Made by a program: the position numbers and the translations under genes
NCBI GenBank assembly: GCA_977862235.1
Contig: OZ374560.1
Location: forward strand, 2,418,001-2,482,000
DNA length: 64,000 nucleotides
From: Dudresnaya verticillata
Taxonomy: Eukaryota
Direction: 5' to 3'
Shown: positions 1 through 64,000 of the stretch, piece by piece
Layout: the number at the start of each line of letters is the position of its first letter
Position numbering within the stretch: position 1 is the first letter of the stretch
Notes under the pieces: model-generated
What the model was told of the DNA's origin: nothing
The model's database searches: none
The model's input: only the letters and a program-made list of their open reading frames with translations

Positions 1-817
1 TAGATTTCACGGTTCCGCTGAGCGGCTTTCGGCTGTATTCAAGTTGCTACTGTACAGGTGAAGAAGCGGGAAAGACGGCTGTTTTTTCAGCAGCTCGACC
101 GAGTCACTCGTTTAATCGAGCTGCTGATTTTAGACATGTCCACACATTTCGAACGTGCTTTAATAGAGCCCTGCGGTGTGTAGCTATTGGCGAATATAAT
201 GTAATGTTGTAGATGTGTCACTACTACAACGCCCCAACATTCATAGAGTGTGCCGTTCTGAAATCATCATTGTTCGAAGCGCAGTGCCATGATGATAGTG
301 AGCTTGTCTCAGCCTCACTGCTGAACTCTGCATCGATTATTCCATTATTGTAAGTATGCGTCTTCTTGCGGACAAACTATATTAGACTTGAAAGTCACGC
401 TTGCATAGCGGCGCTTCGCACTGGGCACGATATCAGTGACGCGTCATGTGTGCAACGGTGTGGGGAAGACCGGGTCAGGAGGGCAAAGACGTGCGGACCC
501 TCGCGTGACATCACGCCACCGATATTGTAGCCCTTTCGAAAGTGTACTTCCTATACAACAACACAATACACACAGTTGGCTTTTTGGATTTGGCTCACAC
601 GGTCGCTGCCAAACATCTTGTCGCCCTTGCCATCAGGTGCGAGGAGCTCGACGTAGCTACCGTACTGCAGATGACTTCCAGGAAGCGAGGAACAAGCAAG
701 GTTTTCTCGTCCCCATCACTTCAACCATACAGTCTCGCGCCAGTGGTCCCACACGCTCACAGTCAACCAAGAGTGCGAAGATATAGCTTGTAGGTTCATT
801 TCCGACAAAAACACCCC

Positions 818-2170
818 ATGAAGATTCTGAAACTGAGCGGACTACGGTTTCGGCATCGTCTTGTCGCCTGTTTTATAGTGCTTTCATTCATCGTTTTCTG
901 TTACCCTCGAAAGACGCCCTCCATGGTATGCAAGCCAAAGTACAACTTACCGCCTATAACAAGCGAATGGCGTCAAGCTGCCAAAGAGACTGTTCTAAGG
1001 CATTTTCCGTGGGCAAGTACATCCGTTTTCGTTCCTCCAACCAAGGCGATGATACGCATTGACCGAAGGAACGAAGCTATTCGGCAACGCGGATACTTTG
1101 TCATTGGATACGACAACTACCACTCTAACACGCCTATTCCGAGAGGATACGACTTTTACGTGAGGTACTCTCCAGATCACATTGGTTCCCATTTTTACCT
1201 CAAGCCGAATGCCATACGCCTTGGAATTCAAGGTTGCCGGAAGAACACCAGATTCATCTACAAAGATAACGACGTTGTTCTTAAACCAGGAATAGAAGAT
1301 GGCTTCGAGAGGAACCGTATTACTTTTCAACGTGAGTTTTTTAACGATAGTGCGAATGCTGGTCTGATTATGGCCAGGAAATCTGGAAAAGTTAACGAAT
1401 TCATGTCGCTGTGGCAAGCCGGTGTTGGTCTTGCTGAAAACATAGAGCAGGATCAAACGGTTTTCCGAGCCATCCAATTTGGAAGAAAGAAAATGTTATC
1501 CTTAGCTCCGGCCGACTGGTACGGTATTCATGTCTACTCTGACACTTCCAACAGAAATATAGCTCTTCAATTCCTTCAAATCAAGTATTCCTCTACCATC
1601 TACTACATATATCTCTTCTGGGTAATTATTTTCTTGACCCTCGGAGTGCGGCATACTATTTTTGTAGTGAGTTTCAATAGATTTGAGAGTCTTCAGTGTG
1701 TTTCAATGCTTGGAAGACTTGTCTTAAAGATCGGTTCTGGCAACACAATACTACTGGCAACCCTACTCACCGTTCTTGGACTGGTTTCTTCGGATCCCTT
1801 CATGTTCACTTGTTTCATGGGAAAGAAAAGCACTACTCGGTCTCTAGATTACAATGCGGGATATCACTTGGTAACGGGATTGTACACTCGCTTGTGGATT
1901 GTCGGGGCAGACGTAGCCATAGGAAATGAAGAGATAGCGTGCAAAACAAGAAACGTTCTCAACTTGCCCCCTATTGTATTAGGAGCAGTGCTGGACACAT
2001 TTCATCTTCTGTCAACAGGATTCCCAGTGTTTCTACCGCTACAGTTTTTGATAGTTGGGAAGATATTGTCAATGTTTGTCAAATCTCTTCGACTACTTGA
2101 CACAGATGCTCTTCACGTCAAGTTGTTAGAGCGGTACGCAAATCCTACTTCTAGCAAGGTTATGGTATAG
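818..2170 (+). CDS. Hypothetical membrane protein, 450 aa
   Basis: Long uninterrupted ATG-initiated ORF. It has an N-terminal hydrophobic segment (LVACFIVLSFIVFCY), a soluble middle part and several C-terminal hydrophobic stretches. No family recognised. Confidence 0.5.
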   Translation: MKILKLSGLRFRHRLVACFIVLSFIVFCYPRKTPSMVCKPKYNLPPITSEWRQAAKETVLRHFPWASTSVFVPPTKAMIRIDRRNEAIRQRGYFVIGYDNYHSNTPIPRGYDFYVRYSPDHIGSHFYLKPNAIRLGIQGCRKNTRFIYKDNDVVLKPGIEDGFERNRITFQREFFNDSANAGLIMARKSGKVNEFMSLWQAGVGLAENIEQDQTVFRAIQFGRKKMLSLAPADWYGIHVYSDTSNRNIALQFLQIKYSSTIYYIYLFWVIIFLTLGVRHTIFVVSFNRFESLQCVSMLGRLVLKIGSGNTILLATLLTVLGLVSSDPFMFTCFMGKKSTTRSLDYNAGYHLVTGLYTRLWIVGADVAIGNEEIACKTRNVLNLPPIVLGAVLDTFHLLSTGFPVFLPLQFLIVGKILSMFVKSLRLLDTDALHVKLLERYANPTSSKVMV

Positions 2171-2899
2171 CATATTTCCAGGCTTGTTTCTCCTTCCTTG
2201 TCAATAACAACAGATGATCATGGCGGGCCCTTCGCCAATCAGGAACCTCACAAGCGGGAAGCTACATCACATAATCCATCGCCATGAAGTCGAACTGAGA
2301 ACACCTATTGACTCCAAAGTCTATTCAAAATGTGGCATTATTCTTGCCTTTGCGCAAAATAACTAGCTAACATTTCTAAGGCTGTATGAGGGATTGAGAC
2401 TAAAAGCAGTTCCATAACAAGAATTCTGAACTTGGAGCTCCAGTATTACGTTCTATTTCTACCATGGGCATTCCGATTGACGAAACTTGCCGCTTGGGCT
2501 TCAGTGCTTTCCAAGACCCTCTGCTATCCCCGACTCAAACACAGCCGCATAGTACTAGTCCAGTATTAAATTTAGAGTTGATCCCGTAGTTCAATCTCTT
2601 TGTTGCTTTTTGGTCTACTTTGCTCGTCGGAACATTCATCTACCAATAGGCGCATTCCCCTGGGCCCTCAATCGCAACCATGGCGAACCCTTCAAGACGT
2701 AAAGGCAAAAACCTCCTCTTATCTTTCCTCAGACCTTCGCGTTCGTCCTCGACCACAGGCAATATAACGGTCTGGTAATAGATCTTGCCTATAGGCCATC
2801 TCAGCCGATGCAAATGCCCCCTCAAGCTGGTCTCTTTAAAAGCTAGACAACACGTTCCGTTTCTCATCGATTCTTTTCCATATCCTGTTCTACCACCCA

Positions 2900-3180
2900 G
2901 GCTCGCGAAGAAAACTAGGTTCGCAAAAATATCATTATCCTCGTTTTCGTGAACGCGACCGTATGAGTCCTACTCAATCGTGATGGATATTTTCCTGACA
3001 ATTGGTTGTGATAGTGGTCCAGGGTTTGATTGCGTTCTCGAGCGTATTGGCAGCTTCCTCGCTATTGTAAATGGGCAAGGACCTTTACCGAGAGTTGGAA
3101 AGGATCTCTTTCCTACTGCTGAGAAAATCATCCTCTGACTTGGCTGACTTCACTGGTTGTTCAAAGTGGTGCAATATTAG
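2900..3180 (+). pseudogene. Degenerate 3' fragment of RLE-type non-LTR retrotransposon
   Basis: Translates as MDIFLTIG..GPGFDCVLERIGSFLAIVNG..AEKI..LTSLVVQSGA, which parallels MDIYGAIGSGFDRGAQRVANFLAAMKG..SEKL..LTSLVLQSVA at 4349-4558. Contains stops and indels. Confidence 0.45.
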
Positions 3181-4321
3181 CCATTCAGCGTAGACTACTT
3201 GATATCAGTACTGCATAACAATGTTCTTCATAGTCATTCTTATTCCCAGCTACAGACCTCATCTTTTACGAGCGCAACAATCCGGCCCTGTTATGTTGTT
3301 CACAGGGTCCGGACTCCCCTTGTTCTGCAGAGCCACTGACCAGTCGCCCCCCCATTCAGCCCCGACAACCACATCGCAACGACTATTTGTCCTTTGCGCA
3401 GCACTCCTAGTTAAAGGACCCCTGCCCCCATGGGCCATGGGCCATGGGACGCAGTACACTTTTGCACTCTCGGACGGTGTGCGGGCGAGCGTACGGGCCT
3501 TCGCCTGCCCGCGCGTGGCAGCTTGGAGCAGTAAAGAAATAGCCATCGGGTTTTCACAGTGAAGCTGGCGACTGTAATCACGCTTCCGGTCGCGCTTCTG
3601 GGATCCTGTCAGTTTAGAAGTAAGAAATAAAGGCATTCTGCTGCTCGGCAGCTACTGTACAGAACAATTGTCGTTCGAGTCATTAAACCAATTGAACTAT
3701 TGGGTTAAGCAGAATTATTAATGCATCACTAGGGCATTCTAGTGAGCTGCTCTGGACCTTCTGTGTTGAATTGGATTGCTTTATTATGGTAAGGTTCGCA
3801 AGATTCTGGGACTCATTGTAATTCTTGTCTGTGCTATATGCGCATTTAGCTTAAATGAATGACAAATAGGGAGTCGTTGAGTTTATAATGTATGCGTTTG
3901 AGTTTGGCCTTCCCTACTCAATTTCTGTGTGAATTACGTCCCGTCAGAGCCTTTGCGGCTTGCTACGTAAGTGTCGTGTGCTACGGAAACATGGGGCGCG
4001 CAAGAGACACCGCACGTACAGGGAACAGACACGTTTGCTTTGCTATAATGGCTCTTAACGAAGAAATTAATGGAAAATTCTACCGAGTGCTCTTTATTGC
4101 GAGATGATGCCATAGACAAAAGCCCGATCATCAGAGTACTGTAGGATACGCACCTTTTGGTCATGCGAGCGGCCCAGATCCTTCAAGCTTCACCCGATTC
4201 CGAGCCGACTTTTAAAGCACCGCGTCACATTTTCACTACTGTACCTCGGTTATCAGCAAGTAAGAGTTCAGGCCTATTCTTACCTACTGTGAGATGAGAT
4301 GGAGACCTTTATGCATAGGAA

Positions 4322-4831
4322 AGACTACAGCCCCGTAAGGGGGCTTATCTAAAACTCATCTGAAAGGCGACGGTCGAAGAGTAAACGGCGGTTAACAGCC
4401 ACCGCGACAGATTGAAGTACAAGAGAGGTGAGGTGGGTGAGAAGAGATAGTTTCTCAGATATCGGCGAAGTGCCCTTCATAGCAGCTAGGAAATTCGCCA
4501 CGCGCTGAGCGCCTCGATCGAACCCAGAACCAATGGCACCATAGATGTCCATCACCATAGGATGGAGTTCTATCCGGTTGGTAGAACATAAGCGACGATA
4601 ATGACGGGCTTTAGCTTGCTCGCGGCGGTGAAAGAGACGACCAGATAGCTGATCTTAACGCTTGATCCCTCCATACCAGGTGATGCGTTCATGTACTACG
4701 GTAGAGTTCGTTCGACCCGAAACCAGCGTCAATGACTCCAGCAACGCATCCATCTCGCGATTTCCCAACATGCACAGGGAGGCTTCTGCGCTCGATTGTA
4801 TGTGTCAACCCATCTCGGATAACCCTGGAGT
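4322..4831 (-). mobile_element. 5'-truncated non-LTR retrotransposon (restriction-like endonuclease C-terminus, CRE/R2-type) with 3' UTR
   Basis: Minus-strand GNREMD..TVVHER..REQAKARHYRRLC..HPMVMDIYGAIG..LVLQSVAVAVNRR fits the RLE PD-(D/E)xK C-terminal pattern. The 3' UTR has a hairpin AGCCCC-GTAAG-GGGGCT. The end is repeated at 9765-9925. Confidence 0.6.
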
Positions 4832-5414
4832 TGTAACACCCGAGCAGCGCAGCTCGCCTGGGAGTACTCCCGGCACAGGGAGCCTGGGGCAGTGCGGACA
4901 GGTGCAATCCCAGCAAGGGAGCCTGTCGGGAAAGAGTACTACCTGTACTCGGACCCTGCCAGCATAGGCAACGCTGTACACTGTACAGTGTATGGTACCT
5001 CCTCTCTGCAGCACAGCAGTGCCTGGACATGCCTCTCTATCTGATTGGATGTCTGCAGGGTACCCTGCCTGGGTACAGGACTGTATTGTGCAATACGACG
5101 CTCCGTCCGTCGTCGCCGGCCGACGCGACGGCGGCAGCGCGCGAATAACTGCGCCAGCCTGGATCTGCCCGATCCAAGGCGGAGGCTGCGATCGTGCAGT
5201 CCACTAAATAGCGTGGGTCGTACGACCTGAGCAGCACAGCTCACACTCTGCTTTTTACCTAATAAAGGCAGCCCGCGGGCGTCAGCACAGACGAGGGAAC
5301 TCCCAACAACCCGCGGTGACCTAGCCTCCAACCTCGCCTTCCGCTTTTCCCTTTCTATCTCCTTTATCAACCACCGCGTACGCGAGTGGCTCTCTTTGTC
5401 CGGACTGCGTTACA
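4832..5414. mobile_element. Solo LTR (583 bp)
   Basis: Inverted termini TGTAAC...GTTACA, flanked by a 4-bp direct repeat GAGT (4828-4831, 5415-5418). AATAAA at 5261. Confidence 0.65.
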
Positions 5415-5760
5415 GAGTACACCTGGACTACGATCTTTCTCGCAGCAGCTTCCCGTCTCTCCCAGTTCCAACGACTAGTATTATATGTACCTTGTGTGTT
5501 CTAAAACCTGTTCTACGGTACTAGCTTTGCAATCCAGAGACGTAACGAGTCAGAGATTTAAGGCGACGGCTGTCTCGCAAAGTCTCCCTCGTTCGCCCCT
5601 TGCCCCGTCATGTCCTCTTGTCTCGTCACGGGACTAGGGGGAGTTCATTGTTTAGATGCGCGAGCGCTCGGGATCAGAGAGAGAGAGGAGACCTTTATTA
5701 AATCGGGATCAGAGAGATGCGGCTGTGGTTTGGCATTGCTCCAGAAAGCATCGCTGAGGT

Positions 5761-5867
5761 AGGGGTGTACGAAATATGAAGAGAGCTTGCAGGGGTGTAC
5801 GAAATATGAAGAGAGCTTGCCTGCAAGCTCTCTTCATATTGCAGGCAAGCTCTCTTCATATTTCGTA
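5761..5867. repeat. 30-bp tandem duplication plus inverted copies
   Basis: AGGGGTGTACGAAATATGAAGAGAGCTTGC occurs twice (5761-5820). 5798-5824 and 5841-5867 form a perfect 27-bp inverted repeat. Confidence 0.9.
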
Positions 5868-8275
5868 AGCAAGCTTGCAGTGCAGACCGACCCATTACAA
5901 AATGTATGATAGAGTGCGTGACTTTCATTACCAGTACACGTTTGGGAAGCTGTCCACATACTGGAAACCAACTAAGCGAGCAAAAGTATTTCATACATAT
6001 GACCTTGGAGATTGTCTCCAGCTCGCACGCACCCGCACCCGCGTGATTTGATCGCGCGACCTCCATGGCTGTGATGGCTGGAGGGGACTCCGAGCCAGGT
6101 GACTTGCGGTAACCTACAGGGTGAAGGCAAAAGCTTCGGCTGCGATGCCGGGAGTTTAGTGAGAGTGATATCCGAGACGGTATAAGTACTACAGAATCGT
6201 GGAGGGAGAGCGACGGCGGCGAGTCCATGACACATGGCCACGTTGCCACGGGGCGGACGCCGTATCGGAGTCCTCAAAGAGGTGCAACGCCGTTCCGGTG
6301 AAATAGCCAAGCGCACAGCTGGCTACAATGGCGGACCAAGGAAAAAGAAAACACTAAGATATTGGAGCTTCCCTACGCTGTGATGTTCCCTACTTTTCAT
6401 CCTGCCTTCAGTAGTTATCCAATGTGTTTGACGGTATTTGGAAAGAGCGATTTAAGGCACTGCAAGTTGCAGTCTGCAAGTACCAAGTAATTATTCAAGA
6501 TGCTTTGTCTCTAGTCCGTATTATGCTGCCTATTGCATTTATTCGTGTGCTGTAAAGCCTGTACGGAAATGAAAAGGTACTACTAAGGATAGAGAGCAAT
6601 GCCAATCGTTCTACGGTTTATCGATCATAAGCTATCAACGATACTTTCGTCGATACTCTGTTATATATATCGTATGAGCAATCCCGATATGCCATCAGGA
6701 TGAATGCGCTCAAGCCAACGAGAACTGGACCAACGCAGAATGTTCGAGGCCTCCATATAAGGACAATAACAGTCCTAGAGCCACCACTCTACCGTGGTAA
6801 GTTCCGTCCTTTCTCCCACCCACCCGCTCCTTTTCACACAGACTTTAAGTTCACAAGTTACCGTCCATTCTGGTCATGCAGACCTGGCAAAACAATGCAG
6901 AAATAGACTTTCTTTGCATTACTCACTTCTGAATGAAGTGGGTCTTTAAGAATAAAGGCTACATTTCCTTTTCACTGCGAGATCTCCAGATCCGCCCGAA
7001 CTCACTCGTACATGAATGCGTTGCATTGCTGTCAAGAGGCTTAGGTTGGATAGCCGTCGTCCGCCCCGTTGTACAACATCTGGGTCAGAACGTCTTGCAC
7101 ACGTCGTCCACCTCTCTCATTCCGTCAGTCCCTTTTCGAGCTGTCAACGAATCTGCTCTGGAAAACACCGGACTGGGCGGTGCAACGTTGGAGCTGTGCA
7201 GCTGTGGCGGAGAGAAGCGGAGTAACGTAAGCATCTCAGCAATGATCCCCGCAGACCCCTTTCATTCGCTCAGAACCGACATCACCATAATCAGAACCGA
7301 ACGGCAGTGGGAAAGCCTTCCTCAGATCATGATATTAGACTTTGTACACCTGCATGGTTCGTATTCTTTGTAGGTTAAGCAGCTACCCATTCGTTTCTCT
7401 GCTTCTTCATCTAATCCTTTCACTCGAGTAGGCCTTCAAAAGACCCGTCTGATGAAGGGATTATTTTGCATTTGATCACGGTATTTTGAAAACATAGGGT
7501 GGAGTAGCAAGCCAGTTTCTCGACACTGTCCACCGCGTGCGGTTAGTATGTACAAGTACGTGGAGAAAACCTACATCAGTCGAGTCAGCCGCAGTTTCAG
7601 AACTGAGAGCGTGTCATGCGCCTTGTATCGTTGTATTGTATCTTTTTCCATTAGCTCATAACATACAAGGTGACTCTGTGCTGCCTTTTTTGGACAATAG
7701 TGTAGCTGAAGCAGTAGTCGCGGTTGTTCAAGTTGTTCTGTGAAGGCATTTAACAGATCCGTTGAAGTTATTCAATGAAAGCATTAAACTAGGCCCTGGG
7801 CCATTTAATCAACAGAGCTACGTCAAGTGCGAGCGTTTGTCAAGCAATCTCTATTCATACGACAATCCAATAATTGTAACGTAGCAAAGACACGTTCATA
7901 TCTCTGACTAAAGTAAAACGCTTCATATTAGTAAAATCATGGTGTTACGTGGACATACTAGTAAAAACGTGGCGACATCACATGGATGACGTGAACAGCT
8001 CATGAAATCTGGAGGGTCGAAGCCTTTGCGTAGAGAAGCATTTTGGCGACGAGTTATGTTAAAATCATCATTGCTGCGAGCATACAGTACCCAGTGAGCG
8101 ATCTCCTTTCTCTCAAGAGAAGGCGAAAACAGATATAAAACACCAAACCCCCACGCCCTTTGCTTATCCGAGGACTCAATCCTTTCAGCCAGGCGCGAAA
8201 GTTTATTCATCACAAACCACAACTACTTCCTTGAACCTGCCCCCCTCTGCACTTCACCGGAATTTCCCTACGAAA

Positions 8276-8545
8276 ATGAAGCTGCTGGGGTTTTTCATAG
8301 CAGCTCTTCTCTCCTTCGCTCCCGCGGTCACCGCATTTTCAGGAGAATCCGAATGTCTATTGGGGAATGATGGAGAAGTTCCATGTATTTCTACTAACCA
8401 CACTCTTTCCACTGTGCGCCAAGAAGACAGTATTCCCTGTGAAAATGGTTATTCTCGAACTGAAAAGGCAAATAACGTCATCCTCAAGCCTGAAGGACTC
8501 AATATTCTATCGGTTCATCTGGGAAATGAGTTTATTGCTGCATAG
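8276..8545 (+). CDS. Small putative secreted protein, 89 aa
   Basis: AAAATG context, signal peptide MKLLGFFIAALLSFAPAVTA, three Cys, TATAAAA at 8134-8140. Confidence 0.5.
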   Translation: MKLLGFFIAALLSFAPAVTAFSGESECLLGNDGEVPCISTNHTLSTVRQEDSIPCENGYSRTEKANNVILKPEGLNILSVHLGNEFIAA

Positions 8546-8931
8546 ATAGAGAGAGAGACAAACTTTACTTAGAATGGAAAGAAGCCCCATAAGCCCTTAC
8601 ATACCCTAATGAAAGGGAGCCAAACGGCTGTCACTCAATAGACCGTAGGACAGTTTGCGTCGATTGGCTCTGAGAGCTCAGATTGGAGAACAAAAGACAC
8701 AAGCAGGGCTATCGGGCAATTAATTGCAATGCACAATAGCAGTAGCACATTGAGTTTCAGGATACAAATTGCAATTCTTGTTGTAGTGACATTGTATATT
8801 GCAATACCTATTGGGTTGAGTGGTAATATTGGAAGCCCTATAGCCAAGTGCAGTATGCGACACACATATGTGCGGTTCTGTGCGCGAGTGGCATCTGTAA
8901 GTGCTGGATCCCGAGAATATATCGTTTTCTA

Positions 8932-9020
8932 GACCTTGCTGAGAAGCCTGCTCTATTAACGTCCCTTACTACGCTCGTTCTTCAATCTGTTGCAGTTAGC
9001 GTGAATCGCCGCAACCTACC
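8932..9020 (+). pseudogene. Short 3' fragment of a related RLE non-LTR element
   Basis: AEKPALLTSLTTLVLQSVAVSVNRR matches SEKLSLLTHLTSLVLQSVAVAVNRR at 4390-4460. Confidence 0.55.
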
Positions 9021-9764
9021 CCCTCCTCCTGTTATGTATCCAGGTAATTGGACCCTTTCCTAGTGTGGAAAACTCCGGTTCTTGAGCTGTCGGATACTGG
9101 TAACGCGGTTGAAGGATTCGGCTGGGGCTCGATGGTGGCAAGGTCGCTTCCCTCTCCCCTCTTGGAGCTTACCGTCTGGTCGGGTCGCGCTGCCTTTACT
9201 ACAGACAGTCAGTACAATACAGTACTTTGGTAATCGGTTAGCGGATGCGCAGCGTACTGTGTACACCAGACTGTACGCATATGCGTGTGGCCACTCCGCA
9301 TACGCCAGACAACAGTCCAACTAGCACGAAACGGTCAGGTCTATCGATGCTGTAATGGCGGCGGATGCGGCAAAGGTAAGGCGGCGGATGCAGGTGAAGG
9401 TAATGGTGTCGGATACCGTTCTTCATTCCTTCACCAAACAGCACGCCAAACTTCGCTCGCTCTAGCCGTCCAAAACTATTCTCGCGGCAGGGTTCTACAC
9501 CAGGCTTGCTCCTTAGAATAACATAAAGCTGTGTGCTTATCTTCCTCAAAATAAATGAACGGTTTTTGGACGCGAAGCTGTCACAATCACATATATCGTT
9601 CCGAAGGGCGCATGCAGTAAAACAGCATCACATTACACAAACTTATTGCACGGCGTAGGCATACACCGCACTGCATATGCAGATCTTATTGGGGCGTGAT
9701 GGCGGAAATATTGCAATATGTACTGCCGAAGGGGACAGGGGTGCGTGCGTGAGCACTTTCGACG

Positions 9765-9925
9765 AGACTACAGCCCCGTAAGGGGGGCTTACCTAAAACT
9801 CATCTGAAAGGCGATGGTGGAAGAGTAAACGACAGTTAACAATCGCCGCGATAGGTTGAAGTACAAGAGAGGTGAGGTGGGTGAGGAGAGATAGTTTTGC
9901 GGATATCGGCGCAGTACCCTTCATA
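9765..9925 (-). mobile_element. 160-bp 3' end of the same non-LTR family as 4322-4481
   Basis: Direct nucleotide similarity to 4322-4481 with the same terminus (AGACTACAGCCCCGTAAGGGGG...). Confidence 0.75.
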
Positions 9926-10082
9926 CGTGTATTCCCTTTTTTCATCAGAAGTCTACAAGCTCCTTATGGGGCTTAGCAAGGGCTGGTCTCTCGGCGACGG
10001 TCTACCGGTTTACGCCGGATAATAGCCTCAGCCAACGCATTTTGGAACTAAAGAAGTGAGACGAGTAAGATGGCACAGTATG

Positions 10083-12102
10083 TGTAGTCGGACTGAAACT
10101 GAACGGTGACAAACTCCAGGTGTCTTGATGCAGTAACTGAGATGGTTTTTAGCAAAGTAGAGAGAGTTAGAGAATTGAGATAGTTTTATTTGCGTTCAAC
10201 GTCTTTGCCCTTTACCGTCTTCGTCTCTTGCGAAGTAGTACAGGAACTATGTGAGGTAAAAACTAAATCGCGTGCCTCCGTGCGTCCGAAGATACTCGCA
10301 GTACCTGTAGTGCAACGCCCGAGCAGCAGGCGTTGTGTGGTATAGACGCTATCCTCGAAAAGACTCCGTGGTCGACGTGAAAATAATCGAGAAATACGAA
10401 TTTCGAAGTGACTCCGTGAATGCGCGCGCCACGATGGCAAACGTATTACAGTGCGCATACTGTGCGCGCGCCACGATGGCATTCGCATTACAGCCCGCAC
10501 GCGATACGAAATCGCTGACACCCCCGGACGAATTCCGAACTGACTTCGTGATCACGCGCGCCACGATGGCATTCGCATTACAGTGCGCACCCGATACGAA
10601 ATCGCTGACACCTTCGTGATCTTCCCGTCGTTTCCTGCGCGTAACGGCACCGCGGCCCACGACGCGCGTGCACCTCCGTATGCATCGTTGGCGCACTTCG
10701 TAACCGCCACCATACGTGAGACGACCGTTCGTTGGCACCGAGGCCGTTACGAATCATTCGAGTACGAACCGTCTCCTGCGTTGACGTGTATTCGTGCTCA
10801 CGTAGTATTACTTAGCCAGTCGTCTGGCACAACCTCCGAGGGTTTCCGGTAAGCGACTAGCGCCCGGACCTCGGAGTCTTCGGTAAACGCATGTTTCTTC
10901 GAGTTCGGTGTCTTGGTCTTCGTGACCGCGGATACGGTCGAGCCTCGCTTTCGATAGCCCCGCGCACCCGGAATCATCCCTGATGATCGATCGCTCGCGT
11001 TCTCCCATCCGCACACGAATACGTTGACACCGTAGTCCTTCGTGTTGGTCGCTCCGCTCTACCACGCTACCACCCCTTTTCGTTTCTCCGTCAGGCTACG
11101 AGGCCATTCTTTGGGCTCCGAGGCCATTCCTTACAGTGCGAGACTTCCCCGCGTCACCGTGGACTTCGTTTTACCACAGGTTGCCCTGACCGGTGTCCGA
11201 AGTGGTCCTCCCACGTGTGGTGGCTGGCGCCAGCGGTGAGACCGGCACCGGGGGTGGTAGAGCTGTGGTACACGGGGTGTTCCCCGGATGGTAGGTAGAA
11301 CACGGTCGGGTCGGCTGTAAAGCCCCGACCGAGCTGGAGTGGTTCACCACGTACGTACAAAAGCAGCCAAACAAGGGCGTCCGGTAGCAACCACGGTGCG
11401 TGCCGGTGTGAAGCGGGTTACGTAGCCCAAGTCGCAAGCGGTGTCGTCACCGGTAGCGAGGATGGGGTACCCAGACTTCAAGGACCGACTTGGCGATTTA
11501 CTGAGAGGGGGATTTGTCCCGTATACTAAGTACTCTCGCGGGGAGGTGCGCGCGCGTGTCAGGAACTATGCGCCTGCCACTTGTCGCGCGCGCGCCCCGA
11601 GAGCTCGCTAAAATATCGCCCTAAAATATTTAACTATAATTACTACGCTCGCACTGTAAATCATTGTAATACAAGGGTGCGCATTGTTGGCGCGCATCCG
11701 TACGAGGACTCCATCGCATATATGTGGCGCGTGTGTGTGCCTATACACGTGGGTGAATGGGCACACGTGTGTGAGTGTGAAACAGCGGGCGTCCGCGCAA
11801 AACGAGGGTCTGGTCGCTGCACCACAGTACCATCGTGCTTTAAGGTCTGCTAAATCGCACTCTCCTCACTCCAACCATCCCGCTCTCGCTACCTCACGAG
11901 AGCGTTATTGTTTTTTGTAAGAGATTGAGTGCCATGCATGACTTGTATCGCTGCACTTTGAATATTTTGTATCCAGCAGATACAAATCCCCTCCTGCCAG
12001 AAATGCCGACCCTTCAGAAAGTCCGTTCTTCAACTGCACTTTATCAAGTGCATTTGTTTTTCAGTTTTTCATATTAGAGAGACTTGTCTGCGTTCGGCCA
12101 CA
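10083..12102 (-). repeat. Copia 3' LTR (split by solo LTR insertion)
   Basis: 10083-10305 plus 11832-12102 match 29648-30151. A purine tract (minus-strand AAAAATGGGATG) lies at 12103-12114. Confidence 0.9.
10306..11826. mobile_element. Solo LTR (1521 bp) inserted in Copia LTR
   Basis: Termini TGTAGTGCAACG...CGCTGCACCACA and 5-bp TSD GTACC (10301-10305, 11827-11831). Absent from the sister LTR. Internal tandem repeats at ~10420-10612. Confidence 0.88.
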
Positions 12103-12392
12103 CATCCCATTTTTCATGGCCGAAGTCGTAAAGATTGAAACATCATCATCTTGAACAAAAAAAAAGAAGCATTAACATTCAGTGATTAATTCACTGCGGC
12201 TTTTGGGGTCCCCCCAAGCGGAAGGGAGCATGCTCCTGTGCACAGATGATGCCGATTCATCTGCCCTTCCATTTTCCAGATCACGGCGCTGCTTCTCCAA
12301 GCTGCGCTACTCCTCTCTTCTCAAGTCCCAGTAGATATTCTAAATTGACTAACTAAATATGTCTCTTAGGACCCACTGATTAGCAGAAACGT

Positions 12393-13864
12393 TCATTTAC
12401 CCGCCATCATATCCAGCAATGGCGCACTCTGGACCACTTTTATCATCGTATCAGCTGGGTTCGAGGATCCCGAGATGTGTGCAATGTTGTCGATTTCTCT
12501 CCGCTTGTATGACTTCCTGATTGCAGCCATGACTACCATGAGTCGCCTTTCTGCGCTATCACTATTCCTTGTGACCATGTCAAGTAACCCTCTTGAGTCC
12601 GTCATCATAATCAGGGGGACTTTTTTCAAAACTATCTTTTCCAGGTCGTGCTTGATGATGAAGCCGGCATCGAATCCAGCTGTGAATGCCATAATTTCTC
12701 CAGCTAGTGAATAATGTGTTACTCTCCGGCATTTTCTGCTGCTGTACTCAATTAAGTTGGACCTTCCCTCTGCATCCACGAGTGCTACAATGAATCCAAC
12801 CTGCGAGGAATAGTCAGCGTTGTTTGCCAGGGCCACATCCGTTACTACTATTATTGCGATTGTGCTCATGTTTAGGGCAGGGAATACGATTCCCAACTGG
12901 GCGGACTTGCGTACATGCGCAATGACCTTGTTCGCCATCTTAATACTCTCCAAACAGAATTTCCCCTCCGTGACCTGTGCGAGCTTGGCGACTGCACAAG
13001 TAATTTCGGGTCTTGTATTTGTGAGCCATGCAAGCTTGGCACGTACAGACCTGAGCTCTTTGTAGGTAGAGTGCTTGCCGAGTTCGTGTATCTTCTTTGC
13101 ATAATCGGATTGAGTCAGCATGAAGCCTCCATCGGCTCTACGGTCAACGTGCACCCCTGCGAAGCCTATGTCCTTACGCTTCCGTTCCTTGCTTTTGAAG
13201 CGCACCATAGTCATCTTGGTGTGTTCAAAGAACTTGGAAGTTCCAGCCTGTAATGTATCGTCCACTACGGTTCCTGATAAGCCGACCAACTTTCCTTCCT
13301 CTCTTCTGAAGTAGAGGCTCAGGTCTCCTGCTGTCTGTTTCATGCCCAAATCGATTTCATGATGGCGGCTACTCGTCGTTCCCCAGTAATCTCCGCTGTC
13401 CGAAAGCCCATACAGCGGCTTCAGCAGTTTCAGGACTCGCCTTTCGGGAAACCGAGTTCAGCGGGCGGGCACCAATACACTTGTCTCTTCAGCGGGCTCT
13501 TGCTCTGTAGGTAAGCCTTACTGTCATGGGCCCACAGTTCGAATCCATGCATAGCCGCAGGCGAGACGATGGTCCTTATCGAGCGCTGATGCAATATTGT
13601 TGAGTCGTGTACAACGTTTTATTTCTCTCGGTCGGTGTGTCCCTGAACCACAAGCCTGGCCTTAGCCATCTCATCCTTCGTCCCCACGTTCTTTATTGCC
13701 AGAGCAAAACTAGAACCCATGAAGTTGGCCCCTTGGGGCATGGTGGACGCGTTAACGCGTTCCCATGTATTCATATTTTCCAATCCCTCTATCTCCAGAG
13801 ATCGGGCCTTCTCGAAGCGTTTCTCCTTGCTCCTTCTGTCTCCAAATGGAAAAACCTCTGTCAA
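12393..13864 (-). pseudogene. pol: Copia reverse transcriptase / RNase H, disrupted
   Basis: RT motifs KARLVVQGH, LYGLSDSGDYW and LSGTVVDD; RNase H motifs VTD..LAGE..MTDSR..NPAD. Frameshifts at ~13400-13620. Confidence 0.9.
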
Positions 13865-14122
13865 GTAGACCCACTGATCTCCTGCTGAGTCGTAACCTGC
13901 GTAAAATTCTTTATCGTACTGATTATCGCTGTATCCAGAGAAGTGCTGGTGGTAGTCTTGGTCTCCTTGAATGTCGTCGGGTTCGGATTCTGTATCGCTA
14001 TCTGAGATATTGTAGTTATCCTCATCTTGTTTTGCTGGTTCTGCCGGCTTTTCTTGCTGACTTTCCTTGCAGTTGGCTGTATAAAGTTTGACACTACTCG
14101 CATTAGACGCTTTGGGCTTACC

Positions 14123-15372
14123 TTACTCGTCGGAAATGGTCACGACCTTGCCCTCAATCTTAAGAACTTGGAATGGACCTGTCCAGGTGCTGTCACTTGG
14201 CTTCCCTCTTTTTCTCCAGACTAGCACTGGATCACCCTCGGTCAAAATGGCTTGAGCAGAGTGTGGCGCACGAGCGCGCAGCACTTTGCGAAGCCTCATC
14301 TTAGCTTTAATCGCTTCCATCTCGTGACATGCAGTCTGCATCATAGAGAGTCGCACGGCTTGATCTCTTGGGTTGCCGGTCGCGGCAGCCACGCGCGGGA
14401 TTGAACCGAAAACGAGCAAGCTAGGAACGAGTCCCTCGGGACCCATGGTGTCATTCATCGCTTTGTTAGCGAGGGCAAGTATGATATCTTTGGGGTTACC
14501 TGGGTGATCCATCTGTATTTTGCGATAAATCCGGCGTAGCGGGTCGTGATACCGCTCTCCAACGCCCATTGAGTTACTGCTTTCAACTGGGCGACCTCTA
14601 CTGCCACACCTGCTGTAGCAGTACGCTCGTTCCAGTGCCTGCTTGTGAATACTGAGCCCGAATCAGTTCGCATGATGTCCGGATACCCGGTGTAGGTTAC
14701 GACCCAGCACAGCAAGAATGTTGACCACACTTCTTCCGCTGATTTGCCGAGAAGAAATCTTGCTGCAGAGTAGTGAGTGTCGACATCTATAATGTACAGC
14801 AACGGATCCCCTAGTATCCACATGAGGTCCATGACGATAGCGCGGTTGAAAACAACTCCTTCAGGGATTGAGGCATAGAATCGCATTGGTTTCGGAGTGT
14901 GATACTGACATGTACGGCACTTCTCTGAAATGTCCTTCAGTATATTTCTCACCTCAGGTGTAGCGTCTTCCGGCTTCGCCCTTTTAATGAGGTTAAAGCG
15001 ATTCTCAGCGGAGGGATGATAGAACCCTTGGTGTATCTTCCGGAGCTCTTCGATCGTGAACAGCACTTCTTTCTCCCAGTAGTAGTACATATGGCCACTG
15101 AGACGTTTTAGGGGTATGCTCCATCCTGCCTTGTCACGAACCAGAAGGTTCTTGACATTGTTAATATAGAGACCGTATTCGTCCAAGGCGTCCAAACCGA
15201 TGAGAAGGGGAATGTTCGCGCTGACCACGTCGACTCGTATTTCAAGGTAAGCAGTGGGTGGCACAGGCAGCCTCACGGTGATGCGCCCTAGGCTCTTTTT
15301 GCCTTGTGGCCCCAAATCGGAAAATCCGTTCTGAGGGCTTCGGTTTTTACTTGCTCCCGACGAAGCTCGCAT
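14123..15372 (-). pseudogene. pol: Copia protease C-terminus / integrase, frameshifted
   Basis: HHCC (HQGFYH..CRTC), MDLMW, RTDSG and GERYH catalytic motifs across ORFs 14455-15372 and 14123-14569. Confidence 0.9.
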
Positions 15373-16300
15373 ATGCCTTTGCTTGTTTTAACCCGCATAC
15401 AGACGTTGATGCGTCTGTATCGAGGCAGACGCCTTCAAACGGCTGCAGACCCACTTCTGTGCTGTTATGCACTGATAGTATTGGAACTTTCTCGGGTATC
15501 CTTGCACAGTCATCTAGCCCACTTGTAACCATTCCATTCTGTTGGGCAACTCTGTTACCGTTTGTCTTTCCTTTGAGTTGAGTGATATTCGGGACTGGAT
15601 ATGGAGTGCTGCCCACGAGGTTGATGCAGAATTGCTCCGCAAAATCTTCTCCCGAAGACCTGCATGCATCTTCGCTAGTGCTATCTTGATCTGCATCTGT
15701 ATCACCACTCTTGAAGCGAATATTCCCTTTACTTTCATCGGAGCTGTACTCGGGGCGCTCTTTGTCAACCTCACCCAGTGTCCTCGCCCAGTCTTCCCCA
15801 TACTGAATCGCAAGCTCACCAACGAGTTTCCCCATTTCATCCACTGTTGCGGTTTCATGTATTGCTTTGAATTCTCTCTTGCTCTTGTCGGCAAAACGTT
15901 TTTTGCGTTTGCACTTGGGGCAATATACGCGCCTAAAACCGCGCTCGCCACAGCCATAACAGCTACCTTGGAAAGGTTTCGCCTCTCGCTGTGCGTATGG
16001 CTTATGCTTCGCGTTTTCTTTTCCTCTTCCGTACGTGTCGCCGTAGTAAACATGGCCTCCCAGAGGCTTATCTCCAACGCGGCTACGGTGCTTGAATTTG
16101 TCCTTGCTGTCATGTAGTTCTCTGCTGCGGTCCTCCTCGATGGCTTGGCATCTCAGGGTTGCGTACAGTCTCGCGAAGTCAAGCTCATGTGCGCGTGCAT
16201 TAGTGGGGCGCGTCCACTTGTAGCTGCGTACTGCGTTTTTGAGCAAACGTCTCTGGTCTTCATCTGTCTGCCTCTCGCGGGTGACTAAGTTCACGTGTTT
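15347..16300 (-). pseudogene. gag: Copia gag C-terminus (Zn knuckle) and protease start
   Basis: Degenerate knuckle CYGCGERGFRRVYC and protease-like CLDTDAS. Joins in frame to 28318-29122 once Gypsy-1 is removed (..RDAIV|KHVNL..). Confidence 0.8.
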
Positions 16301-16305
16301 AACTA

Positions 16306-17140
16306 TGTCGTGCAAACGTCGTATCCAAGACGAAGAACGCCTCCGGGCCGTTCGGGAGCCCGGTGGGTAGCCGCTAGTAGCGAACGGGGTAGAGCGGGTA
16401 GAACACGCCTAGGGCGGACTGTAAACACCCAGGGCGAGCGGACGAAGGGGCAAAGAAACCCAAAAGGAAACACGTTAACAACGAGTTGAAACGTGGAAAC
16501 ACGGATGGGTAGACGCTTATGCCTTCGAGCAGCGGTAGGGTGCGCGCTGACGCGAAGGGGAAGTCCAGACTCAAACCGGCTTGCCGGGGCTTTACTGTTA
16601 CGTCCTGGACGAGGTACTAAGTAGTACTATAGCGCCGCAATACGGCGGCTGCATGACGTAGTGCGCGGGGTCTCGGGACGCGTGTCGCGTGGAGGTGCGT
16701 CTGACACGTCCCGGGATCATGCAGCCGCTGTGCGCGGGCGCGTATGTCTCACGGAGGCGTACCCGCACTCTGCTGTAAGCGATCCGGATTCGGATCGTGA
16801 TTGACACGTATTACAGGCGCCTTCCCTTACAGAGGATCCCGATGTCGGATCCGGATGTCGGATCCGGATTCGATCGGGATCCGGGCCAATCTGACAGTCG
16901 ACTCCCTTACACCTCGTTGATCCCGATGCATCATCCGGATCCGCTCTGCAGCGTTGCCCCGTACAGTGCGTCGGGCGTGCGCTGCGCTGGGTGGCGGTGC
17001 CCGCGCGTCCGTGGGCCAATCGTCGATGACGTGTTCGCGCCAACGGCGAATGAGCCGTTTCAGAGGCGACCGTCCGTCGGTCGACGAGTTTATCAGCGCC
17101 CGTGGCGAGGAAATAAAAGCCCGGTCCCCCGTGCGCCACA
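16306..17140 (-). repeat. Gypsy-1 3' LTR
   Basis: TG...CA; near-identical to 27478-28312. Confidence 0.97.
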
Positions 17141-17459
17141 CGACCCCCCGCTTAGACGCGAACACATCCATCGACCCGGTCGTTGCTTCAACCTTCGCGC
17201 TTGCGTTCTCTCGGCGTTGCCGTTTGGTGATCAATCGTCTACGCCCAGAGCGGTCGTCCCGCTTTCAGCGTGCTAGCGTTCAAGTCCATTCTGCGCCCGC
17301 GGCGTGTGTGGTTGTATCGGGGTCGTCAGCTTTCGTCGTTGACGTTTGGCGAGCTTCGTCCATGGCGCGCGTGTTCTCTCCTCGTCGACGACGTTGTTGC
17401 ACTGTGCGGTAAGTCCCTTATCGTCAGTGACGTACGCTCAAGTTCCCGTCGTTGACGCA

Positions 17460-19673
17460 ATGCCTGAGTATGATGGGGCGCAGATTGCGCCCCCTTCATC
17501 GATGCCGGTGTACCCGTCGCTGCACGACTTTGTCGGAAGGAATCCGCGTCACCACGCGCGCCTCTTCGCGAGGGCGCCGTGGTTCGACCCAGCCGCGTTA
17601 CGAAACGAAGCGCTAATTGCTCATTACGCCATTGGCGATATGTTGCCGGGGTAACTCCCCCTGGCTGTCGTCTATTCGACGGAGTGGCGAACGCGTTGCG
17701 CGATTCCGAAAGAGTGGGTGTATGCGCGCCAGGGCCAGTCGCGTGAAGATGCGCATGCCCAATTCGTCGTTGACGTATATGGTCGCTTTGCTCGGTTCCC
17801 GGGGACCGACTTGGTCCCGTTGTCGTTGGGACTCGACGCGGCATTCTTCCGCACACACGGCGAAGCCGGTTATGGATACCGTCTGGCAGAATTTCCGTTG
17901 ACGCACATTACGCCTTCATTGGACGCTCGCGTCCGGGACGATGTTCTGGTGATGGGTGTGCGCTTAAGAGCGGAATTTCGCTACTCCCACCGAGCGGGCA
18001 CCTTCTTCTGGGAGAGGTGCATTCGCTGGGAGTGTGAGTCCCGGCGCCGCAAGGGCGTGTTGGTTCCGTATCAGGATACGCAAATCGATCGCTTGGAGCG
18101 TACAAAGGCTTCGAACTGTTTCGTCAAGTTGCCGCCACAGTGGCGTGAGATGGAAGTGTGCGAGAGTTTCGCGGCAGAGTTGCCTCCGTGTGTCACGTAT
18201 CTGAGTTCTGAGCTTGTCGTGAACGCGTATTCGCGGTGGTGGATCGTCTTCCAGACGGAATGGGTTGCCAATATCGCTTATGCGTGGTTGTGGGAGGTGT
18301 ACGATACCTTTCGGATGTACTACCTCCCACCACGTATCGTAGCGTTTTTTAACGACTTGGACCTCACCGAGACGCTCGGTGGTCAGCGGAACCTCCGCGA
18401 GTTCTGGGACTTACGCCAAGTGGCGAGCGAGATCGACTGGGATAACCCCATGATCGTCCCTCTGGGAAACAGTCGCCGAAAGGCGCGTCGTCCGCGTTTC
18501 GCGATGAGCCGCAACCATCACGCCTGTGGCGACTGGACTTGGTACAATCCTTGGACCAAACGTCGAACGACGGAAAGCATTGCTGAACGTCATCGACGTA
18601 CTGACCGGTTTGTGCCGTCGGGCCACCCTCGTGGGCTACTGCCCTCGTGCGACTTTGTCGGAGATTTTCCTCCTCACTTGGCGGCGTTAACAGCCGAGGA
18701 GGACGCCTTTCACGCTGCTAGCGATGGGGTGCACACGTCTGGGACGGGCTTCGCGACGCCTATGGCGGTTGAGCCGTCAGCTTCTGCTGCAGAATCGCCT
18801 GTGGCGTCGGATGTAGTAACTGCGGCTGGGCCGTCTCCTACGCCAGTGGCGGTTGCTCCCAACAAGGGGAACGTAGCCGTCGCGGACGATGATGGTGACG
18901 CGGTCATGGCTGCCCCGGTGCAAGCACCAGTGGTCGTTGCAGGGGCGTCGTCGTCAGCTCCAAACGTCCAAGACGGTGTTACAGTACCTTCGGCGGTGCC
19001 GACTTGGAACGCCACGCAGCGCGATGTGGTCCTTTCGCTCCTGCGGGCCGCCGGCGTTGAGCCTAGCGACCCGAGCGGCTCGCCCTCGGATTGGTGGGCT
19101 CGCGTCTTGGCGACGGTTCCAACGCCGGCTGTAACGCCTGCGCGAGAGCCAGCAACTCTTCCGGTTGCGGCGCCGAGTGGCGTGACCACCGTGGGATCTT
19201 CGTCCAAGACGATGCCTTCAAATGGCGAAGCGCCTACAGCGAGTAGAGTCATTCCAACGTCATCGACGGCGGGAGTACTCGTAGCGCCTAAGGCGGCTGT
19301 CGCGCATCCTGCGCCGAAGGCGGTTAACATCCCGCGGGCGCTTGGGGCGAAGTACAAAGATGCCCTGTTGACGCCTAAGGCGATTGCATTGCGCTCGACG
19401 CCGGTGGCGGAAAAGACTTCGCAGTCGCCGAAGCCGGCGGCTGCGACAGTCGTTCATGCGCCCGAGGCGACTAGCCAGCTCGATGCTACGCCTAAGGCGC
19501 AAGTGGACGCCGTGACTAAGGCGGTGACAGTGGCCGGCGCCCCACTGGTCGCAACCACGCCGCTTGGTCCAGCTCCTACGTCTCCGACGGATGATGATGG
19601 CTATGAAGCGGCGCTTCGCGAGTCCGCCGAGGGCGATAATGCCGGCGCCTTAGGCTCGTCGAAGGCGGCTTAG
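17460..19673 (+). CDS. Antisense extra ORF of Gypsy-1, unknown function (one in-frame TAA at 17652)
   Basis: A 651-aa ORF (17718-19673) in frame with an upstream ATG at 17460. Aromatic-rich globular N-terminal half and Ala/Pro/Thr/Ser-rich tail. Confidence 0.7.
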
Positions 19674-20939
19674 GGTGACGACTGACTTCTCGTCTTTGAC
19701 GGCTTAGCGGACACGAGGGTGGGTGCCGTGGGCTTAGTCGCTCCTCGTGGAGTGACTCAAGCGGAGAGAACAGGCGTCTAGTGACGAGGACGGTGGCGTT
19801 AACGTAGCCACATAGTTAGCGTACGTAGTAGAAGCGATGGTATCGAACGCATATGCGTATTAAACGCCTTTGTTACTTTCGCATGTTGCCTTGCTGATCC
19901 TCTCCTTGGTGCGAGCCCTACGCCGTGGCTTGCGTCCGCTGTTGGGTACCCACTTGAGCGTTCGAGACGTTGAGGGCGTACCGCGTGTGCGTCGTATTCT
20001 TCGCATCGCTCGTCCTTGACGTATCCGTGTCCGAGGTGGTGGCGCACGGTGGCGCACGTGGGTTGTTGTTGTAGATCGCCACCCGCGTTGAAGTTCCGCG
20101 ACTCGTCTTCGACGCTAGTTGCGGCGCGCACAGCCGGCCTCTCTAATCGCATTTGGCGTGTTGCAGCGAAACCTGGGCGCGGGTCGGGTCGTCGTCGATG
20201 GAGGGACTTGTCCATTCGTCTTGGACGTGGTAACTGGAGGTGGCGTGCGTCGAGCGTTGCGAGACGCCGTCGCGCGTCGTTTGAAGACACCGATAGTTAG
20301 TCGCCGGCGGCGCTTTCGCTCAGCCATCTCCATTTTGGCTCGTCCTCGACGCTGTCACCACGTGCTTGCTACGGCCCCGGTGCAGAGGCGTCGCCCGTTG
20401 TTCATAGGGTGCGGTTATTTTCCTCCTCGCCTCGGAAGTGACGCGTCGTGTACGGATATCGTAACTACGGTCATTCCCGTCTGCGACGTTCTCGCATTAG
20501 GGTCTCGTGTTACTGCGTTAGCCCCTTCTTGCGTAGCGATTACGTTTCCATTTCTTTCCTCGACGCCGTCCGCCGGGCGTGTGGTGTGGCGCCCCTCTGT
20601 TGGTAGCGGCGCGTAATCGTGGGGACGCCGACGAAGGCGGTCGTCGTGGGTCGCGTGGACAGGGTAGTCGTCCGAGGCGGTAGTAGTGAGACTTCCCTTC
20701 GCGGCGACACTTGGCTGCTCGCCAGACGCCTGTGGCGAATAATTATTTTTGTTGTTTTTCTTGTATTTTCCCGTACGCTATTGCCCAGGGTCAATGATTA
20801 TCATTTGTGTGGTGCTAGCGTGTCGGTTCATCGAGGCTGACAGTTCCGTTGTGGGGTGTGTGTATGAAGATCCACTTTGAGCGCGCGTTCGCCTTTGGCG
20901 TTCCAGGACGTTAGTCCGTTCGTGATCGGTCGGGGCGTG

Positions 20940-21140
20940 TTACCCTAAACGAGCGTCGTCGATATTCGGTGGAAGGTCCGTTCGCTTTTGGCGGTGGTAC
21001 CGCACGATATGCGAACGGGGCAGATTCGACACCGGTTCCCACGTGTTCGCTGTGGGGGCGTACCCAAACCACTTCACGAAGTAGAGGATCTCCCCGTCCT
21101 CCGCGAACGCGTGCTTCTCGATCCGGTCGATGACATACTC
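20940..21140 (-). CDS. Chromodomain at the end of Gypsy-1 integrase
   Basis: EYVIDRIEKH..YFVKWFGYAPTANTWEPVSNL. Confidence 0.9.
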   Translation of the reverse strand, partial: EYVIDRIEKHAFAEDGEILYFVKWFGYAPTANTWEPVSNLPRSHIVRYHRQKRTDLPPNIDDARLG

Positions 21141-21954
21141 CCCTTCGCTGCCAGCGACTGGTTGTACTTTTCGCCTTGGGCGGGTCCTTCGGCTGCTTCG
21201 GTCCTCCGCCGTGGTCGTCCAACGGTCCTGGAAAGCGTACTCGACGCGAGGATCGCCGTGGGCGGGTAGCATCCCGTATAGCCGAACGTTCGCCTTCGGC
21301 GGGAGATGCGCTTGCGTCTGGCGTTTGCGGTGCCGGCATGGTCGAGGATTGTCCTTCGCTCCTTAGCGTAGCCTTGGTTACGTCGGCGGCGTCCTTAATC
21401 GGGTCAGCCGACGGCGTGGCCGGAGTATGCCTGGCGGCGTCGAGTCGGGTGCGGACGCTTTGCGGTTGATCGGCGTCTGAGACGGACTGCGATGACTCAC
21501 TACCGGTTCCGGCCGCGAACGGAGCCAACTCGGCCAGGTCGCGAACGGACGCCTGCGGCGAACGGTCACCACGCGTCTGTTGACCACTCCCATTTGGGAT
21601 TGGCGCTACAGCGACGTTCGTCTCGTCGTTGACGACCCCTTGGTTTGGCGGCGCCCCATTAGACGGCGGACCCACAGTCGGGGGTGTGTTGATTGCGACG
21701 TGACCCGGAGGGGTCGGCGCCCAAACCACGCGGTCCCTTGACAAACGTTCGCGTTCGTTACGTCCTTTTTCGACGGTAATCGTACCGTCTTCGACGCTGA
21801 TCACTCAGTAGGGCCCGTCCGCCACCGGCGCCAACTTGTGTTTGCGCTCCGCTTGATCCCTGGAGGTGCCTCTGGCGAAATATTCCTTGCGTACAAATAC
21901 AAAGTCTCCTGCGACAATTTTCTCGGCGCACTTCCGTAGTCGGGCGTCGACGTT

Positions 21955-24549
21955 TCACTTGTAGCGGGCTTGCGTTTGCGCTAAGGTCGCTGTCGCGATA
22001 CTCATCAAGGCGGTTAGCCATGCCCTCCACTTCTTGTAGTACTGGCCACCCGTGGGGACGCTTTCCAGCGACGGTTCCGCTTGGAGCGACAGCGGGAGTG
22101 GCGGCCGAGAGAGTACCAACTCGAACGGCGATAACTGTGTGGACGAGTGAACCTGCGTATTATAACCAAAGATCAAAGCGTCTGTGAACATATCCCAATC
22201 GCGAGGGTGGTCAGCCACGTAATGACGCAATGATGCGAGTATCGTTCGGTTAAACCGTTCTACCTGTCCATTACACTGCGGGTGATACGTCGTGGTGAAG
22301 CGATTCTCGACACCCAGTAGACGACAGACGTCCTGAAATAATTTGGCGACAAACTGCGGCCCATTGTCTGACAATAAGCGCTTGGGTGGGCCATACACGA
22401 ATACCCAATGTCGAACGAACGCTTTTGTGATTTCTAGAGCCGTAATTGTACGCAGAGGTACCGTCCTGACCAGCTTCGAAAAGCGGTCGACGATCACAAG
22501 GAGGAACTTGTTTCCCCGTTTTGTACGTATGAGTTCTCCAAGTATATCGATACAAACGAACTCTAGCGGCTCGGTAGCTGGGAACAGCTTCATCTCTTTC
22601 ACGTTCTTCCGTAGCAGGACGCGGTTCTTCGCGCAAGTAACGCAGTTGCGAACAGTTGCGTAACAGTCTACCGTCATGGACGGCCAGTAGAATTCGCGTC
22701 GGAGCGTCTGATACAACTTCCTTCCTCCTCCGGGGTGTGCCGCTAAATTAGCGTAATGCCTGAGGTGCAGGAGGCGTGCGCGTAACGCGAATGGCACAGC
22801 AGTTTGTGGCCGGACCTCTACGGTTCGTATGAGTCGCCCTTGCTCGTCCATCGCGAACGGTATCGACTTTCCGTCATCGAGACGCTTCCGAATTCCAGTA
22901 CAGTACTCGTCGTTGGCCTGCGCGTGGATCAGCTCTTCGTGCGTTACCTGACGTAAGAGCACTTCCTCCGGTGAAGGCGTGTTGGCAACGAGTAGTCGGT
23001 CGAATTCTTCGAACTCCCTTTCCACGAAGTCGACTTCGCCTTCGGCGCTGATCACCCCGTCGGTTGACGCCTGATGTCCGTCCTCGACGTGTTCCCCATG
23101 GTAGCACGGGACATCGTCGTCGATCGGTTCAACCGTCTCTCCATTCGTCTGTAGACGTGAGAGGGTGTCGGCCTGGGTGTTCAAATAACCCTTTTTGTAC
23201 TTAACGACGAAGTCGAACTCGGACAGACGCAGTCGCCATCTCATCAGACGTCCCGAGGGGTCACTGATTTCCATCAGCCACCTCAGCGACGAGTGGTCCG
23301 TGTGTATGGTAAACGACTCCATCTGGAGATATGGACGCAGCGTTGTAACGGACCACACTACTGCCAGGCATTCCTTCTCAGAGACAAAATAATTACGCTC
23401 GGGAGCGGTGAGGGAACGCGACCAGAAACCGAGTGGCTTCCGCTCCCCATTGGGTTGCGTCTGGAAGAGAGCGCACCCGACTTGATAGTCACTGGCGTCG
23501 CAATCGACGGAGTATTGCAAGCCTGGCTGTGGTAACGCCAATACCGGCGGACTGGTTACGGCTTTGACGAGAGTGTCGAACGCGGCCGCTTGCACTTCGT
23601 CGAATGACGGTAGTGTGAACTCTTGCTCCTTTCGGAGCAACTTATTGAGGGGCGCCGCGACATGCGCGTAACGCGACACGAATCGTCTATAGACGTTACA
23701 TAAACCAAGGAAGCTGCGTAGCTCCTTTTGGTCCCGCGGGTGCTTGGCTTCGCGCAAGGCGGTGGTAACCGTCCGGTCGACTTCCAATCGTCCTGGACGT
23801 ATCACGTGCCCCAGGTAATTGACAGTCGGGGTGAAGAAGTCACACTTGGCCAACTTCAAAGTCACCCCGGCTCGGTGGAGAGTTGAAAGAATCTCGTCAA
23901 CGTGACGGAAGTGCGTGTCAACGTCCTTTGAAAAGATAATGACGCCGTCCAAATAGACGAGGCACGAACGCCACTTATACCCAGCGAGTAATATGTCGAG
24001 AGTTCTTTGGAACGTGGCCGGGGCGTTGGTCAGTCCGAAAGGCATACGCTTATAGCGGAAGAGACCGGCGTGGCACGTGAAGGCTGTCTTGTCGCGATCC
24101 CGCGGAGCAATTGGCACTTGCCAGTATCCACTATTACAGTCTAGGGTGGTGAAGACGTTGGCATCCCCTAGACTGTCGATGCATTCTTCAATCCGTGGTA
24201 ACGGGTACGTATCCCGCACGGTTACTGCGTTCAGTCGACGATAATCAACGCAAAAGCGAAGAGTCCCGTCCTTCTTCGGGGCGAAGACGACCGGCGACGC
24301 CCAAGGCGATTGTGCGGGTTCGATAACCCCTTGACGCAACATGCGATCGACCTCCGCTTGAGCGAGCTGCCGTTGTTTCGGGCCAGCGCGATACGTCGGT
24401 GAAGAGATCGGGCGGGAGCCGGGGAGTAAGTCGATATAATGCTCCGTGGTTGCTATTTCCCCCAACGAGCCGTCCCACATTGACGAATAGCGGCGCAGCA
24501 TTTCCTTCAACCGGCCCTGATGCTCAGCGGACAGGTGACTCAAGTCCAA
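21955..24549 (-). CDS. pol: Gypsy-1 pol (RT-RNase H-integrase), lightly damaged
   Basis: RFCVDYRRLN, MPFGLTNAPATFQR, YLDG (normally YLDD), DASD, integrase HHCC and D-D-E. Frameshifted at both ends. Confidence 0.95.
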   Translation of the reverse strand: MDLSHLSAEHQGRLKEMLRRYSSMWDGSLGEIATTEHYIDLLPGSRPISSPTYRAGPKQRQLAQAEVDRMLRQGVIEPAQSPWASPVVFAPKKDGTLRFCVDYRRLNAVTVRDTYPLPRIEECIDSLGDANVFTTLDCNSGYWQVPIAPRDRDKTAFTCHAGLFRYKRMPFGLTNAPATFQRTLDILLAGYKWRSCLVYLDGVIIFSKDVDTHFRHVDEILSTLHRAGVTLKLAKCDFFTPTVNYLGHVIRPGRLEVDRTVTTALREAKHPRDQKELRSFLGLCNVYRRFVSRYAHVAAPLNKLLRKEQEFTLPSFDEVQAAAFDTLVKAVTSPPVLALPQPGLQYSVDCDASDYQVGCALFQTQPNGERKPLGFWSRSLTAPERNYFVSEKECLAVVWSVTTLRPYLQMESFTIHTDHSSLRWLMEISDPSGRLMRWRLRLSEFDFVVKYKKGYLNTQADTLSRLQTNGETVEPIDDDVPCYHGEHVEDGHQASTDGVISAEGEVDFVEREFEEFDRLLVANTPSPEEVLLRQVTHEELIHAQANDEYCTGIRKRLDDGKSIPFAMDEQGRLIRTVEVRPQTAVPFALRARLLHLRHYANLAAHPGGGRKLYQTLRREFYWPSMTVDCYATVRNCVTCAKNRVLLRKNVKEMKLFPATEPLEFVCIDILGELIRTKRGNKFLLVIVDRFSKLVRTVPLRTITALEITKAFVRHWVFVYGPPKRLLSDNGPQFVAKLFQDVCRLLGVENRFTTTYHPQCNGQVERFNRTILASLRHYVADHPRDWDMFTDALIFGYNTQVHSSTQLSPFELVLSRPPLPLSLQAEPSLESVPTGGQYYKKWRAWLTALMSIATATLAQTQARYK

Positions 24550-25613
24550 ATCGTCAACTGACGGAGGCTTGGCGAGTGTCGCTTCGATAGACTTAGCGAA
24601 GTGTCTGGCTTTGCTGTGACGCCATCGTCCGTTTTAAAACGAAAGTCTTGCTTGGCTTCCTCGTCCTGCGCTTGGTCTTCGGCGATACCCAACACATCGG
24701 CCAGACTTATGTGACTGGGGAACACTGCTGTTGGATGTGGTAACGCCATGGCAACGAACTGCCCTTTCGCGAGCGATTGCGCCCGAGGCGAGAAGTTGGC
24801 GACTAGGATGCGAAACGCCTTGAGGGGCTCCACCTGGGCAATTCCGTTCGTAACGAGCATGCCCTGCCGATCGTACATCGTTCCGAACGGCTGGATCTTG
24901 ATTACTCCGGAACGTTCCGTGGTAACAGAGACCCACTTCTGCGCCTGAGGCGGAATGATGGTACGTTCGGTTGAACGAATCTTTGGCGAAGTCCTTCCTC
25001 CGGCTTGGCCGTACTCTTGCTCCGGTGGTAACGGCGGATACGACGGCGGTCGACGGAGCGGACGTCGTGTGATCGGGACTCGGGTCCCGTCGTCCAATTC
25101 AACCTCGCGACTTCGCGGATATATCGCCTCGACAAAGCGGTCGCAAAAGTCGCAACCGAGTATGACCGGCGCAGCGAGCCGTCCGCAAACGATTAATTCC
25201 AATTTAACGACGCGCCGTCCGAGACGCACGACCAAGTCGATGGTTCCGCGTTTCTGTATTGCCTTGTTGTTGGCGTCGGAAATAACGGGCAGACTCTTGG
25301 CGACAATATGCGAACGCGCTTCTAGCGGAATCTCGTTAATACGGATGAAATTAGGGCCAGCCCCGGTGTCGAGGACAGTACGTTTACGGGCCAAGGTATT
25401 GGTGGTGGTGCCTAGATCGGCGTACACCTTGTAATTCCGCTTTGCCATTACGAACAACTGTCCTCGCCCCTTCGGGGGCTGGTACCTACGCCATGGGCGT
25501 TTCAGTGACGTCTGCGACGGTTCTATGCGCCCTTCGGCGTCTTCCTTAAGTGGCTTCGGGCCCTCCTTCCGTGTCAACACCCGAGGCGGGGGCCTCTCGT
25601 TTGGGTGTGACAC
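24540..25613 (-). CDS. pol: Gypsy-1 aspartic protease region
   Basis: VLDTGAGPNFI and ILGCDF motifs; in the -1 frame relative to gag. Confidence 0.9.
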   Translation of the reverse strand: MSHPNERPPPRVLTRKEGPKPLKEDAEGRIEPSQTSLKRPWRRYQPPKGRGQLFVMAKRNYKVYADLGTTTNTLARKRTVLDTGAGPNFIRINEIPLEARSHIVAKSLPVISDANNKAIQKRGTIDLVVRLGRRVVKLELIVCGRLAAPVILGCDFCDRFVEAIYPRSREVELDDGTRVPITRRPLRRPPSYPPLPPEQEYGQAGGRTSPKIRSTERTIIPPQAQKWVSVTTERSGVIKIQPFGTMYDRQGMLVTNGIAQVEPLKAFRILVANFSPRAQSLAKGQFVAMALPHPTAVFPSHISLADVLGIAEDQAQDEEAKQDFRFKTDDGVTAKPDTSLSLSKRHSPSLRQLTIWT

Positions 25614-25639
25614 CCCAGTGTCAGGAGTCGGTGCCCGGA

Positions 25640-27351
25640 TTAGTTTTTCGCCTCCGGCGGTGGTTGCGCTATGTAGCGGTTTAGCATCGTCGGGTGGCGT
25701 TCGGCTGCACGCGGCGCAAGTCCCGCCCCTGGCGATGATGAACGCGCGGCGCGACGGGCTGCTTCCTTCGTGGCTTGTTCCTTACAACGGTGGTACGCAT
25801 CAGCGGGTACTCCGTTCCTTTCAACCTCCATCAGGCCCTCGTAGTTGGCGACGACCTTCATGAAGTCACTCATTCGCAAGAAGCACTCCGGCGCGATGTG
25901 ACCGCGTGCATAGCACTGATGGCAAATAATTTGTCGCCGTACGTCTTGACGAGGGGGCCCTCGGTCCTGCCATCCGGGTCTTGCACGATGAACATGCGGG
26001 GCATATTCTGAATATGGTACGCGCGGCGCGGGTACATTCGAGCGCCCAAAGGCGAGAGCGGGATCCATTTCTTCTTCGTCTTCGACGTAACTGTCTGTCG
26101 GTAATGCTGACGTTGGTATCGAGAGCTGCTCGTCGGCTAGATACAAGTCGCCATCGGCGTGTGTTCTGACGTCATCGTTGCGGTGGCTAACGTCTCGGAA
26201 TTTGACGGATGACTCCGCCAGCATGGCGCGTGCCGCCGGCTTTGGACTCTTCGTCGGTTGACGGTTGACTGCGACGGCGGGTCGTGCTTTGCGGGCGAGT
26301 TGTGTCGGCACCAGTATATCCTGGCGACCCGCAGTCTGTCCGGCCCTGCCGTGTCGCGCGCGATGCGCGTCGCCCTCGTCCTGTGCGAAGTGCACCAATC
26401 GTTCGAACGATAACTCCGCCCTTGGCGTCTCTTCGCGGAAGCGGGTAACCAGCGATCGTATCGATGGATCAAGTCCGTCGATGAATAGGGTCATCTTCTC
26501 CCAGTCAGGGTACACGTTGCCGCAACGGATGCACGCTCCAGCGAGCCGCATGCCATAGGCAGTTTCATCTTCAGACCGCTTCTGTGCTGTTGAGCGTAAC
26601 GCCAGTACGGCGGATCGAATCGCCGAAGGCGTCGCATACGTACGGAGGAGGTACTGTACCGCCTCCGGGTATGAAGAGACCCCGCCTTGATGGCGTGTTG
26701 ACGTCGACTTGACGGACCGGAACTGCGTCAACGTCGTACCCCGTAGGAAGTATGGCAGCGCTATGAACGCTTGAGCTTCGCTCATTTCTAGCGTATCGGC
26801 CTCATCCGCGAAACGCGTAAGGAACTCAAGGGTCAGGACCGGGTCGTCGCCCGTGAAGGCGGCGTCCTTCATCGTCAACTCTAGATGTTTGATGTGGTCT
26901 TTGACCTTCCCGGTTTCACGTCCGGAACGCTTTTGCCCGACGTTCGTCAGACGGTAAGTACGATACGACAAGAGTCGATCGAATAAGGGGTTGGTTGTTG
27001 TTGTTCCTCGGCAAGGCCGGCTTGTGTTCCGTCTACGACGCCTTGTTGCTCCGCCTGGACGGTGTCGGCGGAGTCAACGTAAGTGTGGTAGGTACGGAGG
27101 GCGGAGCCTTCCGGGACTGAAGTACGAACGACGATCGGATTCGGCGGGGGAGCAGGTTGTCCCCTGTTCAGCGAAGCGTGTGACACGTCATGGTCCGGCG
27201 GTGCCGTAAAGGCTGAGGCAATCTCCGGACTGACGTGACGACCAGATCGTGTCGTCATGGGTTGGGCCGGTCCCGACGGCGGCATAGTGCCGGGCGTCGA
27301 AGACGGGCGCCGGGAGGATCCACGCGATAGCGGTGGTCGCGGTGGACCCAT
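25640..27351 (-). CDS. gag: Gypsy-1 gag (frameshift near 26960)
   Basis: CHQCYARGHIAPEC knuckle and a capsid-like region similar to Gypsy-2 gag (YRTYRL / YRTHRL). Confidence 0.85.
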
Positions 27352-27456
27352 GATTGTTTCAAAGAGGTAGGCGAACGTCGTGAACGATGGGCAGAACGTC
27401 AGGGTGACGGTTAAGCGATCGTCTCACAGACGTTAAAGTTCGTAGATACGTAGCAG

Positions 27457-27475
27457 CTTCTAGGTCGGGAGACCA
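27457..27475 (-). promoter_or_regulatory. Gypsy-1 primer-binding site
   Basis: TGGTCTCCCGACCTAGAAG, 2 nt downstream of the 5' LTR. Confidence 0.85.
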
Positions 27476-27477
27476 GT

Positions 27478-28312
27478 TGTCGTGCAAACGTCGTATCCAA
27501 GACGAAGAACGCCTCCGGGCCGTTCGGGAGCCCGGTGGGTAGCCGCTAGTAGCGAACGGGGTAGAGCGGGTAGAACACGCCTAGGGCGGACTGTAAACAC
27601 CCAGGGCGAGCGGACGAAGGGGCAAAGAAACCCAAAAGGAAACACGTTAACAACGAGTTGAAACGTGGAAACACGGATGGGTAGACGCTTATGCCTTCGA
27701 GCAGCGGTAGGGTGCGCGCTGACGCGAAGGGGAAGTCCAGACTCAAACCGGCTTGCCGGGGCTTTACTGTTACGTCCTGGACGAGGTACTAAGTAGTACT
27801 ATAGCGCCGCAGTACGGCGGCTGCATGACGTAGTGCGCGGGGTCTCGGGACGCGTGTCGCGTGGAGGTGCGTCTGACACGTCCCGGGATCATGCAGCCGC
27901 TGTGCGCGGGCGCGTATGTCTCACGGAGGCGTACCCGCACTCTGCTGTAAGCGATCCGGATTCGGATCGTGATTGACACGTATTACAGGCGCCTTCCCTT
28001 ACAGAGGATCCCGATGTCGGATCCGGATGTCGGATCCGGATTCGATCGGGATCCGGGCCAATCTGACAGTCGACTCCCTTACACCTCGTTGATCCCGATG
28101 CATCATCCGGATCCGCTCTGCAGCGTTGCGCCGTACAGTGCGTCGGGCGTGCGCTGCGCTGGGTGGCGGTGCCCGCGCGTCCGTGGGCCAATCGTCGATG
28201 ACGTGTTCGCGCCAACGGCGAATGAGCCGTTTCAGAGGCGACCGTCCGTCGGTCGACGAGGTTATCAGCGCCCGTGGCGAGGAAATAAAAGCCCGGTCCC
28301 CCGTGCGCCACA
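27478..28312 (-). repeat. Gypsy-1 5' LTR
   Basis: TG...CA, followed by the PBS on the minus strand. Confidence 0.97.
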
Positions 28313-28317
28313 AACTA

Positions 28318-29600
28318 TCGCATCGCGCACTGCTCTCAGCCCTTCTATCATTGAGCCCTTATCTTTTGCCAAATCGTACATAGAGAGGGACTCTAGGTAT
28401 TCCAACGTGGCCTCTTGGACTTCCTGGCCATGATAAGTCCTCATAATGAATTGGTTCACTTCTTCACACGACTTGAAGTAATGTGGGTCTGACTGTACCT
28501 TTCTCTTGTAATCTGTCCTGGCCTGACCGGCTAGGATGTTCTCGATGTTGGTGAATGCGGCACGTTCAGGTACTCCCCATTGAAATACGTTCATGTAAGT
28601 ACAGTACGTGTCCTCCCAGTTCTCTCCGTCGTCGCCGCCAAACTTGTCTGATCTGTCGTTAAACCTTGTTGCTAGCTTGCTAAGAATTGCAACTGCATGC
28701 GTTGAAATACCTCTTTGGCCACCTTGTCCACCTTGGTGAGTGAGTGCCGGTTGGTTGTTTTTGTTATTCGTTCTGGGAAAAGCGTGATGCGACGCTTCGT
28801 TACGGTTACCATAGAGAGCCTGATTGTTACAACTATGCAGAGGAACGAATGGATCAGTAGTGGGGACGTGGCCCACTGGTCCAGTTTGTCCTTGGCGATA
28901 CGGTGAAAACCTGGAAGAAGCCGGTACAAACCTAGAAGTTGCAGTTGGATTACAATATTCCTCCTCTGGGCGATCAAGTGCACGCCTAGAGGCAGGTTTG
29001 CTGACTTGAGGTTGGCTAGTTAGCGTGGGAGAGTCATCCAAATTTCCTACTTCTAGTCCGTTAAGACTGCGTTCGCTACCGCGAATACTGCCCTGCGATG
29101 AACCCAACCTCCTCGATAACAATACTTTTTTTCCTTGTTCGATGACCTCGCGCGCGAGGTCTGTGGTATCTTGTTGAGACTGGGTGTCCGAGTAGAACGC
29201 AGCAAGGTCATGCTTGATTTGTAGGCCCCGGTGTTTTTCTATTCCACCTCCAAGTTCATGAATGAAGTCTCTTATAGATTTTTACATGACTGGCTCTGAA
29301 TACCCGTTCAATGCTTCGGTCGAGAAAAGCGTCTCTGGCGGCATCAGTTCCGAAAAATAGTCTCGAAGATTCTGTCCCCTTAGACGTTTTTCTAAGACCT
29401 CTCTCATCCAGTTTGCGATATACTTTTGCTTCTCACAGTTTTCATCCGGCTCCCAGCTGACTATTGCATCTTGTCCTGGCCTATTTACGCTTTGCGGTCC
29501 AGGGACCGATAAAGAATCTCTATCAGAACTACCATCATCCATCGGAGCGGGGCTTTGATCGTGTGACAACAAACCGTCCGCATGGTCAGCCATACCAGAC
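28318..29600 (-). pseudogene. gag: Copia gag N-terminal region
   Basis: ORFs 29282-29677 and 28265-29122 lie between the 5' LTR and the Gypsy-1 insertion. KFGGDDGENWE capsid-like motif. Confidence 0.6.
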
Positions 29601-29647
29601 ATCTGTTCTGTCAACAGTCCATTAACATCAGCTGACGTATTCCGGAA

Positions 29648-30151
29648 TGTAGTCGGACTGAAACTGAACGGTAACAAAACCCAGGTGTCTTGATACAGTA
29701 ACTGAGATGGTGTTTAGCAAAGTAGAGAGAGTTAGAGAATTGAGATAGTTTTATTTGATTACCACGCGCTCAACCTCTTTGCCCTTTACCGTCTTCGTCT
29801 CTTGCGAAGAAGTACAGGAAGTATGTGAGGTAAAAACTAAATCGCGTGCCTCTGTGCGTCCGAAGATACTCGCAGTACCATCGTGCTTTAAGGTCTGCTA
29901 AGTCGCACTCTCCTCACTCCAACCATCCCGCTCTCGCTCCCTCACGAGAGCGTTATTGTTTTTTGTAAGAGACTGAGTGCCATGCATGACTTGTATCGCT
30001 GCACTTTGAATATTTTGTATCCAGCAGATACAAATCCCCTCCTCCCAGAAATGCCGACCCTTCAGAAAGTCCGCTCTTGAACTGCACTTTATCAAGTGCA
30101 TTTGTTTTTCAGCTTTTTCATATTAGAGAGACTTGTCTACGTTCGGCCACA
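29648..30151 (-). repeat. Copia 5' LTR (504 bp)
   Basis: TGTAGTCGGAC...TTCGGCCACA; matches the split LTR at 10083-12102. Confidence 0.92.
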
Positions 30152-30895
30152 GTATGTACCCATAGCTAGCACCTGAAACAATAATAAACAATTTAATAAA
30201 TGGAGGGAACACGCAGGTGTAGTTGGCTGGTAGAAAGTGAATATAGGTAGAAAGAGTTGCTGGATGTAGGAGTTGGTAAATGGTGTTGTGTGTGTGTTCA
30301 TGTGTGTGAGCATGTGTGTCGATGGCTGGGTCTAGGAATGTACTACAATTGCCCAACATAAATAGACCAAAGTACGCAGAACAACTAGCCAAATGAACAG
30401 GACTACTGTAGAGTAACAGCTTGCACTAAACAGCTAGATACTTCAACCGCTAGAGAAGATATTGCGGACGTTGCGGGGTCACAAACAGCTCAACAGCTTG
30501 AACTACGTACATAACAAGCACTACAGTAATTACATCTTGAACAGTACAATGATAAAACAGAACAGCTCTGCCAAAGACTTTGAACAGATCTGCAAGCCAA
30601 GTTATTCAACAATAGACATCAACAGTGTTGCTCATGTAGCTCATCTGTTTCCATATTTGTGAAGACCCTCTACGACATAAGATTTGGTTTGCTCTTTGCG
30701 ATTGGTTTATCTCAGACAAAGAAGCACGCTTGGAAAAAAGGACTGCACTACTAACAGATAAGGGGAGCCTTTTCCAACATGTATAAGCTGCTGGCATGGC
30801 ATCCCTACCATGAGAATTAGCATACGAGGATGGACCTTCTGAAAACCGTAGCTGCGTGTCATGCTAGTCCAACCATGCGGATTCTCCCACTCCTC

Positions 30896-31126
30896 TTAAT
30901 ACAGGGGGATGCAGAAGACATGATCACGGTCACAGAACGCATATCCGGACATCTGCTTGTTGCAAAAGTCGCTATCCATCTGACACGGGAACAGCTCCTT
31001 CATGAACTTGATCATGGTTTGCAGGTTGACCTCCGGGCGCTTCGCTTCCTTCACTGCGGCACCATTAACAGCGCCTGAGACGAGGAGAACCACGAACAGT
31101 ATAGCGAACATCTTGAAAAGAGCCAT
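30896..31126 (-). CDS. Small secreted cysteine-rich peptide, 76 aa
   Basis: AAAAATGG start context and signal peptide MALFKMFAILFVVLLVSGAVNG. C-terminal C-x6-C-x9-C-x6-C. TATAAAA on the minus strand at 31239-31245. Confidence 0.7.
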   Translation of the reverse strand: MALFKMFAILFVVLLVSGAVNGAAVKEAKRPEVNLQTMIKFMKELFPCQMDSDFCNKQMSGYAFCDRDHVFCIPLY

Positions 31127-32964
31127 TTTTGTGGGAGCGGGATAGGAGCGTAAAGAAAACTGGTGAAGCGATTTGTTGAAGAGGGTATGTTGTTCCTTGG
31201 AGTAAGAAAGATCAGCCCAGGGCTGGGCGCAGACTGGGTTTTATAGTCACAACTTTGCGGGCATTGCCATTGACCCTCTCGTCGATCACGGTCAAACTCA
31301 TTGAGTGCTGTCAATCTTCTTGATTCTAAAGCCCTATTATCCTATTGAGTGTATGGACCTCGGAATATCTCAGAACCTGTGTACTGATTCGTCGGAAAAC
31401 AAGGTTCCATTGCATTGAAACAATAGATATAATCTTGTGGAGTGGAAGCAACCACAGGCGTAGACAAAACATGTATATTGTTGCCCTGAGAGAAAACTAG
31501 CAATCGTTCTAATATTCGGAGCCTAACTTGACTATTCTGCTTCATGAAGCTGTCATCCTTTCCTACTAATATTTATTTCTCGTAAACGCAGACGAATGCA
31601 TATACTGTGGATGCGGTTTCTGGCCCCTCGGGCAACAAAGTCCTGCAGCTAGCTGGCAGTAAACGTACATCCCATTCCATCTTTTCGGAAAATGCGTTCT
31701 TCGCAAGCTCGAGAAGCCAATGCTTCATCGCATCTAAAATGGGCGAATACGGTCAGTGACCAGGGCTGGGAAGGGAATGGCCTGTTTGCTTCTGGATGTA
31801 GCTGGGGTTAAACACGGGCATATCGTCGAACGCGAGGGCTCTCGTGAATGAAACTTAAGGCAACGGCTACCTGGCTTAGGTCGTATCGGTTGAGATCCTT
31901 CGGGACACAGTATTGAGCTTTGAAAGCGTAAGCTGGGCCCTATGGTGCGGTGCTACAGAACACATCTGCGCCTACAATGAATGAAGTGAATAATAACATA
32001 AAACACCGCTCTCTGCAAACATTGTAAGGACCCAATCGAATAACCAGCAGAATAAAGCGTCTTTTGCGTGAGCAGTAGTACCCTTTCAGTTTTGATGGCG
32101 CGAATAGGGCAAGTTGGAAGAACTGTACGGGTCTGTCAACAGTAGGCACCGTGTTGTATTGTATTATTTGTATGCACAACTCCTTCTTGACTGAAAGTGG
32201 TAAAGCGACCCAGCTATGAGGGATCTGCATGGGTTCTTGTACCGGCCATGGAGCCTGGATACGCTCGTTCTGAGGCAGCTGCGCCAAAAGATGTACGGGT
32301 TCGCTGGGCGGCGGGCAGCGTCACGCGTTACGAGAGCCCTCAATACGTGTACACCACGTGTACTGTAATGCTTTGGCGGCCCTTGGGTGGTCCTGTCGGA
32401 GATGCCCCCGGCCCTTCCCGGGCGGGCCCGCCCGAATGCCCCCGGCCCTGCTCCTGTCGGACCGCTCCGCACGGTGGCCCTGCCCACGCGGCAGCCCGCA
32501 TTGGTGCCAGCTTCCGCGGCGAGGCACCTCATACGCAGATACTCTCCTCTCGATGGCTGGCCACAGCCATCTCGCCCACACGCCCCACGCGACCGGTGCC
32601 CTTCGTCGCGGATACCCCTCCTCTCCGCCTTCCGCATACATCGTCCCCTGCTTGCCGGCCCGCCCGGCTGGCTCACCACACTATGGCCGTGGCATTCAGC
32701 CTCCCGGTTTCCATCCCCTGTGTCCCCTCCCTCCGCTCGGCTGTCATGAACGTCATGCGCTGATTGCAAGGACCTCGACAAGCGGCTGTATATTGTGTTC
32801 CTGAAACAGCTTTACGAGCGTGTACACGTGCGCGTACACGCGATGCGTCGCATCTGACATTATAATGTTCACCATATCCGTCCATACCGACTAACCCTGT
32901 ATGCTCTGTTGCTAATCACTTTGTTTTCAGAAACATGGTTTACTTTTGTATCAGAAACGCATTC

Positions 32965-34029
32965 TAATTTCTCGTCAACATCTGTGCAGGTGCAGAATCT
33001 ACAGCATCCTCTTCGTCGCCTTCACCGCTATCACTTGGTGTTGCTTAATCTTCATTAACATCTATTTCTTCAGCCGAAGTTTGAAACTCACATGCAAGAC
33101 AGCTACAAGTGATATTGGTTAAGCTGCGCAGCAAGCTTCCGAGATCTTTGTTTCCTGTTTCTTCCTTATCATATACGTCCCTATATTTCGTGGCTACATT
33201 CAGTAGTGCGAACCTTGCGCTCATGAACGGGACGAGGTTCCAACCTTGTAAGTATCTCGAGAAATATGTCGTCTTCTTGATGCGGTTGTTAAACGACTCA
33301 GCTGCACTAGAACGATGCCCATAGAGGTCTTTTTACATATCCGCATTGAATGCGCTACAGTAAGTGTGTGACTTGTAATGAAATCTATTAACTACAATCT
33401 GCGACAGGTGCAGAAGCCATGGTGTACGCAACAATGTCGAAGTCGAAAGATTACAACCGTTGTCGTAATAGATAACTCTCGGCGGTATTCGGAAGTGTGT
33501 TAGCATAGTTGACAACGCCATAGCGGTTGACTCAACCTTTGTCATCACAATGTACCCAATTATCTTGGGACGGTCGCACACACACATTACTACAAGGAGA
33601 CCCGGCGAATGGTATTCGCTTCTCATGTACTCTTTTCGACAGTGCTGCTTCTCCAGAGTGTCGAAAAGGATGCCAGGTCGAAACGATGCCCGTCCTGGGA
33701 AACAGATCCCAGTATCTCGGCTATTGTTCCGTGTGTTTGAAATCTCATGAGGTAGTACTCTGTCGCAGCTCATCGCATAAGCTTTGCTTTCAGCAGAGCA
33801 TGTCCTTGTGAGATCCCGAAAGAACTTGGAAACTTTTTTGATTTGCTGAAACACAACGTCACCAATAGCGGACGCGAGATATCTCTTCTGTACGCTATGG
33901 TGATCAGTCAACAGAAACCATTCAGTGCAGAAGCGATATAAGATAGGATTCACTCCTTGAACTGCAGCAGCCTTATCCCGAACCGTCACCAGGCAATTGC
34001 AGCTGCCATCACCGTCACAATCTTTTATG
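32965..34029 (-). pseudogene. KDZ (Kyakuja-Dileera-Zisupton/HMGXB3-like) transposase, C-terminal catalytic part
   Basis: C.K....HSPGL...CVC..IIGY..M...ES, IYYDNGC, VVNRFHYKSH..C, then past a premature TAA at 33333 SSAAESFNNRI...ALLN. Confidence 0.8.
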
Positions 34030-34034
34030 GCTAC

Positions 34035-34797
34035 TGTGGTGCAACGGCAAGGGGGCCACCGAAAGGAAGCAACTCGACGGGCCAACTGTACGATCGGCCC
34101 AACCAAACGAAGACACTTGGCCAATGAAGTCGTGCCGTCGGGGCGCGAACGGCGGTGAGCGCGCGGAAGTATGAAACGTGGCCACCGACTGTACACGTGG
34201 CTCACACGTGGCCACCTACGACACCGAAGCGCACCACGTGGCCTGCTGTACACGCATGATCTGATTTTGCGACCAGACACAAATCGAAATTGGATTTGGC
34301 CGCACAGTGAATCAAAGGGAAGACAGTGGAAAAATCAAGGGAAAATCTAACTCGCATGGCCAACCACTAACGCACAAGTACTTGGTTTAGTCTCGCAAGG
34401 GCCTTACATTGGCCCGAAGCCGGAACGCAAGTAGATATTATGGCCGACCGGAGTAACCTCGGCCACTAACTGTAGAATAGCTCTAGATTAGCTCAGATGG
34501 CCGATTTTGGGCCTATTTAGCTGGCCACACACTACGGCTAAGCCGAAAAAGGTATGAAGCCGTCCCGCCAGAGGTTGGGAGTAAAGTTAGCAACTGAACC
34601 CCCGACTGGGCCATTTTACGTCCTCATCACGGATACTGGCCACGACTTCGTCTGCGCGCTCCCTCTCTACCACGCTTGCTACCGGCGCGCAGGTCCGTTC
34701 TACGTTCGGCCAGTTTCTACGAAATCCGACAGGTCTTTGTGGTCTTCTTGGGGTCTCGTTTGGCTTCCGTACGCGGCGGTGCTCTAGAGATACTACA
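34035..34797 (+). repeat. Gypsy-2 5' LTR
   Basis: TG...CA; matches 46479-47241. Confidence 0.96.
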
Positions 34798-34798
34798 C

Positions 34799-34817
34799 TG
34801 GTCTCCCGACCTAGAAG
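34799..34817 (+). promoter_or_regulatory. Gypsy-2 primer-binding site
   Basis: TGGTCTCCCGACCTAGAAG, identical to the Gypsy-1 PBS. Confidence 0.85.
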
Positions 34818-35274
34818 ATCAGTTGTGATTTCGGCCGTATTTCTCCGTTAGAAGACTCGAGTAGCTGGCCGTAGTCGACGACGGCCAGTGTCTTCCTCGC
34901 TACTGTGGTGGCCAAACCCCGCAAGTTGCAGATTGCGGGTTAGTAACTACCTGGTTCCGCAATTTGATTGTCAGTCTACTTCAACCCATTTCAGTGGCCA
35001 CAGTCTAGGTCACAGGCCAGATACCCGTCGCTTGGTTCGTTCCCAGGTTGGCCACTTTGCACACTCGCTGGTTCGTTCCCAGCACAGGGAGCTTTGCACA
35101 CGGCAGTGTCCGGCCCTTGGTATAGGGACTATTAGCTCGGAATCGTCCGTTCCCACCCCTGTGTTTTGCACACGACAGTGTGGTTCCCAGGAAGGCCACT
35201 TTGCACACGTCGGCCACGGGGTGGCCACAAATCGCTAGAAGTATCTGGCCAATCAGTCTCCGACGTACTTCGTC

Positions 35275-37612
35275 ATGTCTTCTTCTTCTTCGCCGGCAGG
35301 CGGACAACTGCAGTCCTTACAAGGCTCGGCTCCGCCTCCCTCCACGTTGGGCGCTCCCATAGGCCCACCCCTGCTCCTGGCCTGTATCCACCGTTATTGG
35401 GGCCAACAACAGCTCCTCCGGTCCCGTTATCAACTTGCCAGTTCATTCCTCCGACGGTTGTACGAGCAGGGTCAGCTTCCACAGCAGGTGCCGTCCGTAA
35501 TGAGGTACCGCCACGGACAGCCCCACCGGTCTCACCGTGGCGCACGCCGCCGGCGGCCATAGCGCCGCCGATGACCCCGCTGGCCGCTCCTGCCAATCTT
35601 CGTCCACCTCCAGTTGATGATGATTCCCAGCCAGAACACGACGTTTGGTTGGGCCGGGAAGAGTTCTACCAGAATAAACGACGTACGGCTGAGTGGCAAC
35701 AAGAGGTGAAGAACCAGTTTGGCGAGATGCAAGTCAAGATGTCCACCACGGCTCTGATTAGGGACCAACAGCTTCGCCAGGAGATACACTCCGTCATCCT
35801 AGACGGTGCACTTACGGCCATAGCGGAACGTTATGATGAGCGTCTGGAAAAGGTCGAGAAGGCCGTTTTGTCTTCCGACGGGAAGGGAAAACTTCCCGCT
35901 CCTCCTGGCCAGACAAGGTCCGAGTCCGCTCGGATAACACCGGTCAACCTACCCGTCTTGGCACCGCAGGTGGGTGAACCGGTAGCAGCAGTGCAGAAGC
36001 AACTGGAAAAGTTGCAAGATGAGATAACGGCCTTGTCGCATCCTGTCAAGGCTCGGCAAAATATTCCTGAAGGAGGGGTACCCCCGCAAGAGGGCAACAC
36101 TCAGAACAGTGGTGCCGCCCCACGGACTGCTTTAGTTGGACCTTCGGGGCCAGTTGATGCAGGGGAACCTTCCATGGGATACACTGGCCAGTTGGATGAA
36201 ACAGGTCTTCCTGTAGCGATGATGGGGCCAATGGAACCAGGTCTAGAGCCTCTCAAGACCCTCCAAGAACCCTTCCGGCGGGTGGTGGATTACCGGACCC
36301 ACCGTCTGTTAGATACCCGGCCAACGATGACTATGGAGGACCTTCAGCGCTTGTCCCGGATGACTCGTCAAATCCGGAACTTGTTCCCGCAGATGAACCC
36401 ATTTGATGGCCGTCGTCCGATCGAGCTCCTGTCCTTCCTCAAGGAGTTCAAGGATGCCTGTGATGGGACAAACGTCCATGAAGGGGCCGCTTTGCGTCTT
36501 CTGGCCTTCTTTACGGCCGGTGATGCGAAGAGGTTCTATTCTGGCCGAAGTTCCCGTGGTATAAGGTCAGTACACTCCATCTTTCCGATGAGTGCATTTC
36601 AAAAATCAGCTGGCCACACTTAGTCCACGTTCTCATCAAGCGCTACTGCACCGAAGATGTTCTGGCCGCTGCATTCGACAAAGTGGCCGGAAGCAAACAG
36701 AAAGATACCGAGACAGAAGCGGAATTCGCTGAGCGGTTGGGGGATGCGGCGCTGTCGTGCGCCGATGTCTTCTCGGAGAACACCCTGATCAACCATTATG
36801 TGAGGGGTTTACCTTCGACCACTCGTTCGGCCGTAGCTGAGAAGCTTATGCAGATGCGGCCGGAGGAGAAGGACGTTTCGACGGTGCGCCGAATCGCCAT
36901 CGCTGAGGGGGAGACACACAGAGCCTACTTGGCTTCTGCACGTCCCAAAACAAGGTCGGCCAGTTCTCGAAGTGCGTTGGTCATCCCTACCCTTGCGGCC
37001 GAACCTGCTTGGCAGGCGGAGCCCGAGGATATAGCGGCCAACTATGATGATCCGTTTGACACCATACCGGTTATGGTCATTAACCCTGGCCAGAATGGTG
37101 CTCAGCAAACACCGACGATGATGTCGACCACGCCGTCACCGGCAGGATCGTTGTCCGGGGGTAATACCCCGGACCCACTCCGGAAACCTCCGATGTTAAC
37201 GTCGGATGAGCTGGCCAAAGTCGCTATTATGCTACGCAGTGACAAAACCAGTGCTCGTTGTTGGGGTTGTCGCGAATGGGGCCATGATTTGCACACTTGT
37301 GTGTACTTACCACTGGCCATCAGGAACTTGTCTGCCATACGTAACTTCCGCTTCCGAGATGAATTCGCTAGATGGCACCCCGAACAGTTTGCTGGCCGAG
37401 GTGGGCGAGGTTACCGCCCCGACCAAAGGAATGTCTCCTTTGGGGATGGAAGGGGACGCCCTCCCCCTCAGGGAATACTCCGACGGCCACAACAATCATC
37501 TTCGAATCGTGGGAATCTGCAGGCCACGTTAGTCACTACGCAAGAACATCCATTGGATGAGGTGGTGGCCGATGCGGAGTCCGATAATTCTTCGTTGGCA
37601 TCGGGAAACTAG
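35275..37612 (+). pseudogene. gag: Gypsy-2 gag (frameshift and in-frame stop)
   Basis: ORFs 35275-35562, 35166-36623 and 36683-37612. CWGCREWGHDLHTC knuckle. Ends G GGA AAC TAG. Confidence 0.85.
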
Positions 37613-37632
37613 CCGGGCCGAGATCTTCGGTC

Positions 37633-40600
37633 GTGATCCCGTTGCCCGTACACGTCCCAAAACCGGCTAGTCTCGTTTCAGTTAAGTTGTTTCCTTTTAG
37701 TCATCTCCATTTTTCTTCTTTGTTAGCCATTGCATGGCGTTTGGCAACGCCAATCCAGGTTTGGTCAACCCATGATTTGACCTACCACTGCCCATTTTCA
37801 TCTAACGGTCTGGTGTGGTCACCGCCCTGGAGGTTTGGCAATACTACATCATCATCCACCCCCACCACAAACGATGGGGGTTCGTTGCCAAAGAGTGGCC
37901 GTAAATCATCGAACGACGAACAGAAAGAAGAATCCCAACTGGCCAGTGTTTCATCACAAGGTATGGTCTGCATCCTGGGTGGGACCAACTATACCCTTTC
38001 GGGTTCATTTGGACTCACAATGTCCGCCTTGTTACCCGGGCCAATTGTCTTAGACACGTGCTCGGGTTGGAACATCATCCGCTTGGATCCGTTGCCTCCC
38101 AATTGGAAGGACAACGCACTTACGTTGACATCCCCACCTCTTCTGGGGCACGCCAACCAACGGCCGATTCATTTTAGAGGGGCCGTTTCCTTGGTCGTGC
38201 TCTTAGGCCGTCACTCATATCGAGTGCCGTTCCTTATCGCCGACTTTCGCTTTGCCGTATCCGTTTTGTTGGGTACGGCATTTCTGAACACGCACGTGGA
38301 TTCCATCCAGTGCCGTGGACAGACCGTGCACTTAGTGCGCGGTGACGTCCTTCCTTTGTTACTCGACAGCACTTCGATGGCTCTGGGGGCAGAGCCAACC
38401 GCTGGGAAGGGGGCCCCGCCTCCGGGTAATTCCAATTCGGCCAGTACGGAACGCAAGACCCCGCGACACTACGCGGCCACTGTACGCTTGACGAAAGGTC
38501 TGACCATACGGGCAGGTCAACAGGCCACCGTGTCTGTTCGCAGCGATGGCCGAGGGTTGTGTGTGTTGGAGCCCAAACATTCTTTGAGCTTCCGGCACCA
38601 TACGCGGATGGCCAATGGATTTGCAGAAGTTTGGCCGCAGAAACCATTCCAGGTAATGCTGGCCAACTGGGGAAGAAAGGATGTCTTACTGCCAAAGGGT
38701 ACCGTGGTCGGCTATGCTGTCCGCCACCCCTTGGCAATCCTGACACCACACGGACAGAGTTTGGAGAGTATGACCAGTGTACTTGGGCTTACTCCACTTG
38801 TGGATCAGGATAGTAGTCAAGTAGAAGTAGAAGAATCTGGCCAAGAAAGAGTTGAGCCTTCGGAACCAAAGGTACCCAGACAAGAGGCGCAAGAATGGCG
38901 GGATAATATCAAGCTTGATCATATTCCGGACAAGAAACAACGCGAAAAGATAATGGCCATTCTAGAGAAACACAGTGCTATGTGGGACGGTTCCCTGGTA
39001 CAGATCATGGCCACCGAACATCGGATAGACTTGGAAGATGGAACCCGGCCAATAAGAGCGATGCCCTGCCGACAGGGACCAACGTTACGCGCCATCGCAG
39101 AGGCCGACATTAGGAAGCAGTTGGAGGCCGGAGTGATAGAGCCATCGCACGGAGAATGGGCCTCGCCAATTGTGATGGTACCGAAAAAGGACGGCACCCT
39201 TCTTTTCTGCGTCGACTACCGCCGACTCAATGCGAAGACAGTTGGTGACGCGTATCCACTCCCGCGCATGGATGATTGTATAGACTCCCTTGGGGATGCG
39301 GCCGTGTTTTCAACCTTGGACTGCAACTCCGGATATTGACAAATGCCAGTGGCCGAGGAGGACAAGGATAAGACGGCCTTCACCTCTCACTTGGGAACAT
39401 TCAGGTACAATCGAATGCCATTTGGCTTGAAGAACGCACCAGCCACATTTCAGCGCGCGCTTGACATAGTTCTCTCTGGCGTCCGGTGGCAGATCTGCCT
39501 CATCTATCTGGACGATGTCATCGTGTTCTCCAAAAGTGTGGAGGATCATCTTGGCCATCTAGACGAGGTCCTAACCTTGTTGAAGGCGGCCGGAATCACG
39601 TTGAAGTTGAAGAAGTGTTCCTTCTTTCAGGCCAAAGTAGATTATCTGGGCCATTTAGTGACTCCCGGAAAACTAAGTATGACCATGCAGGGTACCAAAG
39701 CAATACAAGAGGCCGCGTTTCCAGGATCTCTTACGGAACTTCGGTCTTTCTTGGGAGCTTGCCATGTCTACGGAAGGTTTGTGGCCAAATACTCCACTAT
39801 CGCACGACCACTTACGCGCATGTTGTGCAAGGATGCCGAGCCGGACTTCGAACGGCCAACAGAGGAACAACGTCATAGCTTCGAGAAACTGAAGGCCGCT
39901 CTCGTCTCGCCACCTATTCTGGCCTTACCTAGATACAGCCGGCCATATGTGATTGAAACCGATGCCAGCGCATATCAGATTGGATGCGTCCTGCTCCAAG
40001 AACAAGAGGACGAGTCGTACCATCACGTGGGATATTGGTATCGTTCCCTGACGTCGGCCGAGAAAAATTATTCGGCCACTGAGCGCGAGTGTTTGTCTGT
40101 GGTATGGGCCATTACATCATTACGGCCATATGTTGAAGGTACCAAGTTCACAGTTCGTACGGACCATGATGCCCTCCGTTGGTTGATGTCGCTCACTGAT
40201 TCGTCTGGCCGTCTTACAAGATGGAGATTACGTCTGGCCGAGTTCGACTTTGTGATTGAGTATAAACCGGGGCGTAAGAACCAAGTCCCCGATGCCTTGT
40301 CCCGCTTGGTGGCCCCGCAAGAGAGCGGAGAAGCACGGCCAATAGAAGATACTGTACCTGTATTGGACGGTACCCCCTCTATTCTCACGACCACGCGGGT
40401 CCGGAGAAATCGAGAAGTTAATATGGCCGACAGGAGAGAACGAGACGATGGAGTCGACGCATGGGAACAGGAACATTTGATGGCCGATTATACGGACTAT
40501 GGACGAGCGGAAGTTTTCAGTCGTGCACAAATGGAAGGGAAGACAGCAGAGACTCTCCCAACATCAGTAACACAGGCTGAAATAATAGAAGGTCAGAAAA

Positions 40601-42026
40601 GCGATGACTTCTGCCAGACCATTCTTGCCACGCGAGCTGGGCTGGGACGACCCAAGAAACCTCTCTTCCTCGAAGGGGCTGATGGGGTCCTCTACAGACG
40701 TTGTCCGACAGATGGCCAGAAACAAATAGTGCTTCCAGCCTCGTTACATGGCCGCATTCTCCAGTTGTGTCACCATACCGTTCTGGCAGGTCACCCTGGC
40801 CAGAATCGAATGTATCAGACTCTTCGACGGACATACTATTGGCCGCACATGGCCGCTGATTGCCTAGCAACGGTTCGAAACTGTGGACATTGCGCGAAGA
40901 ACCGGATTCGTCGTCTCCGACATACATCGAAGTTACAGCTGTTCCCGGCCAGTCAACCATTAGAGAGTGTGGCCATGGATCTTCTCGGGCCTCTCCCCAT
41001 AACTAAGAAGGGGTTCGAGCACATACTAGTCATTACATGCCGCTTCTCGAAGCTCACTCAGGTGGTGCCGTTGACGAAAATAACCGCCTATAATGTGGCC
41101 ACGGCGTTTTGCGTTCACTGGATTTTCAAGTACGGTGCACCAAAGACAGTTATTACGGACAACGGTGGGCAGTTTGCGGCCAAGTTTTTCCAAGCGGTCT
41201 GCCGACAATTACAGGTGGCCAACATCTTCACAACGACATATCATCCGCAAACGAATGGCCAGGTGGAAAGGTACAATCGAACATTGGCCGCAATGCTGAG
41301 GAGCTACCTGAATGAACATCAGACTGACTGGGATGAGTACGCTGCGGCATTGACGTATGCTTATAATTGCCATATACATCGTTTGAATTGGTTCTCAGTC
41401 GGCCGCCGAGTCCATTCTTACTTGAAGCTACGTTAAACCGGCCAAAGCCAACAGGGACTGTGAAAGAAGCGTTCTTACGCCGACTATCAGAGGCCGTGGA
41501 TAAAGCTTCGGCCAGTTTAACTCGCACACAAGCGCGCTACAAGAAGGACTTTGACCGCTCAGTTAGAACGGGGAATAAAATGCTGGCCGCAGGGGGGTTT
41601 GTCTTCCTAGGCAACCCAGAAAAGTAGCCAAAGAAACTAGAGCATCATGACGAGGGGCCATACAAAACTAAAAGCAACGATGGCCGTACGTTCGTCATCG
41701 ACAGAGCTGGCCAACTGGAGCGTGTTAGTTCGGACCGAGTAGTAGCCGCGCCCAGGCCACAAGGGCAACCGATGGCTACGGAGACATTGGCCAGTGCCGC
41801 GTTGGGAAACCTTCCAGAAGGCGTCGCTGCGACGGCCGATGAATACGTCATTGACAAACTCACTGATATGCGCGAGGATTCAACTGGCCAGCGGTGGTTT
41901 CAGGTCAAGTGGTATGGGTATAATGGCCGAACGTGGGAACCCGAGGCTCTTCTGCCGGCCACGTGGGTATCCCGCTTCTTCGCGCGCTTGAAGCGCCGAG
42001 CTACGCCGGGCCAAAACAGTTCCTAA
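37633..42026 (+). pseudogene. pol: Gypsy-2 pol (PR-RT-RH-IN-chromodomain) with stops and frameshifts
   Basis: VLDTCSG, FCVDYRRLN, TGA at 39337 in place of W, YLDD, DASA, integrase core, and chromodomain EYVIDKL..VKWYGY..TWEPE (41840-42000). Confidence 0.95.
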
Positions 42027-42849
42027 GGTCAACATCGACATGGCCAGGGAAGTCAAGCGAGAGGAGTCAGAGTCTGGCCAAAAACTTGTGAAAACGGAGA
42101 TGCGGGGTGGTTCTGGACGGAGGAAGGAGATGCTGGGTGACAAAATACCCCGGCTGAAACCCCGTCACCAAAAACACGACGGCGGTGTTTAGGGTTAACC
42201 CAGAATAATGTAAGCTGGCCAATCACGTGAGAGAACGTTGCGGCCAGCAAATCTCCCGGTGTACGCCAAAATTCAGTGGGTGTAAATGGACGGTAGAAAC
42301 TGTCTCATCTTTTGCTGCCTTCTCCAAGTAACTCTAATTTCCACGCGTCGTGCTCCCAGGCAGGGGGGTTTTGCGCAGAGTGAGAGGTCAGGGGTAACAA
42401 CGATAACCCCTACCGACAACAAGAAGGAAATTGTCCAGAGAAGAAGACATGGCCAGATGAAGTGCTTGAAGTCGATGAGACAAAGACGAGCTGGCCGTTA
42501 CTTCTCCTTCGGCACCCGGAAGAAGCCTGTGCTCATGAGCATTGGCCAGAAGCAAGACCTACTGACCCGGACGAACAGAGGCCATACGGCCCCATTTGAC
42601 TAGTAACTGGCCACGATAACATGCAATATTTTTGGAGGTAACCAGTGCATTTTAACTCAAGACTGGCCGGACAGACTAAGTAACCCCCAAAGACAAGGGG
42701 GGCTGTCCAACATTAGACGCACTAACTTGGCCACCAACTTTTGATAACGTAAACACAAGACACAGGAAATCACAAGACTAATAATAACACATTGGCCAGC
42801 ATAACAGCACAAGACGAGCTGGCCAACTACTAATCCAACACCTTGACAA

Positions 42850-45800
42850 CTAACGACCATAAGGGCTTGGTGAGCGAGGAGAACCCGAAGCATAGGGCTC
42901 TCTGCTCCTTGACTGCGAAGGCGCATGAGGCGCTGTCGCGGGAACACGTGGGGCCGTCGCAGGAACGGTTGGCGGTGTCACAAAAGGCGAGGTGGCCGGC
43001 AGAGATAAGCTGCCAGGAACATGGCCAGGCTGAGCAACATTGGCCACAGGGGTCGGCGGAGCCGACACAATCGGACGAGTTGGCTCTCGTTGATAATCGG
43101 CCGGTCGAGACGGCGCACGTGGATGACTAGTGATATCTCCAGCGTGAGATGGCGTGGGGGTTGTGGCTGGTGCCACTGAAACCCCGGGATATTGCGGCAT
43201 AGCCGGCGCAGGCGTAGGCAAGGAAGACAGAGGAAACTGAGGCATCTGGCCAAAGACAGGGGGCGCATAAGCTGCGCGCAAACTGGCCAGTTGATGAAAT
43301 CCACGATTGCACTCCATTTCAAGTAAGGCCTGTTGATTATGCGTCTCGTCGCACCAGCGATCGCACTGCCTCTTCCACTCAAGACCCTGCTCGTTAGATC
43401 TGGCCAGTGACTCCTTTGTGGCCCGCAACTCGGCCTCGACCTGATCTTTCTGTCTTCTAACATTGGCCAGCCGCTCTTCACCCCGGCTGATCACCTCCTC
43501 CACTTCATCAACATGACGCCGTAGGCGGTTGAGTTCATCGGTCTGGCCACGCTTTGTGTCGCTGAGGCGGCCAAGGCTCTGGTTCAGCTGCCGCAAGATA
43601 TTAGCGAAAAACATTTGGTTAACATGGCCGCGCACAGAACGTTCGGCCACCACATGCGGATGAGGGTGCAAGAGGGGGGCCCGCACGATGGAAGCGTCGT
43701 TGGCCACTTCAACTCCAAAGCTACTGCCATGCCGAAAAGTCACTTGTTTGTTCCAGTCGAAACCGCAATAATTCTCATCATGGCCAGCCCTGCGTTGAAA
43801 CAAATGGTCCCGGTGCAGCACTGTGTCGACCAACGTCTCATAAAACGACACAACATCTGGCCAATACACATGATTGAACTGATGCTGATGCTCCTGGCTG
43901 ACGGGGAGGTAGGTAAGATCTTTCACCACCTCGACCCGTCGAGCAATGGCCTGAGAAGACATCCACCACATTCTATTCGACGCCTGTGCTTCGTAGTGAA
44001 AGAAGATGCTGGCCATTACATGAAGCTCAATAACAGCCGTCTCCTGGAAGCACTCAACCCAGGTGGGGTCGAGGGCATGACGACGATACTGGCCAACAAC
44101 ATAGTAAGCCAAAGGACTAAGCAAGCTGGCCTCGCCTCTCGATGGCCACTCCTTCCAAAGAAAAGCGGGAACGCTAGGGAAGAACTCAACAGGGGGCCAA
44201 AAACCTTCTTGGCCGCGAGTACTTCCATGGTAGACATAGCTACCACCCGTGCGATGAGCCAGCCAATCTCCCGGCGCTATGATGCGACGAAGATCTGTAC
44301 TGGCCATTTTTTCGTTTCGCACGGTCGTCTGTTCCCAGCGCTCTAGCATCCACGAGTGAGGGAAGGCTTAATACCAAGTGGAAGTGCAGGGATAGACGTT
44401 GGACTTGCCCTTGAATCAACCAAGCTCTGTGGACATACATTACGTCTTGCGCACACAACAGGAAGGCCCGGTCGCACTCGATTTCCGAAGGGATCCAATA
44501 GAGATGGCCATTTTCGTGCGACTCGCGATATTGGTGCCACGCCTCGCCCAGAGAACAGTGGCTTTCACGAATGCGAATCATGTCCAACTTGTCACTGTCG
44601 GCCACTAACTCGGTATAAGGTATATCTACGCGAGGTAACTTCGGCCAGATAGAAGTGCCTGGCAAACGTTCGTCCAAAACCAACTCGGGGCCATTTTGAT
44701 CTTCTAAGCCCGGTGGAATGTCGGCGCGGAAAGGCACAGCAGCACGAGTTTGCGAAGCTGGCTCGCGATCCGGATGCGTCGGGGCAGAAGGTCCAGTACT
44801 CGAGCTTGGGTTCTCCTGGCCAGTCTTGGTGATACCCACAGTTTTTTCGCGCGGTATAACTTCCTTCCCGCGAGGCTCTTCACTCGGGCCAGATGACTTG
44901 GGCTGCACACCTGCAGAAGGCGTAGAAGAAGACTGGCCAGTTTTAAGCTCATCGGCGTCGGGGAGCAAAGCCACAAATCGCCGCCGATCGCCGTCGGACA
45001 TAAGGTTGGCCGGCGGGATAGGTGTGGAAGCATCGACGTCAATAAATTCGTCGCGAGATATCGGGCCAACTTCCTTAGGGGGCAGCCGCTGCTTCTTGGC
45101 AGGAGGACCCTGAACAGCGGGCTTACCAATGTTTAACTTGGCCAGCTCACGCGCACGACTCGCAGCCGTCGGCATGAAAGGCGAAGGCGCCGAGCGCAGT
45201 CGTGGTGTAGATTTCCTCGAAGCACTTGGGGTTGCCGAACGTGACGACTTTCGCGGCACGGGGATATTGGCCAAAGCTTCTGGGGCCTTCTGCTCCAACT
45301 TATCTCCTTTCTTCTGCGCTGGCCCAATCTTCTCAGCGCCTCCAGGTACCTCTTCCTTGCTGGCCAGTGGTTCTTCTCGAGCGGGCACAAATACCATGGC
45401 CGAATCAGAAGCCTTGGGTTGAGCCGAAGCTACTTCTTCAGCTGCCGCAGTGGTAGCTTGAGTAACCAATGGACGATGGATGGCAATCACAGCCTTCTCA
45501 ATAGCGCTGGCCAACGGCGGTGGAGTAGGATTAATGGCCGTTGGCACAGAAGTGCTTGCGGCCGGCGTCAACTTCTTCGCCTCGAGGCGCTTCACTTCGG
45601 CCTGCACCAACCCTTTCTCAGGCGCTCCTGCTATCTTCTGGCCAGTTTTTCTCGTCTCCTTCGCTAGCGGGCCGACGATAGGAGATGCAGTCGGCTTACC
45701 CTTTCCGAGTTGGCCTGTTGCAGCCGCTGCCTCCTCCGACGAGGATGATGCGACGATGGTCACGCTGCGCACCACCTTGGCCTTCTGCGCATCGGCAAGT

Positions 45801-46240
45801 TTCTTCTTCAGAATGGCCAGTTGCTGCTCCTCAGCTTCGCGCCTCTTCTGACTGGCCGCTATCTCCTGCATTAACTTGTCGGTGCCAACGTCGGGCGTAG
45901 CTTGCACCATGGCCGGGGTTGCAGAGGCAGCAACACTCTTCTTCTGGGCAGTTTTGAGGGGCTTCTCCACCGCGGCCGCCTTCGCAGCAATCAACGGATC
46001 GTTAGATGCACGACTTGGGGTCTTGGGTGCTGGGGCAGAAGACGCCCTGGGCGTCTTCATCGCACGCGGCCTCGAACTCTGGCCAGTCTTCTTCGTGGTC
46101 GCCTTCACTCTGGCCACAGCGACTTCTTTGTTGCTCGACGGCGGTGTGGATGATGAACTAGAAGAAACGGTCAGTCGTACAGTCTTCTTCTTGGCCGACG
46201 CGGTGCGGCGCGGACGCGCTTTCGCAGGGCCACCCGCCAT
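42850..46240 (-). CDS. Antisense extra ORF of Gypsy-2, unknown function (two overlapping frames)
   Basis: ORFs 44240-46240 (666 aa, Lys/Ala/Pro/Ser-rich) and 42850-44349 (499 aa: aromatic domain, coiled coil, Pro-rich tail). Probably one frameshifted gene. Confidence 0.7.
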
Positions 46241-46478
46241 CGAGAGCGAACTGGCCAGGTGCGCACGATGGAAACCGAAACGAAGGAAGACGCGCGCAAG
46301 TTGTCAAGAAGCGAGAACGCCCGCGCAATGTTTTGGCAAGTGTTGGTAAGAGGAAGCGTGGTGTGGGCAAGATGGTGATGGCCGAGTGCAGCGAGAGGGG
46401 TAGCGGCGCGGATCACGCGCGCTGATATGGCTAGATGAAACCCTCGCGGCCAGGAGTCCGCCCTTGCGAAGGGGGCTC

Positions 46479-47241
46479 TGTGGTGCAACGGCAAGGGGGC
46501 CACCGAAAGGAAGCAACTCGACGGGCCAACTGTACGATCGGCCCAACCAAACGAAGACACTTGGCCAATGAAGCCGTGCCGTCGGGGCGCGGACGGCGGT
46601 GAGCGCGCGGAAGTATGAAACGTGGCCACCGACTGTACACGTGGCTCACACGTGGCCACCTACGACACCGAAGCGCACCATGTGGCCCGCTGTACACGCA
46701 TGATCTGATTTTGCGACCAGACACAAATCGAAATTGGATTTGGCCGCACAGTGAATCAAAGGGAAGACAGTGGAAAAATCAAGGGAAAATCTAACTCGCA
46801 TGGCCAACCACTAACGCACAAGTACTTGGTTTAGTCTCGCAAGGGCCTTACATTGGCCCGAAGCCGGAACGCAAGTAGATATTATGGCCGACCGGAGTAA
46901 CCTCGGCCACCATCTGTAGAATAGCTCTAGATTAGCTCAGATGGCCGATTTTGGGCCTACTTAGCTGGCCACACACTACGGCTAAGCCGAAAAAGGTATG
47001 AAGCCGTCCCGCCAGAGGTTGGGAGTAAAGTTAGCAACTGAACCCCCGACTTGGCCATTTTACGTCCTCATCACGGATACTGGCCACGACTTCGTCTGCG
47101 CGCTCCCGCTTTACCACGCTTGCTGCCGGCGCGCAGGTCCGTTCTACGTTCGGCCAGTTTCTACGCAATCCGACAGGTCTTTGTGGTCTTCTTGGGGTCT
47201 CGTTTGGCTGCCGTACGCGGCGGTGCTCTAGAGATACTGCA
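46479..47241 (+). repeat. Gypsy-2 3' LTR
   Basis: TG...CA, preceded by a purine tract. Confidence 0.96.
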
Positions 47242-47246
47242 GCTAC

Positions 47247-48100
47247 GAGGGCTTCGCAGAGCTCCTTATGGGCCCTAATAGAACTTCGGACCGTATAAGT
47301 TAAGTTCATACTTGGTTGCCCTTCCGCAGAGAACTCGAATCTCTCTCTCCCTCTCGCTGTTGCACTGGTAGGTGCAATACCAGGGCCATCAGTGTGTATT
47401 GGGGCAAGAAAAGTTGGCGCGCAGTTCTCTAACGTGCAGTATTGCAAAACGTCCAGCGTGGCATCCAGCAGAGAGAGGTCTTGTTCGACATGGAAACCGT
47501 GACGTAACTCTGCGACCCAGTGTTGCGACGAGATTAAATCTCTGCTCCCATCAGAACAGCTATTTTCGGAGTCAGTGATTAAGTCGAGCAAATCGGATTC
47601 GTCCGACTCCGCTCCCGCTTCGATATCAGCTGTATCGATTCTGTTTAATCGCAACTTGAATAATACTCTTAGTGTTTCAGACAACTCTTTGTTCTCCAGC
47701 TCACAACCTACCTGCTTCTGCACGCATTCTTCGTTATGACCGACGCTACCTCTGGAGGTAGAGCTGAGGCGGTAGCATACATCCCTGTCCATACAATTCC
47801 GTAAGATATCAAGTCCGGATTCTGTCAAGCCGCGTTGTCCACTCAGTTTTAACGAAACCACTTTCTCCATCTTGGACAGAGCAAACCTTGCTAGCTTCAC
47901 AAATAACTTCAGGGCCTTAATCTGATCAGGTCTTCTCAGCAGAGATGACTTCAAAGATCGTTTCGGTTTGGGGATGACAGTACGCAGACGGTCTTACTGC
48001 GGGAGCTTGGCCACAATTCCAGCCGATGTTCCGTCCAGGACGATTCCTCTGAACTGAAATGCCTCTTGAGTGCAGAGATATCAGTATCGGAACTGAGTCC
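47247..48100 (-). pseudogene. KDZ transposase, middle part
   Basis: RGIVLDGTSAG (first catalytic Asp candidate). Joins in frame to 34029 when Gypsy-2 is removed (..CEALVA|IKDC..). Confidence 0.7.
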
Positions 48101-48104
48101 CAAG

Positions 48105-49277
48105 AACACAAATTTCGCCGGCTACAGAATTTCCAAAACAGAACAGAATTTTTTGAGGGTCCTTGAATCCCGGCGTTCGATAGCGCGTTGGAAAGGGAGC
48201 CCTACCCTGAGAATAGTGGTGCAAACAGATCGGAGCAAACGCAAATAGTTTCGGAGTTATGCGCTCCGGCATATGGGCCCCCCCGGGGTCGAAAGTTCCC
48301 GAAACTTGTGATTTTTCCGAAACGTTCCAATTAAAAATTCCCCAGAAATTGATTCTGCCCCGTCCCGCCGCCCGCGCCCCCGCCCCCGACCGCACACCGC
48401 ATTCTGGCGACTTCCCGCCGCATTCCGACGCGCTCGGACGTGGCTTCCCACCGCATTCCGACGCGCGCTCGGCCACCTCCTCACGTCCGACAGCCACTAC
48501 CACCATCACCCTTCCTGGTGCTGTTACTGGCCGACACATTCCGCATTCCGGCGCGTGCGCACGCGCTCTGCTTCTGCCTTGCGCGTAATGAGCCGCGCTT
48601 CCCCACCCCCTCCCAGACCCGTAGTGCCGCTCCCCGCCCCAGTCCAGACTGTGACCGCACTCTGTCTCACGCTCCCTGCCGTTCACCGACACCTCGCCGT
48701 CACCCTTCCCCGCTCACCGCGCCCGGCCGCATTCTGACACGTCCACATCAAGTTGCCGCATTCGGGCGCACGGTCAGCCCCTCCCAGCAGTCTCCCGACA
48801 CGCCTCCCTCACCCTTCCCCGCGCTCCTGCGCATCGCGCCCGGCCGCATTCTGACAGGTCCTCATCAAGTGCCCGCATTCTGACGCACGGTCAGCCCCGC
48901 CCAGCAGTCCCCCGACACGCCTCCCTCACCCTTCCCCGCGCTCCTGCGCACCGCGCCCAGCCGCATTCTGACACGTGCTCATCAAGTGCCCGCATTCTGA
49001 CGCATGTTCAGCCCCGCCCAGCTGTCCCCCGACACGCCTCCCTCATCCCTACCCCGCCCCCGTGCGGCAGCCCCGCCCAGCTGTCCCCCTACACGCCCCC
49101 CTCAGTCCTACCCCGCCCCCGTGCGGCACGGCCACCCGCATTCTGACCCGTCCTCACAACTGGGCCCACTACCCGTCCGACCTGGTACACTACCAGGTAG
49201 CTAAGCCACTTGCGCACCCGCGGTTCGGACTTAACTTGTGGCGTAGACTGACGTTACAGGCGTCGATTTCCCTTGCG
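48105..49277 (+). repeat. Left TIR with 117-bp tandem units and CCGCATTC motifs
   Basis: Reverse complement of 61803-62792. Tandem units start at 48727, 48844 and 48961. Confidence 0.92.
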
Positions 49278-49456
49278 GTTCTGCACAATGCCAGCCTGAC
49301 CCCATTGCATTCTGTTGTCTGCGCCGCGTTTATTGCGCCGCAGCTGAGGACCATGCCATACTTCAATGGGGCACATCCCCGACTGTAGACCGCCAAATGG
49401 AATGAAGCGCATTGCTGTGCTCATGGGAGAAGGCCACCACTTTACTATATCTAAAG

Positions 49457-49987
49457 TTAGCAATCGCTGCTATCATGCTTCCGCATATACAGCCCTTCAC
49501 AACTAGACAGTTCATTGTTCAGGCTCCTCATGATGCACATCCTCACCTCCGGTTTCATTGCGCGGCTGTTGGACATGTAGAATTTGGTGCAAATCAGACG
49601 TGTGTAGCGGTCCAGTTGATACGCGTTCTCTCCGCCCCTGTGCAGCGTTTCGACGATCGCGAAGTCTATAGCATGGGCTGCACCGTGTACGTACTTGCCC
49701 CTTCCCACGAGAAAGATTTTCTTCAGCATCAACCTGTACAACTTTTACAAAGCTTTCTGATGGTGGGAATGCTCCATCATCGTCTTGTCTCCGTAAAATT
49801 GCTGTGATGATTCCCAAGCCATTTGGGCACGATCCAGGTCATTGTGGTTGTCCAGAATGTCGTCGTCACTGCTAGGGCTTTGGTGCGTCCAATTTCGTGC
49901 CTCACGACTAAGATCTTCCCCCATCCGACGTTTAACGGCGTTGTACAGCTTTTCCACATCCAGAATCATGTCATCTATGGTCTCCAT
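49457..49987 (-). pseudogene. Decayed cargo ORF, unknown
   Basis: Two same-frame ORFs (49745-49987 and 49457-49741) separated by one TAA. Confidence 0.35.
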
Positions 49988-50486
49988 ACAGCGTTATTCT
50001 GGTCACAGCAGATTATGGTGGTGAACGAACACTTCGTTTCATCTCAGCTCTCTTTCCGAAATGGCCGAGGCCTTTAACTGCGACAGGATCACTGCGTTCC
50101 TGAACAATACATAGTCCATCTTTCCACGATCTCACGGGTGTCCATTTCATATGCGTTGGAGACAGCCCTGGGCGCACTCCGGTACGTAGTCGATCAATCA
50201 CTTACTGCCAATATGCCGCAACGTTGCCAACAGCTGCAGCAGTACGGTACATGTGCCACACTCGCGACAGCCTTCCGTGACAGATTCTGTTTGGTGGACC
50301 AAATATAACCCCCGCGTTCATAGTACGGCACGTGGAAGCACTGGCGTTATTCGAGTAAATGGTGCCTGAACGACGTCGAATTCATGGATCATGGCGGAAG
50401 CAAGACGCAAAGACATGTTCAGAATACGGATGCTCGATAAATGTTCAATTCGGCCTATGACAATAGTACTGTACTGACTATAATTC

Positions 50487-53400
50487 CTACCCAATCTTTT
50501 TCATGTTGTGCAAGTCCCACGAGAACAACAAGCCGTTTAGGCCCTTGAGATTGGCAGGAGGGTCCTCTAGTCCCTTCAATATATACGGATACGAACTTAG
50601 CTCATACTCCGCCATGACCTTCAAACTGTACAGGACCACAAGATGCTCCCCTGGTTTGGCAGATTCTGACAGATCGTGGTCGTGCAAGCGTTCATTACAG
50701 TTCCCTCCTGGAGTCTTTTCAGGATGCAACACGGCCTCCCCCACTTCCTTATCATCTGCAAGAAGCGTGACTCTGTCTCCGGTCTTGGGCATTGCACAAG
50801 GTTCAGGTGTTTTCCTTCTCCTGCACCTTTCATTCAGCTCCACACTTCCTACAACTATGTCTTCACTCCTGCCGTGCTTCTCGATACTCTCTTCGCGGTC
50901 ATCCAATACGTGCTCGGACGGTGTCTTCAGATGGGACATTTCAGGTCCCTTCCTCGTTACGGAATGGTTTGTTGGTTGAGCAGAATCTGTTTTGACAACA
51001 CTACCTCTTGCTGCCTCACCGATACCATTCAGTTCGTCATGAGCACTTGATTCCAAACGTTTACGACCTGTCTTCATTTCATATGCTTCCGTGGCAAGCC
51101 TACGCAAACGTTCAGCCCCCAGCTTGAATTTTCGACCTGTGATTCGATTAGTGTACACCGACGATCTGTTCTGAGAGCTGCAATCCCAGTCGTCATGGTT
51201 CCGCTGTGCATATCCAGAACTGACCCGCCCTCCGGACAGAATGTTGTCATTATCTCCACAAGTACTTCGGGAGACTTCTCTTCGACCAGAACTGGGGACT
51301 TGGTGCCTGGGCGTAGCAACTTGTGTTTCGGTGTTGGTAGAGAGGACATGCACGCGAATTTCCGCTTTTCTGGGGAGGGGATGCAGTGATACTCGCTCCT
51401 AAGGTCGAACGAGAACCCTCCGCCATGCTGACCTGGGGCACGCGCCATGACGGCTATTTCCACACAGTTCTGGGGCATATCGCTCCCCCGATGTTCCTGC
51501 ATGGTCTTGGGGTCTTTGGAGAATACGAATGGGTATGCTGGGCACACGAATTGTGCCTTCTTCAGAGCATCGTGGAATATACTGAAGTTCAGGAATGACG
51601 TGAAAACAAACGACCACCCCCCTGCTACAAGTACGCGCCTCGAGAACTCAACTATCTTCTTAATGTCTTCCTCGCTGAGGTAATTATCGAATGACCTCCC
51701 CGACTTAGACTGCGATTTCGGTGTACCGTATGGTGGATCAGTGAGGATTAAATCGAATCGTTTGTCACCTTCCTTCCTTACGGTACTGTCGTAGCTCTGC
51801 CATGTCATGTGAAAGCATGTCAGTTTCATTTCCGCAAGATAATCTATTGGAACAGAAAGCGATCCGTCCTCCACCGGCACAGGCTTAGTACCCATGTTGA
51901 GGCGAACAGACTGCTTTGATGACACAGTTGATGCAGTGGGGTCTGTGGGACTCTTTTCCGGTACAGAAAGGTCTTTGGCTGCACATGCAGCTTTAGGGTC
52001 TGCGTTCTGGACGGGTGTCTGTCCAGATTCTGCTGGTTCGCGACCTTCTTCCCTTTTCGAATTGGTTGATGTTGCTAAGTCTAAAACCTCGTTGTCATTA
52101 GAGATTCCGGTAGCGTCCACCCGCGGTGACAATGTGCAGTCCAAATTCTGTTGACCGTCAGAATCTTTTGTTCCACATTCTTTGGAACCCGGGCGGGTCA
52201 TGACAGCATCATCACGTCTGCCTTCTGTCGAATCCATCACAGTTTGCAGATCTTTGTACTTCTGCAACTTCACTGGGGCCTCTTCCGTACAACACTCTCT
52301 GTACATCTCAACTATTGTTTTCAACAGTGTACGGTCATTACCTCGATTCCTGATGACCTCAACGTCCAGCTTCGTAGTGTGTAACAGGTTTTCTCTTAAT
52401 TTACTCATGCCTGACGGCCATTCTGTCCTCTCCCTCATCGCTTCAAACTTCCGAGTCTCGGAAAGGGCGGCTGAAGCTTTCAAGAATTGCTGTTGCGTGT
52501 GTTTGGCCGAAGCAGGTTTGAAATTGTGTGTCCTTGACACCTCTCGAAGCCTGTACAGAGTAGCTATTTGAACAGTAATGCCGTTGTCAGAGCTGCCTGC
52601 ATTCATAAAGGCCTTGGAAGACTTGATGGAACTGACGTGAATGAAGCGTCTGTATACTCTACAATCCAGATTCTGCATCGCGACATTTGAGTCTATGGCC
52701 TTTCCGGAAGCAGTCAACAGTTGCATAGTTGCTAGTTCAGGGACCTCCTCCTTCATTATCTTCTTAATTACATCGATAACGCGACGGTCAAGACGAAGAA
52801 CGGTTGCCGCTGTCTGTTTGATAGTGTTTTCCGATAGGTGACTGCATCAATCATATGCTTCGGCAACTGCCGTCGCAGTCGGAGTCTTCCCATTACTGGC
52901 TTCGAGACGGTCTGCCTCTTTCCTAAGACCGCATATCTGATCGTAAAACGTGGTCTCTACAAAAAAGCTGGAGTCGTGCTTTCTGTTCTGATGACGAGCC
53001 AGTTGCTTCAGAATCTGGATGTTGTGCCCCCCTTTAAGCACAGTGGCAGTCAAAGCAAACTCCTTCCATGTCTCCCGGTCTTCATCGATTAGCTCCATAA
53101 TGGCGATAAGTCGATGCATGCCATCAACAACTCCGAACCACTCCGACCGACTGAAGGCCTCTTCTTTCACCTGTTTCTCTGTGTACTCTGTCCCATCCGC
53201 ATTCCGTTTAGCTCGGAGAAACTCAAAAATGAAACTCCTGAAGGGACCTGTTAGGCGAGCCAGTATGGACGCATCAGAACCGGCAATGTACCCGTTGTTG
53301 CAGTTAGCGCTCCTCGTCCCACCACCCCTAAAAATCTTCTTGAGCCTCTCAACACCGGATCTCGAGATGTCCCTTATATCAGTCATCGGAACACAGGACC

Positions 53401-53518
53401 TGGGGTCTATTCGAATGTTGGTAGACCCCTCCATGACATCTCCAAACAGTGCCTGTGCCATATCCTCCTTCCTCAAGGGCTCACTTGACCCCCTGCTCCG
53501 CTTCTTGCGCTTCGACAT
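50487..53518 (-). pseudogene. NLS-ParB/Srx-HTH-beta-class N6A/N4C DNA methyltransferase-C-terminal domain fusion (~1010 aa; one TGA, one frameshift)
   Basis: MSKRKKRSR NLS and VVDGMHRLIA ParB motif. FDLILTDPPY (51728-51739) precedes EKSPE and VLDMHSGTMTTGIAA, the beta-class order. The TGA at 52847 is in frame with ORF 51074-52756. A 1-bp loss near 51130 links to FKLGAERL in ORF 50487-51353. Confidence 0.88.
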
Positions 53519-54409
53519 GGTGCGCGAGAGAAAGACTCGCTGTGCACGTGAAAACCGCTCTCCTTGAAAGAGTACGGAAAGGGTTACTGCATGTCTGATG
53601 AGTTGTCCAGATTCTGTTCAGAAAACCTTTCGCAAGAAGTTCTTTACGTCCCTGGCTCATGTTTGCAGGGTGCCGTTTTCGACTGACACCATACGGGTTT
53701 TCGACACACCGGACGGCGGGAGTACGACATGGATGTGCCGCAAATTCCGACATGGCACGGGAGGTCACGTGGATTGTTCACCGGGTGTGGGCAGTCTCCG
53801 TCAGAACTTATTCTTAGCACAGGCCGTACAGTTGGAATTGGTAGAATGCAGGTTTCACAAGACCTGCAGGGCGAGATGTAACAAAGTCAATTAGGGTATG
53901 CTGCTCGCTGTCCCAGCCGACTTGGCCGGGCTTTGAAGTTGAGGCCAGCCTGGCCAGGTGCTGATACTGCGAGTAAAATAGCATGCCACACACGGTGTCG
54001 GTGAGTACTGGCACACCGTTGCCAGCGGCGTGCCAGCGGGGGGGCGCGGCGGTCAATTTACGAGGAACAGGTTCTCGGGGGTGGGAGGTGTCAACACCTG
54101 TGGGTGCAATATCAGTATCAGGGAACAGGTGGGGCGAGAGCGCCGGGCCAAATAGCTGTTCTTTTGATGTGGCAAATTGCGCGCTGAAAAACCTGTATAG
54201 ATTTTCTGTCCAATGATATTGAATAAGCTTGTAAAAGGGTCTTTCCATTGGGCCGCCTTCAACACCTTTACAGCTTCTGAATGCGGCCAAGTCACATTGC
54301 TATGAGAACAGATATTGCGCTTCACGGCAACGCAGGAGCCCAAAGTGCAATATCAGTATTGGGGAACAGGTCCTGAGAGCCAGCAAACTCCACAATCTAT
54401 CTGGCCTCG

Positions 54410-55360
54410 GCGCTGCTCCCGCTCCTGCTGCTGCTCATCTTCCCGTTCCACGCACAACAACCTGCACCCGTCGCACCTGTACCTCGTTCATCCGCAGTCC
54501 GTGCTGCGCCTCGTCCGCCGCGCCGCCGACACCCCCACGTACCTCGCCGTGGCATCCGCCCGCCTGCAAGTCCTGCTCGACCACTTGCGTCGCTTCGCCG
54601 CCGAAACAATCCCCGCCAACGTCCGCGTCGACACGCAGCTCCACCCTCGCTTCGCCGTCGGGGTCGTCGCGCTGCACAACCTGCGGCACTTCGCCTCCCT
54701 CGCGCGCGTGGACCACTGCCAAGCCGCCGTGCAAGCGCTCAACGCCTTCCTGCACGAGTCCCGCGCAGACTCGCGCAACCCACTCCCGCACCCGCCCGCC
54801 TCGCTCTTCGACCACGCCCCGGTCGACGCGCGCCAGCCTGACCATGCGCCCGTGCCGACCACCGCCGCCGCAGACCTGGCCGCGCAGGTGACCATGGTGA
54901 TCCGCATCCGCGATGTGCTCCACAACACCCCACCCCACCGCCCGCCCCTTCACTATGTCCCACTCCGCGGAGCCACACTTTCGCCTGTCCGTCGTCCGCC
55001 GCAACCGCTTCCCGGCCACCTGGGTGCTCATCGTCATCGCAGACTTTTCCTGGTGGGTCGCGTTGTAATAGCGTACACGCTATCACCAAGGACGTCGCGC
55101 CAGGCCGATATGGCCTACCTCAAAAACTTGCCGCATGTGTTTGGGTGCTCGCTGGACGCGAACGGCGGCTGACGCTTCACGCTTGGCCTTGAAACAGGAG
55201 GCGAGCAATTTACTCTCATTGATGGCATGAACGAGGGCGAGGCGCTGTATGTCGCCTGTGGTGAAGCGGTCGTTTCGGAGTGCGGACGACGGTTGAGCCG
55301 ACCCGCGCCCGGCGCAGTGGTGAGCTGGCGCCAAAAGCCGAAACGGAGTGCAGCGACACA
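54410..55360 (+). pseudogene. GC-rich captured gene fragment, unknown
   Basis: Abrupt GC3-rich codon usage within ORF 54315-55172; the reading continues past the TGA at 55170. Confidence 0.35.
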
Positions 55361-57921
55361 GTAGCACTGTATACCTTTCTGGAGTCTGCGCGCACCACGA
55401 ATAGGAGTCAAGTAGTTGATTTATTTGTAATTAGGTAATTATAATCATGCTGTACAGTACGTAGTGTCAGCCGGCCAATAAGAATGCCGAGCATGTCCGC
55501 AACGGTGACCGGGACCAGTAGGGCCGGACCCACCTGGTGGACCAGACCCATTGGGGTCTGGCCCACACGGACCGGACCGCGGGGCGTATCTCCCAGTATA
55601 TTAATGGGTGGCCACCGCGAGTCCTACAGTAAACGGGTACGCAACCCTGGGCAAAGGGACTTACCCTAAGCCTTACCCTCATACTCCTTTACGGTTTCCC
55701 CTCGCCAGCCCCGTGCACTGATTCCTCTTACCTCCGTCCCGGTGTAGCTTTCCTGGCACTGTACCGTCCCCCTTGTCTGTTGGGTCCCTTTACTCCTTAC
55801 AGGTGTTGCCGCTCGAGGTACTCCCTTCGGTCTACGAACTAAGCTCTACCACCCCGGTGCCGTGTGAGATCACTCCTTATTGGTATTTCCTGATCAGCTC
55901 TCCTTACATCCTTACAGGTGTGTCACCACATCGCCCATGTCCTGCGCGAACAGTTTCCGTAATGCTGTGGCATAGTATAGAAAGTGCCGCAAATGATGGT
56001 GCAGGCAGCCTGCTAGGAACGCAAGGTCAATTACAAAAAGGAGAGCGTGTATTGTCTTGCAGAGGGAGTCAAGGCCGTTCTGATTTCCGTGGTTCGGCTT
56101 GTAAGGATCGAATTGTGGTTGTTGTCGGAACCACGTTCCCTTACCTTTCTTTGAACAGTTTTACCCAACGCACCAGCTTCGTCCAGTGTCACGTTCCCTC
56201 CTCTTCGCAGGATGCGGTAGTGCTGTTGACTCTTTTTATTGTTTGGTAGGCTTATAATTGGACTTTGACTTCGCTTGGTCAGAGTGTAGGAAGCACAGAA
56301 TCTGTTACATTCGCCATCCATTCCACACCAACACAACAAACCATCAGCTGTAGCAGGCGGTGGGTTAGTCTCACGTGTTCACCTGTTGTGCCATCCTTCA
56401 CCTGCAATTAATTTTCGCTGTCCAGCCCTCTTTCTTCTGCCTGTTGTCTCTAGAGGTGAAGATAACTCTTTGACAGAGCAACAAATTCACGAATCTATAG
56501 ATAAATATGGTAACCACGTTTGTGAAATGGTGCGCTGCTTCATTGAGATTGTGGTATTGCCTACTTTTGTTCAAACGTGATGCTACTCAGGCAACGACTG
56601 AATAAAAACAAACAACACTGCGCGCGAGTTCAGTTTCTTCGCCTTATGACAGCGCAGCGCTTCGAGCTGGTTAAAAGCTGGACGTGATGCTTTGCCGTTA
56701 ATAGTTTGAATACAGTCTGTAGAAAACGATAAAAGCTGCATCACTGCCGTGAGCGGATATCCACATTCAGATTCCCCATCAGAAATGCCGTATTGTCGAA
56801 TCTGATTCAAAGTCTCAACTCATCTGTTCCTACTCTGGCGTTCAAATATATTCTTCACGAGAGGTGAGGTCACTTGTTTGTTAAAGTCTGACCACATCTG
56901 TACGACTTTCTGCCTTGTGCTGTTGCGACTATTGTCACCACTTAAGCCTCGCTGAGCGCCCCCAAACATATCCATTATCGTGATCGTACCGACAGTCAAG
57001 GGATGCCACTTGCTTCGCTATCAATATTTAGCAAGTAATCGCTGTCGACTTGCCCTGTCTTCACACTCTTGATCCTTGTTACGCCTAGCGCTCTCGCCCC
57101 GTTCGGGAGTATTCCCTACAATGGCAGCCTGTCGGAGAGCCGCTTGCCAACAGCGGCAAAGTCCCAGACGCGATCACAGCTAGCGTGCATCGACTTGGTC
57201 AAGCTGTACCGAGGCACAACTGCCGGTCTGAAAATGAATGCGCACTTCAAATGTGTCCGTTGCAACAAAACACTTCGTGTTCGGGGGTTCCTTGATGATC
57301 AGGTTCATTTGTTTGCTGAAGTTTCCGACGCCACTCTACTAGCGCCACATGTCCATCGTCTTTGTCCTGAGCCCTGTCGTCTGCTTCGCCGATCCTGAAA
57401 CCCTCATGCTACTGCAGTACCTTAAGGCATTGAGACAACTGTAGCAGCAGCATTTCCATTCGTGCTGTGCCGCGACTTCCTTGGAAGCGTCTGCAGACGA
57501 TATCAACTCGTGATGTAGGCGCACTGCAACTGCCAGTTCACCCCAGAGTGACCGTCAGCTGTATGTGTCCGCCTCTCACAAGCTGCAGCTTTTGTGGCTC
57601 CGCATGCATGCGGAAAGTTGTACCTGAAATGTAATTGGCCAAGTGCAGAACCAGAATATGATCACAAACAGAATCTGGGTTGCAGAATAACCCAGATGCA
57701 CCTCGTGCAGCCACTCGTGCCGCTCCACGGGTGTGAAGCCTCAAGAGCAGGCAACAGGCGGCGCGCCGCGGTATCACAGAGGTTATTTAATGCGCAAGCG
57801 TTTCGCTGCGAAGGGCTGCGCCTCCCCGCCAGGTTGGCCAGGTGCCTTAACAGACTGCAAAGTGGGCGCTCTGCTGAGAGCGTGAAGGGAAGACAGAACG
57901 AGTTGCACTCTCACAAGCTGT

Positions 57922-60900
57922 GTGCAGATACCGTCGCAGGACATTTTGAACGACATGGAAATGAGCCCGGCAACTACGGATTGCGCTGAGCGAGAAAATG
58001 AAGCAAAGAAAGGAGGAGGCAAAGCACGCGACGAAGGGCGTGTTGCTCTTCTGTATGACAGGGAAATGGTCGGCACTGCTATTGTCAAGAGACCGGGGAC
58101 AAAAGAGGACACAGACCAGTCTGGCAGGTATTGTGTCACCCTGCATGGCCACAAATTGTCTCCCAGTCAGAAAAAAGGGGAGAAGCTGGTTGTGGTTTAC
58201 CGAGCACAAATCATGCAACCGTATGAGAAACTTCAGTACAAATACAAGTACAAGACAACGGACTCCGTTCCGCACACACTTGCGGAGATGGGTGGGGGTT
58301 TTCATGCATGGGATGTGAACTACATTCAGGAGCTCGGCAATCGAGAAATCGCGCCGTTGTGCCAGAGACGGTTGTACTCTCCACGAAAGGGCATACTTCG
58401 TCGCAGAATTTACCCAATACTGAGCAGTTGCCCCCCGACGTCAACTGCAGAAAACACTGCCGCAGCGGTGGCCCCTACCGCATCGCCCCAGCAGATGACA
58501 CCAGTTGACACGACCAGGCCAACATCACCCCTCCAACAAAGTGCGGGGCCGCAAGCGGATGCCGCAGCGCGGTCAATTCGAACAACACCCCCGCCTTGCA
58601 ATGCTCCGAGCAGTGAGGAAATGAGTGAACCGCGAGAGCATTTGAGGGAGGCCAGCCAGGATGATGCGGACGCCGTACGACACGTGTCGGAAAGTGATGA
58701 CGATGCGTATGACCCTTTTCAGAAGTTGCAGGTCAGGACGAAGCGAAAGTATACTTACAGGAAGAGAAAGCAGCGGACATTCAGTGGGAGAGGAAGTCTT
58801 CAGAAGAGACGTAGGCACCTGTTCAAAGACCTGGAACGCGCAAACACGCAGTCAATGAGATGCTGCATCGGGAACAAGTGCTTCCAAAGTGTGTAGCAAG
58901 TGTACGTAAAGGCGGAGGCGCGCAGAATTGCCGGAATGAACGTAGAAGCAAGGCGAACGTATCTATGCAATCTGGTGGACACGAGCAAGATGAAATACTT
59001 TTCAACCGCCAGCCTGTCTGTTACAACTTTTTGGAGCAGGCCTTTGGATTCTCCCGCGACTTACAGACGTCTGTAAAAGGCACGAGGCAGTCCCGGAAGC
59101 TGCAACTTCCAAACAATGCGAGGCGTGATACCTCATCTCATCAGCAGGATACTATCATTTGCTTCCTTGAACGTCTTGCAGACAGCACTGCTGAACCAAT
59201 GCCCGATAATGGGGAGTCACACCTCCCCTACTTTCAGAAATCAGTTGTGTACGACATCTTCAAATTGGACCACACCAGGCTGTACAGAAACAGGGATATT
59301 CCGTGTCAGAGTTACTTTTACTTTGTATGGAAACACAGTTGCTCCCGCATTGAGGTGCGAAAGACACACCGATTTGCAAAGTGCAGCGAATGCGAACTCA
59401 TTCGCGAGCGACTTGCTCAGGCAGGGACCTCTGGAGCAGGCACTGAACACCTGCATGAGCGGCGCAACATTCACTTGAAATTCATACAGGCAGAGAGACG
59501 TGAATATCAGAAAAATGTGAGAAGGCGATACTATTGCCGCAAGAGTATTGCTCCCTCATAGTGGATGGTGCTGATCAGTCCGCATTTGGACTTCCCCATT
59601 TTGTGGTGTCGTCCAAAGCCAGCATTGGGCATGCCATGAAAGCGAAACTTATTGGGGTGCTTGAACACAGGGCTGAGAAGCGTCTGCACTTGTACAGAAT
59701 GACCGGTGAGTTCGAGACCGGCGCGAACCACATTATCGAGGCGTTGCACAGAACTCTTTCGGACAAACAGTCCAGAGGAGAGCTACAAGGGACTTTATTT
59801 CTACAAGTAGACAACTGTTCGAGAGAGAACAAAAATACCTTTTTGTTCTGATACCTGGAGAGTCTCGTTGCATGGGGTGTGTTCCAAGAGGTCTTCGTGT
59901 CTTTCCTGCCCGTCGGGCACACTCACACAGATATAGATCAGGCCTTTTCGTGCACGGCACGCCGGCTTAAAGTTCGGGACGCAGTCACAATGACTGAATT
60001 GATGGAAGAGCTTCGGCAGTCGTACAGTCCAGAACCAGTTGTCAGTCGCATGCTTCAAATTGCGAATTTCTCAGGCCTCTGTCGGCAGGAAGGATGCATT
60101 GGTAATGTTGAGGCATTCACGACCTATCGCTATTTCAGATTCCACCGTGTGGGTCCAGCTGCGACGGAAGAGGCAGAATCTGTTGCAGCTTTCGTGACAG
60201 GCTGTCAATTGAGAATGACATGCGCGGATGACTGGGTTCCGTTGCAGACAGGAGGAGAGCATAAGGGGTTTATACTATCCCCTCCTGACCTTGGCAAGTG
60301 TGGCGCACGGGGGACCGGCTTTTATTTCCTCGCCATGGGCGCCGATAACCTCGTCGACCGACGGACGGTCGCCTGAAACGGCTCATTCGCCGTTGGCGCG
60401 AACACGTCATCGACGATGGGCCTACGGACGCGCGGGCGCCGCCACCCAGCGCAGCGCACGCCCGACGCACTGTACGGCGCAACGCTGCAGAGCGGATCCG
60501 GATGATGCATCGAGATCAACGAGGTGTAAGGGAGTCGACTGTCGGATTGGCCCGGATCCCGATCGAATCCGGATCCGACATCCGGATCGGACATCGGGAT
60601 CCACTGCAAGGGAAACGCGCCTGTAATACGTGTCAATCGCGATCCGAATCCGGATCGCTTACAGCACCGTGCGAGCACGCCTCTGTGAGACGCACGCGCC
60701 AGCGCACAGCGGCTGCATTGTCCCGGGACGTGTCAGACACACCTCCACGCGACACGCGTCCCGGGATCCCGCGCAATACGTCATGCAGCCGCTGCACCGC
60801 GGCGCTATAGTACTACTTAGGCACCTCGTCCAGGACGTAACAGTAAAGCCCCGTCAAGCCGGTTTGAGTCTAGACTTCCCCTCCGCGTCAGCGCGCACCC

Positions 60901-61742
60901 TACCGCTGCTCGGAAGCAAAAGCGTCTACCCATCCGTGTTTCCACGTTTCAACTCGTTGCTAACGTGTTTCCTTTTGGGTTTCCTTGCCCCCTCGTCCGC
61001 TCGCCCTGGGTGTTTACAGTCCGCCCTAGGCGTGTTCTACCCGCTCGACCCAGTTCGCTACTAGCGGCTACCCACTGGGCTCCCGATCGGCCCGGAGGCG
61101 TTCTCCGTCTTCGATACGACGTTTGCACGACAGCAAGACGCCAGCAACAGTGGTCAAATCGCCACCAGATTTGAAGGAAGTCAACGACAGGTTTCGTTCT
61201 GAAGAGACACGTGTGAATGACACGGGAAAGATGAGGGAGCTGCAGGAATTGCGGGACCACGTGTACAGAGATAGGCTGGAAACGTTTCATTGGGATATGG
61301 GACACATATTTGAGACAAGGGGAAAGTACAGCGGAAGAGCGGCGCTGGAGTACGTACCGGAAGGGGATGACGGTCAGGAGGAGACTGTGACCCCCCTTCA
61401 GACCTGCAGTACACGAAGAACTACTTCGGTGCCGTTGTGAGGGAGAACGCCACCGCGCGATGCCCATTTTGGGTTGGACAGATTCTAGATTTTGTGCAGG
61501 ACGCTACGGGAAAGGCTACTGAGCTGTATATAAGATGGTACGAGGCGTATGACGGTAAGGGTGCTTGGGACGGAAAGTACAAGGCATCCATATACTCAGC
61601 GACTAAGCAGCCATGGACTGGTACTGTCGGCGTCGCGACCATAATGGTCGAATTCGAAGCTCTTACGAAGAGACGTCTACCGCAGCTCGTCCAGAAGAGA
61701 ATCAGAGAATCGACATTGTTAGTTAGGTATGCCGGCTCTTGA
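57922..61742 (+). pseudogene. Sola1/DUF7869-like DDE/D transposase, frameshifted and interrupted by solo LTR
   Basis: RFAKCSEC, LIVDGADQS, LQVDNCSRENKN and FLPVGHTHTDIDQAFS across ORFs 57922-60298. It resumes at 61138 and ends with an FWVGQI..IRWYE module. Confidence 0.8.
60299..61132 (+). mobile_element. Solo LTR of the Gypsy-1 family (834 bp)
   Basis: Reverse complement of 16306-17140 with many substitutions. TSD GCAAG (60294-60298, 61133-61137). Confidence 0.96.
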
Positions 61743-61802
61743 TACGAGAAACAGCTACAACCAGTAAATTCTACTCTCAGGTTGATGCAGCACACGAGAA
61801 AT

Positions 61803-62792
61803 GCAAGGCCATTCGACGCCTGTAGCGCCCGTTTACGCCACAAGCTAAGTCCGAACTGCGGGTGCGCAAGCGGCTGAGCTACCTGGTAGAGTACCAGGTC
61901 GGGCGGGTAGTGAGCACAGTTGTGAGGACGGGTCAGAAAGCGGGTGGCCGTGCCGCACGGGAGCGGGGTAGGGGTGAGGGAGGCGTGTCGGGGGACTGCT
62001 GGGCGGGGCTGACCATGCGCCTGAATGCGGCAACTTGATGTGAACGTGTCAGAACGCGGCCGGGCGCGGTGCGCAGGAGCGCGGGGAAGGGTGAGGAGGC
62101 GTGTCGGGGGACTGCTGGGAGGGGCTGACCGTGCGCCCGAATGCGGCAACTTGATGTGGACGTGTCAGAATGCGGCCGGGCGCGGTGAGCGGGGAAGGGT
62201 GACGGCGAGGTGTGGGTGAACGGCAGGGAGCGTGAGACAGAGTGCGGTCACAGTCCGGACTGGGGCGGGGAGCGGCACTACGGGTCTGGGAGGGGGTGGG
62301 GAAGCGCGGCTCATTACGCGCAAGGCAGAAGCAGAGCGCGTGCGCACGCGCCGGAATGCGGAATGTGTGGGCCAGTAGCAGCACCAGGAAGGGTGATGGT
62401 GGTAGTGGCTGTCGGACGTGAGGAGGTGGCCGAGCGCGCGTCGGAATGCGGTGGGAAGCCAAGTCCGAGCGCGTCGGAATGCGGCGGGAAGTCGCCAGAA
62501 TGCGGTGTGCGGTCGGGGGGCGCGGGCGGCGGGACGGGGCAGAATCAATTTCTGGAGAATTTTTAATTGGAACTTTTCGGAAAAATCACACCTTTCGGGA
62601 ACTTTCGACCCCGGGGGGCCCATATGCCGGAGTGCATAACTCCGAAACTATTTGCGTTTGCTCCGATCTGTTTGCACCACCATTCTCAGGGTAGCGCCCC
62701 CTTTTCCAACGCGCTATCGAACGCCGGGATTCAAGGACCCTCAAAAAATTCTGTTCTGTTTTGGAAATTCTGTAGCCGGCGAAATTAGTGTT
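61803..62792 (-). repeat. Right TIR
   Basis: Inverted copy of 48105-49277 with fewer tandem units. Confidence 0.92.
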
Positions 62793-62796
62793 CAAG

Positions 62797-63800
62797 GTCT
62801 GCCGGTCGCCTTCAGTCAAGCGTACCTCGCATTCTGAGCAAGAAAATATTTCACTGGTGAACTCATCATCATCTAAATCAAGTGTTTTCAGAAACAATCT
62901 AAATGCTTCATTGACGCGTTCTCTCGCTGCTGAAGCCTCTTCAAACGCACACTTCAAAGGGAAGGGAGGAGCTTCGTCCAACATTCCACGATATAGAGAC
63001 TTCATAATTGAGTAGGAACCGCGCAATGCTACCCCTTGCCGAGCAGTTCCATCCACCATTGTGTAGAGAAATGATGTAGTGAATGCTGAGTCCGGTCGGA
63101 ATGGGAAGATAGCATCCCAGGCACCCGTGTAGTAGTTCCATTTCCTGCAAGCTAGCATGGGACACTTCCAATCTCCGAAGAAAACCACAACCCTTTCCCT
63201 CGCCAAAGTATGAAGGCTGACCTGTCTGTAGACAAAAAACGGATTTGTTACTGTTAGGTCGCAGTGTCTGCAAACGGTATCCTCATCACGCAAACGTATC
63301 TTTTTGGCCAGTCTTTTCGTGGCTTTCCGTTCTCCTTCACGAGGAAGAAGCGGTCGGATTGTATTAGTCCCGGCGTACTTCATGTCATCGGCATTTGTGG
63401 CAGATGGAAGACGACTAGCCGGTGTACCGGAGGTTGCCATTGTAGAAGGATTTTCAGAAACAGTTTCAGAAACACCAGCAGAAGACTTGCAAGTTCTTTC
63501 ATGGTTGCATGAAACTCTTCGCTCCGAGGAACCTCTACACATGAAACAACGGAAATCCTTTCTCCTCTCCTTCAGGATCGGAACAAACAGATGTCGTTTC
63601 GTATCATATGATATCCAGAATGCCCAAGCTAGGGCCCCAAGATTATCACTGCGGCTTCTCAACCAAGGTTGGGCCCTTATCACAAGCTCAATTAAAGGAG
63701 GGCGACCATTCTCACTCAGAACCGTTGTCTTGTACTTGCCTACCTTTTCAGGGTCCTGAAACGTACTGTGAAATATTCTATACAGACCTTCATGGCTCAT
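62797..63800 (-). pseudogene. KDZ transposase N-terminal cysteine-cluster (CxC4-like) region
   Basis: CFMC..CNHE, CRHC, CPMLAC..YTGAWDAIF and FSCSEC. Continues into 48100 across the TSD. Confidence 0.7.
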
Positions 63801-64000
63801 ACAGACTTTTCATCATCGCATTTGAATGCGATAGACGAGCGCATACCTTGAGAGACGTTGGGAACAGAATTGGCATACATAGAATCACAGGAGCACGTCA
63901 CGCTGAGAACTCCGGTCCCCTGCTTGCGAATAGTTACGCAAACAGGTCTAGGGGGCTTCTTCATGACTTGCCATAGAACTGCAATTGCGAGCTCATTAAC

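Follow-up and report, generated by a model that had tools for sequence, protein, structure and literature searches.

A conserved antisense accessory gene and family-specific palindromic signatures in chromodomain Ty3/Gypsy elements of the alga Dudresnaya verticillata

The window analysed here, a stretch of 64,000 nt from Dudresnaya verticillata (GCA_977862235.1 OZ374560.1:2418001-2482000), carries two full-length Ty3/Gypsy elements, Gypsy-1 on the minus strand and Gypsy-2 on the plus strand. They were classified on the basis of paired LTRs with TG..CA termini, TSDs, a PBS, a PPT and the pol order PR-RT-RH-IN. The LTRs of Gypsy-1 are identical at 832/835 positions and flanked by the 5-bp TSD AACTA, those of Gypsy-2 agree at 754 of 768 aligned positions and are flanked by GCTAC, and the two elements share the same PBS over 20 nt. 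A chromodomain follows the integrase, as in chromoviruses; against PF00385 (Chromo, cut-off 25.1 bits) it scored 44.5 bits in Gypsy-1, 25.0 bits in Gypsy-2 and 22.2 bits (E 1e-4) in a related element on an independent metagenome contig, L001. RT-RH sequences are 58% identical between Gypsy-1 and Gypsy-2 and 54-61% identical among the three elements. The protease of Gypsy-1 gave a Pfam match below the cut-off (E 0.006) and Pfam yielded no match for the Gypsy-2 protease region, though its position corresponds to that of the Gypsy-1 protease. In both window copies gag-pol is interrupted by several stops or frame breaks. Between the chromodomain and the 3' LTR, each element carries a long coding sequence on the strand opposite to gag-pol. 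The features are as follows.

16306..28312, no strand: Gypsy-1 signature, 122 perfect CG-XY-NNN-Y'X'-CG palindromes (114 with one LTR counted)
16306..17140, minus: Gypsy-1 3' LTR, 835 bp, TG..CA
17460-19673, plus: Gypsy-1 antisense ORF, whole, beginning 320 bp from the 3' LTR
17460..18692, plus: Gypsy-1 antisense ORF, globular domain of about 410 codons, homologues 17-37% identical in the domain alignment
18693..19673, plus: Gypsy-1 antisense ORF, C-terminal arm, Ala/Val/Pro/Ser-rich, with palindromes dense (21 per kb)
19859..19864, plus: ATTAAA, candidate poly(A) signal of a putative antisense transcript
20943..21158, minus: Gypsy-1 chromodomain, separated from the integrase by frame breaks and one stop
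21955..27073, minus: Gypsy-1 gag, protease and RT-RH-IN, spread over three frames
27478..28312, minus: Gypsy-1 5' LTR, with the PBS directly after it
34029..47241, no strand: Gypsy-2 signature; of the 92 TGGCCA in the window, 76 lie here
34035..34797, plus: Gypsy-2 5' LTR, TSD GCTAC
35136..42026, plus: Gypsy-2 gag, PR-RT-RH-IN and chromodomain, disrupted at several points by frame breaks and stops
42850..44367, minus: Gypsy-2 antisense second piece, the remaining domain, a coiled coil and a Pro-rich tail
44240..46240, minus: Gypsy-2 antisense first piece, a basic Ala/Pro/Ser/Lys arm of about 500 aa and the N-terminal part of the domain
46479..47241, plus: Gypsy-2 3' LTR, with a polypurine tract just before it
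60299..61132, plus: solo Gypsy-1-family LTR (94% identity), TSD GCAAG, inside a TIR element

Gypsy-1 is inserted into a Copia-type element (11825-30151) with 279-bp LTRs that are 97% identical and with RVT_2 and rve fragments. The TIR-flanked element that holds the solo LTR (48104-62793) has terminal inverted repeats of about 880 bp (95%), 117-bp subterminal tandem units and an ORF for an N6/N4 DNA methyltransferase at 51074-52846 (PF01555, E 5e-10). A further ORF, at 33333-34334 and overlapping the left end of Gypsy-2, weakly matches a KDZ transposase (PF18758, E 0.008), and both this and the methyltransferase ORF resemble accessory genes of Plavaka and Mutator elements of Bostrychia and Chondrus, as far as these are described in the accessible part of 10.1101/2025.02.11.637652, a resemblance that would fit a red-algal host. 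A 450-aa ORF at 818-2170 lacks a Pfam match. Rfam gave 0 matches over 16300-47300, and no tandem arrays were found within Gypsy-1 or Gypsy-2.

The antisense coding sequences correspond to the structural class aORF-3R, comprising long antisense ORFs that lie between pol and the 3' LTR and are conserved across copies or families. An earlier note on this DNA had placed a long opposite-strand ORF between integrase and 3' LTR in both elements, and the location of the LTRs, TSDs, chromodomains and ORFs bears this out; all ten peptides that it quoted are also present. Both coding sequences are broken, a point absent from that note: the Gypsy-1 ORF has a single in-frame stop (17652-17654, codon 65) and the Gypsy-2 sequence consists of two overlapping ORFs in different frames, starting 239 bp from the 3' LTR. 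Homologues align upstream of the Gypsy-1 stop, which supports the proposed start at 17460. The domain precedes the arm in Gypsy-1, and in Gypsy-2 a basic arm leads into the domain, which is followed by a coiled coil and a Pro-rich tail, with the disordered Ala/Pro/Ser arms lying at opposite ends, as the note had stated.

No transmembrane helix was detected in the antisense proteins of Gypsy-1 and Gypsy-2, for which the best 19-residue hydropathy was 1.03-1.27; in a wider set of 12 proteins the best window reached 1.03-1.51 in 11 and 1.86 in one (P0001). Identity with Env, already doubted in the earlier note, was rejected on the basis of the antisense orientation and the lack of such a helix. 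TRP28 (PF04195) was also rejected: none of 16 alignment members matched it at E up to 1, nor did the Gypsy-2 pieces match it. In L001 an AATAAA lies about 130 nt past the stop of the antisense ORF, and no antisense poly(A) signal was found in Gypsy-2. The antisense 5' leader of Gypsy-1 contains a splice-donor-like GTAAGT at 17410-17415, and an AATAAA/TATA-like site occurs at 17112, within the 3' LTR.

The Gypsy-1 antisense ORF represents a conserved accessory gene, and its protein family is real and previously unrecognised. Searching with the Gypsy-1 domain identified 4 related sequences among 3126 candidates (E 1.5e-57 to 4e-6), a profile search identified 12 family members among 7995 scored sequences, and the family totals 14 sequence clusters that are 15-68% identical and retain invariant motifs. 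The proteins span 430-1150 aa and share a Trp-rich helical domain of about 390 aa, whose conservation exceeds that of the tail in 3/3 pairs (56/40, 71/43 and 60/24%). They fall into two clades, with a mutual identity of about 15-24%, and a clade I profile detects clade II members at E 6e-26 to 1e-20. Clade II homologues combine the domain with a coiled coil and end in basic, NLS-like tails. Some clusters are multi-copy, with 33, 110 and 22 members, and among the members listed 11 of 15 are full-length at 552 aa and 7 of 15 at 546 aa.

The genomic layout of homologues was read from a single contig, L001, the one confirmed case among 59 matches of a pattern search of metagenome contigs; all other homologues, the whole of clade II included, are represented by their protein sequences. 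One strand of L001 encodes gag and an uninterrupted pol that includes the chromodomain, and the opposite strand, adjoining the LTR, an intact 782-codon homologue (27% identity). The contig also has a related PBS. The homologue has an N-terminal arm, and the position of the arm therefore varies within the family. The contig (1-10742) has 35-nt terminal repeats and one LTR, which fits either a circle with one LTR or a high-copy element that has been collapsed, and its pol has a long Pro/Thr-rich linker ahead of the chromodomain. Pattern scans for the ORF family in viral contigs and prokaryote genomes found nothing, and a PBS scan and a single-sequence RT scan were both empty.

Structure prediction followed by Foldseek, as suggested in the earlier note, was performed for the domain of about 390 aa. 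An AlphaFold2 model based on 16 sequences is mainly helical (pLDDT 78, pTM 0.80), and Foldseek found 0 matches to the whole domain in PDB and BFVD at E<=0.001. The best VIA-align result for the whole domain had Z 2.9 and rmsd 2.2 over 47 aligned residues. Pfam and PDB sequence searches with the family gave nothing significant, there was no zinc-cluster match in Pfam, and no known DNA-binding fold or motif emerged from the Pfam, PDB, Foldseek and VIA searches. Rows for the MBD4 glycosylase (E 3-9, rmsd about 15) and a PDB sequence row for DPP4 (E 0.21) were rejected as noise. The model is compatible with a new fold, and the 14 clusters, together with the lack of Pfam, PDB and BFVD matches, uphold the note's suggestion of an unrecognised family. 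In the ESM Atlas the best feature score for Gypsy-1 was 0.85, to an unnamed cluster, and no usable match was obtained for Gypsy-2. The literature consulted, mainly the main text of freely accessible papers, contained no description of the ORF family or of element-wide palindromic signatures.

Whether the Gypsy-2 ORF belongs to this family was less straightforward. Homology between the two proteins had been proposed by eye, and pairwise and local methods failed to support it. Pairwise BLASTP was not significant (best E 0.86 and 0.17). In Smith-Waterman comparisons of the Gypsy-1 domain with the second Gypsy-2 ORF, 249 and 78 of 300 shuffles scored as high, and only 2 of 24 comparisons between the family and Gypsy-2 gave z above 3. 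A local HMM reached at best 0.8 bits, equal to the score of an unrelated pol, a local PSSM gave z of at most 2.0, and HHalign gave E 0.08-0.54, yet the full-family alignment is collinear over 291 columns. The whole-domain profile test did support homology: with X placed at the frame break, the Gypsy-2 domain had a Forward score of z 5.1, reached by 0/600 shuffles and 0/600 local shuffles, in a custom implementation for which the scoring window was picked after the alignments had been seen. Each half also passed separately. An N-half profile against the first piece gave z of about 5 (0/300 shuffles and 0/189 ORF decoys), a C-half profile against the second piece likewise (0/300 and 0/56), these decoys including non-coding frames, and Gumbel p values for the halves, each alone and in the right order, were about 1e-3 and 2e-3. 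Crossed controls failed (z -1.6 and 0.3), and a tandem domain duplication in Gypsy-2 was rejected on the same grounds. Four of the five motif pairs proposed earlier occupy the same columns of the family alignment; the SHRAGT/AHRTGG pair does not, and it was rejected as a conserved motif.

From these profile comparisons, the split Gypsy-2 ORF is probably a distant family member. An unrelated ORF, gained independently and resembling the family in composition (Trp-rich and helical), is unlikely, and could be combined with any of the mechanisms considered below. It would account for the failure of every local test, for the identity of only 14-20% to family members and for the absence of relatives of the second piece among 677 candidates (277-884 aa) and in 1.84 billion representatives, but it does not explain the Forward score, the independent success of the two halves or the failure of crossed controls and decoys. 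Position, strand, PBS and lineage are also alike, and the domain is joined to a coiled coil as in clade II. Single-clade profiles scored Gypsy-2 more weakly (z 1.8-2.9) than did the full family; low scores are to be expected for members of this family, as the true member in L001 has a z of only 1.1 when scored with the clade II profile. The model of the second piece was uninformative (pLDDT 40).

Each of the three related elements also carries a different dispersed palindrome, coding regions included. Gypsy-1 has 252 CG-N7-CG sites, of which 114 form perfect palindromes against 24.5 expected by permutation; in the rest of the window, with the solo LTR and the two Gypsy elements set aside, the figure is 12 of 168. 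The main forms are CGCC-N3-GGCG (34) and CGTC-N3-GACG (32), with 0.8 expected for each and only 4 mixed sites, and a simple homodimer on independent CGYC half-sites was rejected because it predicts 1:2:1 instead of 34:4:32. The arms covary when the two main motifs are omitted (48/186 against 12.1 expected, 0/2000 permutations), and the covariation is limited to an outer CG, one of 16 dinucleotides. Loops of 3 nt dominate (114 against 24.5), followed by 4 (37 against 12.2) and 5 (28 against 11.0), with weak enrichment at 2 (15 against 8.0) and none at 0-1. Sites occur at 12-25 per kb around the antisense ORF and at 7-10 per kb elsewhere, and their number was reached by 0/300 synonymous shuffles in 4/4 ORFs. 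In the solo LTR, 5/5 CGYC-N3-GRCG sites are kept despite 54 differences in 838 columns.

For Gypsy-2 the motif is GGCCA/TGGCC, with 241 occurrences against 35 expected (one LTR counted), in the LTRs, the spacer and all ORFs. GGCC exceeded all 300 synonymous-codon shuffles in 6/6 ORFs and TGGCCA in 4/6, the count in the other two being reached by 4 and 26 of 300. The motif is strand-symmetric (122/119) and its flanks show no covariation. The GGCC sites (34029-46473) avoid close spacing, with 2 gaps of <=15 nt against about 26 under a rough random model, and this would fit a binding footprint. The L001 signature is GGC-N5-GCC (27 against 4.5 expected), reached by 0, 0 and 8 of 300 synonymous shuffles in three ORFs and with weakly covarying flanks (14/27 against 7.4-8.4); CGA-N5-TCG also occurs there 21 times against 8. 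A contiguous k-mer scan missed the Gypsy-1 and L001 signatures, seeing AAGGCG (27 against 7.3) as a mere fragment, and both were found by spaced-dyad scans. Within the disordered arms the signatures surface as recurrent peptides, with five copies of TGQ in Gypsy-2 (44243-46240) and four of PKA in Gypsy-1 (18693-19673), and the arms may thus serve partly as motif carriers.

In the other two elements the signature of each occurs at, or close to, the background level, and consequently a shared host factor or mutation bias does not explain those of Gypsy-1 and Gypsy-2 in one genome. No comparable palindrome was found in the Copia segment or in 3/3 distant Gypsy contigs lacking the ORF, the best log10 p for 3-bp arms being -2.4 to -3.8 against -24, -39 and -10 in the carriers; the control Gypsy contigs are partial, from other sources and of lower GC (0.36-0.48). 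The signatures are, nevertheless, not exclusive to ORF carriers, because the TIR element, in which no antisense-family ORF was found, has a palindrome of its own, CAGA-W-TCTG, with 10 occurrences, confined to 50281-60174, against 0.5 expected. This is possibly a self-marking methylase site; its core GAWTC resembles the GANTC site of CcrM.

Enrichment at synonymous positions suggests selection on the element itself, and the different signatures of two families within one genome fit a reader encoded by each family better than a single host factor; the fast-diverging antisense gene is the obvious candidate for such a reader. This ORF constitutes a conserved third gene of a chromodomain Ty3/Gypsy lineage, the Gypsy-1 stretch being a broken copy. 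We propose that it may be transcribed from the 3' LTR end, and that its product, with a predicted novel fold, would act in the nucleus and may well bind the palindromes of its own element. We put the chances of such binding, to double-stranded sites in Gypsy-2 and L001 and to 4-bp hairpins in Gypsy-1, at about even. Palindrome reading would let an element recognise and protect its own copies and keep the family active against host silencing. Protein and signature would then diverge together, which fits antisense proteins that are 14-26% identical beside RT-RH sequences at 54-61%. The association between protein and motif was observed in three related elements, and their signatures differ in kind, the arms covarying in a hairpin-like manner in Gypsy-1 but not in Gypsy-2, which counts against this reading. 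By analogy with VANC, the closest precedent, we favour self-recognition, and a family-specific reader leading to anti-silencing or trans-activation is plausible, if tentatively so. The anti-silencing role that the earlier note had guessed at is favoured indirectly by the palindromes specific to each element, which that note had missed.

The main rival reading is that the palindromes are signals in element RNA or single-stranded cDNA, used in packaging, dimerisation, export or reverse transcription and read by Gag or by a Rev-type antisense protein. The Gypsy-1 covariation argues for a hairpin-shaped target and keeps an RNA or ssDNA packaging or export role alive: it persists without the two main motifs, the enrichment follows hairpin geometry (loops of 3-5, not 0-1), sites extend throughout the whole genomic RNA, and the L001 flanks covary weakly. 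Against this, G-U wobble forms are barely raised on the gag-pol strand (9 against 6.5; antisense-type 18 against 11.1), a fifth stem pair is avoided (14/114 against 29.4 expected), one composed CGTC example folds as RNA with only -1.3 kcal/mol, and the Gypsy-2 motif is strand-symmetric without covarying flanks. Weak wobble tolerance and the Gypsy-2 symmetry lean towards a DNA rather than an RNA target, and we regard signals in RNA or cDNA as a doubtful explanation.

Equally doubtful, in our estimate, are separate causes: the antisense protein would have another role, for example in bringing the integration complex into the nucleus or directing it to chromatin, while the palindromes would arise through binding by host proteins or because sites of a DNA methyltransferase are selectively favoured or disfavoured. 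Protein and motif have been linked by association rather than directly, the TIR element that has a signature also encodes an N6/N4 methyltransferase, clade II proteins have basic NLS-like tails and the Grande antisense protein is described as nuclear in the accessible part of PMC7264820. Such an explanation requires, however, a distinct host factor for each family within one genome, and a signature was present in 3/3 carriers and in 0/4 LTR-element controls. That the ORFs are non-functional by-products, with antisense RNA alone or nothing of consequence, is highly improbable, for although both window copies are broken and antisense RNA regulation has been discussed for other elements (PMC7264820, in part), these copies are likewise broken in gag and pol, and protein-level conservation over 14 clusters (15-68%) with motifs that do not vary, the many copies that are intact and the confidently predicted fold all argue against it.

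Returning to the family-specific reader, its fullest form would be a self/non-self system in algal LTR retrotransposons, in which a reader with a new fold, encoded by the backwards gene, co-evolves with a family-specific palindromic barcode that extends over the entire element and into its codons, the barcode of one family being a DNA mini-hairpin shape and not a fixed sequence. We regard this composite as possible and hold it still more tentatively. The signatures, at up to 19 sites per kb and built into codons, need explaining whatever reads them, and a different strong palindrome in each family provides an obvious candidate target, so that the function of the ORF can be tested by binding and motif-swap assays. 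If confirmed, the family would provide a new group of readers whose predicted fold is new and whose specificity varies in nature.

For decades LTR retrotransposons have been known to carry extra ORFs in antisense, to our knowledge with no function assigned to them. As such they are familiar from Retand, Grande and Boty, and it is the protein family and the signatures that are new. Maize Grande gene23, rice RIRE2 and Silene Retand/TRP28 (PF04195) share the position, after pol and ahead of the 3' LTR, and the orientation of the Gypsy-1 and Gypsy-2 ORFs; in the parts of PMC7264820 and PMC11963269 that were accessible, these aORF-3R are described as conserved across families and of unknown function, with a proposed regulatory role, and PMC9289625, also accessible in part, is a further source on antisense ORFs at this position. 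Retand belongs to a plant non-chromovirus lineage, whereas Gypsy-1 and Gypsy-2 carry a chromodomain, and the Gypsy-1 family has no TRP28 or other Pfam match. The fungal Gypsy element Boty/BcGypsy1 of Botrytis cinerea has an antisense gene, brtn, similarly placed behind pol (PMC7264820, PMC8365987, both in part), and the earlier view that such genes are atypical for chromoviruses was therefore overstated. The Gypsy-1 family, with its Trp-rich helical domain of about 390 aa and no zinc-cluster match in Pfam, differs from brtn as far as the latter is described. Among retroviruses, the antisense HBZ of HTLV-1 and the accessory Rev are likewise encoded by extra genes near the 3' LTR (PMC11963269, PMC7264820, in part); no similarity was found in viral structure predictions (BFVD, Foldseek), and the present elements have no env.

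The closest parallel is VANC of the Arabidopsis VANDAL elements, which are Mutator-like. According to the accessible part of PMC5735166, VANC21 recognises a short motif that, by its density, distinguishes the protein's own family; this density sets the targets of VANC, which removes methylation. As there, Gypsy-1, Gypsy-2 and L001 each combine an element-encoded accessory protein, having conserved and variable regions, with a dense family-specific short motif within the element. VANC motifs, as described in that source, are not palindromes and are found for the most part in tandem repeats outside coding DNA, whereas those found here are palindromic, dispersed and present in all ORFs, within codons. 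VANC is, moreover, the protein of a DNA transposon and the present elements are LTR retrotransposons; a comparison with Pfam families gave no match that would relate the two proteins. Binding and demethylation have been demonstrated for VANC, and the Gypsy-1 family is known here from its sequences. If our reading is true, these elements would possess a retrotransposon counterpart of VANC anti-silencing, and its confirmation would mean that counter-silencing by sequence recognition is found in retrotransposons as well as in the DNA transposons of plants.

Follow-up and report, generated by a model that had tools for sequence, protein, structure and literature searches.

What could fill an LTR retrotransposon, its genes included, with one short palindrome? 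The question is raised by positions 34035-47241 of the window (the whole 64-kb stretch of DNA analysed), where GGCC is found 236 times against 75.2 expected from base composition. GGCCA/TGGCC is found 264 times (33.9 expected) and TGGCCA 76 times (3.8 expected), and the rest of the window (50,794 bases) has 159 GGCC and 16 TGGCCA. Between 34001 and 47000 every complete kb has 12-24 GGCC, and the remaining 51 kb bins have 0-9. The left edge is sharp, the last GGCC outside lying at 32685 and the first inside at 34054. The density per kb is 24.9 in the LTRs, 20.6 in the 5′ untranslated region, 15.2 in gag, 16.5 in pol, 17.0 in the spacer between pol and the antisense gene, 18.6 and 17.6 in the two antisense pieces, and 12.4 in the 241 bases that precede the 3′ LTR; the flanking kb have 0 and 4 GGCC. 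A sequence-only reading of this DNA had counted by hand 14 GGCC in 41401-42000 and 0 in 51001-51600, both of which are exact, and had described an excess running through LTRs, UTR, gag, pol and antisense ORF, as the segment densities bear out. The fall in the flanking sequence that it reported is also real, but the KDZ label it gave to the flank corresponds to a single sub-threshold Pfam match (E 0.008).

The segment is a chromodomain Ty3/Gypsy LTR retrotransposon of ~13 kb (“Gypsy-2” in the earlier reading), probably of red-algal origin and studied here from one copy. It is bracketed by an intact 5-bp target-site duplication (GCTAC at 34030-34034 and 47242-47246). The 5′ LTR (34035-34797, plus strand, 763 bp, TG...CA) is 98.2% identical to the 3′ LTR (46479-47241, plus strand). 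Each carries 19 GGCC at the same sites, and none of the 14 differences between them falls inside a GGCC: the sites were fixed before insertion of the present copy. A primer-binding-site-like TGG tract and the 5′ untranslated region (34798-35573, plus strand, 16 GGCC) extend to the putative start of gag (35574-37612, plus strand, 31 GGCC), which is recognised by homology to the gag of relatives and is split by a frameshift into two frames. The pol gene (37588-42026, plus strand, 73 GGCC), with one stop and a frame break, codes for a protease region, reverse transcriptase (RT), RNase H, integrase and chromodomain; Pfam matches follow the Gypsy order RVT_1, RT_RNaseH, Integrase_H2C2, rve and Chromo. 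The chromodomain after the integrase (PF00385, E 7e-5) scores 23.1 bits, slightly below the curated cut-off of 25.1, and is also carried by relatives of the element. A non-coding spacer (42027-42849, 14 GGCC) separates pol from an antisense ORF on the minus strand, which lies in two pieces between pol and 3′ LTR. Its upstream piece (44240-46303, 34 GGCC) encodes a basic low-complexity amino-terminus (with 22 K/R in the first block of 100 residues and 23 in the second) and the start of a folded domain. The downstream piece (42850-44367, 27 GGCC) encodes the remainder of this domain, a predicted coiled coil and a Pro-rich tail.

Codon bias does not explain the excess. The coding segments tested contain 158 of the 236 sites, compared to 82.9 ± 5.7 after synonymous shuffles (maximum of 100 in 500) and 67.4 ± 7.0 after codon-order shuffles; the codon-preserving shuffle, a check suggested with the sequence-only reading, thus leaves a clear surplus. 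Four-fold degenerate sites that can complete a GGCC do so with odds ratios of 8.9, 2.9, 7.3 and 7.8 (positions 1-4); at such sites the odds ratio is 11.6 for the T that precedes GGCC and 6.5 for the A that follows it. Each of the six positions is preferred by a factor between 3 and 21. The motif is therefore palindromic, as had been noted, but it is a graded 6-mer, YGGCCR (162 of the 236 sites), rather than a bare 4-mer. Opportunities are filled in 61/67 cases for TGGCCA, 71/87 for CGGCCA, 22/32 for CGGCCG and 1/7 for AGGCCT, i.e., the preference is graded TGGCCA > CGGCCA > CGGCCG, and equally so on both strands. In the whole field T precedes 131 GGCC and A follows 133. A DNA-modification target at one base, the other function proposed earlier, is disfavoured by the preference at inner, outer and flanking positions alike. 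No tandem repeats were found in the element, nor was a helical or nucleosome periodicity of the sites. Note that a dispersed 6-mer is on its own a poor address in a GC-rich genome.

The sites keep their distance from each other. The mean gap is 57 bp and gaps of up to 15 bp are avoided over the whole element (10 observed versus 37.9 ± 5.2 expected, with a minimum of 18 in 5000). Short gaps number 5 versus 10.3 expected in non-coding DNA only (p 0.024), and in coding DNA 5 versus 24-26 in a count-matched independent-site model (12 samples per setting). Where another site is no more than 15 bp away, 8 of 35 opportunities are filled, as opposed to 141 of 219 at larger distances (p 5e-6); a second site so near arises at background rate only. 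Mutual exclusion is absent for control words from this element, and in nine GC-rich relatives GGCC clusters instead (37 versus 18). This spacing suggests a footprint of ~15 bp on double-stranded DNA, and neither a mutational bias nor RNA pairing accommodates it as well as selection for such a protein footprint does. The earlier reading had left the choice between selection and a motif-specific mutational process. We infer selection, because all motif positions are favoured, the 19 LTR sites are shared and a site excludes others within 15 bp; the mutational alternative fares poorly (see below).

The reading that we tentatively prefer is that YGGCCR was selected throughout the element as landing pads for a coating DNA-binding protein. 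On this view the lineage acquired the motif through point substitutions, in non-coding DNA as well as at synonymous positions, and a two-fold symmetric protein would occupy the sites and coat the element. The predicted binder is the element's own antisense-encoded protein, an assignment made by analogy. By the same analogy, the coat may protect the family from host silencing or license its transcription, and motif density may supply the specificity that a short motif lacks.

The antisense gene is probably a divergent member of an unnamed family of red-algal Gypsy antisense genes that comprises 282 clusters. The family profile aligns to the antisense protein, read with an X at the break, in two collinear segments and with a weak score of 13.6 bits (the best of 500 shuffles reaches 4.6). 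A 5-sequence profile did not match the protein, a direct search with the antisense piece returned 0 homologues among 7995 candidates and 0 in 3 genomes, and the family has no match in Pfam. The single-sequence structural model of the antisense piece is poor outside the coiled coil (pLDDT 49), and the model of a relative's domain is confident (pLDDT 90.6). Foldseek searches with the relative's model found no match in PDB and viral libraries, and comparison with 48,161 chains gave a best Z of 2.0; no known DNA-binding fold was thus recognised, a result that does not in itself prove a new fold. An NDC10/Crypton-like DNA-binding domain, proposed by an Atlas feature score of 0.90 (160/256 shared), received no corroboration from a homologue, from Pfam or from fold searches with the relative's model.

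The motif field appears to be private to this element. None of 22 other retroelements has a comparable one, and the GGCC odds ratio of 6.9 contrasts with 0.48-1.19 in 17 other elements, of which four lie in the window, which indicates that any benefit is confined to the family. A scan for a triple TGGCCA pattern detected no retroelement in the viral loci scanned, a pattern scan of three contaminated genome bins found no GGCC-rich sister, and 257 further genomes yielded distant elements only and no second GGCC-rich copy. A dipeptide proxy for the motif, intended for relatives available as proteins only, gives 116 for the GGCC-rich element against 73.6 expected; P0021 and P0043 are equally high, and conserved pol dipeptides confound this measure. 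A control is provided by the neighbouring Gypsy of the window (16306-28312, minus strand), which is GGCC-poor and CpG-rich and carries a homologous antisense gene (17655-19673, plus strand). It is one of five elements, with L003, L062, L063 and L065, that have the homologous antisense gene and lack a comparable motif (5/5; some pol fragments used for L003 are possibly off-frame). The antisense gene alone is therefore not sufficient, and the earlier suggestion that each family has its own barcode finds no support in this sample. In the contigs nearest to the element, L013-L019, no antisense gene is seen, although these may stop short of it.

Those five relatives are accounted for if the same DNA-level coat is formed by a captured binder, either a host protein, the main rival to the antisense protein, or a protein or DNA-modifying enzyme that another transposon encodes (e.g., an activator, an insulator or an anti-silencing reader). 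Such a capture is a possibility of somewhat lower standing than binding by the antisense protein, and the spacing and symmetry of the sites fit it equally well. ParB and methylase accessory genes are described in red-algal transposons (10.1101/2025.02.11.637652), and one such gene lies in the present window. However, a shared host factor should draw other families as well, and four other elements of the window have GGCC odds ratios of 0.52-1.14; the element to which the neighbouring methylase belongs is not rich in GGCC; and an adenine target is at odds with the favoured CGGCCG, which has no adenine.

An improbable explanation is a context-dependent mutational process (a modified base shielded from decay, or a bias of reverse transcriptase or of repair) that drives sequences toward YGGCCR without selection. 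It agrees with the uniformity of the pattern over coding DNA, non-coding DNA and both strands and with the non-significant amino-acid cost in pol (non-synonymous recruitment of 11/48 versus 102/600, p 0.32). The change CGGCC to TGGCC is moreover a CpG transition, which could raise the preference for T. Yet one modified base cannot favour six positions, the 15-bp exclusion does not emerge when sites evolve independently, and all 19 sites are common to both LTRs. CpG is not depleted in the element (0.95), and GGCC overlaps departures from conserved pol residues in 0/5, 0/7 and 1/9 cases (small numbers).

Slightly less credible still is an RNA-level function, in which GGCC-GGCC pairing compacts, dimerises or packages the genomic RNA, or Gag reads GGCC. 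Predicted folds pair 258 of 280 GGCC bases, 168 of them with another GGCC, and pairing would also yield the strand symmetry. The folding energy, however, is unexceptional: z is -1.2 relative to dinucleotide shuffles, as in two controls (the relative L016 reaches -7.3), and +0.6 relative to synonymous shuffles. Four close relatives have -2.9 to -5.4 in the latter test, which is thus able to detect RNA structure. Flanks of neighbouring sites show no surplus complementarity (1.03 versus 1.06), and the spacings that are missing are those in hairpin range. That the stretch is an artefact of assembly or handling, or that this copy is a singular oddity, is very improbable: it would suit the lack of an independent copy (the best protein relatives are 60-67% identical), but the LTRs share their sites amid ordinary decay, the target duplication is intact, the field ends where the element ends and the gradation of the preference resembles that of a natural binding profile.

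Returning to the coat of antisense-encoded protein, its broadest form is that an LTR retrotransposon recoded its whole genome, genes included, into sites at even spacing to which its own accessory protein would bind; this protein would belong to a large unnamed family whose fold is undescribed. Motif density alone would mark “self” and shield the element from host silencing, as a self-recognition code embedded in coding DNA by point mutation rather than by repeat expansion. We regard this full version as doubtful, less secure than the landing-pad reading itself. Were it true, an antisense family that comprises at least 282 sequence clusters, and that matches no Pfam entry or solved fold, would gain its first function. 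The synonymous sites provide, ahead of experiment, a predicted binding profile (YGGCCR, T preferred over C) and the ~15 bp footprint, so that a single binding assay can identify the reading protein. Literature searches over openly accessible main texts listed no report of an element-wide, coding-embedded and spaced motif in an LTR retrotransposon.

The element shares with chromoviruses its LTRs, the 5-bp target duplication, gag, the RT-RNase H-integrase order and the carboxy-terminal chromodomain; the element-wide motif field is present here and in no sampled relative. Retand Gypsy elements (antisense TRP28 ORF; PMC11963269) also place an antisense gene, whose product is a suspected DNA binder, between pol and 3′ LTR. 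They are described from flowering plants, without a chromodomain and with family-specific repeats in local tandem arrays, and the antisense domain found here is covered by no Pfam family. The PAG2/PAG3 proteins of red-algal Plavaka/Zisupton elements (10.1101/2025.02.11.637652) are accessory proteins proposed to bind and modify the DNA of their own transposon, but those elements are DNA transposons that carry domains of the ParB, methylase and oxygenase types beside local repeat arrays, and the antisense domain matches none of these. VANDAL/VANC of the Arabidopsis Mutator-like elements, the analogy drawn in the sequence-only reading, resembles the present case in combining a dense short motif private to one family with an accessory gene. 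VANC21 requires motif density, single sites being insufficient (PMC5735166). How a short motif addresses a whole transposon and how (anti-)silencing reaches coding regions are open questions in that work (PMC5735166, PMC10398659). The analogy thus extends to density and family specificity, but location and the way in which the motif spread do not conform to it. The motifs of VANC, which are 9-mers, lie in one orientation and chiefly in non-coding tandem repeats (PMC5735166, PMC10398659), in a DNA transposon for which binding was shown; here an LTR retrotransposon carries a palindromic 6-mer, spread by substitution through all coding regions without tandem repeats, whose binding is predicted.

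The GGCC-rich element (34035-47241) is a single LTR retrotransposon carrying gag and pol (RT, RNase H, integrase, chromodomain). Its 763-bp LTRs (TG...CA) are 98.2% identical, GCTAC is found on both flanks, and decay of this copy is mild (one stop, several frame breaks). Its insertion has broken up a reading frame that matches KDZ weakly (E 0.008). An antisense gene split over two overlapping frames lies in the interval from pol to the 3′ LTR. Among the named relatives of pol, those from Chondrus crispus and Agarophyton chilense are the best (41-46% identity), amphibian matches ranking lower, and a quick tree placed a Chondrus protein inside the group of closest relatives; these affinities make a red-algal host probable. 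GGCC-permitting dipeptides are over-represented (32 vs 17.7) in the nearest protein relative across RNase H (P0021, 79%), which may be a sister element with the same motif.

The window holds transposons nested within one another. Copia-like remains (11825-30151; RVT_2 and rve, sub-threshold), bracketed by 278-bp direct repeats, received the neighbouring Gypsy (16306-28312, minus strand; third LTR copy 60298-61132). The region 48104-62793, between 889-bp inverted repeats (94.6%), has 117-bp sub-terminal arrays rich in GAATGCG, a ParB-like frame recognized by eye (52847-53617) after which, beyond a stop, comes a DPPY N6/N4 methylase (51074-52846, E 5e-10), a DUF7869 frame (59852-60376), and likeness to red-algal transposon accessory genes.

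GGCC occurs 236 times in the GGCC-rich element (75 expected) and TGGCCA 76 times (3.8 expected), while the other 50.8 kb of the window hold 159 and 16 copies, respectively. The confinement of the excess to this element, claimed in the sequence-only reading, was thus confirmed, and the hand counts behind it were exact on recount. Density is 12-25 GGCC per kb in all nine sub-regions and 0 and 4 in the flanking kilobases. The excess also withstood the codon-preserving shuffle proposed in that reading: the coding sequence holds 158 GGCC vs 83 ± 6 with synonymous codons shuffled (67 ± 7 with codon order shuffled), the neighbouring Gypsy giving 29 vs 40 in the same comparison. The effect is contextual and not a codon bias, because GCC encodes alanine in 91/137 cases when preceded by G and in 34/168 otherwise. 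The GGCC field is real, strong and so far unique; its mechanism is what we infer below.

Algal retroelement contigs for comparison came from metagenomes and contaminated bacterial bins (G001, G002 and G003 contain algal retrotransposon contigs with 29, 6 and 4 pol matches, a eukaryotic contamination). Against synonymous shuffles, the best word of the GGCC-rich element reached z 11.7 (4-mer) and 15.9 (5-mer), and those of 21 other elements at most 4.7 and 5.2. On a looser word test it reached 14.5 and 21.3, and the other elements did not exceed 7.0 and 6.7, mostly with CG-containing words. The GGCC odds ratio is 6.9 versus 0.48-1.19 in 17 others, which include the window's Gypsy, Copia-like, KDZ-like and methylase-bearing elements; a 22nd retroelement, L003, showed no GGCC enrichment (49/159 vs 56). 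The antisense gene is present in five compared elements (the neighbouring Gypsy, 17655-19673, and contigs L003, L062, L063 and L065). The antisense gene thus occurs widely, and the motif field is, in this sample, private to the family of the GGCC-rich element. No antisense gene was seen in the contigs closest to that element, which may end before it.

Other biases were observed among these elements. CpG is enriched from end to end of the neighbouring Gypsy (observed/expected 1.37), which has 20-30 GACG/CGTC per kb and under-uses GGCC (odds ratio 0.52) without short-range exclusion; contigs L013, L014 and L019 are likewise CpG-rich (1.23-1.33). GGATAT/ATATCC forms local clusters, confined rather than element-wide, in segments that are insertions by comparison with sister elements (L004 2318-3377, L005 2049-3108, L001 1753-1776), and GATTAA occurs 14 times in one kilobase beside a Gypsy RT fragment (L010 1001-2000). 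In the close relatives L013, L015, L016 and L019, pol has strong predicted RNA structure (mean z -2.9 to -5.4 vs synonymous shuffles; -7.3 vs dinucleotide shuffles for L016), a structure that the GGCC-rich element lacks.

Motif preference was measured at four-fold degenerate sites as the choice of the base completing GGCC. Odds ratios for positions 1-4 are 8.9, 2.9, 7.3 and 7.8, and flanking T and A are also favoured (11.6 and 6.5), each flank acting independently of the other. Fill rates descend from TGGCCA (61/67), CGGCCA (71/87), CGGCCG (22/32) and GGGCCA (17/27) to AGGCCA (11/25), CGGCCC (8/34) and AGGCCT (1/7). The strands are equal (T precedes 131 and A follows 133 of the 236 sites), and the profile is a symmetric, graded YGGCCR. 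A possible amino-acid cost shows in Gly-Gln (27 vs 9) and Trp-Pro (8 vs 4) over the whole element, but private residues at GGCC sites of pol are in no significant excess. No tandem repeats were found in the element, so the sites arose by substitution. All 19 LTR sites are common to both LTRs, hence the field is older than this insertion; none of the 14 LTR differences falls in a GGCC site, a weak point since about one is expected by chance.

The sites are spaced more regularly than random (gap CV 0.76 vs 0.93), with no 10-bp or nucleosome period found. Pairs at 4-9 bp number 1 (22.7 expected), at 10-15 bp 9 (22.8) and at 16-18 bp 12 (11.4). Gaps of ≤15 total 10 versus 37.9 ± 5.2 under a null that enforces a spacing of at least six, and 5 versus 10.3 in non-coding DNA only (p 0.024). 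Coding constraint is not the cause, because opportunities ≤15 bp from another site are filled in 8/35 cases, about the background rate, versus 141/219 further off (p 5e-6), and an independent-site model run on these proteins yields 24-26 short gaps where 5 are observed. The exclusion is absent for other words of the element, and in nine GC-rich relatives GGCC instead clusters at short range. A second site within ~15 bp is thus neither advantageous nor clearly costly, as saturation of a protein footprint would predict.

A profile of the relatives' antisense genes retrieved 282 clusters (E ≤0.001), a few being coiled-coil noise; Pfam gave no match in 56 of the 57 scanned clusters and a sub-threshold one in the other. 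The antisense gene of the GGCC-rich element, with X at its break, scored 13.6 bits (best of 500 shuffles, 4.6) in two collinear segments, and is probably a divergent member of this family. A coiled coil follows the matched segments, as in L062 and L063. The neighbouring Gypsy's antisense domain has a confident predicted fold (117-sequence alignment; pLDDT 90.6, pTM 0.89) with no match in PDB or viral libraries. A hint of an NDC10/Crypton-like DNA-binding domain (Atlas score 0.90) was repeated by no other test. W...E-W and R-L-W-x-L-P are among the residues conserved in this large family of antisense proteins from algal Gypsy elements (17655-19673, plus strand; P0124-P0272).

The field probably stems from selection in favour of a symmetric reader acting on double-stranded DNA. 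The reader would tentatively be the element's own antisense protein, a predicted binder of its sites, given the private motif, basic tail, coiled coil and strong divergence. A host or foreign protein is an unlikelier reader, favoured by the lack of a motif in relatives that carry the antisense gene. RNA pairing of GGCC with GGCC is possible: predicted folds pair them (168/280 bases), but the folding excess seen in close relatives is absent here and flanks of neighbouring sites are not matched. A mutational process is unlikely: no single base, modified or protected, can bring about a preference at six positions, independent-site mutation cannot create the exclusion zone, and, at conserved residues, changes that probably postdate the insertion seldom overlap GGCC (0/5 to 1/9).

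Among the published material consulted, an algal methylation review gives, in the part seen, no sequence context for red seaweeds (PMC9861306), the Retand account describes antisense ORFs of unknown function (PMC11963269), and red-algal Plavaka elements are proposed to carry accessory genes that target the element itself (10.1101/2025.02.11.637652). The GGCC-rich element would work most like VANDAL/VANC, where an accessory protein is described as directed by the density of a short family-private motif (PMC5735166; PMC10398659). It is not a member of that system: it belongs to another transposon class, and its motif lies in coding DNA and without repeats.

What the first reader, a model, noticed from the sequence alone, without database searches (positions are those of the whole stretch)
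50487..53518. Eukaryotic DNA transposon carrying a nuclear ParB-HTH-amino-methyltransferase gene
Seen: inside TIRs and a TSD lies an intronless ~1010-codon gene with only one stop and one frameshift. It encodes a basic NLS, a ParB/Srx DGxHR domain, an HTH-like segment and a beta-class MTase (TDPPY before the DxxxGT SAM-binding motif), and is oriented head-to-head with the transposase. Established: ParB-MTase fusions are typical of phages and plasmids; DPPY enzymes usually make N6-methyladenine and sometimes N4-methylcytosine. Inference: a transposon-borne epigenetic writer that loads at and marks its own element, for self-recognition, anti-silencing or transposition control. I do not recall this combination being described for a Sola-like element, but could not check.
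Basis: partly seen in the sequence, partly recalled or inferred. Interest (0 to 1): 0.92.

Follow-up and report, generated by a model that had tools for sequence, protein, structure and literature searches.

The report
Transposon carrying ParB-methylase helper gene
A broken 14.7-kb jumping gene carries, besides its transposase, a bacterial-style DNA-binding-plus-methylase gene that likely let intact copies bind and chemically mark their own ends, a design already reported in a brown alga, although more than half of the full-length relatives examined have lost the catalytic motif.

Summary
A 14.7-kb element (48105-62792; AACAC..GTGTT ends, 4-bp CAAG duplication, ~1-kb inverted ends with a repeated motif) holds a DUF7869 (Sola1-type) transposase and, on the other strand 4.4 kb away, a 1010-codon gene with one stop and one frameshift: ParB fold (GxxR), HTH, beta-class methyltransferase (DPPY) and a C-terminal SH3-like domain. 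Both genes are dead in this copy. The combination is not new: Sola1-1_Ec32 of Ectocarpus (PMC12477816, 2025) has the same layout and the same self-marking hypothesis, and red-algal PAG2/PAG3 genes are related in kind. What the tools add: intact relatives exist (51 full-length); six appear to share a contig with this transposase family; 29 of 52 have lost the catalytic motif while keeping the SAM-pocket aspartate, though the window's own clade keeps it; and the same ~95-residue domain ends the methylase and begins the transposase. Most likely a transposon-owned DNA-binding helper that loads on the element's ends and, in this clade, writes 6mA there (inferred, untested). New member of a known kind.

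The parts
48101..48104 (+). Left target-site duplication CAAG (4 bp)
   Evidence: sequence; same 4 letters at 62793-62796
48105..49283 (+). Left terminal inverted repeat, starts AACAC; 11 copies of CCGCATTC, partly in a 117-bp tandem unit; one 16-bp palindrome (48551-48566) and one 8+3+8 palindrome (49180-49198)
   Evidence: 11 observed vs 0.08 expected, max 2 in 2000 simulations; 4 in the other 61.8 kb
49457..50119 (-). Possible third, decayed gene (about 220 codons, 4 in-frame stops); no family or homologue found
   Evidence: six-frame translation; no Pfam hit near cut-off for two pieces; no tblastn hit from fetched proteins
50487..53518 (-). ParB-HTH-methyltransferase accessory gene (~1010 codons), broken by one stop and one frameshift
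53492..53518 (-). Basic N-terminus MSKRKKRSR, NLS-like (inferred from motif only)
52964..53431 (-). ParB/Srx-fold domain (about residues 30-185) with Box II GxxR (DGMHR, R136 at 53111-53113)
   Evidence: Box II definition from PMC12704722
52259..52963 (-). HTH (about residues 212-245; the stop at codon 224 falls in its turn) and a conserved helical domain (D285, R287 invariant in 52 of 52)
51149..51811 (-). Beta-class amino-methyltransferase domain: DPPY at 51728-51739, motif I DMHSGT from 51214
   Evidence: PF01555 E 5e-10; PDB profile hits 5hek E 1e-18, 8urk, CcrM
50490..50786 (-). ~95-aa SH3-like barrel, homologous to the N-terminal domain of the element's transposase
   Evidence: 36% over 103 aa, E 2e-16; hhalign 99.3%; model pLDDT 91; best structural Z 3.9
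57955..61742 (+). DUF7869 (Sola1-type) transposase gene, with the shared SH3-like domain at its start (58030-58341); 2 stops, 3 frameshifts, LTR insertion
   Evidence: PF25273 E 3e-15 and 8e-25; 63% to intact P0023
60299..61132 (-). Solo LTR inserted in the transposase, 5-bp duplication GCAAG; 94% like LTRs at 16306-17140 and 27478-28312
61795..62792 (-). Right terminal inverted repeat, ends GTGTT; 7 exact CCGCATTC copies
62793..62796 (+). Right target-site duplication CAAG
   Evidence: sequence

Best explanation
This is a decayed copy of a Sola1-type cut-and-paste transposon whose second gene encodes a phage-style ParB-HTH-methyltransferase helper that, in intact copies, likely binds the repeated sites in the element's own ends and likely writes N6-methyladenine there to favour or time transposition. 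Shown: TIRs, 4-bp TSD, transposase, domain order, catalytic motifs, a repeated end motif, intact relatives, and a domain shared by helper and transposase. Inferred: HTH recognises the CCGCATTC array or one of the end palindromes; the ParB domain binds an NTP and loads or spreads the dimer as ParB/KorB do; the methyltransferase marks nearby adenines; the shared SH3-like domain points both proteins at the same partner or place. Because many branches lose the catalytic motif but keep the rest, DNA binding is probably the core job and methylation an add-on kept in some branches, including this one.
For: Element anatomy. ParB/Noc/KorB are the ten best Foldseek hits and the top VIA hits. All 7 rows of the window's clade (SH-aLRT 98) keep DGMHR and DPPY. 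Best solved relatives of the family profile are adenine methyltransferases (5hek E 1e-18, CcrM E 5e-10) ahead of N4C enzymes (PvuII E 2e-3). Six of 25 helper-bearing contigs of 5.5 kb or more have exactly the length and source of a contig bearing a top-120 transposase relative, against 0.22 expected and at most 3 in 600 offsets. The shared domain is on 19 of 51 full-length helpers and 14 of 120 transposases. End motif 11 vs 0.08 expected. 13 of 17 long prokaryotic/viral relatives picked for length are ParB_N + N6_N4_Mtase fusions. Same layout and hypothesis in PMC12477816.
Against: This copy cannot work (stop, frameshift; also His where most relatives have Tyr/Phe in motif I). 29 of 52 rows lack [DNS]xx[YFW] in motif IV, with 6-7 minimum changes on the tree; only 24 of 51 keep the ParB arginine. 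One of the six apparently linked helpers (P0178) has QVPR. The repeated motif is not palindromic and could be the transposase's own binding site. No methylation, expression or binding data. Co-loss of the two motifs is not significant on independent pairs (5 pairs, median p 0.6).
Confidence: 0.5

Rival explanations
1. The protein is a non-catalytic transposition co-factor: a DNA-binding scaffold that pairs or condenses the long ends or recruits the transposase, like the second proteins of CACTA or Harbinger elements (recalled); the methyltransferase fold is used as a DNA- or SAM-binding module and its activity is incidental.
For: 29 of 52 full-length, uninterrupted relatives lack the catalytic motif yet keep motif I Asp (29 of 29) and the invariant D285/R287 of the helical domain (29 of 29); a QVPR member appears linked to a transposase; helper and transposase share a domain. 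Iyer et al. note that DIRS-borne methyltransferase domains are likely all inactive (PMC4738411).
Against: DPPY, the motif I Gly and the EK motif are fully kept across a clade at about 45-55% identity that includes this copy, which implies selection on catalysis there.
Confidence: 0.33
2. The enzyme methylates widely in the host genome, or methylates cytosine (4mC) or RNA, and helps the element indirectly rather than by marking its own ends.
For: PF01555 covers both N6A and N4C enzymes; PMC12477816 leaves the base open; phage relatives are annotated as adenine or cytosine methyltransferases; Iyer et al. propose RNA targets for other eukaryotic recruits.
Against: Fusion to ParB-HTH and a strongly repeated end motif point to site-directed action; DPPY rather than SPPY and adenine enzymes as best solved relatives.
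Confidence: 0.1
3. The gene is passive cargo, a host or viral gene caught once between TIRs.
For: Only one copy of the element could be examined; no genome is held; a 4.4-kb spacer with unrelated pieces lies between the genes.
Against: Apparent linkage to the same transposase family in six other contigs, a domain shared with the transposase, the same layout in Ectocarpus, and 251 relatives at E<=1e-30 among 50%-identity representatives.
Confidence: 0.05

Closest known systems
Sola1-1_Ec32 of Ectocarpus (PMC12477816; passages and one supplementary table row seen; the FASTA supplements could not be read)
   Same: Giant Sola1 element; accessory gene on the strand opposite the transposase; ~1100-aa ParB-like + N4C/N6A methyltransferase product; 4-bp TSD; AAC..GTT ends; same proposed self-binding and self-marking role.
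   Different: 21.5 kb with 282-bp imperfect TIR and AACCG ends, against 14.7 kb with ~1-kb TIRs and AACAC ends here. The passages seen mention neither a domain shared with the transposase nor catalytic loss. Sequence homology to the Ectocarpus protein was not tested.
Plavaka-associated genes PAG2 and PAG3 of red-algal transposons (bioRxiv 10.1101/2025.02.11.637652; passages and section 8 read; supplements not seen)
   Same: Transposon-borne PF01555 methylase and ParB-like DNA-binding domain, mobile among TE families, with repeat arrays proposed as binding sites.
   Different: There the methylase is fused to SET (PAG2) and ParB to a 2OG oxygenase (PAG3), in two genes; here ParB and methylase are one protein, and none of 44 scanned relatives has a SET or 2OG hit.
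Phage/prophage ParB_N + N6_N4_Mtase fusions (PMC12704722 passages and section 8; ParB-Tls loci in PMC4738411 passages)
   Same: Same two domains in the same order; 13 of 17 long prokaryotic/viral relatives picked here have it.
   Different: Only 20-40% identity over the methylase part; about 430-670 aa, without the large helical domain, linker and SH3-like tail.
ParB/Noc/KorB CTP-dependent clamps
   Same: N-terminal fold plus HTH, Box II GxxR.
   Different: Inserted and extended fold (best Z 9.1, rmsd 6.0); nucleotide unknown; no ParA or canonical parS array seen.
VANDAL/VANC anti-silencing (named in the Bostrychia preprint)
   Same: Transposon-encoded protein proposed to alter the marks on its own element.
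   Different: VANC removes methylation indirectly and, by recall, is unrelated in sequence; this protein would add a mark.

Membership tests
Sola1 DNA transposon | Terminal inverted repeats | tested here: met
   889 bp at 94.6%, longer with one gap
Sola1 DNA transposon | 4-bp target-site duplication | tested here: met
   CAAG on both sides; a 2-bp AA reading is formally possible; Sola1-1_Ec32 also 4 bp
Sola1 DNA transposon | AWWT/AWDT target preference (insect Sola1, PMC3845634) | tested here: not met
   TSD is CAAG against AWWT; one insertion only, and the Ectocarpus family is described only as biased to end in A
Sola1 DNA transposon | Transposase homologous to Sola1 (DDD catalytic core) | tested here: inconclusive
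   DUF7869 hit and DGADQ / QVDNC / GHTHxDID motifs; equating DUF7869 with Sola1 is from recall; no Sola1 reference sequence was available and no held paper names DUF7869; the defining paper is not held
Sola1-1_Ec32-type ParB-methyltransferase accessory gene | ParB-like domain and N4C/N6A methyltransferase in one ~1000-1100 aa protein | tested here: met
Sola1-1_Ec32-type ParB-methyltransferase accessory gene | Encoded on the strand opposite the transposase, inside the TIRs | tested here: met
Sola1-1_Ec32-type ParB-methyltransferase accessory gene | Sequence homology to the Ectocarpus protein | not testable with these tools
Beta-class N6A/N4C DNA methyltransferase (PF01555) | Motif IV (DPPY) before motif I, profile above cut-off | tested here: met
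   40 bits vs cut-off 26.7; D594 precedes D769
Beta-class N6A/N4C DNA methyltransferase (PF01555) | Methyl transfer to DNA | not testable with these tools
   no assay or methylome; this copy is broken
ParB-CTPase fold | ParB/Srx fold followed by HTH | tested here: met
   (Foldseek best E 1.7e-3, prob 1.0; ParB-family chains fill the top 14 VIA rows)
ParB-CTPase fold | Box II GxxR arginine | tested here: met
   DGMHR in the window; kept in 24 of 51 aligned rows that cover it
ParB-CTPase fold | CTP binding, clamp loading at a parS-like palindrome array | tested here: inconclusive
   one 16-bp and one 8+3+8 palindrome per TIR, but two other perfect 16-bp palindromes lie elsewhere in the element; the repeated motif is not palindromic; nucleotide cannot be predicted from sequence
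PAG2 / PAG3 of Plavaka elements | Methylase fused to SET, or ParB fused to 2OG oxygenase | tested here: not met
   no such Pfam hit in the window pieces or in 44 relatives

The most novel reading that the evidence does not exclude
A two-protein eukaryotic transposition machine in which a phage-derived, NTP-gated ParB clamp loads on the element's ends and is coupled to the transposase through a shared SH3-like domain, writing 6mA on its own element in some lineages and persisting as a pseudo-enzyme scaffold in most others.
Probability: 0.2. Interest if true: 0.85.

Novelty: new member of a known kind. Interest (0 to 1): 0.45.

Why it matters
No eukaryotic transposon has, in the papers seen here, been shown to write its own amino-methyl mark; the idea is in print only as a proposal. 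This work names intact, intron-free members of a clade that keeps both catalytic motifs (P0002, P0005, P0022), candidate target sites in the TIRs, and natural dead variants as controls, so the proposal can be tested directly. The repeated loss of catalysis and the domain shared with the transposase suggest the helper is a working part of the transposition machinery, and would make it a ParB-type clamp acting in a nucleus.

Tried and rejected
No whole genome is held, so other copies and empty sites could not be counted. Pattern scans of metagenome (41 loci) and viral contigs (24 loci) and tblastn of phages (6 records) gave only methylase-domain matches at 20-40%; no eukaryotic locus to view linkage directly. 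Sequencing runs: one DNA run with a small share, no RNA holder listed; its short contigs lie on helper, spacer and transposase but none bridges genes; 3 of 10 listed differences in the helper gene are synonymous, too few and too shallow to use. The complex prediction between the two SH3-like domains was not available, so binding is unexamined. The SH3-like domain has no clear structural match (Foldseek none at E<=0.001; best Z 3.9, tied among many SH3-like barrels including the KorB C-terminal domain) and no Pfam hit; its likeness to the Tnp1/En/Spm-like domain of plant CACTA elements is recalled and untested. Its tree is unresolved: one origin for the transposase copies is not rejected (p-AU 0.59). 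Co-loss of ParB Arg and motif IV looks strong in raw counts (19/3 vs 5/24) but not on independent pairs: rejected as evidence. Host lineage: the flanking gene at 794-2167 has two unnamed relatives only, 28 cluster look-ups carried no names; a red alga is my guess from recall of TE content, not a result. Atlas search of the ParB part gave mostly unnamed clusters, one ParB_N cluster at 0.92 (35% of members). The 2-bp TSD reading was set aside for the 4-bp one. Literature searches: 0 papers; only PMC12477816; 0 papers; none showed the shared domain or the catalytic loss, but Iyer 2011, Repbase Reports, the Current Biology version of the Bostrychia paper and unread supplements may.

Full report
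Observation. The gene is real and at the stated place. Read on the minus strand from 53518 it has one internal TGA at codon 224 and one frameshift near 51140-51152, where an intact relative switches frame. The middle piece matches PF01555 above cut-off (E 5e-10), with TDPPY before DMHSGT, the beta order. A search found 8 relatives at 36-53% identity, five of them unbroken proteins of 868-1010 aa with the same layout. A profile search of 1.84 billion representatives gave 251 proteins at E<=1e-30.

The element. Self-comparison shows inverted ends of 889 bp at 94.6%, about 1180 and 1000 bp with one gap. The ends read AACAC..GTGTT (48105-62792, 14,688 bp) with CAAG on both sides; a 2-bp reading gives the same empty site, but the 4-bp one fits Sola1-1_Ec32 (AACCG-CGGTT, 4 bp). 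The left end holds CCGCATTC 11 times against 0.08 expected, the right 7 times. The transposase (57955-61742, plus strand) matches DUF7869, is 63% identical to intact P0023 over its core, and is broken by 2 stops, 3 frameshifts and a solo LTR with its own 5-bp duplication. That DUF7869 is the Sola1 core is my recall; no held paper names it. The two genes point away from each other but lie 4.4 kb apart. The element interrupts another transposase-like gene (weak KDZ hit). No genome is held and the host lineage was not determined.

Domains. A model of residues 20-423 from 87 sequences (pLDDT 94.5) has ParB and Noc chains as its ten best Foldseek hits (best E 1.7e-3, none at or below 0.001); VIA ranks KorB first (Z 9.1, rmsd 6.0, 196 aligned) and ParB-family chains fill the first 14 rows. 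DGMHR is the Box II GxxR whose arginine is needed for NTP binding, and the nucleotide cannot be told from sequence (PMC12704722, passages and section 8). The family profile's best solved relatives are adenine methyltransferases (5hek E 1e-18, CcrM E 5e-10); PvuII (N4C) scores E 2e-3. Prokaryotic relatives match only the methylase part at 20-40%; 13 of 17 that I picked for length from the hits are ParB_N fusions (12 above cut-off), which fits a phage-type origin but does not name a donor.

A shared domain. The last ~95 residues of the helper match the first domain of the element's transposase (36% over 103 aa, E 2e-16; hhalign 99.3%). It is present in 19 of 51 full-length helpers and 14 of 120 transposase relatives. 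It folds as an SH3-like barrel (pLDDT 91) with no specific match (best Z 3.9; Foldseek none). Its tree is unresolved.

Linkage. Contigs could not be viewed, but lengths were printed. Of 48 distinct lengths for 51 helper proteins, 7 equal a length among the top 120 transposase relatives (0.67 expected); among the 25 of at least 5.5 kb, 6 match, with the same source each time, against 0.22 expected and at most 3 in 600 offsets (data). The seventh (4334) is too short for both genes and so is chance. The 5.5-kb limit was set after the first matches were seen. This is indirect evidence.

Catalytic state of the family. I aligned the window protein with 51 relatives of at least 780 aa (of 52 such; P0013 dropped as a near-copy). 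Motif IV is DPP[YF] in 19 of 52, near-canonical in 4, and lost in 29 (EPPS, ALPS, DPFQ, QVPR and others). The 29 keep motif I Asp (29 of 29) and D285/R287 (29 of 29) but only 5 keep the ParB arginine, against 19 of the other 23. The tree needs 6-7 changes of motif IV; the window lies in a 7-row clade (SH-aLRT 98) where all keep DGMHR and DPPY; the co-loss is not significant on 5 independent pairs. 39 of 44 relatives scanned hit PF01555 and none hits SET or a 2OG oxygenase. The window copy alone has His in motif I, perhaps another lesion.

What is known. PMC12477816 (passages; one supplementary row; FASTA files unreadable) describes a 21.5-kb Sola1 family in Ectocarpus with an opposite-strand 1104-aa ParB + N4C/N6A methyltransferase gene and proposes self-binding and self-modification. 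The Bostrychia preprint (passages and section 8; supplements not seen) describes PF01555-SET and ParB-oxygenase accessory genes moving among red-algal TE families. PMC4738411 (passages) lists other eukaryotic recruits from phage ParB loci and inactive DIRS methylases. PMC6431247, PMC4455052 and PMC3845634 were seen as passages. Iyer 2011 and Bao 2009 were not seen. Searches returned no other paper on this combination, and those showed neither the shared domain nor the catalytic loss; unread supplements and Repbase may. Earlier notes of this scan report like elements in other genomes, some with dead motifs or palindrome arrays; they are unchecked leads, not support.

Mechanism and verdict. Most likely (0.5) the helper of an intact element binds its own ends through the HTH, uses the ParB domain as an NTP-gated loader, and in this clade adds 6mA locally, aiding or timing transposition; all functional steps are inferred. 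The main rival (0.33) is a non-catalytic scaffold, which the widespread motif loss and the shared domain favour for the family as a whole. Global, 4mC or RNA methylation (0.1) and passive cargo (0.05) are less likely. It is a new, dead member of a kind described in 2025; its worth lies in the family-level observations and in the intact relatives that make the proposal testable. Interest 0.45.

Noticed in passing
window 62797-63809, 47239-48100 and 33336-34028 (minus strand): The element sits inside another transposase-like gene (weak KDZ hit, E 0.008, below cut-off) whose frame runs on across the empty site; that gene is also split by a Gypsy element at 34029-47238 (LTRs 98% alike).
   Followed up: partly
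window 16306-28312: A second Gypsy-like element with 835-bp LTRs 99.6% alike, the source family of the solo LTR in the transposase.
   Followed up: no
P0002/P0023, P0004/P0029, P0013/P0028, P0144/P0040, P0150/P0064, P0178/P0077: In each of the six apparently linked pairs the shared SH3-like domain is found on exactly one partner (five times the helper, once the transposase), whereas the window has it on both. Could reflect truncated gene calls.
   Followed up: partly
window 49457-50119: Possible third decayed gene of the element, no homologue found.
   Followed up: partly
window 54104-54130 and 54345-54371: A 27-nt direct repeat (93% alike) in the spacer, followed by a GC-rich 288-codon open frame at 54306-55172 with no Pfam hit; possibly a nested insertion.
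   Followed up: no
window 55470-55860: Stretch in the spacer hit by high-depth contigs of run X1, likely a small nested repeat.
   Followed up: no
window 61392-61712: The transposase ends in a conserved beta-rich domain (WYE..Y..G.Y pattern); one of 14 relatives has a weak BAH hit (E 0.04), so it may be a chromatin-reader module.
   Followed up: no
window 794-2167: A 458-codon open frame with an N-terminal membrane-anchor-like stretch, no Pfam hit and only two unnamed relatives.
   Followed up: partly

Follow-up and report, generated by a model that had tools for sequence, protein, structure and literature searches.

A domain shared by a predicted amino-methyltransferase and a DUF7869 transposase in a decayed DNA transposon of Dudresnaya verticillata

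The window analysed here, a stretch of 64,000 nucleotides from Dudresnaya verticillata contig OZ374560.1 (positions 2,418,001 to 2,482,000), contains a decayed DNA transposon of about 14.7 kb in which a methyltransferase gene on the minus strand and a transposase gene on the plus strand lie back to back. The features are as follows, in window coordinates.

48101..48104 (+): 4-bp target duplication at the left end, CAAG, with its second copy at 62793-62796; ends of the element AACAC..GTGTT
48104..62793 (no strand): the whole decayed transposon, delimited by its inverted arms and junctions, inside a KDZ-like transposase gene
48104..49282 (+): left long terminal inverted repeat (TIR), with subterminal repeats, 11 copies of CCGCATTC and units of about 117 bp
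50490..50786 (-): shared domain, copy A, a predicted SH3-like barrel that closes the methyltransferase at its C-terminus, directly before the stop codon 50487-50489
50787..51136 (-): linker of low complexity, its frame broken by a one-base shift near 51130
51137..51754 (-): amino-methyltransferase domain of the permuted (beta-class) N6/N4 kind, containing DPPY (PF01555, E 5e-10)
51755..52846 (-): conserved middle region and variable linker, from alignment A3 and the ORF list; in-frame stop at 52847-52849
52850..53506 (-): likely ParB/Srx-like N-terminal domain with a VVDGMHR motif; weak profile matches
58027..58338 (+): shared domain, copy B, at the transposase N-terminus; likely start about 57955, open frame 57886-58893
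58339..60298 (+): linker, cysteine motifs and DUF7869 core (PF25273, E 3e-15 and 8e-25); stops at 58894 and 59849, frameshifts near 58998 and 59512
60299..61132 (no strand): solo LTR (TG..CA) interrupting the transposase, flanked by a 5-bp GCAAG duplication; 94% to 16306-17141 and 27478-28312
61377..61739 (+): predicted BAH-like C-terminal domain (AF2 pLDDT 90.6)
61797..62793 (-): right long TIR, with subterminal repeats and 7 copies of the motif

When the empty site was rebuilt, the KDZ-like host reading frame continued across it. As read from this one insertion, the junctions can equally be taken as a 2-bp AA duplication with ends GAACAC..GTGTTC, and the empty site is the same either way. 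The TIR arms were 94.8% identical over 879 bp, with weaker similarity to about 1.2 kb, and 18 of the 22 window copies of the CCGCATTC motif fell inside the two TIRs. That the element has truly decayed is clear from the stops and the LTR; several of the window frameshifts lie in homopolymer runs, and some of them may be assembly errors. A metagenome scan for an intact element returned 59 loci with weak matches to the catalytic domain only (best E 4e-10), none with the shared domain, and yielded no intact copy.

The surrounding window is a nest of LTR elements. The KDZ-like gene (33333-63809, minus strand) is interrupted by the 14.7-kb element and also by a Gypsy-type LTR element, the LTRs of which (34029-34797 and 46474-47241) are 98% identical and which has long antisense ORFs at 42850-44367 and 44240-46303. 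The KDZ match itself is weak (E 0.008) and lies in a further piece of the gene at 33336-34334. Another Gypsy-type element (16306-28312) has LTRs that are 99.6% identical and a 672-codon antisense ORF (17655-19673); its LTR family was the source of the solo LTR in the transposase.

The window methyltransferase gene is broken by one stop and one frameshift. P0218, an intact relative of 999 amino acids, aligned to 53506-51140 in one frame and to 51152-50493 in the next, covering both window frames in order and indicating that they belong to one gene. The nearest solved structures to the methyltransferase domain were of the DpnA type and CcrM, and DPPY precedes the SAM-binding motif, which is the permuted order of a beta-class N6-adenine enzyme. 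Among the 24 methyltransferase clusters in which the catalytic motif could be seen, it was DPPY/F in 15 (DPPY in the window copy) and degenerate in 9, and all nine of the latter kept the shared domain. The DPPY motif, together with the analogy to other elements, suggests that the enzyme would write 6mA on element DNA; PF01555 enzymes have switched between 6mA and 4mC (PMC8885841). The N-terminus gave weak matches to DndB (4 of 19 members, best E 0.008), the ParB-like phrog_1033 (E 0.015-0.09) and DGQHR (E 0.07), and D and G of its DG-x-H-R motif were invariant in all 19 rows.

In the transposase gene, a sibling contig from run X1 (depth 2.5, 255 bases, 15 differences) had neither the stop at 58894 nor the frameshift at 58998, which brings the frame of copy B in line with the DUF7869 core. 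Another run X1 piece retained the frameshift near 59512. The C-terminal domain of the transposase was predicted to be BAH-like: Foldseek ranks 1-12 were BAH domains or BAH-containing chains (best E 0.0065), and the VIA comparison with DNMT1 BAH1 gave Z 7.4 (rmsd 3.4, 83 aligned), below the tools' clear-match marks. Pfam returned no BAH match for it. Of the close DUF7869 transposases 79 of 82 had this domain, and of the distant ones 4 of 26, with ten aromatic columns conserved in more than 70% of 60 rows.

Copy A (50490-50786, minus strand) and copy B (58033-58338, plus strand) were identical at 37 of 103 positions (36%; BLASTP E 4e-17). Their Smith-Waterman score of 141 far exceeded those of 5000 shuffles (mean 25, maximum 54; z=26). 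The original prediction that one domain of about 100 residues closes the methyltransferase and opens the transposase was thus borne out, including its coordinates and motif pairs. No similarity between the copies is left at the DNA level; aligned codons agreed at 49, 62, and 37% for positions 1-3, and four-fold sites in identical residues agreed in 2 of 18 cases, indicating that silent sites are saturated and that the likeness was maintained at the protein level. Across all six window frames, the refined family HMM detected these two copies and no other. A possible third copy at 53783-53577, suggested by a weak tblastn match, was not confirmed. The 36% identity between A and B compares with family means of 30% between groups and 34% within the methyltransferase group, so that the two are barely closer than the family background, implying an old mobile module rather than a private duplication. 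Of the old duplication under selection that had been proposed, conservation of the protein holds, whereas a simple duplication within the element is not supported by these identities or by the separate positions of A and B in the domain tree.

A two-sequence profile gave 76 matches among 1.84 billion representative proteins, of which 74 were true relatives; the other two, the repeat proteins P0007 and P0043, were dropped as false matches. The relatives comprised 19 methyltransferase fusions, 7 transposase fusions, 1 ParB-like fusion, and 47 short or partial sequences. The domain came last in all 19 methyltransferase fusions and first in all 7 transposase fusions, with a long low-complexity linker each time, and the intact fused relatives were 900-1050 amino acids long, with the domain at the methyltransferase C-terminus or the DUF7869 transposase N-terminus. 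Both in-frame fusions are therefore found in intact relatives; in the window copy itself, neither domain shares one open frame with its enzyme. Every relative with an identifiable partner domain was a protein type of the family of the 14.7-kb element. The methyltransferase is a stable component of that family, in keeping with the earlier claim that it is an integrated part and not passive cargo. A word-index search for longer proteins, run with the domain alignment, yielded nothing from 7991 candidates; this was a failure of sensitivity, as HMMER found many.

A query that excluded the domain retrieved nine methyltransferases, six with the domain, one truncated, and two complete without it (6 of 8 complete), and we infer that the methyltransferase protein is the usual home of the domain. 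The transposase search without the domain region gave 109 matches; leaving P0035 (truncated, domain-bearing) out of the counts, the domain was present in 13 of 82 close and 0 of 26 distant transposases, and in 13 of the 62 close ones with at least 100 residues before the core. Since the query transposase was domain-bearing, 13 of 82 is if anything an overcount. Two methyltransferase-transposase pairs probably share a contig, judging from source contigs of equal length (28 x 83 comparisons gave 2 matches, with a chance probability of about 2%). One consists of P0012, a methyltransferase with the domain, and P0118, a transposase without it that has 70 residues before the core and is possibly a short gene call; the other consists of P0087, a methyltransferase without the domain, and P0119, a truncated transposase. 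Where the shared domain would lie, P0087 has a C-terminal motif rich in cysteine and histidine, so that this slot may be exchangeable.

A third protein type, seen in P0016 and, by resemblance to it (E 0.007), in P0056, has the domain first and then a likely ParB-like region (DGRHR) without a methyltransferase. Against the ParB profile of the methyltransferases, this region of P0016 scored 3.2 bits, no better than shuffled sequences (up to 5.0 bits), so the label is taken from DGRHR. No remnant of a P0016/P0056-type protein was found within the window. P0038, a 185-residue protein with little beyond the domain, comes from a transcript of Agarophyton chilense that its source lists as complete; it is the nearest relative of copy B and could be a free adaptor or competitor. 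Near-invariant residues of the domain are H, Y-P-Y, P, and W-D (73-76 rows). The median net charge was -4 for methyltransferase copies and -2 for transposase copies; copy A has -7 and copy B, unlike most, +5.

A tree of the domain, built from 66 rows and 113 columns and with a bootstrap that had not settled, grouped 15 transposase-type copies in one clade (99/96). Copy A fell among the methyltransferase copies and copy B outside that clade, with stand-alone and ParB-like copies, although forcing copy B into the transposase-type clade was not rejected (AU test, p 0.056). In the transposase tree (37 of 88 rows; all rows by FastTree), the window enzyme was sister to 14 domain-less transposases (94/92), and the presence of the domain requires at least 3-4 gains or losses. 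Such a pattern could reflect either an ancestral domain that was later lost in places or one that was captured repeatedly.

AlphaFold2 modelled the shared domain from 47 sequences with a pLDDT of 93.9 and a pTM of 0.84. The 50 VIA matches listed were small beta-barrels of the SH3-like kind, and the model has the topology of a small antiparallel barrel. The best structural match reached Z 4.8 (KOW of DSIF, rmsd 2.5, 54 aligned), and KOW, PsaE, R67 DHFR, Tudor, BAH, PWWP, and CAP-Gly were tied as neighbours. The domain is predicted to be a generic SH3-like barrel over about 55-70 of its 103 residues, without a specific structural relative; the best Z is only 4.8, and likeness of fold says nothing about function. 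No clear match came from Foldseek searches of PDB and viral models or from an HMM search of PDB sequences. Pfam models gave no match, and PHROG and NCBIfam models none apart from one at E 0.08. Prediction of a complex of copies A and B scored 0.00; alignments were not used and the partner fold was uncertain, so this value carries no weight either way. The domain had been likened to the SH3-like Tnp1/En-Spm accessory domain; the SH3-like part of this agrees with the predicted fold, while single sequences gave no Tnp1/En-Spm match in Pfam. On transposon proteins, the accessory domains PF03017 and DUF8039 presumably show a similar strand pattern, marked by HG, P, and W. The plant Tnp1/En-Spm domain (PF03017) and DUF8039, to which the shared domain may be remotely related, gave no Pfam match to its single sequences, and its carrier element is not En/Spm; PF03017 is tied to CMC elements (PMC5751038).

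En/Spm (CACTA) elements are recognised by 5'-CAC..GTG-3' termini (PMC12730594). The present element does not end in CAC..GTG. Its target duplication is 4 bp (CAAG) or 2 bp (AA) rather than 3 bp, as read from one insertion only. The core is DUF7869, not a DDE core of the Transposase_21 type with its C(2)C and H(3-4)H motifs, in the window and in all annotated relatives, and no C(2)C motif follows the second D in the transposase sequences read. The three-aspartate pattern D..D.x.x.x.KN..H...D resembles that of the Sola2 alignment (PMC3627910, in part), the 4-bp target duplication of Sola2 (same portion of PMC3627910) corresponds to one of the two equal readings here, and animal DUF7869 relatives are common to the Sola superfamily and this element. 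The ends, the target duplication, and the catalytic pattern do not support an En/Spm identity of the element, and by its sequence it is Sola-like, a likeness judged against Sola2 alone. It differs from Sola2 in its motifs (VDGADQ, DNCSRENKN, GHTHTDID), and from Sola in its TIRs of about 0.9-1.2 kb, its C-terminal BAH-like domain, and its methyltransferase gene.

As to function, we give an even chance to the shared domain being a protein-binding docking module that brings methyltransferase and transposase to the same place. Its terminal position, long linkers, confinement to the element family, mostly acidic charge, and retention in degenerate enzymes point in this direction. A fixed position behind long low-complexity linkers is that of tethered modules, retention in all nine degenerate methyltransferase clusters implies that the domain was kept for something other than catalysis, and a negative median charge fits protein binding better than DNA binding. 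On the ParB-like/methyltransferase protein, the domain would serve in self-association or in binding a common partner; certain transposase lineages, the second ParB-like protein, and the small stand-alone proteins, which carry it as well, could join the same complex or site, the copies binding either each other or a shared third ligand. DPPY-intact enzymes would then write N6-methyladenine on or near element DNA, which may tune transposition or blunt host silencing. An obligate form of the originally predicted tag coupling methylation to the transpososome was not supported, since with 13 of 82 close transposases carrying the domain (13 of 62 with long N-termini) most work without it; a facultative docking or targeting module is likely, rather than an obligate dimerisation tag. 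The basic charge of copy B and the probable P0012/P0118 pair, in which the methyltransferase has the domain and the called transposase lacks it, likewise speak against docking.

A KOW- or PWWP-like domain that binds nucleic acid, for example the CCGCATTC subterminal repeats or methylated adenine, would steer each protein independently to the element ends. The top structural matches do include KOW domains and a PWWP-ssDNA complex, one motif has 18 of its 22 copies in the TIRs, copy B is basic, and aromatic residues are conserved. However, most copies are acidic, copy A strongly so (-7), and conserved arginine or lysine is absent except for one lysine at 50%, and we consider nucleic-acid binding fairly unlikely. 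Somewhat less credit still is given to a Royal-family-like reader of methylated histone tails, making the methyltransferase a histone-read, DNA-write enzyme like rotifer N4CMT, the precedent described in PMC8885841. The acidic surface, the conserved Y, Y, W, and H, and the tied matches to Tudor, chromo, BAH, and PWWP (Z 3.8-4.4) would suit such a reader, but these matches do not rise above non-chromatin barrels (PsaE, R67 DHFR, CAP-Gly), Pfam reader models matched none of 47 or 55 members, and a clearer BAH-like domain lies at the other end of the transposase. The chromatin-reader role first proposed for the shared domain fits that C-terminus better (Foldseek top ranks, Z 7.4), and the model is suggestive of the BAH-like domain as the better histone-reader candidate.

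It is also quite improbable, in our view, that the domain matters only on the methyltransferase and that its transposase copies are passengers from recombination between neighbouring element genes. Such passengers would explain why most transposases lack the domain, why at least 3-4 gains or losses are needed on the tree, and why copy B groups with ParB-like and stand-alone copies and not with other transposase copies, although the AU test (p 0.056) does not reject copy B in the transposase clade. The 15-copy clade (99/96), with its own insertion and with the motif intact across very divergent transposases, argues for long retention. The docking module remains our preferred reading.

Other mobile elements encode their own DNA methyltransferase, namely DIRS elements with Dam-like domains, Symbiodinium DNMT retrotransposons, and Mariner-2_PGv of giant viruses, and there too some lineages are without catalytic residues (available portions of PMC4738411, PMC3627910, PMC5890265). 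The present element differs from these in being a likely nuclear cut-and-paste element, in its beta-class amino-methyltransferase with a ParB-like domain, and in the domain common to the transposase. Bdelloid rotifer N4CMT, in a eukaryote too, likewise joins a bacterial PF01555 enzyme of the permuted kind to a small C-terminal barrel; according to PMC8885841, it is encoded by the host, has SPPY and a true chromodomain, and silences transposons, whereas the enzyme here has DPPY, is transposon-borne, and ends in a barrel of no known family. TET/JBP-carrying fungal DNA transposons (PMC12730594, in part) also have a DNA-modifying enzyme as a stable accessory gene; here, in contrast, it is a writer and not an eraser, and the transposase superfamily is another.

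In a search that took in few subscription papers, no published description of the 14.7-kb element or the shared domain was found; Repbase and the supplements of PMC4738411 and PMC12115072 may hold such elements. DUF7869 and DUF8039 gave no literature matches, and domain sharing between methyltransferase and transposase is unreported in the available portions of PMC4738411, PMC3627910, PMC12115072, PMC8885841, PMC10294476, PMC12730594, PMC4455052, PMC5751038, and PMC5890265. The anatomy of the element is well supported and, as far as searched, undescribed, and the mechanism is proposed. With it come a domain family that has no name yet and, on DUF7869 transposases, a predicted BAH-like domain. 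Methyltransferase-carrying elements are known, and a domain common to enzyme and transposase offers a concrete handle on how the enzyme finds its element. Asparagopsis has 66 N6_N4_Mtase genes and three other red algae 4-6 (PMC12115072, in part), and the element family is a likely source of this expansion in red seaweeds, a link that we infer. It also predicts transposon-linked adenine methylation in red seaweeds. More tentatively, and with rather less confidence than in the docking module itself, we suggest that red-algal Sola-like transposons run their own epigenetic machine, in which a ParB-like adenine methyltransferase of bacterial type and a transposase with a BAH-like reader are joined by an SH3-like tag shuffled among element genes. 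If true, a eukaryote would harbour a cut-and-paste system that marks itself, and the 66 Asparagopsis genes would be explained.

Several further stretches lie within the element. Broken open frames at 49150-50480 and 53560-54400, both on the minus strand, had no match in Pfam or among the proteins searched and are possibly further accessory genes in decay; contigs of run X1 span 53775-54253, differing at many positions. A GC-rich open stretch of 288 codons at 54306-55172 (plus strand), without a Pfam match, is possibly captured host sequence or another insertion. Between the two genes, at 55460-55960, the run X1 contig depth was much higher (about 27), suggesting a small high-copy repeat.
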